Shown here piece by piece: positions 1-64,000 of a stretch of DNA of 64,000 nucleotides. Under the pieces are notes generated by a model, which did not search any database, was not told where the DNA came from, and saw nothing but the letters and a program-made list of their open reading frames with translations. The translations under genes and the position numbers were made by a program. This DNA is from Takakia lepidozioides (taxonomy: Eukaryota; Plantae; Bryophyta): assembly GCA_030704615.1 (NCBI GenBank), contig CM060734.1, positions 62,372,001 through 62,436,000 of the forward strand, given 5' to 3'. How positions within the stretch are numbered: position 1 is the first letter of the stretch; each line of letters begins with the position of its first letter.

Positions 1-1798
1 GGCGGTTAGAGCTCACGAGCTCGCGCCATAGCAGCGGTTGCCCTCATCCCCAGTTTATGATTTGGTGTCCTCTTTTCTGACTTTGTGCTCAGTTTTCTGC
101 ACTTTACGGATTAACTCAAACTCAGGATGAAACCCGTAACTCGGGTCCAAACAGGGTACCAAACTCAGGCTCACTTTCCGGATAACTCTAAAATGTTGTA
201 ATCTTGAGGGATAATAGAGTTATCCGTAAAGGGTCCCAAACTCGGCATGAGAACCCTGAGTTTGGCCAAAACTCAGTATGAAACTCGAAACTCAGGATCA
301 AGCGGCGCGACTAGAAAAAACCACGGGACCAAACTGCCAAGACTAGGAAAATGGGGGTGGCAGGAGTTTGGTGGCAGGTTTTGTTAGTCGTCGAGGCGGA
401 GGCGGTCCGAGCTCACGAGCTCGCGCCATAGCAGCGGTTGCCCTCATCCCCAGTTTATGATTTGGTGTCCTCTTTTCTGACTTTGTGCTCAGTTTTCTGC
501 ACTTTACGGATTAACTCAAACTCAGGATGAAACCCGTCACTCGGGTCCAAACAGGGTACCAAACTCAGGCTCACTTTCCGGATAACTCTAAAATGTTGTA
601 ATCTTGAGGGATAATAGAGTTATCCGTAAAGGGTCCCAAACTCGGCATGAGAACCCTGAGTTTGGCCAAAACTCAGTATGAAACTCGAAACTCAGGATCA
701 AGCGGCGCGACTAGAAAAAACCACGGGACCAAACTGCCAAGACTAGGAAAATGGGGGTGGCAGGAGTATGGTGGCGAGTTTTGTTAGTCGTCGAGGCGGA
801 GGCGGTCAGAGCTCACGAGCTCGCGCTATAGCAGCGATTGCCCTCATCCCCAGTTTATGATTTGGTGCCCTGTTTTCTAACTTCGTGCTCAGTTTTCTGC
901 ACTTTACGGATTAACTCAAACTCAGGATGAAACCCGTAACTCGGGTCCAAACAGGGTACCAAAATCAGGCTCACTTTCCGGATAACTCTAAAATGCTGTA
1001 ATCTTGAGGGATAATAGAGTTATCCGTAAAGGGTCCCAAACTCGGCATGAGAACCCTGAGTTTGGCCAAAACTCGGTATGAAACTCGAAACTCAGGATCA
1101 AGCGGCACGACTAGAAAAATCCACGGGACCAAACTGCCAAGACTAGGAAAATGGGGGTGGCAGGAGTTTGGTGGCGAGTTTTGTTAGTCGTCGAGGCGGA
1201 GGCGGTCAGAGCTCACGAGCTCGCGCCATAGCAGCGGTTGCCCTCATCCCCAGTTTATGATTTGGTGCCCTCTTTTCTGACTTTGTGCTCAGTTTTCTGC
1301 ACTTTGCGGATTAACTCAAACTCAGGATGAAACCCGTAACTCGGGTCCAAACAGGGTACCAAACTCAGGCTCACTTTCCGGATAACTCTAAAATGTTGTA
1401 ATCTTGAGGGATAATAGAGTTATCCGTAAAGGGTCCCAAACTCCCAAACTCGGCATGAGAACCTTGAGTTTGGCCAAAACTCGGTATGAAACTCGAAACT
1501 CAGGATCAAGCGGTACGACTAGAAAAAAACACGGGACCAAACTGCCAAGACTAGGAAAATGGGGGTGAAAGGAGTTTAGTGCCGAGTTTCGTTAGTCGTC
1601 GAGGCGGAGGCGGTCAGAGCTCACGAGCTCGCGCCATAGCAGCGGTTGCCCTCATCCCCAGTTTATGATTTGGTGCCCTCTTTTCTTACTTCGTGCTCAG
1701 TTTTCTGCACTTTACGGATTAACTCAAACTCAGGATGAAACCCGTAACTTGGGTCCAAACAGGGTACCAAACTCAGGCTCACTTTACGGATAACTCTA
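1..1798. repeat. Tandem array of ~400-bp units (4.5 copies visible, open at window start)
   Basis: Unit starts (ggcggt.aga gctcacgagctc) at 1, 401, 801, 1201 and 1609. Copies are near-identical; the 4th has an 8-bp duplication (cccaaact) at ~1441. Each unit contains 16-bp inverted arms TAGAGTTATCCGTAAA / TTT(C/A)CGGATAACTCTA. Confidence 0.97.
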
Positions 1799-2030
1799 AT
1801 TTGGTGAGGCAGTTGCCAATGCATGGTTAGATGTAGGGATTCTTCAGCTCTTTTACTCCTCTACTGTTGGGGGCGGTGAGTTGCTTCATGAGCTTACCAA
1901 CAGTTGGTGTGAACTGAGAGCTCGCTCCGTCTCCTTCCACAAACAAGTTACCATAAGTGCAGCATGCTTGAAGCACACAAGACAATGATCAATTTGGGAA
2001 ATTACCGTTACTTCTTATTTTCACTTACTA

Positions 2031-4400
2031 TCACCAATAATCTCCGCAAGAACAAAGCCCGTTCTTGAAGTGATGAAAGCGGCTGGCATCCCTTGCAACA
2101 ATTTCTCGCCCAACAATCTTGGAGATGAACTTGGTGGCAGCATGGCAATCGTCACATACCCGAAGATTCTTTATTATACGAATTGATGTGCCAGGGGACG
2201 TACTTATGAGCCCAAAAGCAATTGCCAGCCTTTCGCTGTGATGGCAGAGAGCCCATTCCTTTGCTTGCTCATCAACATCATGCATTACAAAGCGTGTATC
2301 AGGCACATACCCCACCTCCTTCATCTTCGCAGTCAATCTCTTCAATTCCGCATAGATCTCCTCTGTTTGTGGGTGTGATCTATCTTCTCTGAAGAAGGCA
2401 TGTACCTTGTTATTGACTTCAATGCAGCTACGCCCTGGCTCTTTTTTCACACCTCTTTCTTCCATAGTTCTTCTCACCTTTGCCACATCATCCCACTTAC
2501 CAGCCACAGAATAGACATTGGAAAGCAGCACATACACTCCAGCATTTTGGGGCTCCAATTTGAGGAAACCTGCGGCGATGCGCTCTGCCAGGTCAACATT
2601 GCCGTGCATTCTGCAGGCACCAAGCAAGGCCCCCCACACTGGAGCATCCGGTTCACATGGCATTTTTTTAATGAAGTTCTCTGCCTCATCCAATTGGCCT
2701 GCGCGACCGAGAAGGTCAACCATGCAGGCATAGTGCTTTCCTGTTGGTGTGATGCCATGCAGGTGCTTCATTGAAAGGAAGTAATGTTGTCCTTCGGCCA
2801 AGAGGCCTATATGGCCGCATGCGGAGAGAACACCAACAAATGTGACGTTGTCTGGTTTCACCCCTTCCAGTTGCATCTGTTCAAAGAGTTGGAGGGCCTC
2901 CTTGCCATGACCATGCTGAGCATAACCAGTGATCATTGCAGTCCATGAGACCACGTCACGGCCAAGCATTCTATCAAACACTTGCCGGGCATCCCACACA
3001 CTCCCACACTTGGCATACATGTCAACAAGGGTATTCCACAGAGAGACATCTGTAGCAAATCCAGACTGAATAACTTGGGCATGCACCCGTTTGCCCTCCT
3101 CCAGTGCTGCTAGTCTAGCACATGCGTTGAGGACGATAAGGAAAGTGACTTTGTCAGGCTTCACGCCTTTTAGTTGCATTTGCCGAAAAAGTTGGAGTGC
3201 CTCTGCTCCATGCTCTCCCTCAGCGAGTCCTGCAATCATCGCAGTCCATGAGACCACATTTCGGTCAGACATTTTGTAGAACAACTGTCGCGCATCCACA
3301 ACACTTCCGCACTTCAAATACATATTGACAAGGGCATTTCCCACTCGGACATCTAATTCAAATCCAGCTTCGATGATGTCTGCGTGGAGCTGCTTGCCCT
3401 GCTCGAAATCTGCTGGGCTCACACATGCATTAAGGATGCTTATGAAAGTGACCTTGTTTGGCTTCACGCCTTGTTGTTGCATTTTCCGGAAGACTTCAAA
3501 CGCCTCCTCACAATGACTGTCTTGAGCATATCCTGCGATCATCGCAGACCATGAGACCACATCCCGTTCAGACATTTTGTCAAAGACTTCGCGCGCCTCC
3601 ACCACGTTCCCGCACTTGCAATACATGGTGACAAGGGCAGTCCGCACTCGGACATCCGCGGCAAAGCCGGCTTCAACGATACTCGCGTGGAGCCGCCTCC
3701 CCTCTTCCAGAGCTGCTGGGTTGGCACATGCATTGAGGATGCTCATGAAGGTGATATTGTTCGGCTTCACGCTTTCTCGTTGCATTTGCTCAAAGAGCTC
3801 AAATGCCTCTTCATTGTGGCCTTGCTGAGCAGAACCCGCAATCATGGCAGTCCACGAGATCACGTTCCGTTTGGGCATATTGTCAAAAACCTGGCGCGCA
3901 TTCACAACACTCCCGCACTTCAAATACATGTTGACGAGGGTGTTTCCAAGGAAGACGTCTGGCTCAAATCGGCTTTTGATGATGTGGGCATGAACTCCTT
4001 TGCCATCTGCGAGGGCCTTCGTCCTGGCGTACTCTTGCAAGAGACGAACACACGTATCGGAATACACCCGAAAGCCTCGTTGCTCCATCAGGTCCAAATC
4101 GTTGCTTTCCTCCTTCAATCGTTCTTCCCAGAACACCGTCCTCACATCCCCACCAGCAGTTGCATAAGTGGCCGTGCAATGTCGCCCGCCATTCAGTCCG
4201 GCTCTTCGCACTCCACAAGAAGCAGTGGAGATGTTGATCATGTCAAGGCTCAGACCCTCGCCCCCAATTTGACGCCCTACAAACCAGTGATTCTGACTCA
4301 GGACTTGAGACCCAAAATCCGAGCATGAAGCTATGCATTTCCTGGAGCAAAGCGTCTTGGGAACACATAATTGCGTGTGGGGATGCACGATGCGGATCAT
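2031..4400 (-). CDS. PLS-class pentatricopeptide repeat protein with E and DYW deaminase domains (organellar C-to-U RNA editing factor)
   Basis: Intronless ORF with repeated P-L-S motifs (LVNMYLKCG..DARQVFD.M..RNVVSWTAMIAG), PG box (GVKKEPGRSCIEV), HSERLAIAFG, CDDCH and terminal CSCGDYW. First in-frame ATG is at 4400; the true start may be downstream. Confidence 0.97.
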   Translation of the reverse strand: MIRIVHPHTQLCVPKTLCSRKCIASCSDFGSQVLSQNHWFVGRQIGGEGLSLDMINISTASCGVRRAGLNGGRHCTATYATAGGDVRTVFWEERLKEESNDLDLMEQRGFRVYSDTCVRLLQEYARTKALADGKGVHAHIIKSRFEPDVFLGNTLVNMYLKCGSVVNARQVFDNMPKRNVISWTAMIAGSAQQGHNEEAFELFEQMQRESVKPNNITFMSILNACANPAALEEGRRLHASIVEAGFAADVRVRTALVTMYCKCGNVVEAREVFDKMSERDVVSWSAMIAGYAQDSHCEEAFEVFRKMQQQGVKPNKVTFISILNACVSPADFEQGKQLHADIIEAGFELDVRVGNALVNMYLKCGSVVDARQLFYKMSDRNVVSWTAMIAGLAEGEHGAEALQLFRQMQLKGVKPDKVTFLIVLNACARLAALEEGKRVHAQVIQSGFATDVSLWNTLVDMYAKCGSVWDARQVFDRMLGRDVVSWTAMITGYAQHGHGKEALQLFEQMQLEGVKPDNVTFVGVLSACGHIGLLAEGQHYFLSMKHLHGITPTGKHYACMVDLLGRAGQLDEAENFIKKMPCEPDAPVWGALLGACRMHGNVDLAERIAAGFLKLEPQNAGVYVLLSNVYSVAGKWDDVAKVRRTMEERGVKKEPGRSCIEVNNKVHAFFREDRSHPQTEEIYAELKRLTAKMKEVGYVPDTRFVMHDVDEQAKEWALCHHSERLAIAFGLISTSPGTSIRIIKNLRVCDDCHAATKFISKIVGREIVARDASRFHHFKNGLCSCGDYW

Positions 4401-4913
4401 CGCTCTCAAAGGGCAATCGGCCTGTATACACAATGAGCGTTTGCTACCCTTTGTTGGATCTGAAACTCTGTCATTCTGAAAAAAACACCTGCAAACACGT
4501 CATCTGCTTCCAAACACCCCCCCCGACTCTCCATTGCAAACATCTCTGCAGACAAATCTCCTCACCCTCTCTTTGCCAAACAAGAAGCTTGCAGGCAGGA
4601 TTGCGTCCATGGATTCATCACTCTCGCTCACTGCATGGACGCAAAGTGCTTCATCCATTGACGTCAAGAAGCTCATGGATGTTAAGCGATGTGCTAAGCG
4701 AGCTTAGGAGTGGCAGTTAGGGAGCGAGGGGAGGTTATTAGTGAGAGAGCAGCGAAGGAGGTGCGCGAGGGAGGATGGCGATTGGTGAGGAGGCGGGGAT
4801 TAGTGACAAAGCGAGGTTAGGGCATGAGCGGGGGCGGGGCGATGGGGAAGATGATGTGCAGCATGAAGGAGCCATGAAGGCATGGCGGATGCAAGCTGCT
4901 GACTAGGGCATCC

Positions 4914-7900
4914 ATGGCGCCTTCTCCTTCCCCGCCTCGCAGGCCTGCAAGCCCGCCGACGACTGCAGTGCACACACAAGCTTTGTCTGCCATAGCCAAC
5001 AATAATCACACGCAAGCAGGAGGAGCCGCGGGAGCAGCTTCCGGGCTGTCTCTTGGACTCCCGCACTCCAGTGGACAAGGTGGGAGCTTGGGCATCACCC
5101 CGCTCTCTGCACCTTTGAGTAGCTCACATGGAAATGTTGCAATCCAGGGCGCAGCGGTGGTTAATTCCGTGCAGGGCCCTGCGGAGGGGACCATCGGCCT
5201 TGCAAGAGTCAAACTTGCGGAAATGCTCCCGGAGGATGGAGCTGCATCGGTGGTGTATATGCGAGCAGTGGAGAGCCTTTCAATCTCACTGGCAAGAAAC
5301 AATGCTGCTATCGTCGAGTTGAACGGAGAAGACGCTGCTCTTGTGAGATGTGCATTGGAGTCTGCAAAGCTTTATTTCCGAAGCAGGGGGCAGGCAGCGG
5401 CATCTTGGACTGGACCAGATTGGACTAAATCAACGGGCTACTTGGCTGCTCCCTCGCGAGATATGTACTTCTACCGGGCTGGGAGGTGAGTTGTTGCTAG
5501 GTTTCAGAAATTGTTAGTGGCAAGGAAGCTTCATTGTCTGGTGACAAAATGTTGATAATTGCTGCGAGAACCAGGACATTTGACTGCAAACTCAGTAAAA
5601 CCATCACCCACTGTTCCTGTGCTATATTTGTAGAAACACCTTGATCACGTTTAAGCTGATTTGCGGATTGGGAAGAGAAACACATGGTAAGCATGGAAAG
5701 AAGAAGTGACACAACCTGATGTGGAGTGTCAAGAATCAGTCTTTGCTGGTGGGCCGGGTGGATAAAAAGAACGACGAGGAGCACCTGATCAATTGAAATA
5801 GGTGCTGTCAGGGCTTGCAGACTGCCTCCTAACAGGCAGGCAGTAGTAGGGTAAGATTTTATAAAGTGGGACAAAAACGAGACTGGTTATGGCTGATCTG
5901 CTAGCATGCTTTTTCCAGTCACACCTTGGTCCCTTGGGGTTTCACAATGAGTTAAGGTGATCTGCACATCGCCTGTAGTTGACACTTCATAGGCCTGCAC
6001 AGAAAATAACCAACAACTACTGCAACAAAGAAGTCAGGTGGAAGAGACCTGAGGATGTGGAAGAACAGAGAAGGATGGAAGTTTGGGGAAGTGACCACAC
6101 ATCACTTGGAGTTGACACTTCACACTCCTGCACAGAAAAAAACTAACAACAACAGCACCAAAGAAGTCAGGTGCAAAAGAGTCCCGAGGATGTGGAAGAG
6201 TAGAGAAGGATGTAGGCTTGGGGAAGTAGCTGTTTTATGAAGGAAATTGAAGGTGATCCTGTTTCTGGTCAGTACCTGTCTGTTGATGCTCATTGCCACA
6301 TGATGTGCAGAACTCTACAAGGTGAAGATCCGGAGCCACCACCTCCGTGCATGCCAGAGGTATTTCGATGTCTTGGGAAGGCATCGCGGGCTTCTTTAAG
6401 TGCCATAAGTCGCCATCTTCGACTCCGTGGGGAGTAAGTAAAAGTGCACAAACTTTTTTGTGACTCTGGATTGTGTATCATTTTCTTGGCTGCCCTCGAA
6501 ACCTTGCATATTTGATAATGCCAGATGAGCATAGTCTAGACATGCTGAGATCTGGCTTTCTCTATCAGTGATTAGTCTATATTGTGTGCATTGTGCAGTG
6601 TATTTGGTTCTCTTTTAGATGACTCCCCTTTGCCGCCAGGAGAGATTTCATCATCTTTTTTAACGGCAACATCCTTCCATGCTGTGGGACCTGGAAGCAA
6701 AGGTCTTCTGGGGGACTCTGCCATCACTCAAGAGGTTGAGAAAGGATTGTTGATGTTGATTGCTTCTGATACACCTGGATTGCAGGTGTGTACCTTTTAC
6801 CCTCAATTTGCCGATGGTCCTGGATGTATACTGTTTGTGATGAATCCATGCCATATACACAGCGTTTTTTTTATCAATTTGGTTTTTTTTCCATCCATGT
6901 TAACGGACACCTACTGAGGCATGCCTGCATACGAAATGCATCCGTCAGCTTTGTCAATGCTTGTCTCTGCCATGCAAACCTGGGATCATGCATAAGTCTC
7001 AAATGACCACATGCACGACACATGAACACATTCTTAACAAGTTGGTAGAGGTTGTCTTACACGGGCTCAAATCATTGTATGCCCACATATTTTCCTGATT
7101 ATTTGTTTCCTAGTTATCCAGTTGTACCACGCTAGTAATTTGTCAGTTGCTCAGGATGGGATGTCACATGTACATAGTCTTGCTTCATAGAGGTCGATCG
7201 TCTCTCACGAAGTTAGAGAAGGACTCACTTAGCTTCTTGACTGGGGTGGGTCCTACCTCAGACAGGTGAGATCTGCTATCTGCAACGGTTGCCATATGTT
7301 GCCCACATGCATGCTTTGTTTGCATATGCATATGCTGTAGTACACTTTGTTTTTGGCCCATGACATTTCTCAAGTTTGGGTCTGTCTTGGACCCTCAGAG
7401 ACATTTTGTCTCCTTTGCATGTGGCAACCTTTGAACCAAACAGACAAAACTCGTCCTATCTATATACGGACAAATTGGCTCTTCATAGTGTCCCCTGCAT
7501 TGTGGCGTCCGTCATTTATGTGGCTGGTTAAGGAGTGACAGGCATTTCCGTCATCCAGCTGTTCAGAATCATGTGAGCACGTGTTTTTGATAGACAATTA
7601 GGTACGAAATACAAGTCAATCTGAAGTAGCTGTGCATTTGTTGTGGCAGGTTTGTGATCCAAGTGGCCGCTGGTACTTGGCTGACAATGGAGTGGGTCCA
7701 GGAGATTTAGTGTTGCTCACTGGGAGAGCACTTCAGCAAGCAACTGCTGGGCTTCGTCGGGCTTCTGCATACCGGGTGGCGCCCCTAGCACCAACGTCCA
7801 TGTCTGCATATGCAGGGAGGTGCGTTAGTGTGTGTTGATAGGCATGTCAGGTATTGCGGTCTTTCAGCTCCTTTCAAGACATACCTGCAAAGTTTGCCGT

Positions 7901-10602
7901 AGTCGTTTATAGGTAAACTAGATGTTTTGAAGGCTGAAGTTCTGGGTTGAAAACTGGTATGTGGTAGGTTGGTAAGTCTTATGTCATGCTTGTATATGAG
8001 AGAACTGGCAGCTCGGGATGACTCTTGGAGTCATGGTTTTTATGAGCAGTTTCGTGGGATGCTAGACTTATGCAACTTATGATGTGTGAAGAGCAGAACA
8101 TCCTTGGCATTCCGATTAATGCCTCGTGGAAGTGCGACAATTGATTGCTCCCCATTAGCAGAAGCTGGCCATACTATTCCGGAGGGATATGGACCTCTTT
8201 CGGTGGCAGCATTCATGGATAATTTGAATGCAGCAGAGGTTGGGACTAATGGTTCAGATCTTGTAAGACCCTATACTGGCTAGAGGTGATCTCTGTTGTG
8301 TGTTTGCTCTATTAAACATTGCAGGCCTTGTGATAGATTGAAATGTTCTCTCTCCTCCATCTTCTTAGTTGGCCATATCATTTTTCATGGTCTTTATTTA
8401 ATGTCAGAGGAGACAGTCATGTGGTGTTTAGAGCTTCTGTTGACCCAATGTTCAGTTTTGCTGTCTATGGTATGTGTCAGGATTCGGCAAACACAAATGC
8501 AGAGCCCACGTTACGGAATGCCCTTTCTGATCCTCTGACGTAAGTTTGACCTACCTACTATTTGAGGCGCCATCCGGTGAAAGTCTTGACGTGCTGTGGA
8601 CTATGAATTTGTGTTTGAGTGGCTTACCATAGGCTTGCACAGTTCGTATTTAAATGACGATGGTAGGATTGTACATCATTTTAAAAAGGAGAAGCTGGGT
8701 GCTTCTCCGAGGTTTAACTGAAGCTGTGTGTTGGTGTTCCCACACAATCTCTCGTTCCCAAGAATCCCATGTATAATAAAAGTGAGACAACTCTTGGCTA
8801 ATGTAAAGTTGCCAACATCTCTACCCTTACATTTTGTGTGGGTGCTTCTCTGGGCTGTAGGGGTGCTCTGTTGGAGGATGCAATGGCGGCTCCCTGTGGA
8901 CATTCTTTTGGGGCTGGGACTCTCCGAAGAGTCTATGATTCAGTATGTACTCTGGTTTCGTCCTCTTATAATGCTGTAATGTTGGTCATCTTTTGGAATG
9001 AAAATGTCTGCTAGAGTTCTATTCTTGTCTTCTATAATACATCTTTCTTCTGCATGAAGCACTGTTGTGGCAGCTGGATATACTCTCAATAAAGTGAAGG
9101 TAAGGCATTAGAGGTTTCATTCTCCTGAAATCTTTAGCCATCTCAAACATACGGTTCAGTAATTACAGCGAAGTGTTGCACTTTCAGCACATCATTACAT
9201 GAAGGAAATGGTTCTCAGCAATGTTGAAGTTGCTTATGAAGTGCAGATAGAATGTCTATCTAACAGCAGTTTTGCTACTCTTCAGTCTCTTTATGGAGGA
9301 GTAGGTTAAATGTCCCTTCTGAAGGCTGGTGATTCTGATTTTTCAGATGGCTTGCATATCCTGTGGATCGGCTGTGGACGCCAGCTGTATGATTCAGAAC
9401 CTTGGTAAGTCCAGACAGAATGTGGTGCTTAGTGGATCTTCAGGTCTGTAATTGAGGATGAACTGGCTGCTAAGATTATAGGGGGTTTATGAGGTTTACT
9501 TCTTTACTTTTAGGGGGTTCTGATTGCTTGTGGATGCAATATGCTTGCTGGTTATGAAAGACTGGTTAATATTATTGGAGGTTGGCTGTCTTACTGGCAT
9601 GGTTGAACTGGTGAAATGAACATGGAATTCAGCCTTAAGAGCAGCAGCTGCAGCCTTCAAACGTGAGGAGCGAAGTAGACAGATGCATGCTGGATCTGTG
9701 CGAGGAACCAAACGCAAGAAAGAACCTGGAGAGCAAGCTGACCCCTCTAGATTAAAGCGACCTAACAAGGTATTTGTCTGTGCTGGTTCTATTCCTTCCA
9801 TTTTGCAAGCTGGGAGGAGTCCCAACAAAGCAGACTGTTGCCCAGGGTCAAAAGTACCTTGTACCATTCATTTTACTTCATACTGTTTTTGTTGACATCA
9901 ATGCTTGTCAACACAAGCCCGACAGGCTGTTAGGCTGATGCATAAGTCTGCAGATTAACCATTTTATTGTTTTATTCCAGGATCATCCCCACTCGCCAAC
10001 AGACAAAGACAATATGCCGCGGATTGGAGGCAAGGGTGTCCAATATCCGTTTTCTGTAAATGAGAGGGTCATGATAAAGGTGACGTTCATGTCTGGGCAC
10101 TTTCGAATTTGTTCTACTTGTGACCAAGATTAAGAAGGACCTGCTGGGCCCAAAATCCAGCCTTTTGATATATGAGTGTTTTGTCCATTTTGGCAGGGGA
10201 ACAAACGCACACCAGAGAAGTTTGTTGGAAGAGAAGCATCAATCACGTCACAATGCTTAAATGGCTGGTATTTTCACTAATTTCGTGTAGCTGTACACTC
10301 GAATCTTGTCGTGTGTTGATTGCAAGCACAGTATCTTCTGGCTGTCCTTTGCTCCCTTTGGTCTTGTTCTACCAGTGGCCAAGTAATATGCCACAGGTGA
10401 TAGTCTCATTTTTTTCCCCCTGACCTGCCCCCTCTCTTTCTCTTGTGGGCTTGACACATGAGTTCTGTTGGGAAGGTACTTGGTGCGAACATTGGACAAT
10501 GGTGAGAGTGTTCGTCTGCAGTATCGTTCCTTGGCAAAGGCAGTCGGAGATCACAATGGGGTGAGCGATGATGCTCATGTCCCATCCAATGTCCATACAT
10601 AA
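4914..10602 (+). CDS. Multi-exon PUB62/PUB63-like U-box protein with N-terminal 2OG-Fe(II) oxygenase-like region
   Basis: GT-AG exons reconstructed by eye: 4914-5485, ~6312-6433, ~6599-6785, ~7650-7818, ~8097-8262, ~8481-8539 (EPTLRNALSDPLT), ~8861-8943 (GVLLEDAMAAPCGHSFG), ~9347-9405, ~9632-9769 (ALRAAAAAFKREE), ~9981-10079 (GVQYPFSVNERVMIK), ~10197-10267 (GNKRTPEKFVGREASITSQCLNGW), ~10476-10602 (YLVRTLDNGESVRLQYRSL). The U-box and C-terminal motifs match my recall of the plant PUB62/63 family. Confidence 0.85.
5979..6227. repeat. Diverged ~130-bp tandem duplication in intron 1 of the U-box gene
   Basis: gttgacacttca...cctgcacagaaaa...caaagaagtcaggtg...gaggatgtggaaga...ttggggaagt occurs at ~5979 and ~6110. 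Confidence 0.8.
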
Positions 10603-12960
10603 CAGAAACTGTTGTATCCAAGAACGCGGCACTGCAAGGACAACTTTTGAGGGAGCTTTTGTAAGTGATGTGGGTTTTGCTCTTCCAGTGATGGCAGACC
10701 ACACTTTTTCCTGAAGGGTTAACCCTGTCCTTCCCTCATGTGTGCATGAGGTACTTTCTATAGTGGCTCTTTCTTCTCGTCGACCCCGCAAAGTGTATCG
10801 CATGGCTGGCTGCTCCACTTTTCTGGTCTAGAATGTGGTTGGCATAACCAGGCCAACAAGTCTAAGTTGAATGAGGGAGCTCTAGCTCCGTGCCCTGTGC
10901 AAGAATGGGATTCAGCAGTGAACATTAGATCCAGAGTTTTGTTGCCCTTCAATACTGGAAACAAGAGGTTCTTTTATTTGCGGCTTTGGCTAATCTGGCC
11001 TGAAAATCACCCTGGAGGGTATTTATGAAATAGAAATTACATCTTTCTACAACAAACAAGGCCAGTCATCCCACCTCCTTCCTGAAGCATCATGATATAT
11101 TTTGCTGTGTAGTATACATCTCCTGCAGATGGCATCGCCATTATTATCTTCAGCCACATCAGGTGGCACACTGCAATCTAGAGAGCCAAACTTCTCCTCC
11201 CAACTGTCGTTTAATTGCAAGGATGCAGTCCAGAAGGAAAGGCAGTGACTGTGCGACTAATCTTTGTAAAGTAGCAGATTGGTTTGTTCCAGTAGTTTGG
11301 TAGTTTGGAGACAATCGCACTTACAATTCGTTCAGCAGGTGAAGTTTGATGTTCAATCGACCCCGGGTTTGCATTGATACTTTTCTTAGACAAGGTAACA
11401 GCTTTTTGGGTCCTAAGAAATAAAGTCTGCAAATTTGCACAGTTAATTTCATATCGCAAATGTTGTGTTTGGTTTTATCACTCCCATGCATTAGAAGCCC
11501 AGGCCAAGGACAATTGGTATGTCAAAATGGCACTTGAGATGTGGTCTCAGTTGAGGCCTTGCTTGGATGGTTTACTAGTATGTTGGGTATACCCTCTTGT
11601 TTGCTTGTTTGGATATGAGACTCCATCTGTATGAAGGAAATAGTCTCTTGGCAGTTCTGCACCATCAAGGAGTACACTGCAGATAGTGTTGAACCAAGAT
11701 CTGTAACCTTGGCAGACACCACAAGGTTATCTTTTTGCTGCCGCTGTAGCACATCGTTTGCTTGCTGTTACAGTGTGTTGCATCTCCAAGTGACGAGGCT
11801 TCAATGCTGTGCGGACAGGTGAAGAAACGTCTGCAAGTCTGCAGTTTCCTTGGCCATCTCCTTGCTCTATTTCTCTATGGCTTTTCATTATGTGCAACCC
11901 CCTACTCTAAGGAAATCGGAGACTTCTATTTGCTGTAGTTAGAAATGTGTCTCCCATTGGAGAACTGTACTCTACAACCAAGGGAGCACAATCTGTGAAT
12001 CCATCTCTGTGCTAGCAACAATCCATCAAGAAGGTGCTCGACAAGTAAGAACATGGTCAGTGAGCTGGACTGGCCTCTCTTTTGCTTCTGCAAATCAAGT
12101 GGAGGCAAGGTCGTCTTACATGCAAGGGCTCAAACATGATGTCAAGCGACCTGCCTGCCTCTACACCTTGAAATCCTTCTTCCTGAAAAGGCCGAACACT
12201 ACTCCAGACGTACTTCAGGAGGTGCGCTCATTCCTTCAGGCCTCCACGAGCTTATGGCTATGGATATGACCTTCTAACCAACTCTGAATCGACAAAGACT
12301 CATGTTACTGCAGTTGCACGCTAATGTCTGAATGGAACTTAAAAGAAGAAGGTTGACTTCTTCAAACCAAAAGATCAAACTATCAAGCTGAGGTTGCAGC
12401 CTGTGAGAACACTCTCGGCACGTTGACAGGGCATGTGAGCAACACGAAGGTCGGAGAAAGAGAGAGAAGGGAGCACTGGAGCTATATGAGTGAGTTCCCA
12501 TCTGGTACAGGTATCATGCAAGCGCATTGGTCTTGTGGGCGCTCGATTGCGAAGCTGTTTACGTCCATTATTGAGATGTAAGTACCAGCGTCTGCTCTGT
12601 TTTCAACCGTGGGGTGCTCTTCAAAGTGCTGCGTTAGTCCCACTTTGATTGCGAATTCATTAGTGCAATGATCTTTCAATACGAGCCGTAGGCTTCCGCC
12701 TTAGACCCGGCGTCTCAGTTGGTTGGCGATCGTTGTCTGGAACTGCAAATCTGTCCTCGACTAAAACATACCATTTGTGAGTTGAGCTTGGTCTAAAATC
12801 TTGTGGAGACCTTCAAAGTACGGTGACTACAGGAGGCACGGAGCAGATTTTGCAAGTACTCTTATGGCCATATAATTTTTCCTCCACAAAGCTTTTACCC
12901 CCAAAGGACGACTCAACTTTTCTAAGTTAAAAAATGAATGAGAAGAAGTGTGTCAGTGGG

Positions 12961-13076
12961 GCACATGCAGGAAGTCCAGGTAAACACGGGAAGTTGAACT
13001 TAGCTGGCCTCTCTTCTTTTTTGCACATGCAGGAAGTCCAGGTAAACAGTGGAAGTTGAACTAACCTGGCCTCTCT
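12961..13076. repeat. ~62-bp tandem duplication
   Basis: gcacatgcaggaagtccaggtaaaca..ggaagttgaact...ctggcctctct occurs at 12961 and 13023. Confidence 0.85.
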
Positions 13077-13444
13077 GCATTTTTTACTCGTTGACTAGAG
13101 GCCATGGTTTTTGTAACGTGACAACTCTCTCAACAAGGGTAGTGGGTTAAGGCTTTTAACCCACGAGGGTTTGAAACTCAAGTTTCAATGTACATTACTG
13201 TAAAGCACGATGTTGAAACCAGATTCTCCCCAATACAGGCATTGTCATAGTCGTACTTTCGCAAGTTCTCAGTTGGACGAATTTGCATCTGTGCTTTCTG
13301 CGGCACGGGTACCACCTCACCTTTCTCCTGTTCAACTAAGAACATGTGTAATGAAGTTTGAAGAGGGAATGTAATCCTTTCCAATATATGGAAAGGCCCG
13401 ATGATATGAAGTTTGACACACTTTAGGCATCTGTTGGCCTGCCA

Positions 13445-16400
13445 GTTTCAAGAATTCAATGCATACTGTTTAGTAGGAAAGGTACATACTTTCAGCGTAT
13501 ATTTCACTTTGAATATTTGCAGAGTTCATTTTTGCCCAAGGAGATGCAATGGTTTGGTAATAACTTGTCACAGCTGGATGCTGAAGGGTATGAACTGTGT
13601 TGCAGAAGGTGACGGTGTTGACAGGAGCTGGCATATCAGCAGAATCAGGGATTCCCACATTTCGCGGTGCAGGGGGCCTATGGCGCAATTTCGATGCCAC
13701 AGTAAGTCTCCTAAACATGAAATTCAGTTTTGGGTATGTACATGACCCCTTGCTGCATTTTTCAAAGATCAATCGAAGCACTCTGGCCTTCATCATCCCT
13801 TCCAATCACATTTCTGTTCTGGAATTGTTCACATTATTCAGTCGTTTTAGTATGATGTGAATGCTTGATCAAACCTGTGACCAGGTCGTTTCCCACAATG
13901 CGGAGCACAACAGTGGTCGGTCTCCATCAGGGGTATATTACTAACAATCAATGAGTACTGCTTACCTCTGCCTTTGCAGTAGATAAATGTAATGGGACAG
14001 ATCTGACATTTCTATCTATTTCTGTGAAGGAGCTGGCAACGCCAGCTGCATTTGCTGGGAATCCCTCCCTTGTCTGGGAGTTTTACCACTACCGCAGGTA
14101 TCCTTTCCTCAACGGTCTTCTATGTCATGCTTGTTTTGATGCTGTGCCTATATAGTATTATTTTCCCATCTCTTAAGACACATCCCCAAATGGCTTCTGA
14201 ATGCAGAGGGAGGAGAGAGAGAGTTCATGTTACGTCTGGACCTTTGGATAAAGGCTGTGCTGAACTGACCTTTGGGCACAGCCTTCATCCAAAGCTGTGC
14301 TGACTGACCTCATGGTAAGATGTAGGCATAGTTTCACTAGACCAATGACCTTCTCATGGATGCTGGTAATCATCATTCTCATCACTCTGAGTCAAAGGAA
14401 TCTAGAGATATGGTCAGCTTAGGGTGTGGATTAAAGGAGGTGGGGGTGGTTGGCAGACGTATTGTGGCAGCGGCTGCACCAAATGCTGGCCATTATGCAG
14501 TGGCAGCATTGCAACGGCGGTGTGAACGTGAGAGCAAACTGTTCACCCTTTTAACTCAGGTATGATAGCTTTACTCTGGTTATCTCAGGTAATGAAATCA
14601 ACAAGGGCAAGTTGATCCCCTGAGAGGTAGTCGCTTGTGTTTGTGGTCACAGTGATCTCATGTTCTATTCTGCTTGAAGGAATACTTGGTGGATTAACTT
14701 GGGCTTGTTCTATCTAAGTTTGAAACCTCAGCATAGGGAAGAAAACTGAAGTTGCCAATCGACCCTGGGAGTGCAGAATATTGATGGGCTGCACATGAAG
14801 GCGGGCAGCTCCGATGTTGTGGAGTTGCATGGCTCGATGTGGAAGACCCGCTGTTGTAATTGCAATGATGTGCAAGTCAATGTGGATATGCCTATTTGTC
14901 CTGCCCTTGATGGGAAGGTTGGTTGGATTCTACCTAGTTCCCTTATGCTCTGCTCATGCTGCCACCCTGTGTCTGCTTACAAGTAGGGAAAGCAAACTGT
15001 CTCATTTTAACAGCCTGCCATTTTGGAGTTTTGACCTCCTTTTTGCAGTACTTGTGGTTTCCAGTGTGTTGGCTATTAATTAGCCCTGAGAGGGTTAACC
15101 CCAGCATTGGCAAGCGTCAACTGCAGCAATCACAATGGTGCTGAGAACAATCTGCTGCAGGGAATTTGTTTGTCCATTTCAGTTCTATGACATCATACTG
15201 GAAAGCAAGATGTAGATCAAAGCACTTCTATTGTGGACATCTACCGTTCCAATGCTAGACATAGAATGTACTCACAAGACGTTTTTTGCCGTAGCCTTGT
15301 GGCCATTGACCCCGCGCCCAGTTTGAGCGGAACTTGTGAGGGACCGAACCTACCTTTGTCAGGGAGTGCTAGACATAGAGTAGGGACCAGAGGCAGGTCT
15401 GTGCTAAATTCCTGCCTGTTCATCACCCCTGGGGTCTATCAAGTTATGTGGACTGGGAAATGATGAATTTTCCTGCTACATGCGATGTAGGGGGTTCCGG
15501 ATTCAATTTCAGAAGAGGCAAATATTCCATGGATGCAACTGCCGCGTTGCCAAAAGTGCAATGGTTTGCTGCGACCACACGTTGTATGGTTCGGGGAGTG
15601 TCTGGATGAGAGCATAATGGAACGGAGTCATGGTGCATTAGAGGGCTGTGACTTGCTGGTGGTGGTGGGCACTTCAGCGGTAGTTCAGGTATGGAGCTTA
15701 CTTGCTCAAAGCCCGCAATGATGACTCCTTATTACAGGCTTGAATATATACTAGTGGAAGAAAATTGGTATGTGCTGGAGCTAGCGATATAGCAGGTGAG
15801 CTAGAAACAATCTTTGCTGATAGGGAGTACAACAGTGATTGTGTGTGCTTTCCGGCACCAGGTACGACTATTCCACCTGTTCTGATGGTTGAAGTCCATA
15901 GCATTCCAGGGCAGACCCTTGAGTGGGACTACAGTCCTATTTGCCAGATTAAAGATGGCAGTTATGTGCAACAACGTTTTCTTATTGACCATGGCTATGT
16001 TCAGGGCTGCGCCTACTTGACTGTGGGCAAGATCCTGACAAATATTTTATGCATCTAGGCAGATATCTTTTCAACGTATTTAGATGTGTTGAATAGAGCT
16101 CTGGGTATCCTTAGCTCCTTGCTGATGCTTGGGTCTGTTTCTTGTTGGGTGGGTGCAGCCAGCGGCGGGTTTCGCTCCCATTGTGAAGGCTTACGGTGGT
16201 TCAGTTGCAGAATTTAACATAGAGGACACTCCCATTAGTTACAATTGCCGGTATGTTGGACACCATAATCTGAATGAGAATTGAGCAGAATTTAAGGCTT
16301 ACTACAGGACATCGCAATTTTCTCTCGAGTATGGTGTCTGCCATCCCCTGAAACGGCAGCCAAATTGACCTTGTAACTGGATGGTTCATGGCTGTGCATG

Positions 16401-16652
16401 ATAGATGTATCATTTCATATTTTGGTCAACTGACAATGTGTAAAGTGAACATTGGCCTGCAGCAAAGCCATAGTTCACCCTGAGCTGTCCACGGTCTCAG
16501 CCATGCAGTCATGCCTAGAAATGGACACTTTGATATTGCCTGTTGCTGAGTGATGATGGCGTGGATTTTGCAGGTTCAAGTTCCAGGGGCCCTCTGCTGT
16601 GGCGCTACCGGCAGCTTTGGGCATTCAGGCCGATGAGTTGGCTGAAATCTAA
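13445..16652 (+). CDS. SIRT5: Class III sirtuin (SIRT5/CobB-like NAD-dependent protein deacylase), multi-exon; 5' end not resolved
   Basis: Exons encode [27 protein letters not shown] (~13606-13701), [23 protein letters not shown] (~14030-14097), [69 protein letters not shown], and [12 protein letters not shown]...TAA at 16652. Confidence 0.92.
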
Positions 16653-17710
16653 AGCTGCAAGTTCAGCACCAGAAGGTCCTGGGACAATGATGGAAAGGTC
16701 TAGAGAAGACGATTGAACTTGGACATGTAGATCTATAGATATGAGGATGGAGTGTATGTGCCCTTACAGCAGATGAGAATCATCAGACCCTGAAGTGAAC
16801 GATCAATCACGAGGGATTATGCTGCGTGGTGGGTCCATATTTGTAACATGGATTCCAATCGTACTAACCATGGGTTTTAAACCCACCATGCTCATCCAAT
16901 CTCACCACAGGGACCTCTTGTCTGCTTTGGGGCCCATCAACTCTTGCAGCAGAGAATTGAATCTGCAAAATCTATTTTGACAATACAGTGGGCATACAGA
17001 CTCCAGGCAATGGCAGCAGTTTCGCAATCTCAGCTGGAAGTGCTAATTTGTCTTGGCAGTATTGTAGTCCTTTTGTGAGCATTGATTGACCCCCGTTTAC
17101 GAAAGCAGTTCCATCACATGATCCGTGAAAATCCTCCCATCACAACCTTGAATTCCAGAATTTTGCAAGACAACAGAACCTGGTTTATTTATATCATAAC
17201 TCATCTTTCTTCTGCCTCCCTGACCCCTATCAAGTTGGGTGGCTGCTTAAGAAAACTTAGTGACACAATCACTTTCAAAATCCTTAATGTAAGGCATTGT
17301 CATTATTAGGCACGCAAGAGGTAACATTAGTCTACTAAATCCCTGCAAAGAGCAGTGGCATCCACCTGCCACATATCACTTGTAAGCAAAATAATTCCTT
17401 CGCTCGCATGCCTTGAATTGTTATACATTGTCACTCTTATTCAGGAGTTTGCCCCAGATTTTGAGAATTTCGGGATCCTATGTCCAGCCCCCTGATACAC
17501 AACAGCTGTGTGAAAACCAGAGACCTTGAGAAGGAATCCCCACTTGATTTGTATACACCTCTCAAGCTTGTGATGATGCCTGGCTTCAGCAACCTGTTGG
17601 GCGAGGGTTCATGCTTTCTTTAGGAAGCAGGGTTGGCACTCCACCTTCATAGACCTATTGGGAGCATTGCTGATAGGATTGCCCTGGTTTGATAACATCA
17701 ATGGCACAGC

Positions 17711-19037
17711 CTAGAAGTTCAAGTTTTCATAGGCAAAGCGTTCATTATATAGTTGCCAGTGTCCATACCGGGGTGCATTGCTACCACTCAAGACTGGCTT
17801 ACAAAACACTCTCAAGTCAGTCAAACTTCTGGCAGCATCAGCTAAACCCTCCCTAGTCAGATTAGGACAACCCACTAAATCCAGGTGCTGTAATTGTACA
17901 CAGCACCTGACAATCAAAGCTAAACCTGCATCTGATAGGCTGGAGTTTCGCAACTCCAGATGTGTCAGGTGTGGCATGAAAGAGGCCAGTGTTCGGGCCT
18001 CTTCATCACCACTCTGCAATGCAATGACTTGAGCAAGGGCTCCTGGCAGCATGCTACGGAACCTCCAATCTGCCGCCGCATCCAGCCTGTTCCGTTTGAG
18101 CATTCTGAGTGCCTGGCAATGCTGCCCAAAGAGCTGCAAAGAGGACACTGTAATGCAGGGGCACTCACTAATGTCCAATTCTTCCAGCTGGGTACAGATG
18201 GTGGCAATGAGCCCTGCACCAGTGTCTGTCACTCCCGGGCTGGTCTTCATACCAAGCCTGCGCAGCCCTGGGCACCTGCATTCTCACACACCCCACGCCA
18301 CTGCTCCCTCAATAAAACTTGGAACATCTCCCCATTCACTGTTTTCTTTCTGTCCCGCCAATAAAACAACTGTGACTGGGAGATTTCAGACAATTTGGTC
18401 CCGGGGTGGTTACCCGCAAAATAACCTACCCACTATGCCCATACCATTCGCATTGACGTCACCATGGTGCCTAGGCACAAGATCGGTTCTAGATTCCATG
18501 CGGGGGAAGATGAAATGTTCATGGTCTCGCAGTGATAACTTTCAAAATATACTCCACCCGCAAAGCTTACATGTCATTACACTCCAAGGAATCCTCAACC
18601 CAACATCTAAGGATAGAAACGCAGGCATGATCAACCAACATACCAACAAACACAGTTGGGGGCGGCGATGAGATTGAGACTGGACGAGATGGGTACCTTG
18701 GAACAAGGTAGGAGAGTGCAGCATCACAGCAATGGCTAGTGTTCAAGCGACAGAGCCGGCCGCGGCTCCGGTCCACCACCAGCTGTAGCATGCTGGTCAT
18801 CTTTGCATCAAAGGCAGGCTGCCACCATTCGGTACTCTGCTGCCTCTGCTCAAAGCAGACAGACATATCCAATTGCTCCCAGCAGCATGGGTCACGGGAA
18901 GCAAGCAGCCAGGCCTTACACACCAGCGGTACTGTTCTATATCGATCCTCGAAAGGCAGCCTTCGAAACACTTCCACCAACCCTTCCTGCGTCATCTGCG
19001 CCCATGATTTCGTGCCCGCCATCGCTGCCATCTCCAT
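17711..19037 (-). CDS. SKIP1: F-box/LRR protein, SKIP1-like (two exons: ~19037-18697 and ~18275-17711)
   Basis: F-box (WAQMTQEGLVEVFRRLPFEDRYRTVPLVCKAW), LRRs (LEELDISECPCIT, LQHLDLVGCPNLT) and C-terminal RYGHWQLYNERF, resembling plant SKIP1; GT-AG intron. Confidence 0.85.
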
Positions 19038-19141
19038 CCCGGCACTCCACTCCACTCCTCTCCTCTACACTCTCGCTAAGATCTACGCAACACAATCGCA
19101 CGTGTGAAAGAATGGGTGTGTACAGTCGGCCCTCTCTTCTC

Positions 19142-20790
19142 TTTTTTTTTTTTCAGAGATTTGAAAATCTGCCTAGAGCTGAAAGGATAGTTCTAACATA
19201 GTCAAGGAGGACAGTGTAGCAAGTCCACAACGAACTAAGCTAGAAGATGTAGACCAATATTGCAACCAACTCCTAGCTAGAATCGGAGCTTGGCTTTGAA
19301 CTTTGGATCCTTGGAGCGTAAGTGACGCCAGTTGCGGTCTCCCTCGTCACCTTCAACAGGGGTCTTGCCATTGGTCGGGGACGGAGTCTTTCCATCGAAT
19401 GCTGTCGGAAACACGGGTGCAGAGCAGGCCGCTCTTGCCCCAGGTGAGATCAAAGTCTTGGAGGAGCTGGGTCCTGACGTCATCCGAAGATTTGGAAATA
19501 GCTGCACACAGTGCCACCCAAGCCTTCCTCCCCTCAGTCATCAGGTCAAAGTAGATGTTAAAAAGGGTTGCTCTGATGCTGGGTGGTCTCTTTTCCAAAT
19601 GTTCCAGAGGGTATGGGCCCTAATGCAAGCCAGATTGGCAAGATGATGCTGGCTGGCCAGGTTGACGGTTTAATAAAAACAGAGAGGGAGCTGGTGAGTA
19701 GGGCAGATTCCCCCAATTTGAGTAGAAGCGAACGACCAATCTCCAAACGGTCTGAATCAGGGGACATTGCACTAAGCAATGCTCAATAGATTCCAAGCTC
19801 TGAGCACACAAAGGACAGTGCTGCGGACCTTCCATAGCATTCGCATGCACAGGTAGAATTCTATGGGCCACCTTCCAGAGAAATGCCGAGACCTTGGCCG
19901 CTCTGTTTTTGTTTCCAGATATCCTTCCAAATGCTGGTCCAGTCAGTAGAGTCCTCCAGGGCATGCCTCCATTTCTTCTTCCACTTGGGTAGGAAGGAGC
20001 ATTGAGGGGCAAGTAAGGAGTAGCCTTTCTTAACCGAGTAGGCGAAGAACGGTGACTTGGCCTTGTCCTTCCATGTCCATTCTCCCGGGTCGAACTGCAG
20101 ACCCTGGAGAGGGTGTTTGAGAAACCAGAGAAAAGAATTATTGCTGACCCAGTGGTCGATGTTGCCATCTGGGGGCTGGGGGTTGCAATTCCCATTGCTA
20201 TCGATGACTCTGATTGGAGTCCAGGTGTGAGTACAGACATCCTGCTGTCCTTTGAATTGGAGTAAGTATCCCTGACTTCCCCACAGCGAATGCCAATCCC
20301 GAGGTGAGGTCTCCATTTTGTGAGAGAATCAACATGACTTCAGACCTGGTGTGATTGCAGTCAGCCAGCCACACAGGTAGACTATGATGTGTGCTACTGT
20401 CTCCTAGCAAAGTTACAATGTAGCCAGGAATTTGTTGGTGGATGTTGTCCCATGTCTTGGCTCGCCTAGTTCCAACCAGGGTAGAGACTTCTTGAGCCGA
20501 GATAAAATTCCCATTCTCCCAGATGTTTCCCAGGTGGGTAAAACTATTCCCCTCCCAGTGAGCCCACTTGGGCTTAAGATGGAGCAGGCTTTCAGAGCCA
20601 AGGATGCCATTCCCAAAGATTGGTTGCCTTAGGCATTCGGCCTCGCTCCTCTTTGGGTGATGTTCCCTCTTAGAAGAGTCCAAGCTTTCCATATGGACTG
20701 CCAGGCAGCTGATCCCAGGGAATTTTTCCTAGAATTCCCCTGCACAATCCATCTTAGAGAGGGGGTCCAGAGCTTGGAAGAGCTAGGAAT
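19142..20790 (-). mobile_element. 5'-truncated, frameshifted non-LTR (L1/Tx1-like LINE) retrotransposon: ORF2 3' end with zf-RVT and poly(A) tail
   Basis: KVSAFLWKVAHRILPV...CPLCAQSLESIEHCLVQCP..VW zinc-finger motif, upstream WTSIWKDIWK and RQPIFGN segments, and a T-tract at 19142-19153 that reads as poly(A) on the minus strand. Confidence 0.85.
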
Positions 20791-20831
20791 TGAGAGCAAG
20801 GAAAACATAACATTTACAGATATATAACAAC

Positions 20832-21236
20832 GCCTCTCATTTTACAATAATTGGGACGTTATGGCGCACGCGCGAGCTGACCGGTGGGCGCGAGCATCCG
20901 TGCGCGGGCGCCCGGCTCCCCCCACCTGGACCCCCCCCGCGCATGGTCGCCCACCTGCTGCCGCAGCCCCGCCCGCGCTCCGCTGCGCCCCCAATCCGGC
21001 GCGGCCAGTCCGCCCGCCAGTCCGCTGCCCGTGAGTCCAGTTCCCCTCAGTCCGCCAAACCGCCAGTCTGCCGGCCAGTCTGCTGTGCACGCCAGTCCGC
21101 TGTGCCAGTCCCTGCAAGTCCACCCAACAGTCCGCTGTGCCCGTCTGCTGCCCTGCCAGTCTGCCAGTCTGCCAGTCCGCGCCGGTCGAAGGATCTGGAT
21201 TGTCCATTATGAGAAACCCATCCGCGCCATCCATGC
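20832..21236 (+). repeat. Left terminal inverted repeat of the MULE (~400 bp, GC-rich)
   Basis: Inverted match to 61523-61897, extending to atccgcgccatccatg / catggatggcgcggat. Confidence 0.93.
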
Positions 21237-21524
21237 CAGTCCGCTGTGCCAGTCCCGGCCAACAGTCCACCCAACAGTCTGCCCGCCAGTCCGTCGCCCA
21301 TGAGTCCGCTTTCCTCCAGTCCACTGATGATGCCGCATCTAGACCATCCGTTCGCAAATGCCATCTGAGCCCTCCATTTTTAGGGCATGAATTCTAAGCC
21401 GCCTGCCACTTACCAGCAGTCGCGAACGTGCGCACTGATGCTCCTTGCACGTTGTCCATCGTGTCTAGTGTACTGCGGCGCGTTTCTTGCAGGTTCTGAA
21501 GCGTGTCCTCTGTACTGTACAGGG

Positions 21525-21935
21525 CATGGACGTGGAAGCAGAAGGTGATGATATACTAAAAACGGGATGCTGGATTATACGGCCTCTTCGACAAAGTTTG
21601 CAAACACCCAAACAGGACCCTTCAACACGAAGGACCTCCAATGGAAGAGAGACACGCAATATGGTTATATGGGTGCCAGACAGAATGTTCTGAAGGCCTG
21701 CATACCGTGGGATAGAGTTGATGACTTTTTCCTTGGAGAGGAGAGTTTGGTGGACTACCCCACTCAGTTTTGGGTGAATGTCCATACTAAAGTGCAACCC
21801 ATGCACCACACATTAGCGAGGAATCGAAAGCATGGGTCATGGAGTGTCTGTGCCGAGGCCTGTCAGTCGCCCAAATCATGATAAGGAATTGATGAAGAGA
21901 CAGTTTGTGCCCCTCAACGCGTCCTGGCTTGCCCC
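21525..21935 (+). pseudogene. Probable 5' part of the MULE transposase gene, cut by the retroelement insertion at 21936
   Basis: Frameshifted ORF just inside the left TIR (MDVEAEGDDIL.../...ACIPWDRVDDFFLGEE), on the same strand as the SWIM transposase at 52-53 kb. Assignment is by position. Confidence 0.5.
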
Positions 21936-22929
21936 TGTCAAGTTAAATAAGCACAGTGTGAAAACAGCTAGAATAAAACTAGTTATTTGTATTTAACACT
22001 TGGATTTAGGTCAAGTGTTAAATCAGGTGTCAAGTTTAGTTTGACACCTGGTCCGTCTTATCTTCACGAGAGCGGCAGTCGCGCAGCTCATCTCTCTCGA
22101 GTTGAGCCTGTGCGACCGAGCTCCTGCATGCGTTTAGATTTGAGTGTGCTTATGTAGGGGTACAGGTTGTTGTGGGGTGGAGTCCCCATAGCTTGGGGTG
22201 CCCCTGGCTCGACTACTATTTCTAAGAGTGATGGTTTGTTTTCATGTTTTGTGTCAACAATGTGTTCGTTGGATTTCTATCACTCGAGAGAGATGCTCTC
22301 TTACCTGTGAGTGCAAGGTAGGAGTTGAGGGTTAGCACTTGCAAGATTACCTGCGTATAAGTAGTGCTTAGTTTGAGAAGCATATCATTGAATGTGACCA
22401 CAAGATTCAGCGTGCCTTGAAACGCCTGGAGGATGACGATGCTAGAGCCGCCACTGTTATTGCAGTCGCTGAAGCTACCAAGTCACTAGAGGCTTTGGGG
22501 TACACAAGGAGATACTTAAAAATGCAGTAGCAAATGCTAGTTGGCACCTATGCATGATCCTTGAAGCTGGATGATCGTTTCACCAGTAAGCTTATAGAGG
22601 AGCCTGCTGTTGCAATTGTTTCTTGTATCGGGGTCGGTCTTGGACCAAAATTTAGCTTCAGCTTCTTTGTCAATCATTTGCTTTGATCATGCAAGAGCGC
22701 CATGCAGCGGGTTAAGGGGCAGGGCTATGGAGCAGAAAAGCGGCATCCTCTTCACAATGCGCAGAGGACGGAGTTCCGTGTATATGGTTGCTATGGAGCC
22801 TCGCCAACAGCAGAACTTTGCGCTTTCCGTTCTTGGGGTTGCTGCATTGTATGCGCCCTAGGATCCGGGCTTGGAATTGCCTTCTGACCAATTCAGCAGA
22901 AACGAACGACGAACGTACTCTGGCCTGAT

Positions 22930-23678
22930 TCCCTACAGTAAGCAGGAGATATATAGCTCAACGCCATCAACGAGTACACCCAAGGAGGTTGTACACCACA
23001 GCAAGTGCCGTCAGAATCTTGTCGCCGGAGGATCGAGGCCAAGCAGCATACGATGGCCACCTCACGGCCAGGCTTGGAACGGCTCTTACCATACCATATG
23101 AGGAACTTGTCGAAATAGAGGAAAAAACTTTCACAGACATGTCTGGCGAGATTTGAAAGAGTAGTTTTCTTGCTTTGACGTTGTTTCATGTCCTCTGGTT
23201 CATGGAGCTCATGACAACAAAAGTCGAGCGGCAGCGGACGTACTGGGCGCCGAGCAGAAAGGATGGTCAGGGGGACGACTGTTTCCCTTGCCCAGCAGCT
23301 AAAGTCGTAAAGATTGAAATCCACCATGTTCAGAAATCCATTTTCGAGCCGCTACCATGGATGCTTCATTGGGTTGGGATCCTGACGCTTTTAAGGCCAC
23401 ATAACACTTGACGGTGGTGCTAAGGTCACCTGCAGGAGCTTCATGATAAGTGTCCTAGGATCCGTTAGTTCTTTGCAGGCTCCGAATGCAACGCACGACT
23501 TTTTCTTTCTTTGGGTCATCTGTAACGCCCAGGAAATGCATAGCCAGAATCCACTCCGCTTCCATTGTACAGCCTGATTCGACCTGGCCCGCCCAATAGC
23601 CCTCTGGATTCTGCTTACGGAAACTCCAGTCAATTGCATCGTTGATGACCTGATCAAGCGGTGTCGAATCCATGGACT
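22930..23678 (-). pseudogene. Captured squalene-hopene cyclase fragment (N-terminal part, intronless, degenerate)
   Basis: QNPEGYWAGQVESGCTMEAEWILAMHFLG...SLQRTNGS*DTYHEAPAGDLSTTVKCYVALK...ARKWISEHGG, then FNLYDFSCWARETVVPLTIL..RPVRPLP...RQDSDGTCCGVQPPWVYSLMAL. These are characteristic SHC motifs, with a TAG at a conserved W position and an internal deletion. Confidence 0.88.
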
Positions 23679-24259
23679 CGAATGCTCCCATACACCCACT
23701 TCCCTGCAGTAAGCAGTTCACATTCACAAAAGTGCTAGAGTTTCAGCTGCAGGATGGAGACGACGGGTTTGGGAACGGCGGACCCGAGCTACGCTGGGGA
23801 TAGACGGGCAATTCAGGAGCCAGGGCTTTCTCCCCCGTAATTGGAATGGGCCGGGGACCCGCAAGCTCCAGCACAAAGTCCAGTGCTTCCCGCTGGTAAT
23901 CCTCCTCAGTGATTTATCGTTAGCCACCAAGGCCTCGAACAGACTGTGAGTGATCCCTCGCCTGTACATGGCGTCCATAAACATGTCCATAAACATGTCT
24001 TTCCTCCCCCTCTCTTGGTGCGCAAGCCTGCAAGCAATCACGGAATCCACTCTCTTTCACAACAAGACACTACTGAGTGCCACAGTTCCCTTCCTCTCTC
24101 TCTCTCTCTCACTCTCGGTATGCAGAAGACTGGAGCAAGGTGTGAATTATAGGGCACGTGGCCAGGGAACCTAGGAAACCATATAGAGCGTAGGGAACCG
24201 GGAACCAGTTACCAGATAGTTTGGGTGTAACTTTAAATTTTTAAATTTGAAAACCTTAG

Positions 24260-24291
<32 letters not shown>

Positions 24292-24426
24292 AGGGCATTT
24301 TGATCTAATTTAAATGATTTAAAGCCAAATTGGTCATATCTTTGTCAAATGGACTCTGTTTGACCCAGTTTTTGAGGGGATAGCTGCAGAAAGGGGAAAT
24401 CTACCAATCTAGACCTCAATATCGCT

Positions 24427-24972
24427 TTGGACAGTCAGAACTCTGTTGGAGCCAGCAGTTCTGCAGCTGTAAGTGAAATACCAAAGTGGGTGAAAGCTAG
24501 GCTTGGAACACAGCCAAAGACAGCCCGGGGGACCAAGGTGTTCAGCCACAAGGCTGTGGTGTACTGGAGCAGAGGAGCAGGAGCTACACAAGTTTGTGCA
24601 ATCAGACAGCGTTGCAGCCGGACACGCTCTGCACAAGGCAACCACGAGCGGGGGTTCATTAGCAAGGACAAGTTTGTTCTGTTTGAAGGAGATGCAGTCA
24701 TTCGCAATGAGGACACCCGCAACCGTCTCAAAGCTTTCGAGTTGAGAGACTATCAGACTCTACCTTTGTTTTCTTTAGTGTTCAGTGAGCGGGAGATAGC
24801 AGAGTGTTGCTTTGTCTCTACTTGGCAAAAAGAGGAGGAGGGTTGGTTAGAGCGAGCTACTGTAGCTTGGGACAAGGTTAGTGGCAGGTTTCTGGACATA
24901 GATATACCTCCTACACCTTACCATCATGCAGAGCGAGGCACTTTGAGAGAAGTCTGGCAGTTGATAGCATAG
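24427..24972 (+). pseudogene. 5'-deleted copy of the family's extra ORF
   Basis: Near-identical protein to the C-terminal 181 aa of ORF 33344-34039. Confidence 0.85.
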
Positions 24973-25727
24973 ATCAGGATTAGATCTTGCTGGGTCGGGC
25001 TTCTATTCTTCCCCTCCATCTCTGTACTATTTTCATTACCTTGTACTTGTAGTTGCCAAAGCCTCTCTTGGTGGAGGCCAGTCAGTCCGGGGTTTTGAGC
25101 TGGGATATTCCGCAGGATCAGCGTTGCTGCTGGATTTTGGTGTGGGGGTGTTGATGTTTTGATTTCTTGTGTTTGGATCCCCCCCAACACCTGCATGCTT
25201 GACTGTGCGCCATGTTGGTTTTGTGTGGGCGCTTGCTTTCATAGGGATTAGGCCGGATTTGATCACCGGTCAATCCTAGAGTATGCTGTCGGTGGTGAGG
25301 CTGGAGTGATGACCAGCAAGACCACCAGTGTTTCTTCTATGGTGAGGCTAGGTTGATGACCAGCCAACCATAGGAGTTCTTGCGGTGGATGCAGGTGCAG
25401 GTGCCCTGAGCCATTGGGATATGACCCTTAGACTGCAACAGGTGCCCACCCGTGTCACTATTAGATTAGTACTAGAGACTTATAGTGTCACGTGGAGGAG
25501 GTGCACATTGTGAGTGTCATTATGGAGTTACCCAAGGGTTTTGAGGGGAGTACGGCTACAAGCAGTACCAGTGAGAGTGGGTTCACAAGACGAGGTATTC
25601 GGTTCAGACCACCTTCACCGCCACCCTCAACTACTGTAGAGTCAGACACAGACTCGGAGGCTTCATCAACAGGTGTGCAGTTTCATTCGCCATTGTTGTG
25701 GGACGACATGGAGGAGATGTATGGAGA

Positions 25728-26719
25728 ATCGAGAAACGGAGTATCTCGTCAAATGGAAGGGCTATCATCATGTGGAGGCATCTTGGGTGTGTGCCGCAGA
25801 AATGGGAAACGCGTCCGAGGCGGTTGCAGCTTTCGAAGGGCGTCCTCATAAGCGGAAGAAGCGTTGATGGGGACATCAACCTTGGAGCGTGGGGGAAGAA
25901 ATGCATGCTTAGCCCGGTTTAGCTAGCTTAGGAATCCGATTGCAAAAACTTGTATTGTACTAAACGTGCTATAAATGAAATGGATTCCAAATGTTGTGCG
26001 TCCTATTTTGTTTGGAATGGTGATGCATGGTATGGTTGGCTAGTGTGTAGAATGCATGCTAGCTTATAAAAGTGGGAGAGGTAAATTGGGTTAATCGTGT
26101 GTTTGCGTAGTGCCGAAATCGGGTGACCCCCATCCAAGGGGCAAGGAAACTTGCGCCTTCTTTGGGAGTTCACGTGCTAGTGCGCACCTGGCGCGTGCGC
26201 GTACTATAACTGCGCTACCGAGGGGGTTGCCTTGTAGTGCGGGCTAATGAGGAAGATACGTGCTTCCGTTCACGTACTATAATCGTGTAGCCTCGAGACG
26301 AAGTCGTAGTGCGGCTTCGGCGTGTTCCCGTACCTCAGGCCAACATTCCAAGGCGGACCCAATTGTAGTGATTGGGGCGCACGGTTGGTTCAAGGTTATC
26401 TTCCTAGTCAAAGAGGGTTCCAGGTGAACCCTTGCTCAAGGTGATGCCAAAAGCGGCATCATGAGCAATCGCAAGCAATGTTGTTGCAGTAAGGCGATTC
26501 GATCCTCGGGGAGGATCGTTCCTTGGCCTTGAAGTAGGCCAAGAAGAGTGCACTGGGAGGAGCTGGAGAGGCTCCACCCGTGGCCGGGACTTGGAGGAAG
26601 TCGGCCGAACTAGCTAGTGGAGAGTAGAATCAAGTGTGGGGTTTGGTTCTTTGCCATGGGACGCCATGGTACGGAAACAAACTCCTTGATGTGGGGCGCC
26701 ACAACTTGGATGTTCGTTT
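25728..26719 (+). mobile_element. 3' end of an unrelated chromoviral Ty3/Gypsy element: chromodomain, PPT and first part of the 3' LTR
   Basis: ETEYLVKWKGYHHVEASWVCAAEMGNASEAVAAF chromodomain ending at 25867; purine tract gggggaagaaa followed by TG at ~25901; non-coding LTR-like sequence interrupted at 26720. Confidence 0.75.
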
Positions 26720-27502
26720 TGTCGTGCGCATACATATCGCTACACAACTACATCGTTGTCCAAACCACACCACACATATATGCACAATAAAGTAGTCTGC
26801 CACAATGATAGAAAACCAACGAACACACTGTTTACACAAAACATGAAAACCAAACCATCACTCTTAGAAATAGTAGTCGAGCCAGGGGCACCCCAAGCTA
26901 TGGGGACTCCACCCCACAACAACCTACACTCCCATCATGAGTACACTCAGATCTAAACGCATGCAGGAGCTCGGTCGCGCAGGCTCAACTCGAGAAAGAT
27001 GAGCCGCGCGACTGCCGCTCTCGTGAAGATAAGACGGACCAGGTGTCAAACTAAACTTGACATCTGATTTAACACTTGACCTAAATCCAAGTGTTAAATA
27101 CAAATAACTAGTTTTATTCTAGCTGTTTTCACACTGTGCTTATTTAACTTGACAGCTGTCGTGCGCATACATATCGCTACACAACTACATCGCTGTCCAA
27201 ACCACACCACACATATATGCACAATAAAGTAGTCTAGCACAATCGCCCCCCTAGCTGGTGGATAGGTCCCTCTACCTCCAGATAGCTACAAGATGAAATA
27301 GCCACAACCGTACTAAGTCCTCCATCACTGTCCCTATTGTACTCAAACTCTATAGATCAAGAGGCCGGGTACAAGAGTAGCCCCATCGTTAGTCGCCGTC
27401 TTGCAATCTGTGAACTTGAGCCAGGATCTCGTGTGTTCAAGGTCTCCTAGTAGCCGGGCCTTGCGTTTCTTGTTAGCCTTCCATGGTTGTATCCACTCCC
27501 AC

Positions 27503-30500
27503 TATCCAATGCAATGTGGACATAACCAATCCCCATCTGGAACCATCTCAAGAGGTGGAGTCTAGCATCCCATATGCCAACCTCTAGAGCATCGATCACA
27601 CACCAACATGGTGGCTGCCCCTTTAGCAGACCCACACAACATGCACCTCAAACCTGCAGATACCACTACCAGGTTTGGGTCAATCCTGCCATCGACATTC
27701 GGAAGGTGACATGGCGCACAATTACGCACATGGTCCTTCCAAGTTATGCCATCCCGACCCTCCAAGACCAAGACGCCTGAGGGCAAGACCTCTCGAACCC
27801 TCAAAATAACACGTCCTGCAGTCACATCCAGGGTTGTAGGAGCAGTCTGCTGCAGATAGACATAGTCACCAGGGTTGAATCTCCGAACCCCAGGACGATA
27901 GCCCCCACCACGTATGGTAGCATACCTCAACGTATCACGGTGTTGTGCAATGGCAAGGTTCTCGAAAGCCATGGGCATGACTCTCTTGAACAACTCTGCA
28001 CGCTGCTCACATGCACGTGCCCACACGTCCGGATCGTCAAGGTTAAGAACTGTAGCAGTTTCTCTGCGAATGGATGTAGGCAAATCCGGCTCTCGGCCAA
28101 AGAGAAGAAAGTATGGTGAGAAGGAGGCAAGTGATGCTTGCTTGCTGAACCTATAGCCCATGGCTAACCAGGGTAACTGAAGGTCCCAATCTCCTAGGTG
28201 TCCCTTCTGCAAGCCATACTTGCGCAAACCCCTCTTTACTGTCTGAACAACTCTCTCTGCCAAGCCATCGGCCTCAGGATGATCCCGAGAAGTGGTGCGG
28301 TGGTCTATCAAGGCCTTGTCACACAAAGCCTGAAACTCCCCCAAGAACTCTCTCCCTTGGTCCGTGAGTACCTCAGCTGGAGCACCAAATCGGCTAAGCA
28401 CACAATCCAAGAATGCATACGCAGCTCCCTCACTAGCCTTATCAGGCAATGGAACCAATTCAATCCACTTGGAGAAGTGCTCCACCATCATCAACACGTA
28501 CTTGTTGTGGCGCATGGTCAGTGGCAACGGCCCTGCGAAGTCAAGACTCCACCTGTAGCCCAATCCCATGATCGGAAGAGGGTGCAATTGTGGAGAAGGG
28601 GCGTTGAATGAAGCACGCCCCTGTCACACACCATGCACCTAGCCACAAATTGTTGCACCTCTGTGTGCATACCACGCCACCAATACTGCCCCTGCAGTAG
28701 ACTATGAGTGCGTCGCACCCCAAAATGCCCAACTCCTCATGGGCATGGCGCACTAACCGTGCCGCTGTGTTGGGTGAGGCACAATCCTCACTCGACCATC
28801 CTCCCACACTCGGAGCAGGTGTGTCCCCTCGCACTTGAACCTCTTGGCTCGTTGTAGGATCGATCCCTCTCCTTGGCAGTCACAGTGGCTGCCGTGTCTC
28901 CAGTGCGGAGGTAGTCCAACACAACTGAATCCTCATGTATATCTTTGGCGCCACCTTGCTCATTGCTGGCCTCAGGGACCTCAGACACTTGATCTACAGT
29001 CATCCCTGTTGCAGGTCCAACCTGGCCTTCCGCTGCCAAGATACACAGAAATGCAGATGCATGCCATCCGGGCACCATCTCCTCGTCCGTCTCACCATGC
29101 CACCGAGCTCCAGTGTCATCCTGTTGGCTCGTGCATGGATTGCGACTCAACCATCTGCATTGCGATTGACCAAACCCGGTCGATGCACCACCTGAAAGTC
29201 ATACTCTTGAAGGATGAGTGCCACCGTGCAAGCTTCCCGTAAGCTTGTCTGACTCCATCAACCACTTGAGTGGTTGGTGATCCGTGACAAGGGTGAAGAG
29301 ATTGCCGTATAGATAGCACCTGAAGTGTGCCACGGCCCACACTGCAGCTAAGCATTCTCCCTCATATGAGCTATACTTAGACTCTGCAGCATTGTTCGAG
29401 CGGCTAGCATAAGCCACTACGAACTCTCTTCCCTCATCATCCACCTGTGTGAGCACCGCTCCAAGCCCTAGCATGCTCCAATCTGTATGCAGCTGAAAAG
29501 GACGCCCCCTGATAGGTCGTCTCAAGATGGGCGCCGAGGTCAACCTCGCCTTGAGCTCTTGGAAAGCTTGTTCCTGCTCATCTTCCCACTGCCACTCCTG
29601 GTCCACCTTGGTCAGCTTGGTTAGAGCCTTTGCAATGGCACTAAATCCCTTAACAAACCGTCTGTAATAGTTTGCTAACCCCATGAAAGCTCGAACTCGG
29701 CTCACATCCGTGGGGCGTGGAACCTGTGCAATGGACTCTACCTTAGTCTGTTGTACCCCCAATCCTCCAGGATATATCATGTGACCCAGATATTCAATCT
29801 GGTTGTGGAAAAACTTGCACTTGCCCGGATGTAACTTCAATCTGTGCGTCCTCAAGCGCTCAAATACCCCCTGAAGGTGTCTCTCATGCTCCTCCACCGT
29901 AGCACTAAAGATGATGATGTCATCTATGTAGCACCGAGCAAACTCCACCCCTGCTAGAATCCTGTCCATGACTCTTTGAAACTCAGCGGGAGCGTTTTTA
30001 AGCCCAAATGGTAAGAACCGCCACTGTATAGGCAATCCTTCCCGTGCTCATTGATCCCCCAGAATGCCGTCTTTGCTTATCCGCCTCCTTGATCGGCAAC
30101 TGGTGATATCCGGATTGTAAATCCAACGTGCTAAAGACCTTGGAATGCCCAATGGCATCAAGATCTCCTCTGGTGTCGGCATGGCATACCTATGGACTTG
30201 GTCTGACGATTTACAGGCCGGTAATCACCGCACATACGTCTCTCCGTCCAATTGCCATAGACATCCTTCTTAGCTGGCATCACTGTGGCTGAAGCATACT
30301 CTCCACCAGAGAGCTCCACCAATTCTGCCTCCCAGAGATCTTGAGTCCTCATCTGAATCAAAGACCTCTCCATGTCACTATATCTATAGGTCTCCGAAAG
30401 ATTGGCGTGTCAGTGGCCAACTCAATACGGATCTCTTGACCCTTCAGTGCTCCCAAGTCCTTCAAACTGAAGGCAAAGCAATTCCTGTAAGCCCTCAGGA

Positions 30501-30542
30501 ACCGCCGTATACGTCGTCTCTCTCCTCCGGTGACAATGGGTC
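27503..30542 (-). pseudogene. Copy 1 pol 3' half: RT, RNase H, integrase, PHD finger (frameshifted)
   Basis: LPFGLKNAPAEFQR, YIDDIIIFS, LHTDWS...SYEGECLAAVWAV, WSLDFAGP...LTDQGREF...DGLAERVVQTVK, CMLCG...CDRCSRGWHMGC. Confidence 0.95.
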
Positions 30543-31109
30543 TGTCAAGTTAAATAAGCACAGTGTGAAAACAGCTAGAATAAAACTAGTTATTTGTATT
30601 TAACACTTGGATTTAGGTCAAGTGTTAAATCAGGTGTCAAGTTTAGTTTGACACCTGTCTGTCTTATTCTTCACGAGATGCGGTCACAGTCGCGCGCTCA
30701 TCTCTCTCGAGTGAGCCTGCTCGACCGAGCTCCTGCATTGTTGAGGACTGAGTGTGCTTATGATGGGAGTGTAGGTTGTTGTGGGGTGGAGTCCCCATAG
30801 CTTGGGGTTCCCCTGGCTCGACTTATATTTTAAAGAGTGATCTTGAGGGATTGCATATTTCTTGTGTTGAGAGTGTGTGTCCTTTACAAGTTTGTTTATC
30901 ACTCGAGAGAGATGATCGTTATCTAGTGTGCTGGTGCTAAGCTAGATACAATGTTTGTTTTAGCATTATTATAATACATATCTTGGGCGGGAGTCCATCT
31001 GGCCTTGCTTTTTTCGCTGGTCTGTGCGCAAGAGCATAGGTGCTGTACAGTCCATTAGAGGAGAAAGGAGAAGTTTCAGAGATGGAGAAGGCAGCGGACA
31101 GGCATTGAG

Positions 31110-31634
31110 GGAATGTGTGCTGGTGCTGGACTTCGGATCGCAGTATACGCATCTTATCACCGTCGTGTCCGACAGTTCTCTATTTGCCCCTTTTGCTTAC
31201 CTGCTGGTACCGCCCTTGGAAGCCATTCAGGGGGCTCAATCCCTCCGTTAATAATTCTCTCAGGTGGACCCCGTTCTGTCCATGAAGAGGGCTCTCCCAA
31301 CTGTGGCCTGATGGCTTCTTCGAGTACACAAGGAATCATGGGATCGTAGTGCTTGGCGTTTTAACGGCTGCACCTTATTGTCAAAGTGCTGGGAGGAGAG
31401 GTCAAGCAGGCGGAGAGCCAAGAGTATGGCGCATGTAAATAGCTGCTGTGAAGGATAGTAAACTATATGGGTGATGCAGAGAGCTTCTCAAACCCGGTCG
31501 TGTGGATGAGTCATGGTGATGAGGCAGTTAACGTTCACCAGGCTTTCACGTCGTAGCCACCAGTTTTGCAGGGCAACATTGCTGCCATTGAGACAGCGCT
31601 GCTTGGAATTTATGCTCTTCAATATCATCCCGAG
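31110..31634 (+). pseudogene. Captured GMP synthase glutamine-amidotransferase fragment
   Basis: VLVLDFGSQYTHLI, IILSGGPRSVH, VWMSHGDEAV and GIYALQYHPE across several frameshifts. Confidence 0.9.
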
Positions 31635-31986
31635 GGTTTTGTGGCAAGGCCAGAGGCTGGGACGGACGGGTCTCTCAATCTCATGATCTGGCAGTGCACT
31701 TTACCTGGCAAAGCTGGGACTGATTTGGGAAGGGGGATTCTACCCAACTGCAATCCATTTCAGCGAGGACTATCCCAGTAAGCCACCCAAGTGCAAGTTT
31801 CCCGCAGGCTTCTTTCACCCGAACCTGTATCCGTCAGGCACAGTGTGCCTCTCTAACCCTCAATGAGGACTCTGGGTGGAGACCAGCCATCACCGTGAAA
31901 CAAATTCTGGTTGGCATCCAGGAGCTGCTAGATGCCCAAATCCAGCTGACCCAGCACAGACTGAAGCGTACAACTATTCATCCAGG
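31635..31986 (+). pseudogene. Captured SUMO-conjugating enzyme (SCE1/Ubc9) fragment, intronless
   Basis: [95 protein letters not shown]. Confidence 0.92.
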
Positions 31987-32114
31987 TCGAGAAGTCACAG
32001 GTGGACCAGCTCAAGGTCTGAAACTCCCCCAAGTCTGAAACCTTCCAAGGCTGTTTACAACATGACAAGAAAGCAGCAGAGATATACCTGCTTACTGGCA
32101 AAGAGTCATTGCTA

Positions 32115-32240
32115 GGAGCTGCATTTGATCCAGAGCTACACTCTGTACTGGAGCTGGCCAGTGATGCTGAGCTGTTTGAACTATTGAACATTCTCTATGG
32201 ACAAAGCCTGCTGAGCCTGCTGTTGAAGTCAGTGGCGCTA
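32115..32240 (+). pseudogene. Captured fragment of a conserved plant protein (YaaW-like, uncharacterised)
   Basis: AAFDPELHSVLELASDAELFELLNILYGQSLLSLLLKSV resembles a conserved plant/cyanobacterial motif; from recall only. Confidence 0.55.
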
Positions 32241-33290
32241 GACGGAGGTGCTATACGGGCTGCTGGTTTGATCAATGGGTGTTGGATCTTCTTCCTTTGT
32301 CCACTCCTTACCTGTGAAGAAGTGCCCTGGTGGAAGCTTGGCAGTTGATCCAGTTACTAATGGAAGCCCTACCGCAAACAAAGAGTGTTGCTGAGAGACA
32401 AGGAAAGTACCTGGGCAAATCTTTGAACAAGCTGGCACAAGCAGGTGGTGGTCAGGCTGGGGTCCTTTTGTAGAGATCCTGTGGGCCTTTAATGAGCAAG
32501 TGATCCAACCATACTCTAAGCTCAGGCGTTGAGCAGCCTTACAGGTGAAGCTATAGGGTCCCGTGGGAACAATTTCTGCAGCTACACAGGGTGTGTTAGT
32601 GGCCTAAGAACAGCTTAGAAATGCTTCAGTGCAAGCCCTGGAAATTGTGGGCGTCAATGCCCGTTGCAGGAAAACATGAGATGCGAATTAGACCAAGTTG
32701 ATGGAACTTCAAGCTGGTCTTGGCTTTGGATTCCATGCAAAGACGGCCACATCACAGCAGGCCGCCTGTCCATAAGCCATGAAGGTGCTGCGCAGTGCAT
32801 CTACTCTTGAAATCGCCCCACTCGCTGGTTTGTAGTCTCTAGGTCTCGAGGAGGCAGGCCCACGCGCAGAGAAAAGCAAATCGTGATAACCCCACCCAAC
32901 TGAGGTCGAGTGTTGGAATTAACGAGCTCTTGGTGCCTGGAGAATCCTGGAGGGGAACGACCTCGGGAACTCGTAGATAACCTGGGAACAGGTTGTAATG
33001 ACAAAAGCGTTTTGGTTTAAAAAAAAAAAAACAAAGCCTTTTTGATCTAATTTAAATGTTTAAAGAGCCTGGTTGGTCATATCTTTGTCAAATGAGCTCC
33101 GTTTGACTCAGTTTTTTGAGGGGATAGCTGCAGAAAGGGGAAATCTACCTATCTAGTTTTCTGTTTTTGGGACTCTGCTAAAAATCTATGGAATTTTTAG
33201 AGTGTGAGTGTGCCATGAAAGATCCACAATCCTGTCTCTAGAACCTGTGCTGGTCTATATTAGAGACAAATCTGTGGATGTACTCCTTGT

Positions 33291-34039
33291 ATGGCTGGGG
33301 GAAATGAGGACGTAATTGAAGGGCAGGTCTCTTCTCTTAGCCTGTGCACCAAGGGGACAAGATTTATGTTTCCCAAGGAACTCAGACTGATTTGAGTGGA
33401 GAACAGTTGGACGAGTTGATTGCATACTGGGAGTCAGGCATTAGCAGTAGACAACAGACTGCTGTAGTTGGCATTGAGGGCCTCAATATCGCCTTGGACA
33501 GTCAGAACTCTGTTGGAGCCAGCAGTTCTGCAGCTGTAGGTGAAATACCAAAGTGGGTGAAAGCTAGGCTTGGAACACAGCCAAAGACAGCCCCGGGGAC
33601 CAAGGTGTTCAGCCACAAGGCCGTGGTGTACTGGAGCAGAGGAGCAGGAGCTACACAAGTTTGTGCAATCAGACATGGTTGCAGCCGGATACGCTCTGCA
33701 CAGGGCAACCACGAGCGGGGGTTCATCAGCAATGACATGTTTGTTGTGCGTGAAGGAGATGCAGTCATTCGCAATGAGGACACCCGCAACCGTCTCAAAG
33801 CTTTCGAGTTGAGAGACTATCAGACCCTACCTTTGTTTTCTTTAGTGTTCAGTGAGCGGGAGATAGGGGAGTATTGCTTTGTCTCTACCTGGCAGAAAGA
33901 GGAGGAGGGTTGGTTAGAGCGAGCTACTGTAGCTTGGGACAAGGTTAGTGGCAGGTTTCTGGACATAGATATACCTCCTACACCTTACCATCATGCAGAG
34001 CGAGGCACTTTGAGAGAAGTCTGGCAGTTGATAGCATAG
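33291..34039 (+). CDS. Extra ORF (~250 aa, unknown function) upstream of gag in the retrotransposon
   Basis: Present in all three copies (24427-24972 +, ~47350-48090 -). ATG at 33291 (MAGGNEDVIEG) with one frameshift at ~33350 in this copy. Confidence 0.7.
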
Positions 34040-34551
34040 ATCAGGATTAGATCTTGCTTGGTCGGGCTTCTATTCTTCCCCTCCATCTCTGTACTATTTT
34101 CATTACCTTGTACTTGTAGTTGCCAAAGCCTCTCTTGGTGGAGGCCAGTCAGTCCGGGGTTTTGGGCTGGGATATTCTGCAGGATCAGCATTGCAGCTGG
34201 ATTTTGGGTGGGGGTGTTGATGTTTTGATTTCTTGTGTTTGGATCCCCCCAACACCTGCATGCTTGACTGTGCGCCATGTTGGTTTTGTGTGGGCGCTTG
34301 CTTTCATAGGGATTAGGCCGGATTTGATCACCGGTCAATCCTAGAGTATGCTGTCGGTGGTGAGGCTGGAGTGATGACCAGCAAGACCACCAGTGTTTCT
34401 TCTATGGGTGAGGCTGGGTTGATGACCAGCCAACCATAGGAGTTCTTGCGGTGGATGCAGGTGCAGGTGCCCTGAGCCATTGGGATATGACCCTTAACTG
34501 CAACAGGTGCCCACCCGTGTCACTATTAGATTAGTACTAGAGCCTTAGTGT

Positions 34552-36100
34552 CACGTGGAGGAGGTGCACATTGTGAGTGTCATTACGGAGTTACCCAAGG
34601 GTTTTGAGGGGAGTACGGCTACAGGCAGTAACAGTGAGAGTGGGTTCACAAGACGAGGTATTCGGTTCAGACCACCTTCACCGCCACCCTCAATACTGTA
34701 GAGTCAGACACAGACTCGGAGGCTTCATCAACAGGTGTGCAATTTTCATTCGCCATTGTTGTGGGACGACATGGAGGAGATGTATGGAGCTACCAAGGGG
34801 CCTCGTAGGTACTCTGGAGCTGTGGGCACAATCGAGTTGGATGACTTTATCCAGGAGTTCGACAGCTGGTGTGATTTGCAGCAGATGCGCAATCCACAGC
34901 TATTCACCCCATTCATGGCGTGGAAGGGACTGTTCCAGCATTTGGAAGGCCCGCCTATGGACGATTACCACGAGTTCAGGCGAGGACATGAAGCAGAGAT
35001 TGAGGAGTGGAGGATGTATTGGTCACCTGACTACGTCTCCATTACTCGAGGCACGACGACCAGTAGCTGCATCAGTACCAATAGCTCCCACTGCCAGCAC
35101 TAGTAGTGGAGCAAGTAGTGCTGGTACTTCTGCAGGTGGTACCAGTTCAAAAGTGCTACTACTCTCCTGCCACGACTACAACACATGTGCCTAGATTCAA
35201 CCCGGTGGTGGAGTTCTTCCAGGAGTTGCGAGGAACTACCAAGGTGTACGGACAGAGAAGCTGCGAAGTTTGCAAGACTTCCAGCGCAAACCCAGTGAGA
35301 GCCTGCGAGAGGCGTACACTCGTATGAGGCGCTTGATAAGTGTGAAAGGGGTTACTGAAGCTCAGGCAATCCAGTTTTGGTATGGAATTCTGGACAAGGA
35401 GCTCAAGAAGGGTGCGAGATGCAACCCTGTTACAAGCAGCCCAACCCACATTAGCAGATGTGTTTCTGCTGGCTGAGCGGATTGAGCTCAACATGGTGGA
35501 GGAGCGAGTTGTTACAATTGGATTTGGCAAGGACATGCCTGTACGGGGCACAGCTGTCAGCCCACAAGGCACAAGGGACTGCCCAACAGCGTGGTCAGGG
35601 GGCAAGGTATTGCCCAGCCCAAGTTCCATGGAGCTTACACGGGACCTCAGGTGCAGAGGCCGTCTCTTTGCAGGCCAACAGCAACCAGGGGTGATATGTT
35701 GGACATGTGGAGGACCCCATGTCAAGAGAGATTGCCCAGAGAGTGGCAGAAGGCCGGCACAAGCACAGCCTGCACAGTTGCAGTGTGGGCATTGTGGCAA
35801 GTATGGGCATGGAGATGCCCAGTGTTATGACTTGCATCCTGAGTTGCGCCCAGGCCAGTTCCGGGAACAATGGTGGCCGGGGGCGAGGTGGACCAGCCCA
35901 AAGAGGACGAGGTGGTCGGGCACGAGGTGCAGGCCAAGGGCAACTCCACATGGCAAGGACGCGGAGGTCAGGGTGTTGACCAAGGCATGGCCAATCGGCT
36001 TCAGCAGCTAGAGCAGAGGATCGCTGCCATGGCTATAGCTCAGGCGGTACCGGCTCCCAGGCGGGATGGCCCACCTCCTGCTCCTGAGGGAGGAGATATG
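34552..36100 (+). pseudogene. Copy 2 gag (frameshifted) with two zinc knuckles
   Basis: ELDDFIQEFDSWCD, FQRKPSESLREAYTRMRRL, CWTCGGPHVKRDC, CGHCGKYGHGDAQC. Confidence 0.85.
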
Positions 36101-36679
36101 GGAGGCATGGGATTCATGTGCGGAGCAGCACTACCATTAGAGCAGGTGGAGTCTGCTGCAGCCGTGACTCGAGGAGCAACACGAGTTCCTGAGCCACGAG
36201 GTGCAGAGGTGGATTGGATCCACAACGTGGGGAGGCAAGCCGTCAGGCAAGGCTGCCTCAGTCATTCACCTTGGCGGAGACAGTGTCAACGCCATCCATG
36301 GCACCTAGTTCTCGCCCGACTGTTACCGAGGCGGAGGTTACTATGCCATTGGGGAGAGCTACACGTGCAGCACTGACACCTGCTACCAAGGCTAGTGCAG
36401 CCGGTGTGTTATTGGGGGCAGCCACCTCTGTGTGTCAAGCCCCACTGTTCTCGGCGACCATGATTGCGACGCCGGGGTGAGACCAGCTGCAGTGTTCAGA
36501 CTAGCAGCAACACTCTGTGAGAGTGGGAGGTCACTTCATCTTCTGCGGAGTTAGTGGAAGGTGTAGTGGCAGAGGGATCCTCGGATTTGAGGGTCAAGAC
36601 TGCCACGGCAGCGCCCTGGCAAGCTGCAGCTGCCAGTTGACGGAGCTGCCAGCTAGGCCAGCCTTTGAGCGCGCCATGG

Positions 36680-37140
36680 TGACACCTGGAGTTGTCTTGT
36701 TAGACAACCAGGGAGGCATTTTCACTTTGAGTGGACCGGCAGGCAAGAAGTACCGGCCACTGCGGGTCTTGTTGGACTCAGGAGCTCAGCCACTGATGTT
36801 GGGCAGAGCTGCTATTGCAGGTTTGGGCCTCATGGAGGCGGATATGGAGCCTTGTCCTTTCCAGATACAGACATCTCTGGGAGGATCAGAGCAGGCTCGG
36901 GCATGACACGGCATCAGTTGGCTATTAGACTGCAGCCGGATCATCCTGTAGATGGCTCAGTGATGCGAGCCAAGGCCATTGTGACAGACGCGGTCTCTTA
37001 CGATGTCCTCGTTGGTGGGGCAGTGTTATACCCCATGGGCTTCACCCTGGATTTCTGGGAGGAGTCAGCATCCTACAGGCCTGGATGGCAGTCAGGGGAT
37101 GGTCGCCGTGCACAGCTCCCTGTGACATTCATTGGGGGTA
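36680..37140 (+). pseudogene. Copy 2 retroviral-type aspartic protease
   Basis: RVLLDSGAQPLMLG catalytic motif and YDVLVGGAVL C-terminal motif. Confidence 0.85.
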
Positions 37141-37469
37141 TTGCAGCTGCCAGCGGGGCAAGATGCCAACACTAGCCGCCTTCACAGCTGCAGTTAGTTG
37201 GCCTGGAGAGTTGCTGGAAGGCAATGCCCATGCAGAGGATGTGCCACCTCCAGCAGAGCAGGATGACATGCATGGTACGGCGGAGTTGCCTGCCATGGTT
37301 GCTCACACTCCGTTGTGGGGTACGAGCAAGGATTTGCAGCAGCTGCTGATGGACGGGTGCAACAAGCTTGGGTAGAAGCTTTTGTACCGTCAGAGAGGAG
37401 GAGAGTGTGATTGCACCAGGGCCACCTCAGTTGTCGCCATTGGACACCACACTCTTGGTGGCAGCGACC

Positions 37470-38450
37470 GGATGAAGGCATATGCCTTCTGGACTTATTT
37501 GGCGGGATCAGCACTGGATTGGCTGCAGTGCTGCAGGCAGGTGTACGAGTTCGACGTTACCTGTATGTGGAGAGGGATGAGACTGCACGACGCGTCTCAC
37601 TGCGCCATGTTGCTCAGATGGTGCAGCAGCCCTGAGTTGTTGCCGGTGTCTGCAGTTCGTGGATATCAGCAGGCCTTGCCAGCAGACATTGCTTGCTGGG
37701 GGCGCAGGATTTGGAGCGGGTTGGCTCCATTGATCTGGTAGTGGCAGGTTGGCCCTGCCAAGGGCATTCATCAGCCGGGCATGGCAATGGATTGCGAGAC
37801 GAGAGGACGGGTTGTTTGGGAGATGGTGCGGATTTTGCGCCACTTGCAGCTTCATCAGGCTGTATCTCCGGCATACATCTTGGAGAATGTGCCTGATGGG
37901 TGATTCTCGGGCCAGGGTGATGGCCAGTGTGCATCAAGCGGTCGTGGCTTGGGTCAGCAGTATTGCTGGATGCAGCTGCAGTGGGGTCACGGGCTCATCG
38001 TCCACGACTATGGTGGACTAACTTGATGCCACCCGCACTGCTCAAGCGTGCATTTGATGGGGTGCAGCGGCCAGCACACCTCACCGTGGATGGCATTTTG
38101 GACACAGGAAGGCAGTCTCAACGTGTGAGACACGATGACCGTTCGCCTTTGGCAGTGGTCAACAGGGTGGGTCAACCACGAGCAGCATTACCTACACTGC
38201 TCAGCTTCCCAGGATCCCATGCTTTTCGGGATGGTGGACCTGGCCTCCTGTGGGATGCTCAGTTGCAGCAGTTAGTGGAGCCTAATGCCGACGAGCGAGA
38301 GCGGGCTATGGGGTTTTCCACTGGGACCACGGCGGTGCCTTCTCTTTCTGAGGCATCACGTCGTCAGGTGTTGGGGCAAGCAATGGATCTCAATTGCTTG
38401 ACCTGGATTGTCAGCTTGGCTATGGCTGAGCAACGTAGAGTGCGGAGTGC
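37470..38450 (+). pseudogene. C5 cytosine DNA methyltransferase domain (DNMT3-like motifs) inside pol of copy 2
   Basis: Motif I LLDLFGGISTG, motif II RYLYVERD, motif IV DLVVAGWPCQGHS, motif VI YILENV (~37875-37892), motif VIII GSRAHRPRLWWTN, motif IX ERERAMGF and motif X QVLGQAMDL, in canonical order across frameshifts. Confidence 0.93.
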
Positions 38451-38779
38451 ACTTCCCTTGACGGTCTCTCTGCCTACCGAGACGGTACAGGCAGCGAGTG
38501 GGGGCGAGCGGTGAGGACCACGAGGTGTAGACATCCATGGCACATGTGGGGGAGGTGCTCGAGGTTCAGAGGGAGTTGGCAGCGAAGGCAGCTGTGATGG
38601 ATGAGGTTGGGGATTCTTCTCGGGATGAGGAGGTTCTCAATGATGAGATGATGGGGCAGGATGAGGCCTTGTCATTGACTGAGCAGGAAGGGGGTACTGC
38701 TCAAGAGGTTGCAGCATAGCAACCACGGGACGCGTCCTCTACCTCTAAGCCCACTGGACTTAAGGTTGCAGTTACGGAG

Positions 38780-41700
38780 GACAATTGGGAGCCTGACATT
38801 GGACCCATTGTCACGGAGAGAGAGACGACGTATACGGCGGTTCCTGAGGGCTTACAGGAATTGCTTTGCCTTCAGTTTGAAGGACTTGGGAGCACTGAAG
38901 GGTCAAGAGATCCGTATTGAGTTGGCCACTGACACGCCAATCTTTCGGAGACCCTATAGATACAGTGACATGGAGAGGTCTTTGATTCAGATGAGGACTC
39001 AAGATCTCTGGGAGGCAGGTTTGGTGGAGCTCTCTGGTGGAGAGTATGCTTCAGCCACAGTGATGCCAGCTAAGAAGGATGTCTATGGCAATTGGACGGA
39101 GAGACGTATGTGCGGTGATTACCGGCCTGTAAATCGTCAGACCAAGTCCGATAGGTATGCCATGCCAACACCAGAGGAGATCTTTGATGCCATTGGGCAT
39201 TCCAAGGTCTTTAGCACGTTGGATTTACGATCCGGATATCACCAGTTGCCGATCAAGGAGGCGGATAAGCAAAAGACGGCATTCTGGGGGATCAATGAGC
39301 ACGGGAAGGATTGCCTATACCAGTGGCGGTTCTTACCATTTGGGCTTAAAAACGCTCCCGCTGAGTTTCAAAGAGTCATGGACAGGATTCTAGCAGGGGT
39401 GGAGTTTGCTCGGTGCTACATAGATGACATCATCATCTTTAGTGCTACGGTGGAGGAGCATGAGAGACACCTTCAGGGGTATTTGAGCGCTTGAGGACGC
39501 ACGGATTGAAGTTACATCCGGGCAAGTGCAAGTTTTTCCACAACCAGATTGAGTATCTGGGTCACATGATATATCCTGGAGGATTGGGGGTACAGCAGAC
39601 TAAGGTAGAGTCCATTGCACAGGTTCCACGCCCCACGGATGTGAGCCGAGTTCGAGCTTTCATGGGGTTAGCAAACTATTACAGACGGTTTGTTAAGGGA
39701 TTTAGTGCCATTGCAAAGGCTCTAACCAAGCTGACCAAGGTGGACCAGGGTGGCAGTGGGAAGATGAGCAAGAACAAGCTTTTCAAGAGCTCAAGGCGAG
39801 GTTGACCTCGGCGCCCATCTTGAGACGACCTATCAGGGGGCGTCCTTTTCAGCTGCATACAGATTGGAGCATGCTGGGGCTTGGAGCGGTGCTCACACAG
39901 GTGGATGATGAGGGAAGAGAGTTCGTAGTGGCTTATGCTAGCCGCTCGAACAATGCTGCAGAGTCTAAGTATAGCTCATATGAGGGAGAATGCTTAGCTG
40001 CAGTGTGGGCCGTGGCACACTTCAGGTGCTATTTATACGGCAATCTCTTCACCCTTGTCACGGATCACCAACCACTCAAGTGGTTGATGGAGTCAGACAA
40101 GCTTACGGGGAAGCTTGCACGGTGGGCACTCATCCTTCAAGAGTATGACTTTCAGGTGGTGCATCGACCGGGTTTGGTCAATCGAAATGCAGATGGGTTG
40201 AGTCGCAATCCATGCACGAGCCAGCAGGATGACACTGGAGCTCGGTGGCATGGTGAGACGGACGAGGAGATGGTGCCCGGATGGCATGCATCTGCATTTC
40301 TGTGTATCTTGGCAGCGGAAGGCCAGGTTGGACCTACAACAGGGATGACTGTAGATCAAGTGTCTGAGGACCCTGAGGCCAGCAATGAGCAGGGTGGCGC
40401 CAAAGATATACATGAGGATTCAGTTGTGTTGGACTACCTCCGCAGTGGAGACACGGCAGCCACTATGACTGCCAAGGAGAGGGATCGGATCCTACAACGA
40501 GCCAAGAGGTTCAGTGGGAGGGGACACACCTGCTCCGAGTGTGGGAGGATGGTCGAGTGAGGATTGTGCCTCACCCAACACAGCGGGCACGGTTAGTGCG
40601 GCATGCCCATGAGGAGTTGGGGCATTTTGGGGTGCGACGCACTCATAGTCTACTGCAGGGGCAGTATTGGTGGCGTGGTATGCACACAGAGGCAACAATT
40701 TGTGGCTAGGTGCATGGTGTGTGACAGGGTGCGTGCTTCATTCAACGCCCCTACTCCACAATTGCACCCTCTTCCGATCATGGGATTGGGCTACAGGTGG
40801 AGTCTTGACTTCGCAGGGCCGTTGCCACTGACCATGCGCCACAACAAGTACGTGTTGGTGATGGTGGAGCACTTCTCCAAGTGGATTGAATTGGTTCCAT
40901 TGCCTGATAAGGCTAGTGAGGGAGCTGCGTATGCATTCCTGGATTGTGTGCTTAGCCGATTCGGTGCTCCAGCTGAGGTACTCACGGACCAAGGGAGAGA
41001 GTTCTTGGGGGAGTTTCAGGCTTTGTGTGACAAGGCCTTGATAGACCACCGCACCACTTCTCGGGATCATCCTGAAGCCGATGGCTTGGCAGAGAGAGTT
41101 GTTCAGACAGTAAAGAGGGTTTGCGCAAGTATGGCTTGCAGAAGGGACACCTAGGAGATTGGGACCTTCAGTTACCCTGGTTAGCCATGGGCTACAGGTT
41201 CAGCAAGCAAGCATCACTTGCCTCCTTCTCACCATACTTTCTTCTCTTTGGCCGAGAGCCGGATTTGCCTACATCCATTCGCAGAGAAGCTGCTACAGTT
41301 CTTAACCTTGACGATCCGGACGTGTGGGCACGTGCATGTGAGCAGCGTGCAGAGTTGTTCAAGAGAGTCATGCCATGGCTTTCGAGAACCTTGCCATTGC
41401 ACAACACCGTGATACGTTGAGGTATGCTACCATACGTGGTGGGGGCTATCGTCCTGGGTTCGGAGATTCAACCCTGGTGACTATGTCTATCTGCAGCAGA
41501 CTGCTCCTACGACCCTGGATGTGACTGCAGGACGTGTTATTTTGAGGGTTCGAGAGGTCTTGCCCTCAGGCGTCTTGGTCTTGGAGGGTCGGGATGGCAT
41601 CACTTGGAAGGACCATGTGCGTAATTGTGCGCCATGTCACCTTCCGAATGTTGATGGCAGGATTGACCCAAACCTGGCAGTGGTATCTGCAGGTTTGAGG

Positions 41701-41844
41701 TGCATGTTGTGTGGGTCTGCTAAAGGGGCAGCCACCATGCTGGTGTGTGATCGATGCTCTAGAGGTTGGCATATGGGATGCTTGACTCCACCTCTTGAGA
41801 TGGTTCCGGATGGGGATTGGTTATGTCCACATTGCATTGGATAG
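38780..41844 (+). pseudogene. Copy 2 pol: RT, RNase H, H2C2/DDE integrase and C-terminal PHD finger
   Basis: RMCGDYRPVN, FSTLDLRSGYHQ, YIDD, TDWS, TDHQPLKWL, HEELGHFG..CMVCD, DFAG/TDQG/AER, CMLC..CDRC..H..C..WLCPHC. The RT-RH-IN order is Ty3/Gypsy type. Confidence 0.96.
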
Positions 41845-42591
41845 TGGGAGTGGATACAACCATGGGAGGCTAACAAGAAACGCAAGGCCAGCTACTAGGA
41901 GACCTTGAACACACGAGATCTTGGCTCAAGTTCATAGATTGCAAGACGGCGACTAACGATGGGGCTACTCTTGTACCCGGCCTCTTGGTTATAGAGTTTG
42001 AGTACGATAAGACAGTGATAGAGGACTTAGTACGGCTGTGGCTATTACATCTTGTAGCTATCTGGAGGTAGAGGGACCTATCCACCAGCTAGGGGGGCGA
42101 TTGTGCTAGACTACTTATTGTGCATATATGTGTGGTGTGGTTTGGACAGCGATGTAGTTGTGTAGCGATATGTATGCGCACGACAGCTGTCAAGTTAAAT
42201 AAGCACAGTGTGAAAACAGCTAGAATAAAACTAGTTATTTGTATTTAACACTTGGATTTAGGTCAAGTGTTAAATCAGGTGTCAAGTTTAGTTTGACACC
42301 TGGTCGTCTTATCTTCACGAGAGCGGCAGTCGCGCGGCTCATCTCTCTCGAGTTGAGCCTGCGCGACCGAGCTCCTGCATTGTTCTGGGGTGGAGTCCCC
42401 ATAGCTTGGGGTGCCCCTGGCTCGACTTAAATTTTAAAGAGTGATCTTGAGGGATTGCATATTTTTGTGTTGAGAGTGTGTGTCCTTTACAAGTTTTATC
42501 ATTGTGCTAGACTACTTTATTGTGCATATATGTGTGGTGTGGTTTGGACAGCGATGTAGTTGTGTAGCGATATGTATGCGCACGACAGGTC

Positions 42592-45500
42592 CAATGTCAG
42601 GCTCCCAATTGTCCTCCGTAACTGCAACCTTAAGTCCAGTGGGCTTAGAGGTAGAGGACGCGTCCCGTGTTGCTATGCTGCAACCTCTTGAGCAGTACTC
42701 CTTCCTGCTCAGTCAATGACAAGGCCTCATCCTGCCCCATCATCTCATCATTGAGAACCTCCTCATCCCGAGAAGAATCCCCAACCTCATCCATCACAGC
42801 TGCCTTGCTGCCAACTCCCTTTGAACCTTGAGCACCTGTGTGCCATGGATGTCTACACCCGTGGTCCCCACCGGCTTGCCCCCACTCGCTGCCTGTACCG
42901 TCTCGGTAGGCAGAGAGACCATCAAGGGAAGTGCACTCCGCACTCTACGTTGCTCAGCCATAGCCAAGCTGACAATCCAGGTCAAGCAATTGAGATCCAT
43001 TGCTTGCCCCAACACCTGACGACGTGATGCCTCAGAAGAGAAGGCACCGCCGGTCCCAGTGGAAAACCCCATAGCCCGCTCTCGCTCGACGGCATTAGGC
43101 TCCACTAACTGCTGCAACTGAGCATCCCACAGGAGGCCAGGTCCACCATCCCGAAAAGCATGGGATCCTGGGAAGCTGAGCAGTGTAGGTAATGCTGCTC
43201 GTGGTTGACCCACCCTGTTGACCACTGCCAAAGGCGAACGGTCATCGCGTCTCACACGTTGAGACTGCCTTCCTGTGTCCAAAATGCCATCCACGGTGAG
43301 GTGTGCTGGCCGCTGCACCCATCAAATGCACGCTTGAGCAGTGCGGGTGGCATCAAGTTAGTCCACCATAGTCGTGGACGATGAGCCCGTGACCCCACTG
43401 CAGCTGCATCCAGCAATACTGCTGACCCAAGCCACGACCGGACTTGATGCACACTGGCCATCACCCTGGCCCGAGAATCACCCATCAGTGGTACATTCTC
43501 CAAGATGTATGCTGGAGATACAGCTTGATGAAGCTGCAAGCAGCGCAAAATCCGCACCATCTCCCAAAAGACCCGTCCTCGAGTCTCGCAATCCATTGCC
43601 ATGCCCAGCTGATGAATGCCCTTGGCAGGGCCAACCTACCACTATCAGATCAATGGAGCAACCTGCTCCAAATCTTGCCCCCAACAAGGAAATGTCTGCT
43701 GGCAAGGCTTGTTGGTATCCACGAACTGCAGACACAGGCAACAAGTCAGGGAACTGCTGTACCAACTGAGCCACATGGCGCGCAGTGAGACGCGTCGTGC
43801 AGTCTCATCCCTCTCCACATACAGGTAACGCCTTACCGCACACCTGCCTGTAGCACAGCAGCCAATCCGGTGCTGATCCCGCCAAACAAGTCCAGAAGGC
43901 AAATGCCTTCATCCCCGCTGCCACAAAGAGGTGTGGTGTCCAATGGCGACAACTGAGGTGGCCCTGGTGCAATCACCGCACTCTCTCCTCTCCTGACGGT
44001 ACAAAAGCTTCTACCCCAAGCTTGTGCACCCGTCCATCAGCAGCTTGCTGCAAATCCTTGCTCGTACCCCACAACGGAGTGTGAGCAACCATGGCAGGCA
44101 ACTCCGCCGTACCATGCATGTCATCTGCTCTGCTGGAGGTGGCACATCCTCTGCATGGGCATTGCCTTCCATAAACTCTCAGGCCAACTAACTGCAGCTG
44201 TGAAGGCGGCTAGTGTTGGCATCTTGCCCCGCTGGGCAGATGCAATACCCCCAATGAATGTCACAGGGAGCTGTGCACGGCGACCATCCCCTGACTGCCA
44301 TCCAGGCCTGTAGGATGCTGACTCCTCCCAGAAATCCAGGGTGAAGCCCATGGGGTAAACACTGCCCCACCAACGTGGACATCGTAAGAGACCGCGTCTG
44401 TCACAATGGCCTTGGCTCGCATCACTGAGTCATCTACAGGATGATCCGGCTGCAGTCTAATAGCCAACTGATGTCGTGTCATGCCACGAGCCTGCTCTGA
44501 TCCTCCCAGAGATGTCTGTATCTGGAAAGGACAAGGCTCCATATCCGCCTCCATGAGGCCCAAACCTGCAATAGCAGCTCTGCCCAACATTAGTGGCTGA
44601 GCTCCTGAGTCCAACAAGACCCGCAGTGGCCGGTACTTCTTGCCTGCCGGTCCACTCAAAGTGAAAATGCCTCCCTGGTTGTCTAACAAGACAACTCCAG
44701 ATGTCACCATGGCGCGCTCAATGGCTGGTCTAGCTGGCAGCTCCGTCAACCTGGCAGCTGCAGCTTGCAAGGGCGCAGCCGTGGCAGTCTTGACCCTCAA
44801 ATCCGAGGATCCCTCTGCCACTACACCTTCCACTAACTCCGCAGAAGATGAAGTGACCTCCCCACTCTCACAGAATGTTGCTGCTAGTCTGAACACTGCA
44901 GTTGGCCTCACCCCCGGCGTCGCAATCATGGTTGCCGAGAACAATGGGGCTTGACACACAGAGGTGGCTGCCCCCAATAACACCGGCTGCTGCACTAGCC
45001 TTGGTAGCAGGTGTTGTGCTGCACGTGTAGCTCTCCCCAATGGCATAGTAACCTCCGCCTCGGTAACAGTCGGCGAGAACTAGGTGCCATGAATGGCGTC
45101 GACACAGTCTCTGCCAATGTGAATGACTGAGGCAGCCTTGCCTGACGGCTTGCCTCCCCACGTTGTGGATCCAACTCCACCTCTGCACCTCGTGGCTCAG
45201 GAACTCGTGCTGCTCCTCGAGTCACGGCTGCAGCAGACTCCACCTGCTCTAGTGGTAGTGCTGCTCCGCACATGAATCCCATGCCTCCCATATCTCCTCC
45301 CTCAAGAGCAGGAGGTGGACCATCCCGCCTGGGAGCCGGTACCGCCTGAGCTATAGCCATGGCAGCGAGCCTCTGCTCTAGCTGCTGAAGCCGATTGGCC
45401 ATGCCTTGGTCAACACCCTGACCTCCGCGTCCTTGGCCATGTGGAGCTTGCCCTTGGCCTGCACCTCGTGCCCGACCACCTCATCCTCTTTTGGGCTGGT

Positions 45501-48350
45501 CCACCTCGCCCCCGGCCACCATTGTTCCCTTGGAACTGGCCTGGGCGCAACTCAGGCAAGTCATAACACTGGGCATCTCCATGCCCATACTTGCCACAAT
45601 GCCCACACTGCAACTGTGCAGGCTGTGCTTGTGCCGGCCTTCTGCCATTCTCTGGGCAATCTCTTTTGACATGGGGTCCTCCACATGTCCAACATATCAC
45701 CCCTGGTTGCTGTTGGCCTGCAAAAGATGCCACGGGCCTCTGCACCTGAGATCCCCTGTAAGCTCCATGGAACTTGGGTTGGGCAACCTTGCCCCCCTAA
45801 CCACGCTGTTGGGCAGTCCCTTGTGCCTGTGGGCTGACAGCTGTGCCCCGTACAGGCATGTCCTTGCCAAATCCAATTGTAACAACTCGCTCCTCCACCA
45901 TGTTGAGCTCAATCCGCTCAGCCAGCAGAAACACATCTGCTAATGTGGGTTGGGCTGCTTGTAACAGGGTTGCATCTCGCACCCTTCTCTTGAGCTCCTT
46001 GTCCAGAATTCCATACCAAAACTGGATTGCCTGAGCTTCAGTAACCCCTTGGGTCACACTTATCAAGCGCCTCATACGAGTGTACGCCTCTCGCAGGCTC
46101 TCACTAGGTTTGCGCTGGAAGTCTTGCAAACTTCGCAGCTTCTCTGTCCGTACACCTTGGTAGTTCCTCCGCAACTCCTGGAAGAACTCCACCACCGGGT
46201 TGAATCTAGGCACATGTGTTGTAGTTGTGGCAGCACCTTTTGAACTGGTACCACCTTCAGAAGTACCAGCATTACCTGCTCCACTACTAGTGCTGGCAGT
46301 GGGAGCTATTGGTACTGATGCAGCTACAGGTCGCGTCGTGCCTCGTAATGGAGACGTAGTCAGGTGACCAATACATCCTCCACTCCTCAATCTCTGCTTC
46401 ATGTCCTCGCCTGAACTCGTGGTAATCGTCCATAGGCGGGCCTTCCAAATGCTGGAACAGTCCCTTCCACGCCATGAATGGGGTGAATAGCTGTGGATTG
46501 CGCATCTGCTGCAAATCACACCAGCTGTCGAACTCCTGGATAAAGTCATCCAACTCGATTGTGCCCACAGCTCCAGAGTACCTACGAGGCCCCTTGGTAG
46601 CTCCATACATCTCCTCCATGTCGTCCCACAACAATGGCGAATGAAAGTGCACACCTGTTGATGAAGCCTCCGAGTCTGTGTCTGACTCTACAGTAATTGA
46701 GGGTGGCGGTGAAGGTGGTCTGAACCGAATACCTCGTCTTGTGAACCCACTCTCACTGTTACTGCCTGTAGCCGTACTCCCCTCAAAACCCTTGGGTAAC
46801 TCCGTAATGACACTCACAATGTGCACCTCCTCCACGTGACACTATAAGGCTCTAGTACTAATCTAATAGTGACACGGGTGGGCACCTGTTGCAGTTTAAG
46901 GGTCATATCCCAATGGTCAGGGCACCTGCACCTGCATCCACCGCAAGAACTCCTATGGTTGACTGGTCATCAACCCAGCCTCACCATAGAAGAAACACTG
47001 GTGGTCTTGCTGGTCATCACTCCAGCCTCACCACCGACAGCATACTCTAGGATTGACCGGTGATCAAATCCGGCCTAATCCCTATGAAAGCAAGCGCCCA
47101 CACAAAACCAACATGGTGCAGTCAAGCATGCAGGTGTTGGGGGGGATCCAAACAAGAAATCAAAACATCAACACCCCCATACCAAAATCCAGCTGCAATG
47201 CTGATCCTGCAGAATATCCCAGCCCAAAACCCCGGACTGACTGGCCTCCACCAGAGAGGCTTTGGCACTACAAGTACAAGGTAATGAAAATAGTACAGAG
47301 ATGGAGGGGAAGAATAGAAGCCCGACCAAGCAAGATCTAATCCTGATCTATGCTATCAACTGCCAGACTTCTCTCAAAGTGCCTCGCTGCATGATGGTAA
47401 GGTGTAGGAGGTATATCTATGTCCAGAAACCTGCCACTAACCTTGTCCAAGCTACAGTAGCTCGCTCTAACCAACCCTCCTCCTCTTTCTGCCAGGTAGA
47501 GACAAAGCAATACTCCCCTATCTCCCGCTCACTGAACACTAAAGAAAACAAAGGTAGGGTCTGATAGTCTCTCAACTCGAAAGCTTTGAGACGGTTGCGG
47601 GTGTCCTCATTGCGAATGATTGCATCCCCTTCAAACAGAACAAACTTGTCCTCGGTAATGAACCCCCGCTCGTGGTTGCCTTGTGCAGAGCGTGTCCGGC
47701 TGCAACGCTGATTGCACAAACTTGTGTAGCTCCTGCTCCTCTACTCCAGTACACCACGGCCTTGTGGCTGAACACCTTGGTCCCCGGGGCTGTCTTTGGC
47801 TGTGTTCCAAGCCTAGCTTTCACCCACTTTGGTATTTCACCTACAGCTGCAGAACTGCTGGCTCCAACAGAGTTCTGACTGTCCAAGGCGATATTGAGGC
47901 CCTCAATGCCAACTACAGCAGTCTGTTGTCTACTGCTAATGCCTGACTCCCAGTATGCAATCAACTCGTCCAACTGTTCTCCACTCAAATCAGTCTGAGT
48001 TCCTTGGGAAACATAAATCCTGTCCCATTGTGTGCACATACTAAGAGAAGAGACCTGCCCTTCAATTACGTCCTCATTTCCCCCAGCCATGCAAGGAGTA
48101 CATCCACCAATTTGTCTCTCATATAGACCAGAACAGGTTCTAGAAACAGGATTGTGGATCTTTCATGGCACACTCACACTCTAAAAATTCCATAGATTTT
48201 TAGCAGAGTCCTAAAAACAAAAACCTAGATAGGTAGGTAGATTCCCCCTTTCTACAGCTATCCCCTCAAAAACTGTGTCAAACGGAGTTCATTTGCCAAA
48301 GATATGACCAATTAGGCTCTAAATCCTTTAACTTAGATCAAAAGGGTTTT
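42592..48350 (-). pseudogene. Copy 1 5' coding half: extra ORF, gag, protease and C5 DNA methyltransferase (~42940-43910)
   Basis: Inverted homolog of 33040-38800: LLDSGA (~44610), DLIVVGWPCQGHSSAG, FWEMVRILR..AYILENVPL, AHRPRLWWTN, QVLGQAMDLN. Confidence 0.93.
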
Positions 48351-48568
48351 TTTTTCTTTTTTTTTTCTTTTTCTTTTCAAATTTAAAAATTCAAATGAGT
48401 GAGAAGCTCTTTGGAAACTTCCCCTATCCTTACATGCTTTTCCACCTGGGTCATGCTTTCTCCCTGCAGGGGTGGAATTTGCATATGCTTATCAGCGTTG
48501 GAGAGGGCGGCAAGAGCGGACGTACTGATTGCGGGCGTACAGAGCTGACGGATGGGCTTTAGGGGCTA

Positions 48569-48856
<288 letters not shown>

Positions 48857-50717
48857 AGGATCTGGACTGATCAAGGAGTCGTTTCTCCAGCATGTGACCC
48901 AGTCGAAACTATGTGGTTTGCTGTTGCAATGATGGAAGCGAGAGAGCTCGGAAGAAGCTTCACGAATTCGGCTTCAGGGACGAAATCGCTGACAACTCGA
49001 GCATTTCTGTCTCTCTCTTGTGTTTGTGACTGCAAACTCTACATCTTGCCAGGATGATCCGAAACGGAGTGATCTTACCACCCGGCTCTGCTCAGCTCTC
49101 CGAAAGCCTGTTAGATAATAGAAGCCAGGAAACCTAGAACCTTCACTCCAAAACTTCTTGACTGAATATCGGTGGAACTAGTAGAGTGCACACTGCGTGT
49201 GTGGAATGGGGCGGGAAGGTTGGTAACAGTAGCAACTCGGAATAGAAAGGGCAGCACGTCGCGCGCCATAGATTTCTAGACGGGCCACCTTCTCTGCCAC
49301 TTTCACCGCACATAATCTCCAGCCTGGCGATTCAATTCGAGATCTTGGCTGCAAGACTTGCCGGTACGAGCTTAACGCTTCTCAAGTGATGTCACCCGCT
49401 GAGTGAGCTCGGCAACTTCCATGGCCTGAACGTTGCCACTGTGCAAGTTAGCTGGGGAGGTGGCGTGCAAGTCAATGACGAACAACTGGTGAGGACATTT
49501 TCCTGCCTTTCCCCCCCTTCCCTCCTCGCTTCGGCATCCTTTCAATGTACTAAGCTAGTGAGCCATGGCCAGAACTAACACCTCCTCTCCATTCAGTTTG
49601 ATCACCCTTTGCACCTCTGCTCCCGCATTTCTCTCCACTACTTTGAAGAGTCCACACCCGCATCTTTATACCGGAAGCTGGCTTTTCAACAAAACCACAA
49701 CCCAACTAAGGCATCTGAAAGCAAGATCGGGAAGAGCACATCGAAACTCTCCACGTACAAGCCGGGGTCCTCCAGATTCCATGCCCGTACCACCTACTTC
49801 CCCAGCAACGAAACCAGACCCTCTTCAAGCTCTACATCATCGTCTTCAAAGTACCGCAGGCCTGGCCGTCACCTGCTCCAAAACTTGTAGACAGCTTTTC
49901 CCAAGCACTGTCCTTTCCTAGAAAACTCGGATGCCCACACTCTTCCGCACATTGGCGAATTGGGCCTTCAACATACAGATGTGACTTTTAACTCCCAAAA
50001 TGTTTGGGCCTGAGCAGCTCTCCAGCTATCCATTTCACTCCAGGCACTTTGTATTCATCCTAGGGACGTTGTGTAGTGCAGATATCAGCGTTCACAGCTT
50101 GCCAGTGCTGCTCCATGCTGCATTTTTAAGTCTCTCCTTGTGTACTCCAAAGCCTCTGGTGACTTGGTAGCTTCAGCGACTGTAATAACAGTGGCGGCTC
50201 CGGCATCGTCATCCTCCAGGCGTTTCAGGGCACGCTGAATCTTGTGGTCACATTCAATGATATGCTTCTCAAACTAAGCACTACTTACACACAGGTAATC
50301 TTGCAAGTGCTAACCCTCAACTCCTACCTTGCACTCACAGGTAAGAGATCATCTTTCTCGAGTGATAGAAAACCAACGAACACACTGTTTACACAAAACA
50401 TGAAAACCAAACCATCACTCTTAGAAATAGTAGTCGAGCCAGGGGCACCCCAAGCTATGGGGACTCCACCCCACAACAACCTCCTACACTCCATCATGAG
50501 TACACTCAGATCTAAACGCATGCAGGAGCTCGGTCGCGCAGGCTCAACTCGAGAAAGATGAGCCGCGCGACTGCCGCTCTCGTGAAGATAAGACGGACCA
50601 GGTGTCAAACTAAACTTGACATCTGATTTAACACTTGACCTAAATCCAAGTGTTAAATACAAATAACTAGTTTTATTCTAGCTGTTTTCACACTGTGCTT
50701 ATTTAACTTGACAGTTT

Positions 50718-51501
50718 CTACAAAATGGACAAGTCGATGAGGACATCGACTCCCTGTTGGTAGGGGTGTGTGTCGCGGCCCTTTGCCTTGAGGGTAGGGG
50801 GGGGGTCGGGACACATGAGGGCCTGCCCCTGTGGTGGGGGGGCAGCGCGGCAGCGATAGGTATGGGGGGCTGAAGCACCCTTGAGTGCCCAAGGCACTCA
50901 AGGAGGCGGAGGCGCTCACTAGGTGGAGCCCCGCACACCGGGTTGCGGTGGGGGTGGCTCCACAAGGGGTCGTGGTAGTTTAGCGGGACTTAGTGGGGGT
51001 GGCATAGGACTCACCATGGGGGCGGAGACCTCGTGGCGGGAGTCGTGGGGAGTCTTGGGACTCATCACGGTCCATAGGGGCCGTGGTGAGTGGGCCAAGA
51101 CTCACTGTGACTCATCGCCGGGAGTCGAGGGTTTTCGTGGTGGTTCGCCATAAAATGGCATGGCTGGTTGTGAAACCCCCGGACAGCTACAGAAGTATAT
51201 ATAGGGAGTAGTAACCCCGAGAACAGTGCAAGCCCGTTGGTGACCAAAAACTAGTGAGTAAGCGAGCGAGCCGGAAAGCGACCAAAGAGTGGGGAGCTGT
51301 TCCGGACTGCCAACTACCAAAGGGAATCCCGCTGGTTCCAAATAGGGAGGGTTCTTTGGGAGAACAAAGGGGGACCGTTATGCCCCGGTGAGCAGCCGAA
51401 GCTCCAAGTTGGCCCGGCGGCCAGGTTGGGAGTCGGGCGCGCGCATCAAAGCGAGTAACTACAACTTGAGGGGGGAGCTTACCGAAGTGAGGTGCGCGAC
51501 A
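50718..51501 (+). mobile_element. Probable continuation of the chromoviral LTR split by copy 1
   Basis: The TSD links 26719 to 50718. Non-coding, with a TATA-like gtatatatag at ~51195, ending ...gcgcgaCA at ~51501 where MULE-type motifs resume. Confidence 0.6.
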
Positions 51502-52039
51502 AGTCCCCTGCCATACAAGGCAGTCCTGGCTGCAAGTCCGGCCCATTCATTTCTACAAGTCTGCTGGCAAACCAGTCCACTGATAATGTCCTCTAGCGAA
51601 TTCCGCTGGAAGACTCACTTGCGCAAATATGGTGCAAGGTCAATCTGCTCGGATGTGTTGCCAGCAACGTCTGGGTAAGTCTGCTGCTGGTCTCCTAAGG
51701 GCAAGTCCGCTGGCAGGCCAGTCCGCGGAGGGGACTGTTCGCAAGCAGTCCACTGCAAGACTCACATGCGCGGGTCTGCTGCGACCTCAGTCTGGTCTAG
51801 CAAGTCCGCCGGAGGGGACTGTTCGCAAGCAGTCCGCTGCAAGACTCACGTGCGTGAGTCTGCTGCGACCTCAGTCTGGTCGAGCAAGTCCACTCGCAGG
51901 CGAGTCCGGTGTCGTGAGGGCAACACTCATGGCAGGTCAGAGTGGGCGAATCTGCTGCCTGAATCCGTTTGGAACAGACGGGCAGACCAGTCAACTAGAC
52001 AGTCTACTAGGTTAGTGCCCAAGTCCACTGGCGAAGTCC

Positions 52040-53319
52040 TCTTTGAAGTCTCTCATGTGGGCATGTGTACTTTGCAGGGCCGTTTTTTGAGGAGTGCTCA
52101 TTTTCCTGTGCCTTTGGCATGTCCGGCGGGCTTGGGTGAAGCAATTATGCGCGAAAACCAAAGATCCTATCACTGCCGCAAATTTGCTGAAAGATATGGG
52201 AGACCTCATGTACTGTAGAGGTGGACCAATCAATCCCGAAGAAGGTTTTGCATGGGTAGCAACAACTCTCCGACGCATGAGAAAGAAATATCCGAATGGG
52301 CATGAATTTCTGGACTACATCGATAAGGAATGGCGTCCTAAAATAGCAATGTGGTGTACAACAGCTCGCCATGTTCCGCATGCCAGTCAAGACACCAATG
52401 CTAGCATTGAGGCATACCATGGAAACTTGAATGCAAGACTGAGGATGGGGAAAGGCAAAATGACTGGGCGTAGAGTGGATTGGCTCATATGAGAACTCAC
52501 AGGCCGTGTGCTAACACACTACTGGTATGCAATTCACCTGAAGACGCACGGATTCATAATAAATGACAAACAGGAGAAGTACATGTCCAGTTCTGTGCTT
52601 GCGGCACGCGATATCCCAGCTTGCAATGTCACTCTTCCGTTCAATCCTGGGCAACCAGCCTATGTTCTAAGCACCAATCACCCAAACACAATTTACATTG
52701 TTTACAACCCCGGATGCGAATGGGCTTCTTGCACTTGCCCATGGGCAATGAAGGGCAATTTGTGCAAGCATCAAGTCCGAGTCCTGAAATTGCTTTATCC
52801 ACACGTGCAGGATGGACTCATAGTGCGCGCTTGTGGCATGACGCTGGGAACCATTCATGGAGGATTGCATAATGTGTTTAGGGTTCATACAAGTGTCGGC
52901 GACGAAGAGGGTTTGGGAAATGCAACAGAGGGCCTTCCACAGATGACTTCCCCTATGATGCGGAGCCTATCCTCATACCATCCTCCATGGATGAAGAATT
53001 TGCAGACATACTTCGCATTGTTGGGGACGACAAATACCTGCAGAAATATGTGTTGTCTTCTCTTCGTATCTGTAGGGGGCAGCTTGTTGATATTCTCGCC
53101 AAGAGTGCTGCAGGAATGCTGCACCCTGCGGCAGCAAAGAGCTTCTGTCCTGTAAATGACAACAACAATATGTCGCTGAAAAAAAAAACGGGATCGTTGA
53201 GGCATGGAAAACGCGACCCAGGGTCTTACGCAAAACAAGGAAGAGGGTTGGTGCCCCAACACCTGCAGCACACATATACTCCACAATCCGGAGAGTCGCA
53301 GACCGTATACCAGATTTAA
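52040..53319 (+). pseudogene. MULE transposase C-terminal region with SWIM zinc finger (stop codon and frameshift)
   Basis: FLCLWHVRRAW (CxxH), DTNASIEAYHGNL (catalytic E region), SCTCPWAMKGNLCKH (SWIM). Confidence 0.9.
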
Positions 53320-53407
53320 AGTAGAATAGGAAATGTAAGAAATGGTACAGTATCATTCTCCCCATGAAAGAAAATTTCGGCGGTACGATTGCATGTGCAC
53401 CAGACGT

Positions 53408-53640
53408 CCAACCTGCCTGCCAACCAGCCTGGTAAACCAGTCTTCTGGCGTCTGAACCAGTCTGCTCAATCAGTCTTCTACCGTCTGATCCAATCTACTC
53501 AACCAGTCTTCTTGTGTCTGAACCAGTCTGCTCATCCACTCTTCTGGTATCTGAACCAGTATGTTGTACCAGGCTGGGACTCAGTCTTCAAACAGTCTGC
53601 TGTGCCAGCCTTCTCCTGAGGAGACCAGTCTCCCGGTTCT
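53408..53640. repeat. Minisatellite of ~33-bp units inside the MULE
   Basis: Repeated aaccagtctgctcaa.cagtcttct..gtctg. Confidence 0.8.
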
Positions 53641-54199
53641 GAACGTGCCTGCACCTGGCTGACCAGTGAGCCTCAGACTGGCCATTCTCAACACGGTGGA
53701 CTCTCATTACTCTGCTGACCAGACTTGGCAGTCTACTGGCCAATGCCATCTACCTGTACTATACCACTCCGGTGACTCTCGACAGTCTGCTCACCAGTGT
53801 AGACTCATGGTTCCCAATCACATCCGCCAGTCGGACTGGTCCCAACTCCTCAGTCTGTCGGACTCTCGTCAGTCTGGCGACATTGCCATCTGTCTGCTCA
53901 CAAGCCTAGGCATACCCTCTTCCCGTACTCTGGTAGTCTGCTGACTCTCGGCTGTTTGCTGACCAGTGGACTCCCTTGGTATGTTAAACAAAATGATTGT
54001 GTGTGAAGAGGTAAGTTCGCTTAACAACATGCAGTGAATTGGTCACAAATCTACAGCGACTACTCCACACTGCACTCATATGCGACCAATAGGATGTGTA
54101 TACAAAGTCATATTTTATTTCGTTGCAAATACTCAAAAGCATGCTTACATGACAAATGCGTCCTATGGTGCACCTCTAATCTCAGACCCAGATGGATAT

Positions 54200-55306
54200 C
54201 TATGAGGATACTGCTTTCTCAGCAGCACTCAAACCAGTCAAGATGTACTTAAGACACTGCATCCGTTGGCCAAGTGCAAACTTGAACGTAAACCAGTGTT
54301 TCGTGAAAGGTACTCCTCTCTCTGCCCTTTTAGAAGAGGTTCGAGTATGCCCAGTTTGTAGCCATTCATAATATCCTTGGATGAAGGACATGACGTAAAA
54401 CCCGCATTCCCAGCTGAATGGTTGTTGAGGCACTTCAGGCTGAACTGAAATGCCCTAACCTCCTCCCAACCCGGTGAATCAACACTGTAGCCTAAACACT
54501 CCGCATGCAGCTTCCGTATCCATGACAAAATATATGGGCAACCATGCAAAGACTCGATGGAGTTCATGTGAGTGTAGCAGCTTTTGCACACGTCGATGAC
54601 AACAACACTCTAGTGCGCCCTGTAAGACGAATCTCATGAGTCTCACGGCAGCAGTCCACTCAGCAAACCACTCCAATTGCCTCTCCAGCAGACTCTACAG
54701 ACTCCCACATTGCACGGGTCCCACTACACTCAGCCGACTCGGCAGAGTCACGACTCAGCAGACTCATCACCCAGCAGACTCGGCATAATGAGCAGACTCG
54801 GCAGACTCGGCAGATTGAGCAGACTCCGGGCTGAGTGGGCAGACCGAGCAGACTGTCCTCATTCAAAAGACAGAACAGACTGGGTATGCAAGATCTTACT
54901 CCTCCACAATCGGAATGATTATATGATGGCAGTCTTTTATGTCTCTGCCGAGCCGAGGGACGCTCCAGCAAGAATGCAGATACTCCACTAGCCTTTCTCG
55001 TGGCCCGTCCCAATGTGTCATCATACGAGACCACGTTGAGGCTGGCATAAGAGCAACAGTACTTGAGTACTTGTCTTCAACCGACTTCTCATAGAAACGA
55101 CACCACAGCTCCAACATTCTATCTGTGCACTCCGACTCCACCTTCTCAAGTGGCTTCAAGTCCGGAGGCCCGATGGAGCACTCATACCGGGGGTCGCCTT
55201 CATAAAAATGAACCATGCAATTGCCGGCCGCGACATTCCGTCGCAGGGCCGCGGCAAAACGAGAACCCAACCTGCACATAGACCACGACCTTGTGTGAAA
55301 ACCCAT
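54200..55306 (-). pseudogene. Ulp1-like (peptidase C48) SUMO protease domain carried by the MULE, in several exons
   Basis: DIKDCHHIIIPIVEE, then WTAAV, then PQQPFSWECGFYVMSFI (Q...CG motif). The catalytic His is not clearly seen. Confidence 0.7.
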
Positions 55307-55524
55307 GTACGCAACGGTCTGAGTGGACTGACTCCATACAATAGACTGCCCATACCGAGCGGACTGAGCGGACTCGTCAGACTCACCAGACCGAGCGGAC
55401 TGAGCAGACTCACACTTCTGAGCAGACTGGAGTGACCAGACTCACCAGACTGGGAGGACTACTCACTGGTGCATTTCTCGCTGAAGAACCACTTCCTTGT
55501 CCGTATCCAATGCCATTTTGCGGT

Positions 55525-55900
55525 CCTTCAAGTGGGAGGGGATACACCTACTCCGAGTGTGGGAGGATGGTCGGGTGAGGATTGTGCCTCACCCAACAGA
55601 GCGTGCATGATTAGTGCGGCATGCCCATGAGGAGTTGGGGCATTTTGGAGTGCGACTCACTCATAGTCTATTGTAGGGGCAGTATTGTTGGCGTGGTATG
55701 CACACAGAGGTGCAACGATTCGTGGCTAGGTGCATGATGTGTGACATGGTGCGTGCTTCATTCAACGTCCCTACACCCCAGTTGCATCCTCTTCCGATCA
55801 TGAGATTGGGCTACGGATGGAGTCTTGACTTCGCATGACCGTTACCATTGACGGATGCGCCACCACAGATATATGTTGGTGATGGTGGAGCACTTCTCCA
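55525..55900 (+). mobile_element. Isolated, decayed integrase fragment of the DNMT-Gypsy family
   Basis: Aligns by eye to ~40507-40880 but has several stop codons; no termini on either side. Confidence 0.9.
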
Positions 55901-58900
55901 ATTCATGAAGACAGCGGACTTGCCTTTCTTCGCAGGTTTCTTGGCAACAGGACCCTCCCGAATTTCCTGAGTCTGCTCCATGACAGTCCGCTTCTTCGCT
56001 CTACTTGTGCCCAGGGATTTGGCGACTACTGTGGCCGGGTTCGATTCAGCAGACTGATAAAGTGATGCGGTCCTGCTTCGCAAGACGACTGTGTCTGCAG
56101 GCTTGTTCACACTTGCAGGACCTGTATTGGCAGCCTCACGGGTCGCATGCGTTGAACAATCATCTATAGCTTTCGCAAGCAAACGAACCAAAATCGGGCT
56201 GAGCTGAATGGAAATAGTTGGCAGGCCATGGGTCACTGGAGAAGAATGGTTTACCGGTGCCCGGCTTATATCCTCAAACGATGCGCCAATATGTGAAGAT
56301 GGCCGAGCGGGAAAAGAAGACTCCATCAATGCACTGATAGAACTCCCCACAAATTCAGAGACAGGGTCCCGTTGAGGCTAGTGCAGCCGACTCTGTTCAA
56401 TGAGCCAGGATCCAAACTGGTGGACAGGAAGTGTAGTTGGGTCCTCTGAGTCAGTGTGGTCGTGAATCTGCTGGACAGTCTGCAGGGCACTGTCATTGTG
56501 GTGACTGCTTTCAGTCTACTAGACGGTCCGCTCAATGGTATGCTACACAGTCTGCTGGTGCACGGCCAGGTCATCCGTCTGCAGCCCGGTCTACTCATTG
56601 GTTTGGTGGACGGTTTGCTTGACAGCGACGTCATCGGTATGCTGCACGGTCTGGTGTAGAGGTAGTCCTTCAGTCTGCTCGCCGGTCTGCTCATGAGTCT
56701 GCTTGTCCTCGGTGTGGCCTGTAGTGCGCCCACGCTCCTGAACAGTGGCTGGGATAGTGTTGACAGTCTATCCATGCTCTTTTTGTTGTAGTGGGTCAGT
56801 CTGCTGAGCAATGGCAACGTCAGCAGTTTGCTGAACGGTGTCATGGAGTCCTTGTAACGCCAGCACAACATCTCGTGCACCTCTGGACAGGGAATCAAAA
56901 GCACACTGCACGTGCTCGTCTAAATCGGACATTCCTGAAATAGATGAGTTGGACAAAGTGAGTCTGACAAGATGGTGGAAGAAAAGACCATGAACCTCAC
57001 AACGGTCCAGAAGAAGTCAGCATTACCTTCTAGGAGGTTGCCAATGAGACCAATATCTTGGATTTGGCGTCCCAAGCATGCTCCATCGAGATTGCGAATC
57101 GCCGGCATGCGGTTTTCAAATGGGGAGCCGCACCATAGGACTTTGAACACATCCGGTCTGTTCAACACAATATCGAACACTGCTCGCTCCATTACCGCAG
57201 CAAACCATTGCAACGCCTCATCCACAACACTTTTCTTACCCGCATCCGAATCTGAATGAAACAAATACTTCCTCAAACTTTGCAGGTCCTTTACCAATTT
57301 ACTGTATGAACGGAAATTGCCAAACTGCATTCATCGATGGTGAAGGAAAGAATTAGCAATGCGATCAAAGTACTCTTCAGTAATTCCAAGCAAGTGTTTC
57401 CCCGCACCCAAAGGTGGGATGTGCCATGGGCATATGTCTGAGTTCCTGAGGCCGTGGGTCATCCATGAGGATTAATTGGATAAGCAGTGGCGGGGCATTT
57501 TGGACCTTCGTGGCTGCCAGGGCCACAGAATGTGCGCTTTCGAGGACTTCATTCGCTTCTGCCATAATAAATTCCATGGAATAATGAAAGGGAACAAAAG
57601 GCCACCGGCCGTCCGTGACAATGCGATGGAGCTCATTATACCAATCCGACTTCCCCCACCCTCAGACGGGCAAGTGTCAGGTCCACAGCTTCGGGATCAA
57701 TGAGCGGCAATGGCGAGCGCCAAATTCCAAAAAGTCCCGTGGTGGTCGTGACAATGAGAGTCTGTTGGCTGGGAGTCCGCTCGACAGTAGTGTGGTGGAT
57801 GGGCGTCTTCTGGGTGGCAGTCTGCTGGTTGGGAGTCTCCTGAATAGTAGTCTACTGGATGGGAGTATGCTGGACGAGAATCTGGTACATGGGAGTGTGT
57901 TGGACAAGACTGCACTGACTGTGAGTCTGGTGGGAAAGAGTCTGCTGGATGCCAGATTGGGTGAGGTCTGTGTCCACCGAGTCTGCAGTGAGTATGGTGT
58001 TGACTGGGGAGTTGGCGAGTGTTTTGTCTGCAGAGTCCAGTGCTGCTATGGCGTCTGCTGAGCCAGGGTACTTAAACAAGATGTACTCCCTCACCTGCTC
58101 CACTTCCCGACGCACCGCATTCACTGCTAAAGGAGGGTCGGAGCTCACCATTCGCCAAGCACACAAGGCCTCCCGAATACTGGCTCATTCATCCTAGTAT
58201 ATGACAGAAAACCCAAAAACTCAGCATCGGACTCACTAGCAGCAGACTTACTAGCAGCAGACTCACGAGGAGACTCACCAGCATCGTGGCACAGAACAAA
58301 GGAACCAGTGGACTCCAGGGACTGACGAGCAAGTCCACAAGCAGGGGACTGACCAGCTAGTCCACAAGCATGGGACTGACCGGCAAGTCCACAAGCAGAC
58401 TGACGCAGCAGACCAAGCAGGTAGATTGAACCAGCAGACTCTATGACAACAGACACCAACTGTGGGGACAGACTGGGCATTAACTCATCGTCGTCGTCGA
58501 CACAGACATCCTCCTCATCTTCACAGGAGCTCAACCAATTTTCCTCCGCTGCTCGGATGGTTCTGCTGAGCTGTCTGGACTGGGCGAAATTGTAGAAAAA
58601 ACGGAAGAAGTCTGGATCGTCCACTGGTGGGCACACCGATGGGAGAAGCCCAAATGGTATGAGGCGTAATGTGCCAGGACAGACTCCACTGGTAGTCTCT
58701 TTTGAGTGGATTTCGTCCACGTGAACCCTCGACTGGTCAAGCAAGACAATGTCGACGGGAGATGAGACACCTCCCAGACCTGCGAATTCATCATTCCGAA
58801 TGATGTCTGCAGACGGCTCAACAAACTGGCTCTCACTCGAAGTACTGATGGTCTGCGTCTGCTGCGTAGACCGTCTCCCTGGCACAGCCCATGACACTTC

Positions 58901-59499
58901 CCGACTGCCTTGGGGACGAGTCTGCTGTTGAGATTTTGCCCTCGCCTCCTAGCAGACCTTGCAGCCTTTTCTCTTTCCTTCTTTTGGGCCCCATCACTAA
59001 GTTTCCTTTTTCTGGGAGCCACAGGCGATGGCGATGTCAGGTCATGCACATCTTGCATTGAAACATCCAAACCCACCCCATACTGTGCGCGCACCTCCGC
59101 CAAAGTGCGGGCCTTTGGGTTTGCGCCACGGAGTCTAGCCGTGGCCGCATCCACCACCCTCATTGAATTTTGAGCTGGCCACGGCTTGAAGCCGGGTGGG
59201 ATATAGCGCTTGTTTTTGCAACCCATGTCAACACAATGGCGGTTCAGCTGCACTTTGTCCTTGATAATTTCACTACAGAAGGGACAGTGGAGCTTATCCT
59301 TCTGCCAGTTGGAGTCTGCAGGCTTGATTGTGCGGAGGTTTAAGAATGCTTCGACTATTTTCGCATCATACTCCTCAGGTGAGTACCAGTACCTTCGCTC
59401 CTTTAGCTTGGACTTGTGCATGAAATGCAACCAGTCTGCTCCACCCTTTGCACAAGCATCCTCCATGGCTGCAGAATCAGACAAGAGCTGCAGCGGCAA
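55900..59499 (-). CDS. Upstream exons of the MULE second gene, including a zinc-finger-like motif and low-complexity regions
   Basis: Minus-strand ORFs 58531-59499 (LHCPFCSEIIKDKVQLNRHCVDMGC), 58145-58897, 57377-57577, 56920-57330 and 55811-56350, co-oriented with the Ulp1-like domain. Gene model unresolved. Confidence 0.5.
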
Positions 59500-61522
59500 T
59501 GAACGACAAACAGACTAAGAATAAGAAAGCAGAGAAGAGCGGAAAAGAGAATGGAAGGAAACCAAAGTACAAAGCACAAAGAGGAAAGCTCACCGGGCAA
59601 CAGGCGACGGTTGTTGCGACGATTCGGTGCACACGCGACTGTCCTCGCCTTGAAAACCTAACACGCACAAATGACCAATGGGAGGTGGACAGTGCGAAAG
59701 AAGTCCAGCGGGAAGTGGACCCTGCATGTGCGGAGTGACGTGGCGAGATTTCACTGGCGCCTTTTTTTGGCCGCCATCACATTAAATAGTTGCAGACCCC
59801 TCACACGTGCTGGCGGTATGCCATTGCACGGACAGTCCAACAGACGGGATGAGTGGGACTATCGTGAGTATGCCGTCGTCGCATTCATCAAGTCCAGCAG
59901 ACTTACTCCTGATGACAAAGACAGCCGAGCAGACCCAGTACCCTCCACAACAGGCTCATACCAACGCAAGGACAGACTGACGACTGAGGTTAAGCGGACT
60001 GACGAAGAGACTAAGGCGAGTGTGGAGTCTGGTGCGGAGTCTGATGACGTGCCGCGACGTGACTGGGCCTCCTTACCGCTGTCACTGCATTTATTGCATC
60101 CAGCAGGCTTAAACCTAATGACATAATGGCCGAACAGACCCACTGCAAACAAACTTGCGCAACCATAGACTCGTATGCCACTGCTCGGACAGTCCAGCAG
60201 ACGAAAGGTTCAACAGACTGACGAAGAGACTGGCGTAGAGTAATTTGCGCGACAACAGACTGATTTCTAACTGACTAATATCCCAAAAGACAAAGTATCC
60301 CTTAGGCGGCCGGGTGATACGGGAGTAAACCGTAATCCGCGTCCAGCAGACTTACATATGATAATAATCACGGCTCAACAGACCCAGCGCAAACAGACTT
60401 GCGCCACAGTAGACTGACTTTGTGACAGTCCAGCTGACTGATATCAGAAGAGACGGACAGAGCAGCAGTCCGACGGCTTAGCAAACTCACGGCAATGCGG
60501 ATAATTAAAAGGTAGTAGTTAAACGGACTCATATCCGAAGAGACGGACTTCCAGCTGACCAACGGTTCAACAGACTGACGAGAGAAGAGACTTCGGGGAT
60601 AAGATGAGAGAAGACACTTCGGAATTCGGCAAGCAATGACGGCCCAGTAGTCCAGTGAAGAACAAACTCACGCCACACCAGACTTGTATCCTTACAGACC
60701 AACAGTCCAGCAGACCAGATTGATATCCCATCAGAACCACGCTTGGCGTCGCCGTCATGTCGTGGTTGCATTTCATCCGTCCAGCAGACTTGCATATGCC
60801 CATACTCATGGCACAACACACTGCTTAGAGAAAGTACGGACAAAGACGCAGTCGAAGAGCCTGTTGATCCACGCGCATTTACAGTCGTAAGGACCTCGAA
60901 CATCCACAAGCAACGTGAATCCACATCTCTCAGGCTACGTCTCCTTTCCCATTGTCCAGTTTTCAAGGAGACGGTAGTGGTTGAGATGTGATGTTTCAGG
61001 AGGTGCATCTGGATGTTTGAGGACCTTCGGACTGGATCCTGTTCCGTTCACACTCTCCGCAGTTCCCAGACATGTGGTGGCAGAGACGTCCTCCCCTAAA
61101 CAGTCTCATCGGTGGACATAAATTCTGCAATGTATACACGCCCCCACGTGCATATGCTTCCGCCGCTATCGTGTTACCAATGGTTTCCTGCTCCATACGA
61201 AGGAGCTTGGACTCGGAGACACACCACAAACCGTAAACGCATGCAATTTTTCCACATATCGTCCTAAAAAATAAGCACGTCAGCACAAAACGAAGGCGAA
61301 AATAATGGAAGCATATGCACGATGGTGGCTGTAGAGCCCCGCCAGCCCTCTCATGTTCAGGCACACCCTTCATCGTCATTAAAATCGCCATAAACAAGAA
61401 CAACAGCCGCATGCGTGCAAAGTCACCTCCGCAACATTAGACAACAAAGAGCCGCAAGAACGAGACAACAACAACGAGTGGGCGAGTTCGTGGCAAGGTG
61501 TTACGATCTTCCATGCCCTAAA

Positions 61523-61897
61523 CATGGATGGCGCGGATGGGTTTCTCAGAATGGACGATCCAGATCCTTCGGCCGGCACGGACTAACAGACTGACAGACT
61601 GGGGGGCAGCAGACGGGCACAGCGGACTGTTGGGTGGACTTGCGGGGACTGGCACAGCGGATTGACGTGCACAACAGACTGGCCGGCAGACTGGCGGTTT
61701 GGCGGACTGAGGGGAACCGGACTCACGGGCAGCGGACTGGCGGGCGGACTGGCCGCGCCGGACTGGGGCCGCGGGCGCGGCAGCAGTGGGCTACGCGCGC
61801 AGCGGCGGCGGGCGGGGGGTCCAGGTGTCCGTGCACGGGGCCCACCGGTCAGCTCGCGCGTGCGCCATAACGTCCCAATTATTGTAAAATGAGAGGC
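61523..61897 (-). repeat. Right terminal inverted repeat of the MULE
   Basis: Reverse complement of 20832-21236, followed by TSD TATAACAAC. Confidence 0.93.
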
Positions 61898-62178
61898 TAT
61901 AACAACTAACCGTAAAGGAGGGAAAAATATCCCACCCTAACAATTATAAAGGTCATACTTAACGAGGTCCACTAGATGGAAAGTAACATTTACACCTTAA
62001 TTTAGATTATAATAAGAAAAAAGGTCCGTTTGTCTAGAATTGGATGTCCTAGCGGCGTGCAATTCTTTTTGAATTGATAAACATTTTGAATGCAAAAGAG
62101 TAGTTGAGGTTGTTGTTCAATATAAAGCTGAATAATATGTAGTGCAGCATTAACTTCTGAAAATAATACTGCGGACTC

Positions 62179-62450
62179 TTATGGAATTAAAATTTCCTCT
62201 TCGTCATGCTCCTCGACTTCTTCCACTGGACCAACCATGTCCCAAATCTCATCATCTTTTGGTTGAAATGGCTCGTTTAAATCAAACTGAGCCTCAAAAT
62301 TAAGAAACTCCAAGGCATCCATGGTCGGAGCCTCAACATCATGAAGGATGGAAAGCTCAGCGATGATGCAAAAGTCCATCAATTTCATCCAACTCTACAT
62401 TTGTACTTGATCCGGAAGCATCACCAATCTCCGTTCCGGAGAGCCCATTC
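62179..62450 (-). other. Possible acidic C-terminal remnant of a DNA transposase
   Basis: Short acidic reading frame (LEFLNFEAQFDLNEPF..EEVEEHDEEEI) in AT-rich DNA; no diagnostic motif. Confidence 0.25.
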
Positions 62451-62910
62451 AGGTTCACAGAGGTTGTTGAAAGTAGGAAGACTACATAGTAATAAAATTA
62501 TTCTAAGTGTTTAGAGCAACAGAAGCAAGTAGGAAGTACTCTATATTTTTTGAAGCACGTGCATTTCAACCTTTTTGACCTTCCAGCAAAATCTAAGCCT
62601 ATAGAACTTCCCAGGATTGGAGTTGCATAATGACACCTAACAAATAGAGACTATGACTTTCCGTTATTTAACAAATAACACTCTTTGACTCATTCCAGTG
62701 TAATATTCTACAGAGTATAAAAAACGTAACAATAAAAGAGATATAACAAGAGGGAGGTAACATTTAAAGAGGGTCGACAGTAGATGGGTGATTAGCCGTA
62801 ACTAGCTGGGCAGCTGACTAACTCTTCTCACTTATCATAATCGTCGTCAGCGAAGCTATAAACCCCAAACCCTCTTCGTCTCGCTGTGCATTGTGGTTGA
62901 AGGATCGGCG

Positions 62911-63877
62911 ATGGCGGGTGTGAGCAGAGGCGTATCGAGGTCCATACTTTCTTCTACAAAGTCTGCATTTCGCATTTGTAGTAAACCCAGCGAGACTGTA
63001 TCAGGATCGAGGCGGGGCATGACACCCACGAGCATGCCGCCATCGCTGCCAGCTCCCTTTTCTCACAATCGCTCTGCCAAGTCGTTCTTGGAGACCCGGC
63101 GGCCTTCTTCCTTTTTCTTCAGGTAGCTATCTAGATCTTTGAGACTTTCATCTTTTGCGGAGAGAGAGAGATGGCACCGGGTGTATTGAAAAGCTTGGTG
63201 GGCAAAGACACTAGAATTTGGTTTTAAAAAGCATAAACGCATGCAAAATGAACCAGGAGCCATCAGAGATTGGGCAAGCGTAGGGAGCGAGAGGCTTGTG
63301 AGGTGGACGACGGAGGGGGTTAAATGAAGGTGAGCATCCAGAGGATGTTGGTTGTAGCATTAGGTGAACTGTAGTAATGGACGAACCAATTGCGGCTTTG
63401 TCTTAAGAGCAATAGGTACGATTGTCATGTTGCATCGAAGCATCCCCTGACTGCTGATGTTTCCCGCTGGGGAATCCTCTGGTTGTTTTTGCATTCTATT
63501 CTTCATTTCTATCGTTCTCTTCCACCAGGCGCTGAGGTTGTATATTCTAATTGGCAAAATTGGCCCATGGTGCACTGAATTGGCAGACTGTTGGTTTGTT
63601 TCCTTGGGGGTGGATCGGTGGAGCTGGGCAAACAGGTTACCGGGTGAGGTGGCATGTACACTGTCCTTGCTGCCATTGCACAGTGCTACCGCTGCTTCAC
63701 GTATGGTGCCTCAGCTCAGCACCACAGCTGGCACCCTGCTCCAGGGTACGCTCACCCACATGTCTCCTGATCGGTAGTGTGCGTTGCTAATCTCCCTCTT
63801 TTCTCCCACTCTTTTGATTGGTAGCTTCTTTCCTTGCAGGATCCATAGTTGCCTTCTGCACTATAAGACAATCATGA
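62911..63877 (+). CDS. NUCLEAR FUSION DEFECTIVE 6 / NOXY2-like small organellar protein
   Basis: Exon 1 62911-63122 is S/R-rich like a transit peptide. Exon 2 63636-63745 reads [24 protein letters not shown] (family motif SLLPLHSATA). The last exon from 63840 is tentative. Confidence 0.75.
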
Positions 63878-64000
63878 TTTTACCTTTATTCATGAATTGG
63901 TATGTCTGGACCATTTGCTGCAAATGGTCACAGTTATCATTGTTACCCCTCTTGGTCGTCTTCCAAGGCATGTCTGGTGCCCTTCCCTCCTTTCTTCTCC

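Follow-up and report, generated by a model that had tools for sequence, protein, structure and literature searches.

A Dnmt3-bearing Ty3/Gypsy element in the moss Takakia lepidozioides carries a fast-changing patchwork of probable host-gene fragments in its leader

Why do close copies of one retroelement carry different pieces of host genes at the same place in their leaders, and how did these pieces get there? The question is raised by a 64,000-nucleotide stretch of DNA from the moss T. lepidozioides (GenBank assembly GCA_030704615.1, contig CM060734.1, positions 62,372,001 to 62,436,000; the window). Self-comparison of the window revealed three copies of one Ty3/Gypsy element: c1, which begins at 21936 on the plus strand; c2, at 30543-42587 on the plus strand; and c3, at 50713-26721 on the minus strand (Table 1). 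Copies 1 and 3 of a first-pass annotation of this DNA are our c3 and c1, respectively. Two identical terminal LTRs are absent. The ends consist instead of a repeat A (~350 bases; A1) on the 5′ side and of a polypurine tract followed by B (86 bases), A, and again B (B1, A2, and B2) on the 3′ side. c2 is nested in c3 and flanked by the 4-bp target duplication GGTC (30539-30542 and 42588-42591), and c3 is bounded by the target duplication AAAC. Both are young copies, with 3 of 310 (c2) and 0 of 347 (c3) substitutions between A1 and A2. c1 is incomplete: its homology stops at 25726 and is followed by the chromodomain-coding end of another element. The annotation had called the element outside the cargo highly similar between copies, which holds for the bodies (1.3 to 2.4% substitutions over 1.3 kb) and fails for the truncated c1 and for A1 of c2, which resembles its counterparts in c1 and c3 at only 86%.

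The copies form a nested cluster, with c2 in opposite orientation inside a copy of its own family and the truncated c1 adjoining. The sequence to which c1 is joined, at 25726-26720, comprises the chromodomain end and a probable LTR start of another element, of chromovirus type. A GC-rich repeat, present as an inverted pair (20832-21235 and 61523-61897, 85% identical), distantly flanks the cluster. Elsewhere the window holds a tandem array at 1-1799 (400-base period, 95 to 97% identical), an intronless PPR-DYW gene at 2034-4499 (822-codon frame), and F-box/LRR gene pieces at 17714-19064. A 375-base piece of the family's own integrase region, 89 to 90% identical, lies at 55527-55901 near a SWIM-domain frame (52493-53152); it was perhaps captured by a MULE-like element. 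An Rfam scan of 20000-52000 gave no matches. Note that many small indels in the window are absent from a DNA run (12 gaps in 542 bases), so many of its frameshifts are probably assembly errors.

Table 1. Features of the three element copies, in window coordinates.
Feature	Positions	Strand	Basis or remark
Repeat A1 of c1, LTR-like, TGTCA start	21936-22281	+	likely self-primer at ~22089-22102
Primer-binding site of c1, 14 nt complementary to inside of A1	22282-22296	+	predicted self-priming; 0/200 control 18-mers pair as strongly
LUC7 cargo piece common to c1 and c3 (homology 22372-22527); spliced across conserved intron after 22482; copies part after CAG at 22527	22297-22527	+	
Unnamed cargo seen only in c1	22528-22958	.	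no Pfam match; one frame without atlas match
Squalene-hopene cyclase (SHC) N-terminal fragment, antisense to element, internal deletion of ~27-33 codons near 23310	22959-23658	-	
Probable N-terminal extension and 5′ UTR (GA microsatellite) of putative SHC donor	23659-24130	-	sequence, translation
Pre-tract segment, weakly related among copies	24131-24260	+	
A-tract opening conserved leader of c1	24261-24290	+	sequence
Conserved leader and gag start of c1; 324-base part of c2/c3 missing; cut off at 25726	24291-25726	+	self-comparison
3′ half of c3: RT, RNase H, integrase, PHD, PPT-B1-A2-B2; duplication AAAC	26721-30542	-	
A1 of c2; 5′ duplication GGTC at 30539-30542	30543-30900	+	
Primer site and cargo of c2: GMP synthase (to 31634), SCE1 (31635-31985), conserved land-plant gene (31986-32241), unnamed pieces	30901-33018	+	
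A-tract and conserved leader of c2, holding 232-codon open frame (33341-34036)	33019-34701	+	
c2 gag, protease-like region, Dnmt3-type methyltransferase (about 37470-38511), RT, RNase H, H2C2-rve integrase, PHD finger	34702-41841	+	
c2 polypurine tract, B1 (42100-42185), GC spacer, A2 (42188-42500), B2 (42501-42587); then GGTC	42088-42587	+	
5′ half of c3: A1 (50713-50364), cargo (50349-48378), A-tract, leader, gag to DNMT	42588-50713	-	
c3 cargo: LUC7 piece and RPL8 piece (48730-48635)	50349-48378	-	

In its workings the element resembles LTR elements, although its ends are permuted. Pfam domains in c2 follow the order RVT_1, RT_RNaseH, Integrase_H2C2, and rve; the gag match is weak (E = 0.023), and the protease is known only from a motif and from matches in relatives. 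The methyltransferase matches Pfam DNA_methylase (E = 1.4e-4), and a profile built from 20 sequences (the window piece and 19 homologs) has DNMT3A as its best match (E = 5e-19). The proteins closest to this region come from Calypogeia, Marchantia, and Sphagnum (64 to 74% for the top rows). A DDE integrase, the order gag-PR-RT-RNase H-integrase, 4-bp duplications, and the ends TGTCA…CGACA are Ty3/Gypsy traits, and both complete window copies combine Gypsy domains with A-coding-B-A-B repeats. Split direct repeats would also fit a tyrosine-recombinase element of the DIRS/Ngaro kind. Such elements are not known to make DDE-type target duplications, and this assignment was ruled out by the rve integrase, the 4-bp duplications, and the lack of any recombinase match.

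The backbone is of an already known kind, likened by layout and domains, because its layout matches that described for KnitGypsy-Dnmt3 of Klebsormidium nitens (PMC5890265), which has the same Gypsy domains, a Dnmt3-type methyltransferase in pol, and DIRS-like A-coding-B-A-B repeats. K. nitens is an alga, whereas the window element resides in a land plant and has relatives in Marchantia, Calypogeia, and Sphagnum. The available text on KnitGypsy-Dnmt3 (PMC5890265) makes no mention of cargo, self-priming, target duplication, a PHD finger, or a replication model. Within the literature searched, Dnmt3-bearing Gypsy elements were found described only from Klebsormidium. No Klebsormidium-named sequence occurs among the proteins matching the methyltransferase region (P0001-P0064), and that set includes Dnmt3-bearing Gypsy polyproteins from Marchantia, Calypogeia, and Sphagnum that carry hypothetical-gene annotations. 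Features of the window element recur in the available text of the REXdb survey (PMC6317226): extra unrelated 5′ internal sequence, self-priming predicted for Tcn1 and TAR, and 4- or 5-bp duplications. That survey, however, required two ordinary LTRs, and the words methyltransferase and PHD are absent from its main text as available; its extra sequences are open frames, whereas the window cargo consists of broken host exons.

The first-pass annotation had reported ~2 kb of largely unrelated sequence between A1 and the A-tract in each copy. Between the end of A1 and the first conserved motif past the A-tract we measured 2015 (c1), 2138 (c2), and 2019 (c3) bases, and most of this sequence is indeed unrelated; the claim does not extend to the first 246 cargo bases of c1 and c3, which are alike at 95.5% (the LUC7 fragment), with nothing detectable in common after 22527. 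Elsewhere the cargos have no similarity at E < 0.4, save for 18 bases ahead of the tract. The last 100 to 150 bases before the A-tract are weakly related between c1 and c2 (2 of 1000 shuffles score as high) and between c1 and c3 (0 of 1000), and are unrelated between c2 and c3 (494 of 1000). Since c1 and c3 are ~4% apart in A and in the LUC7 piece yet unrelated after 22527, slot content turns over fast: cargo is replaced while the bodies differ by 1.3 to 2.4%. The cargo lies between the primer site and the first reading frame, no coding part is replaced, and the gag-pol layout is complete in c2 and c3. Reads were mapped on the c2 cargo only; their depth there, which is not a measure of copy number, is far under that of the body (for example, 2.5 to 5.9 versus 140.7 in run X5) and hints that the c2 cargo is a minority form. 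Searches of Pfam, the protein atlas, and the relatives gave no match to the 232-codon frame in the conserved leader, which may represent an accessory gene or cargo that became fixed long ago.

Metagenome contigs, when scanned, yielded at least 304 confirmed relatives among at least 600 pattern matches, and the best 80 were kept. In a nearer family within these 80, the leader is both collinear and short in 18 of the 19 loci with a gag start; from the start of A to gag there are 1.46 to 1.62 kb in the 11 loci of this family that show the span, versus 4.16 kb in c2. A second, more distant family has leaders that vary in length by degenerate repeats behind an A-rich tract (L061, L062, L069, L072, L074, L076, and L077). 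We considered this variable leader as another cargo slot and rejected it: its content is degenerate repeats, and none of the three leaders scanned in six frames has a Pfam match above the cutoff. The leader thus tolerates change, and host cargo is peculiar to the window's family, since the metagenome relatives have the odd ends but show no host cargo. An exact 33-base pattern from A had no matches in metagenome contigs, and an integrase query against viral contigs gave 17 pattern matches and no confirmed relatives. The annotation had further proposed a dedicated, roughly length-constant capture region; this generalization is not supported, as it was drawn from three copies, two of them related, and close relatives have no such cargo.

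Pfam matches above the cutoff were found in 5 of the 18 cargo frames scanned, and they bear out the donors first named from the sequence: SHC in c1, on the minus strand (E = 3.9e-33 and 2.8e-24); GMP synthase (GATase, E = 1.2e-06) and SCE1 (UQ_con, E = 4.8e-14) in c2; and RPL8 in c3 (Ribosomal_L2_C, E = 1.2e-08). The conserved land-plant gene that follows SCE1 in c2 is nearest to moss and liverwort proteins. For the SHC piece, the best matches are bacterial or unnamed, at 56 to 61% identity (17 matches among 119 candidates). A host donor nevertheless appears likelier than a bacterial one, because bryophyte SHC genes are placed among non-cyanobacterial bacteria in the available text of PMC6786969. 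The cargo frames are broken, and the donors have no common function. Over the final ~75 bases ahead of the c2 A-tract (32946-33030), the window is matched by a deep contig of run X7 that has other, T-rich sequence upstream.

Sequence comparisons support the view that the cargo consists of host-gene fragments that passed through RNA. The earlier proposal of refilling from mRNAs, for which intron loss was to be the mark, is upheld to this extent: passage through RNA is evident for LUC7 in c1 and c3, and the c2 pieces match probable RNA contigs unbroken. Among 32 matches to LUC7, 16 are short proteins that depart from the alignment with Val immediately behind EVT[K/Q/L] (read-through into GT), 15 enter the next exon, and one does neither; the LUC7 piece of c1 and c3 continues into the next exon, the conserved intron being lost. 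Contigs of runs X7 and X11 (two studies, probable RNA) match GMP synthase unbroken over 31117-31635, with 17 to 18 substitutions, and match SCE1 over 31635-31986, beyond which they run on as host coding sequence. The same intron-free form of the c2 cargo is present in DNA contigs of run X1, which may be the window's own sample. In DNA contigs, 1 of 559 bases differs over 31073-31618, and one contig bridges the end of GMP synthase into SCE1. A fork in SCE1 at 31874, seen in three runs, hints at an SCE1 intron at this position.

The joints between pieces bear on how they were put together. With reads, the gene-gene joints of c2 were placed at 31634/31635, 31985/31986, and 32241/32242, with overlaps of 1, 3, and 1 bases, respectively; for two others, near 32664-32678 and 32845, no exact position could be assigned. 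The point at which c1 and c3 part, at 22527, is likewise preceded by AG; AG stands before every one of the four mappable joints, the one at 32241/32242 requiring two mismatches for this placement. AG makes up 7.6 to 9.2% of dinucleotides and reaches 22 to 27% of positions when a one-base slide is allowed; with that slide, the chance of four joints in four at AG is ~0.004. The LUC7 piece stops about three codons short of the next exon end in homologs, that is, at AG and not at a known exon edge. The ends of the SCE1 and GMP synthase pieces may be true exon edges, conserved plant SCE1 introns being expected at both ends of the SCE1 piece. In one DNA-run variant, 71 bases are skipped beside a 6-base repeat, a pattern typical of microhomology events.

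We favor, with a probability of roughly 0.55, the reading that the 2-kb cargo is a passive patchwork of host genes in the non-coding leader, spliced within the element transcript and fixed by reverse transcription. First, unspliced RNA or DNA of the host would enter the leader, in one orientation or the other. The joints at AG and the intron loss in LUC7 suggest that the element transcript is then spliced, which would remove donor introns, join exons of different genes, and erase the first junction scars. Template switching between co-packaged family RNAs would put 5′ modules (the end of A plus the cargo) onto near-identical bodies, and such swapped modules would explain why young copies differ in cargo. 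The basis is three copies. Against this reading, splicing explains neither the antisense direction of the SHC piece nor the deletion within it; the LUC7 end short of an exon edge, the 71-base skip, and the two c2 joints without a position also count against splicing alone.

The alternative that survives best, possible and clearly less probable, is LTR-mediated retroposition, in which reverse transcriptase switches repeatedly onto co-packaged mature mRNAs at microhomologies, near the minus-strand end. This process is known and widespread (PMC5131818), and it accounts for intron loss, partial genes, several donors, and the end of LUC7 inside an exon. The named donors are mostly housekeeping genes, and the X7 contig meets the bases before the c2 A-tract as an mRNA 3′ end might. 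The first-pass annotation had likewise invoked template switching, with junction microhomology as its expected sign, and this gains no support here: the three gene-gene joints, each after AG, overlap by 1, 3, and 1 bases, as against a median microsimilarity of 6 bp at the template switches of LTR-mediated retrocopies in Drosophila, as given in the available text of Tan et al. 2016 (PMC5131818). The joints therefore fit splicing better than microhomology-driven switching, although short overlaps at AG/G could themselves be microhomology. Neither does minus-strand switching on mRNA directly give an antisense SHC piece. We also rejected the idea that the A-tract is simply a poly(A) tail that was captured: bases before the tract are related between copies, and an A-rich leader tract is present in cargo-free relatives as well. 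As in LTR retrocopies and maize Bs1 (PMC5131818, available text), the pieces are partial, intron-free, derived from several host genes, and recopied in later rounds. In those systems the retrocopy replaces part of the element frames, whereas the window cargo sits upstream of a complete gag-pol layout, is joined after AG with overlaps of 1 to 3 bases, and differs between young copies.

We regard it as unlikely that gene-carrying DNA transposons (Helitron or Pack-MULE) inserted into the leader and were spliced down by later retrotransposition. Such secondary insertions would yield both orientations and, after splicing, exon-precise joints, and the SWIM-domain element nearby, with its piece of integrase, points to DNA-level capture in this genome. 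No terminal inverted repeats or duplications bound the cargo in any of the three copies, however, and no hairpin-plus-CTRR Helitron end was found at it on either strand. Together with the lack of one fixed sequence common to the three copies, this leaves neither of the outcomes that the annotation had named as fatal to a variable capture slot. Moreover, independent insertions would alter the length of the slot, and the lengths differ by only 6%. Work on gene capture by plant transposons (PMC13477047, available text) likewise describes fragments of several genes and a possible rise in donor methylation; it offers genome-wide statistics, in contrast to a family-specific fixed slot.

More improbable still is a dedicated, selected device that samples host transcripts for mimicry or, via Dnmt3, for methylation or siRNA conflict with the donors. 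The fixed position, similar length, and fast turnover of the cargo would suit such a device, as would the Dnmt3-type enzyme that the element encodes, and in a conifer the donor genes of captured fragments are more methylated (PMC13477047, available text). Relatives with the same Dnmt3 and the same ends carry no cargo, however, which weakens a functional link between methyltransferase and cargo, and broken frames from donors of such varied function are not what a device of this kind would be expected to hold. An assembly chimera, in which the cargo is mis-joined sequence, is hardly credible: small indel errors abound in the window and reads were checked for the c2 cargo only, but DNA contigs match that cargo intron-free and across the joint from GMP synthase to SCE1, c1 and c3 independently share the spliced LUC7, and the target duplications are intact.

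The ends of the element raise a second issue, that of replication. In all three window copies, the 14 to 15 bases after A1 are complementary to a site ~150 bases into A, with a compensating base change in c3. Four of seven relatives have a self-complementary primer site of other sequence at the same place, and the remaining three, which are old, decayed copies, showed none. Self-priming has been predicted for Tcn1 (PMC6317226, available text), and from its pairing pattern the RNA of the window element likely primes itself. A purine tract stands directly before B1, in relatives too, and the B/A junction is a palindrome (GACAGCTGTC) in the window element and close to one in relatives. Among the best 80 of at least 304 relatives, B-A-B is found in 14 of 55 loci of at least 4 kb, 7 of them with A1, and six of the 55 run past the PHD finger with no B-B repeat; exact 4-bp duplications flank both complete window copies and, within the same best 80, 4 of 6 distinct complete relatives. 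The B-A-B relatives are L007, L013, L026, L034, L037, L042, L050, L054, L059, L062, L067, L069, L070, and L076, and the window's own instances lie at 42088-42587 and 26721-27260.

With a primer site after A1 and a purine tract before B1, ordinary LTR-type reverse transcription would give B-A…B-A. An A…B-A-B element within a target duplication is what this product would become if circularized and opened at B/A. We infer that the RNA primes itself, that the linear cDNA B-A…B-A forms a two-LTR circle, and that integrase opens this circle at the palindromic B/A junction to leave A…B-A-B; integration from a two-LTR circle cut there is, in our judgment, probable. In a weak test of whether B2 was copied from the same element's B1, that B1 came first for 5 of the 12 elements compared and second for another 3. 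Foamy virus integrase similarly cuts palindromic circle junctions to give processed ends (PMC1180852, available text). In foamy virus, the cut falls at the LTR-LTR junction and the usual order is restored, whereas the predicted cut in the window element falls inside the repeat unit and permutes the element.

The fullest combined reading is that the family routinely refills a fixed-length slot with host exons by splicing (possibly trans-splicing to host pre-mRNAs), stays autonomous, and belongs to a widespread Dnmt3 lineage that integrates obligatorily from a two-LTR circle, which a DDE integrase opens at an internal palindrome; we put it forward as a tentative and rather doubtful whole. In the literature searched, with most subscription papers lying outside it, we found no variable cargo slot, no bryophyte occurrence, and no circle model for elements of the KnitGypsy-Dnmt3 type. 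The cargo slot is an unusually fast-changing form of known gene capture, and the circle-integration model may be the more novel of the two.

When LTR elements capture genes, this is commonly regarded as a rare accident that cripples the element. Here, cargo at one harmless site seems to be replaced before the body diverges by a few percent, which would allow capture to be counted, and exon-edge joints to be tested against microhomology, within a single genome. Dnmt3-bearing Gypsy elements are extended from one alga to liverworts and mosses, and software that looks for two ordinary LTRs would probably overlook those with A…B-A-B ends. Retrovirologists have long argued over whether two-LTR circles can be integration precursors; a natural test would be at hand if such circles give rise to A…B-A-B elements with a DDE integrase. 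Should the refilling-slot, circle-integrating reading be true, the family would serve as a vector for exon shuffling and as a natural example of circle-first integration.

Follow-up and report, generated by a model that had tools for sequence, protein, structure and literature searches.

A Gypsy-type retrotransposon with a DNMT3 domain and DIRS-like repeats, KnitGypsy-Dnmt3, was described from Klebsormidium nitens in 2018 (de Mendoza et al., PMC5890265), and later papers place Gypsy-DNMT3 elements in 'streptophytes' (PMC12344493; bioRxiv 10.64898/2026.05.21.726589). According to the published account, yeast carrying the Klebsormidium enzyme showed no methylation, a result which its authors deem inconclusive, human DNMT3B being silent there too, and the methylome of Klebsormidium is ordinary for a plant (PMC5890265). 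A retrotransposon-borne C5 methyltransferase is also found in SymbioDIRS-Dnmt3, whose enzyme methylates CG de novo in yeast, and in the EpiLTRs (PMC5890265; bioRxiv 10.64898/2026.05.21.726589). However, SymbioDIRS-Dnmt3 is a DIRS element with a tyrosine recombinase, and the EpiLTRs carry a DNMT4-related enzyme, DAM, and a chromodomain (bioRxiv 10.64898/2026.05.21.726589). The role of a retrotransposon's own cytosine methyltransferase has been a question since 2018, in hosts that do not offer good genetics. The passages of PMC5890265 that were consulted make no mention of target duplications, a PHD finger, self-priming, or an integration route, and neither Marchantia nor Sphagnum is named in its text or searchable supplements. 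A literature search, with most subscription papers outside its coverage, returned nothing on land-plant copies, a readthrough stop, or the integration route.

The window analyzed in this study, a stretch of 64 kb, contains two nearly whole copies (A and B) and one 5' fragment (C) of a single element. Copy A is inserted in the opposite orientation into copy B, just 5' of the reverse transcriptase (RT) of B, and both copies start with TGTCA and end with CGACA. The features are as follows, with + and − for the strand.

2031..4499, −: host gene for a PPR protein of the PLS-E-DYW type, with an open frame 822 codons long, evidence for a land plant
21936..25726, +: copy C, 5' part only, its leader holding an antisense squalene-hopene cyclase fragment
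26716-26719 and 50714-50717: target duplication of copy B, AAAC, 4 bp
26720..30542, −: copy B, 3' part, with RT, RNase H (RH), integrase (IN), PHD, and B-A-B
30539..30542 (left) and 42588-42591 (right), +: target duplication of copy A, GGTC, 4 bp
30543..42587, +: copy A, whole element, nested within copy B
30543..30901, +: copy A, 5' repeat A1, with the complement of the primer site, the putative transcript start, at 30698-30711
30902..30915, +: copy A, self-priming site of 14 nt, directly 3' of A1 and complementary to a stretch within A1
30920..33020, +: copy A, variable leader with host-gene fragments and an A tract at its end
33341..34039, +: extra open frame of 232 codons, common to A, B, and C, no family assigned
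34771..36770, +: copy A, Gag with zinc knuckles, broken by small indels (tblastn with the Marchantia protein P0004)
36669..37172, +: copy A, aspartic protease (PR) region, LLDSGA, D at 36775-36777 (Pfam weak, E 0.05; homologues E 2e-4 and 1e-5)
37474..38439, +: copy A, DNMT3-like C5 cytosine methyltransferase domain, 5 breaks
38717..38725, +: copy A, in-frame TAG then CAA CCA, between DNMT and RT
38720..40200, +: copy A, RT and RNase H (RVT_1 E 1e-21; RT_RNaseH E 1e-36)
40597..41154, +: copy A, DDE integrase core (rve E 9e-15)
41701..41835, +: copy A, C-terminal PHD finger (E 2e-11)
42087..42099, +: copy A, purine-rich tract directly before B1, putative plus-strand primer
42100..42185, +: copy A, repeat B1
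42182..42191, +: copy A, palindromic B/A junction GACA-GC-TGTC, putative integrase cut site on a circle
42188..42500, +: copy A, repeat A2
42501..42587, +: copy A, repeat B2, right end of the element
42588..50713, −: copy B, 5' part, with A1, leader with a ribosomal protein L2/L8 fragment, Gag, PR, DNMT, and stop
42944..43910, −: copy B, DNMT3-like domain, 6 breaks

The domain order Gag-PR-DNMT-RT-RH-IN-PHD is of the Ty3/gypsy type (Pfam, with a weak match for PR). Membership of the DIRS/PAT/Ngaro group, with its tyrosine recombinase and its lack of target duplications, is ruled out by the DDE integrase, the TG..CA ends, and the 4-bp duplications. Both insertions keep perfect target duplications, and the repeat pairs differ at 0/86, 3/87, 5/349, and 13/312 letters, a divergence which marks young insertions and which, in error-rich sequence, gives no date. 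The element shares with KnitGypsy-Dnmt3 the Gypsy order PR-RT-RH-IN, an unpermuted Dnmt3-type domain with its catalytic residues, purifying selection on the DNMT, and split repeats. Compared by published description, the two differ in host, a land plant here and Klebsormidium there, and in the reading frame: the DNMT of KnitGypsy-Dnmt3 lies in one ORF with RT and RNase H, whereas a CAR-YYA stop intervenes here (PMC5890265). Since there is no single ORF with RT, we set the element apart as a variant of the KnitGypsy-Dnmt3 kind. The top matches of the PPR gene, where named, are from land plants; among them are proteins of gymnosperms, lycophytes, mosses, and liverworts at 55-69% identity, a spread that singles out no clade, and the host is probably a seed-free plant. 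The original prediction of a charophyte-type DNMT retrotransposon in an embryophyte is thus upheld, by the Gypsy-DNMT3 kind of the element on the one hand and the PLS-E-DYW PPR gene of its host on the other. Other land plants have it too, the same domain being found in annotated proteins of Marchantia, Calypogeia, and Sphagnum.

The methyltransferase domain was read with X at each break and aligned to the intact Marchantia protein P0004, to which it is identical at 243/325 columns in copy A (75%) and 242/326 in copy B (74%). It lies after the protease motif (D at 36775) and before RT. Motifs I (LFGG), IV (PC, 37753-37758), VI (ENV, 37883-37891), VIII (RPRLWWTN, 37999-38022), IX, and X (GQAMD) were located in copy A. 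The original prediction had described an ordered set of C5 methyltransferase motifs, including PCQ and ENV, in two complete copies with frameshifts largely at different places. The alignment agrees as to the motifs, which run unpermuted from I to X in both copies, and as to the frameshifts, since only one of the 5 breaks in A and 6 in B falls at about the same codon; neither domain contains a stop codon. The completeness applies to the domain in A and B, but not to the element in B, which copy A interrupts 5' of RT. The Pfam DNA_methylase search that had been proposed for a consensus was made on the two copies and gave values above the cut-off for both (E 3e-5 for A and 1e-5 for B). The breaks of copy A coincide with 1-2 base indels relative to short-read contigs (runs of three studies; 12 of 21 indels listed) and are therefore private to copy A or to the assembly.

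The best PDB matches of the domain are DNMT3A/B (E 3e-18), followed by DRM (4e-8) and HhaI/HaeIII (1e-6), and sequence, profile, and fold searches alike put DNMT3A/B first, with DRM and bacterial enzymes behind. The query of the fold search was the predicted model (pTM 0.71) of the homologue P0005, which is 68% identical to the window piece, instead of the window sequence itself; it matches DNMT3B/3A with E 3e-17 and a TM of 0.77 over the target. Motif VIII, of the form R-x-R-x-x-W-x-N, had been likened to both DNMT3 and DRM. Together with the solved relatives it makes the domain a DNMT3-like C5 methyltransferase, neither DRM-like nor bacterial-like; the likeness to DRM fails on the weaker match and on the order, which is circularly permuted in DRM (VI-X then I-V) and runs from I to X here. 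A viral source was also considered, and none of 101 pattern matches in viral contigs was confirmed as a relative. Phage records, taken for a phage or bacterial source, reach 25-27% identity and E values down to 2e-9 among the matches listed, far below the retroelement relatives.

A profile search among 1.84 billion representatives gave 457 clusters at E ≤1e-30, and the best 150 of the 457 were taken. The comparison covered 288 proteins, 195 with a full domain, of which 186 are distinct. The catalytic Cys is present in 184/186 of these domains (column counts), the Glu of motif VI in all 186, and the two Arg of the Arg-x-Arg in motif VIII in 181 and 184, while E replaces P before the catalytic Cys in 69. 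Judged by its residues, the domain appears catalytically intact. Between the window and the moss-type loci L002/L004 the dN/dS of the DNMT is about 0.07, with dS near saturation, and other lineages range from 0.05 to 0.17 (0.14 and 0.11 for L052/L053; 0.05 for L059/L060). Close moss-type pairs behave like dead copies, their DNMT values being 0.41-0.49 and their RT values 0.47-0.52. The lower ratios indicate that the DNMT domain is under purifying selection, as the original prediction required.

The named relatives come from Marchantia polymorpha, Calypogeia fissa, several Sphagnum species, and two pol proteins of Scenedesmus; no protein match bears the name Klebsormidium. In M. polymorpha they form a cluster of 18 annotated proteins, several of them on the V chromosome. 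Yamato et al. reportedly noted in 2007 that the Y chromosome of Marchantia has a repeat with a methyltransferase in it; the V-linked copies fit that report, and we therefore make no claim to a first occurrence in land plants. In the Scenedesmus type (P0179, P0286) the DNMT stands between RNase H and integrase, a position shared by 44 unnamed proteins, many of which have E for P before the catalytic Cys. This group suggests that Gypsy-DNMT3 elements occur in chlorophytes, with the domain shifted within Pol. Sorted by the position of RT, the 186 domains comprise 46 with RT upstream, 8 with RT downstream in the same protein, 40 with a long upstream part without an RT motif, and 92 too short to place. 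In the DNMT tree (42 sequences), which like our other DNMT trees holds retroelement domains only and no outgroup from outside the family, the window domain joins the liverwort and moss elements with an SH-aLRT of 99.9, and the RT tree (25 sequences) shows the same groups. A second, distant DNMT3-Gypsy family (L059-L077) is present in the same metagenome contig sets; it has no stop before RT but agrees with the window element in its split repeats, its palindrome, and its self-priming site, and its putative transcript start is preceded, at a distance of about 30 nt, by a TATA box.

As read from the nucleotide sequence, the DNMT in the clade of the window stands at the end of a Gag-PR-DNMT frame that is closed by TAG CAA CCA. 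RT-RH-IN-PHD is in phase with the DNMT but across this conserved stop. The claim that the domain is embedded in the pol polyprotein, in frame with pol, consequently stands in part: the phase with RT is kept, but the frame runs across a stop, and the embedding holds only for a presumed readthrough product. The TAG at 38717-38719 has a readthrough context of the tobacco mosaic virus (TMV) type, and copy B has the same TAG (42675-42673) with a context one letter shorter. In short-read contigs from four runs of four studies there is no variant at a level of at least 2% in 38715-38726, while neighboring codons vary, and no indel in 38600-38813. Among the metagenome loci, the flank anchor was matched in 44/80, every one of which carries a stop at this place (36 TAG and 8 TAA, followed by CAACCC in 41), many of these loci being redundant, so that they count as one lineage. 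With this moss type included, the stop recurs in three further diverged lineages beyond the window, the other two being L052/L053 with TAG CAG TTA and L047 with TAG CAA CCA. The CAR-YYA context is exact in the window, L047, L052, and L053, and the CAA CCC of the moss type matches it at 5/6 letters. L053 consists of two unbroken frames that share a phase, the first, of 1369 codons, with PR-DNMT and the second, of 1047 codons, with RT-RH-IN-PHD. Of all stop triplets in any frame, only the one at this boundary is followed by CAR-YY, 1/252 in L053 and 1/201 in copy A. RNA folds 3' of the stop, computed without a shuffle control, have −28 to −39 kcal/mol and no common shape. Annotated proteins end 96-98 residues past motif X in Marchantia and 100 residues past it in a Calypogeia-cluster protein, and the stop accounts for such gene models ending after the DNMT.

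CAR-YYA is a readthrough signal (PMC2754532, PMC2194720), and that of TMV is active in plants, where one reporter gave about 20% (PMC2754532). The single in-frame stop with this hexamer resembles that of TMV, and in-frame stops have also been described for SIRE1, Tca2, and MuLV (PMC2754532, PMC2194720). However, in the accounts of SIRE1, Tca2, and MuLV the stop lies at gag/pol or pol/env, whereas here it follows the protease and an added enzyme, at the DNMT/RT boundary. We consider readthrough of this stop very probable: ribosomes would pass it as in TMV, giving much Gag-PR-DNMT and little full-length polyprotein. The stop thereby predicts both the amount and the place of the enzyme. In the sister clade (L059, L060, L064, L074; P0120, P0112, P0144) no stop parts the DNMT from RT, and L059/L060 and P0120 have an uninterrupted DNMT-RT ORF, as in KnitGypsy-Dnmt3; a DNMT at the level of Gag is therefore not a requirement of the family.

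The second unusual feature is the arrangement of the repeats. The layout A-coding-B-A-B was found not only in the two window copies but also in seven loci with both ends, drawn from both clades (L021, L038, L039, L050, L060, L064, and L065). The B/A junction, ACA-NN-TG, has a 2-nt spacer in 15/15 junctions found, and the spacer is GC in 10 of them. Exact 4-bp target duplications flank A, B, L038/L039, L050, L060, and L064, that of L021 has one mismatch, and none was seen on inspection of L065. The A/B join corresponds to a flush joining of two predicted ends, with one letter varying among three related copies. The primer-site match of copy A is 14 nt long, compared with a longest match of 9 in 500 shuffles. 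Pairing of 13-16 nt was found in 7/12 elements (the three window copies, L050, L060, L065, and L074), with the partner about 155-165 nt inside A and in three different, lineage-specific sequences; in the other 5/12 the match is absent or at chance level.

Self-priming has been described for the Tcn1/Tf1 Gypsy elements, which are found in seed-free plants and which our element resembles in a primer site complementary to its own 5' repeat, no tRNA site having been seen (Neumann et al. 2019, PMC6317226). Compared by features, it is unlike them in its split repeats, its DNMT, and a PHD finger instead of a chromodomain; a Pfam search of the element gave no match to a C-terminal chromodomain. The RNA would begin about 155 nt within repeat A and prime itself after A1, and use of the purine tract before B1 would give a linear (B.A)-coding-(B.A). 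From such a cDNA the second right-hand B needs end-joining, and the left end at A needs a cut at the palindrome. The ends would thus be joined to a two-LTR circle, or a head-to-tail dimer, and the integrase would cut the ACA-GC-TGT palindrome of the 5' LTR after each CA, with the usual 2-nt overhangs, and insert A-coding-B-A-B with a 4-bp duplication. The split layout and the internal palindrome together imply this route. A CA-NN-TG palindrome is also reported as a substrate of foamy virus and HIV-1 integrase, which cleave the palindromic two-LTR junction (PMC1180852, PMC1905944, PMC4372172). There the cut is a side route at joined cDNA ends, and circle-based integration is not known for DDE integrases in any other standing; in our element the palindrome lies within the LTR. 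The repeat anatomy sharply predicts integration from a circle, as what the layout suggests is the regular route. We regard priming, circle, and palindrome cut, taken jointly, as probable, with rather less confidence than the readthrough.

Our explanation as a whole, to which we give a probability of about 0.5, is that the element is a readthrough Gypsy retrotransposon with its DNMT at the level of Gag, likely methylating its own new DNA before or at integration. The packaged enzyme, in many copies per particle, would put 5mC, probably at CG, on extrachromosomal DNA, most simply at the circular stage, and the new copy would arrive already marked like host chromatin; we lean only slightly toward this step. 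Two observations speak against it, the CpG content of the element, which is no lower than that of its neighbors, and the silence of the Klebsormidium domain in yeast (PMC5890265). The PHD finger would steer the integrase toward histone H3 tails. It is tempting to go further, and we do so tentatively, against the odds as we see them: a Gypsy lineage that is ancient in green plants and extends from chlorophytes to the liverworts and mosses might integrate regularly through two-LTR circles by means of a DDE integrase acting at an internal palindrome, and its land-plant branch might have moved a stop such that an active DNMT3, made in capsid-protein amounts, methylates the circle before insertion, a transposon writing its own silencing mark. 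Three things are added by this study: the stop, the form in chlorophytes, and the reading of the layout in terms of a circle.

With the same anatomy and the same readthrough, the DNMT released by the protease could instead act on host DNA, be it at the target site, on other copies of the family, or genome-wide. A Gag-level enzyme would, on our reasoning, far exceed the need of one cDNA, and the PHD finger resembles the readers CHD4, KDM5A/B PHD1, PHF21A, and AIRE, whose PHD fingers bind H3 tails that lack methylation at K4, as the ADD domain of DNMT3 does. However, the PHD finger is on the integrase end, past the stop, and not on the DNMT, and the ordinary methylome reported for Klebsormidium (PMC5890265) does not suggest an enzyme at work on the genome. 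We consider action on host DNA unlikely, though it deserves to be taken seriously, and prefer action on the element's own DNA.

It could also be proposed that the stop truly terminates and that RT-RH-IN-PHD is made from spliced RNA, from an internal promoter, or by reinitiation, as reported for Tca2 or elements of the Ogre type. An in-frame gag-pol stop is not necessarily read through and can go unread (PMC2194720), and copies of the moss type have an ATG three codons past the stop, so that reinitiation is possible there. This near-stop ATG is, however, absent from the window element and from L053, where the first methionine comes 117 codons past the stop, inside RT. Moreover, four lineages retain one in-phase stop with CAR-YY, and their synonymous sites, wherever this was measured, are saturated. 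A contig of 2.2 kb from run X5, which is RNA by guess only, covers the end of the DNMT, the stop, and RT; it has small indels relative to the window, keeps a net single phase, and crosses the stop unspliced. These observations make true termination quite unlikely, and we retain readthrough.

Decidedly unlikely is a role of the domain in DNA binding, cDNA protection, or RNA work, with methyl transfer to DNA incidental. It would fit the inactivity of the Klebsormidium domain in yeast (PMC5890265) and the absence of CpG depletion in the element: CpG observed/expected is 0.46-0.58 in the element, 0.41-0.69 in its surroundings, and 0.57 in a neighboring LINE, and since the element is like its surroundings, this comparison with neighbors in the window gives no footprint of self-methylation. 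Against it stand the near invariance of the catalytic Cys, Glu, and Arg over the 186 domains and the score of DNMT2-type proteins, E 1e-3, far below the 3e-18 of DNMT3. That the domain is a passenger fragment like the leader cargo, or an assembly chimera, is suggested by leaders that capture host-gene pieces and by a window rich in small indels, but is refuted by its constant position in liverwort, moss, and metagenome copies, by purifying selection, by congruent DNMT and RT trees, and by short-read contigs that span the whole stretch.

The copies in Marchantia polymorpha, a tractable model with methylation mutants, make the role of such an enzyme testable. As the elements do not end in a normal pair of LTRs, LTR finders may place their borders wrongly, and in seed-free plants the elements may confound the counting of DNMT genes.

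The leaders of the three copies, at 30920-33020 (A), 48420-50340 (B), and 22300-24240 (C), are different 2-kb mosaics of host genes between the primer site and the A tract, those of B and C having their first 300 bases in common; they look like repeated capture of mRNA by the element. The leader of copy A contains a piece of a ubiquitin-conjugating enzyme (PF00179, E 3e-15) and another which we take to be GMP-synthase-like (no Pfam match), and that of copy B the ribosomal protein L2/L8 fragment (E 4e-9). In the leader of copy C, about 230 codons of the N-terminal domain of a squalene-hopene cyclase lie antisense at 22896-23742 (−; E 1e-25 and 7e-14). The hopanoid cyclases of seed-free plants are of bacterial origin. 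The 232-codon frame 5' of gag, which recurs at 24376-24972 and at about 48030-47350 (−), has no Pfam or Atlas match and is absent from the 80 related loci. Elsewhere in the window, positions 1-1799 are a tandem array of units of about 400 bp that are 95-96% alike, and an F-box/LRR host gene with broken frames lies at 17711-19064 (−). A LINE-like element with a zf-RVT domain occupies 19620-21800 (−), with a second fragment at 61523-61897. A fragment of 370 bp from the integrase region of the element is found at 55527-55901, and a SWIM zinc finger frame at 52493-53155 may be a Mutator-type remnant.
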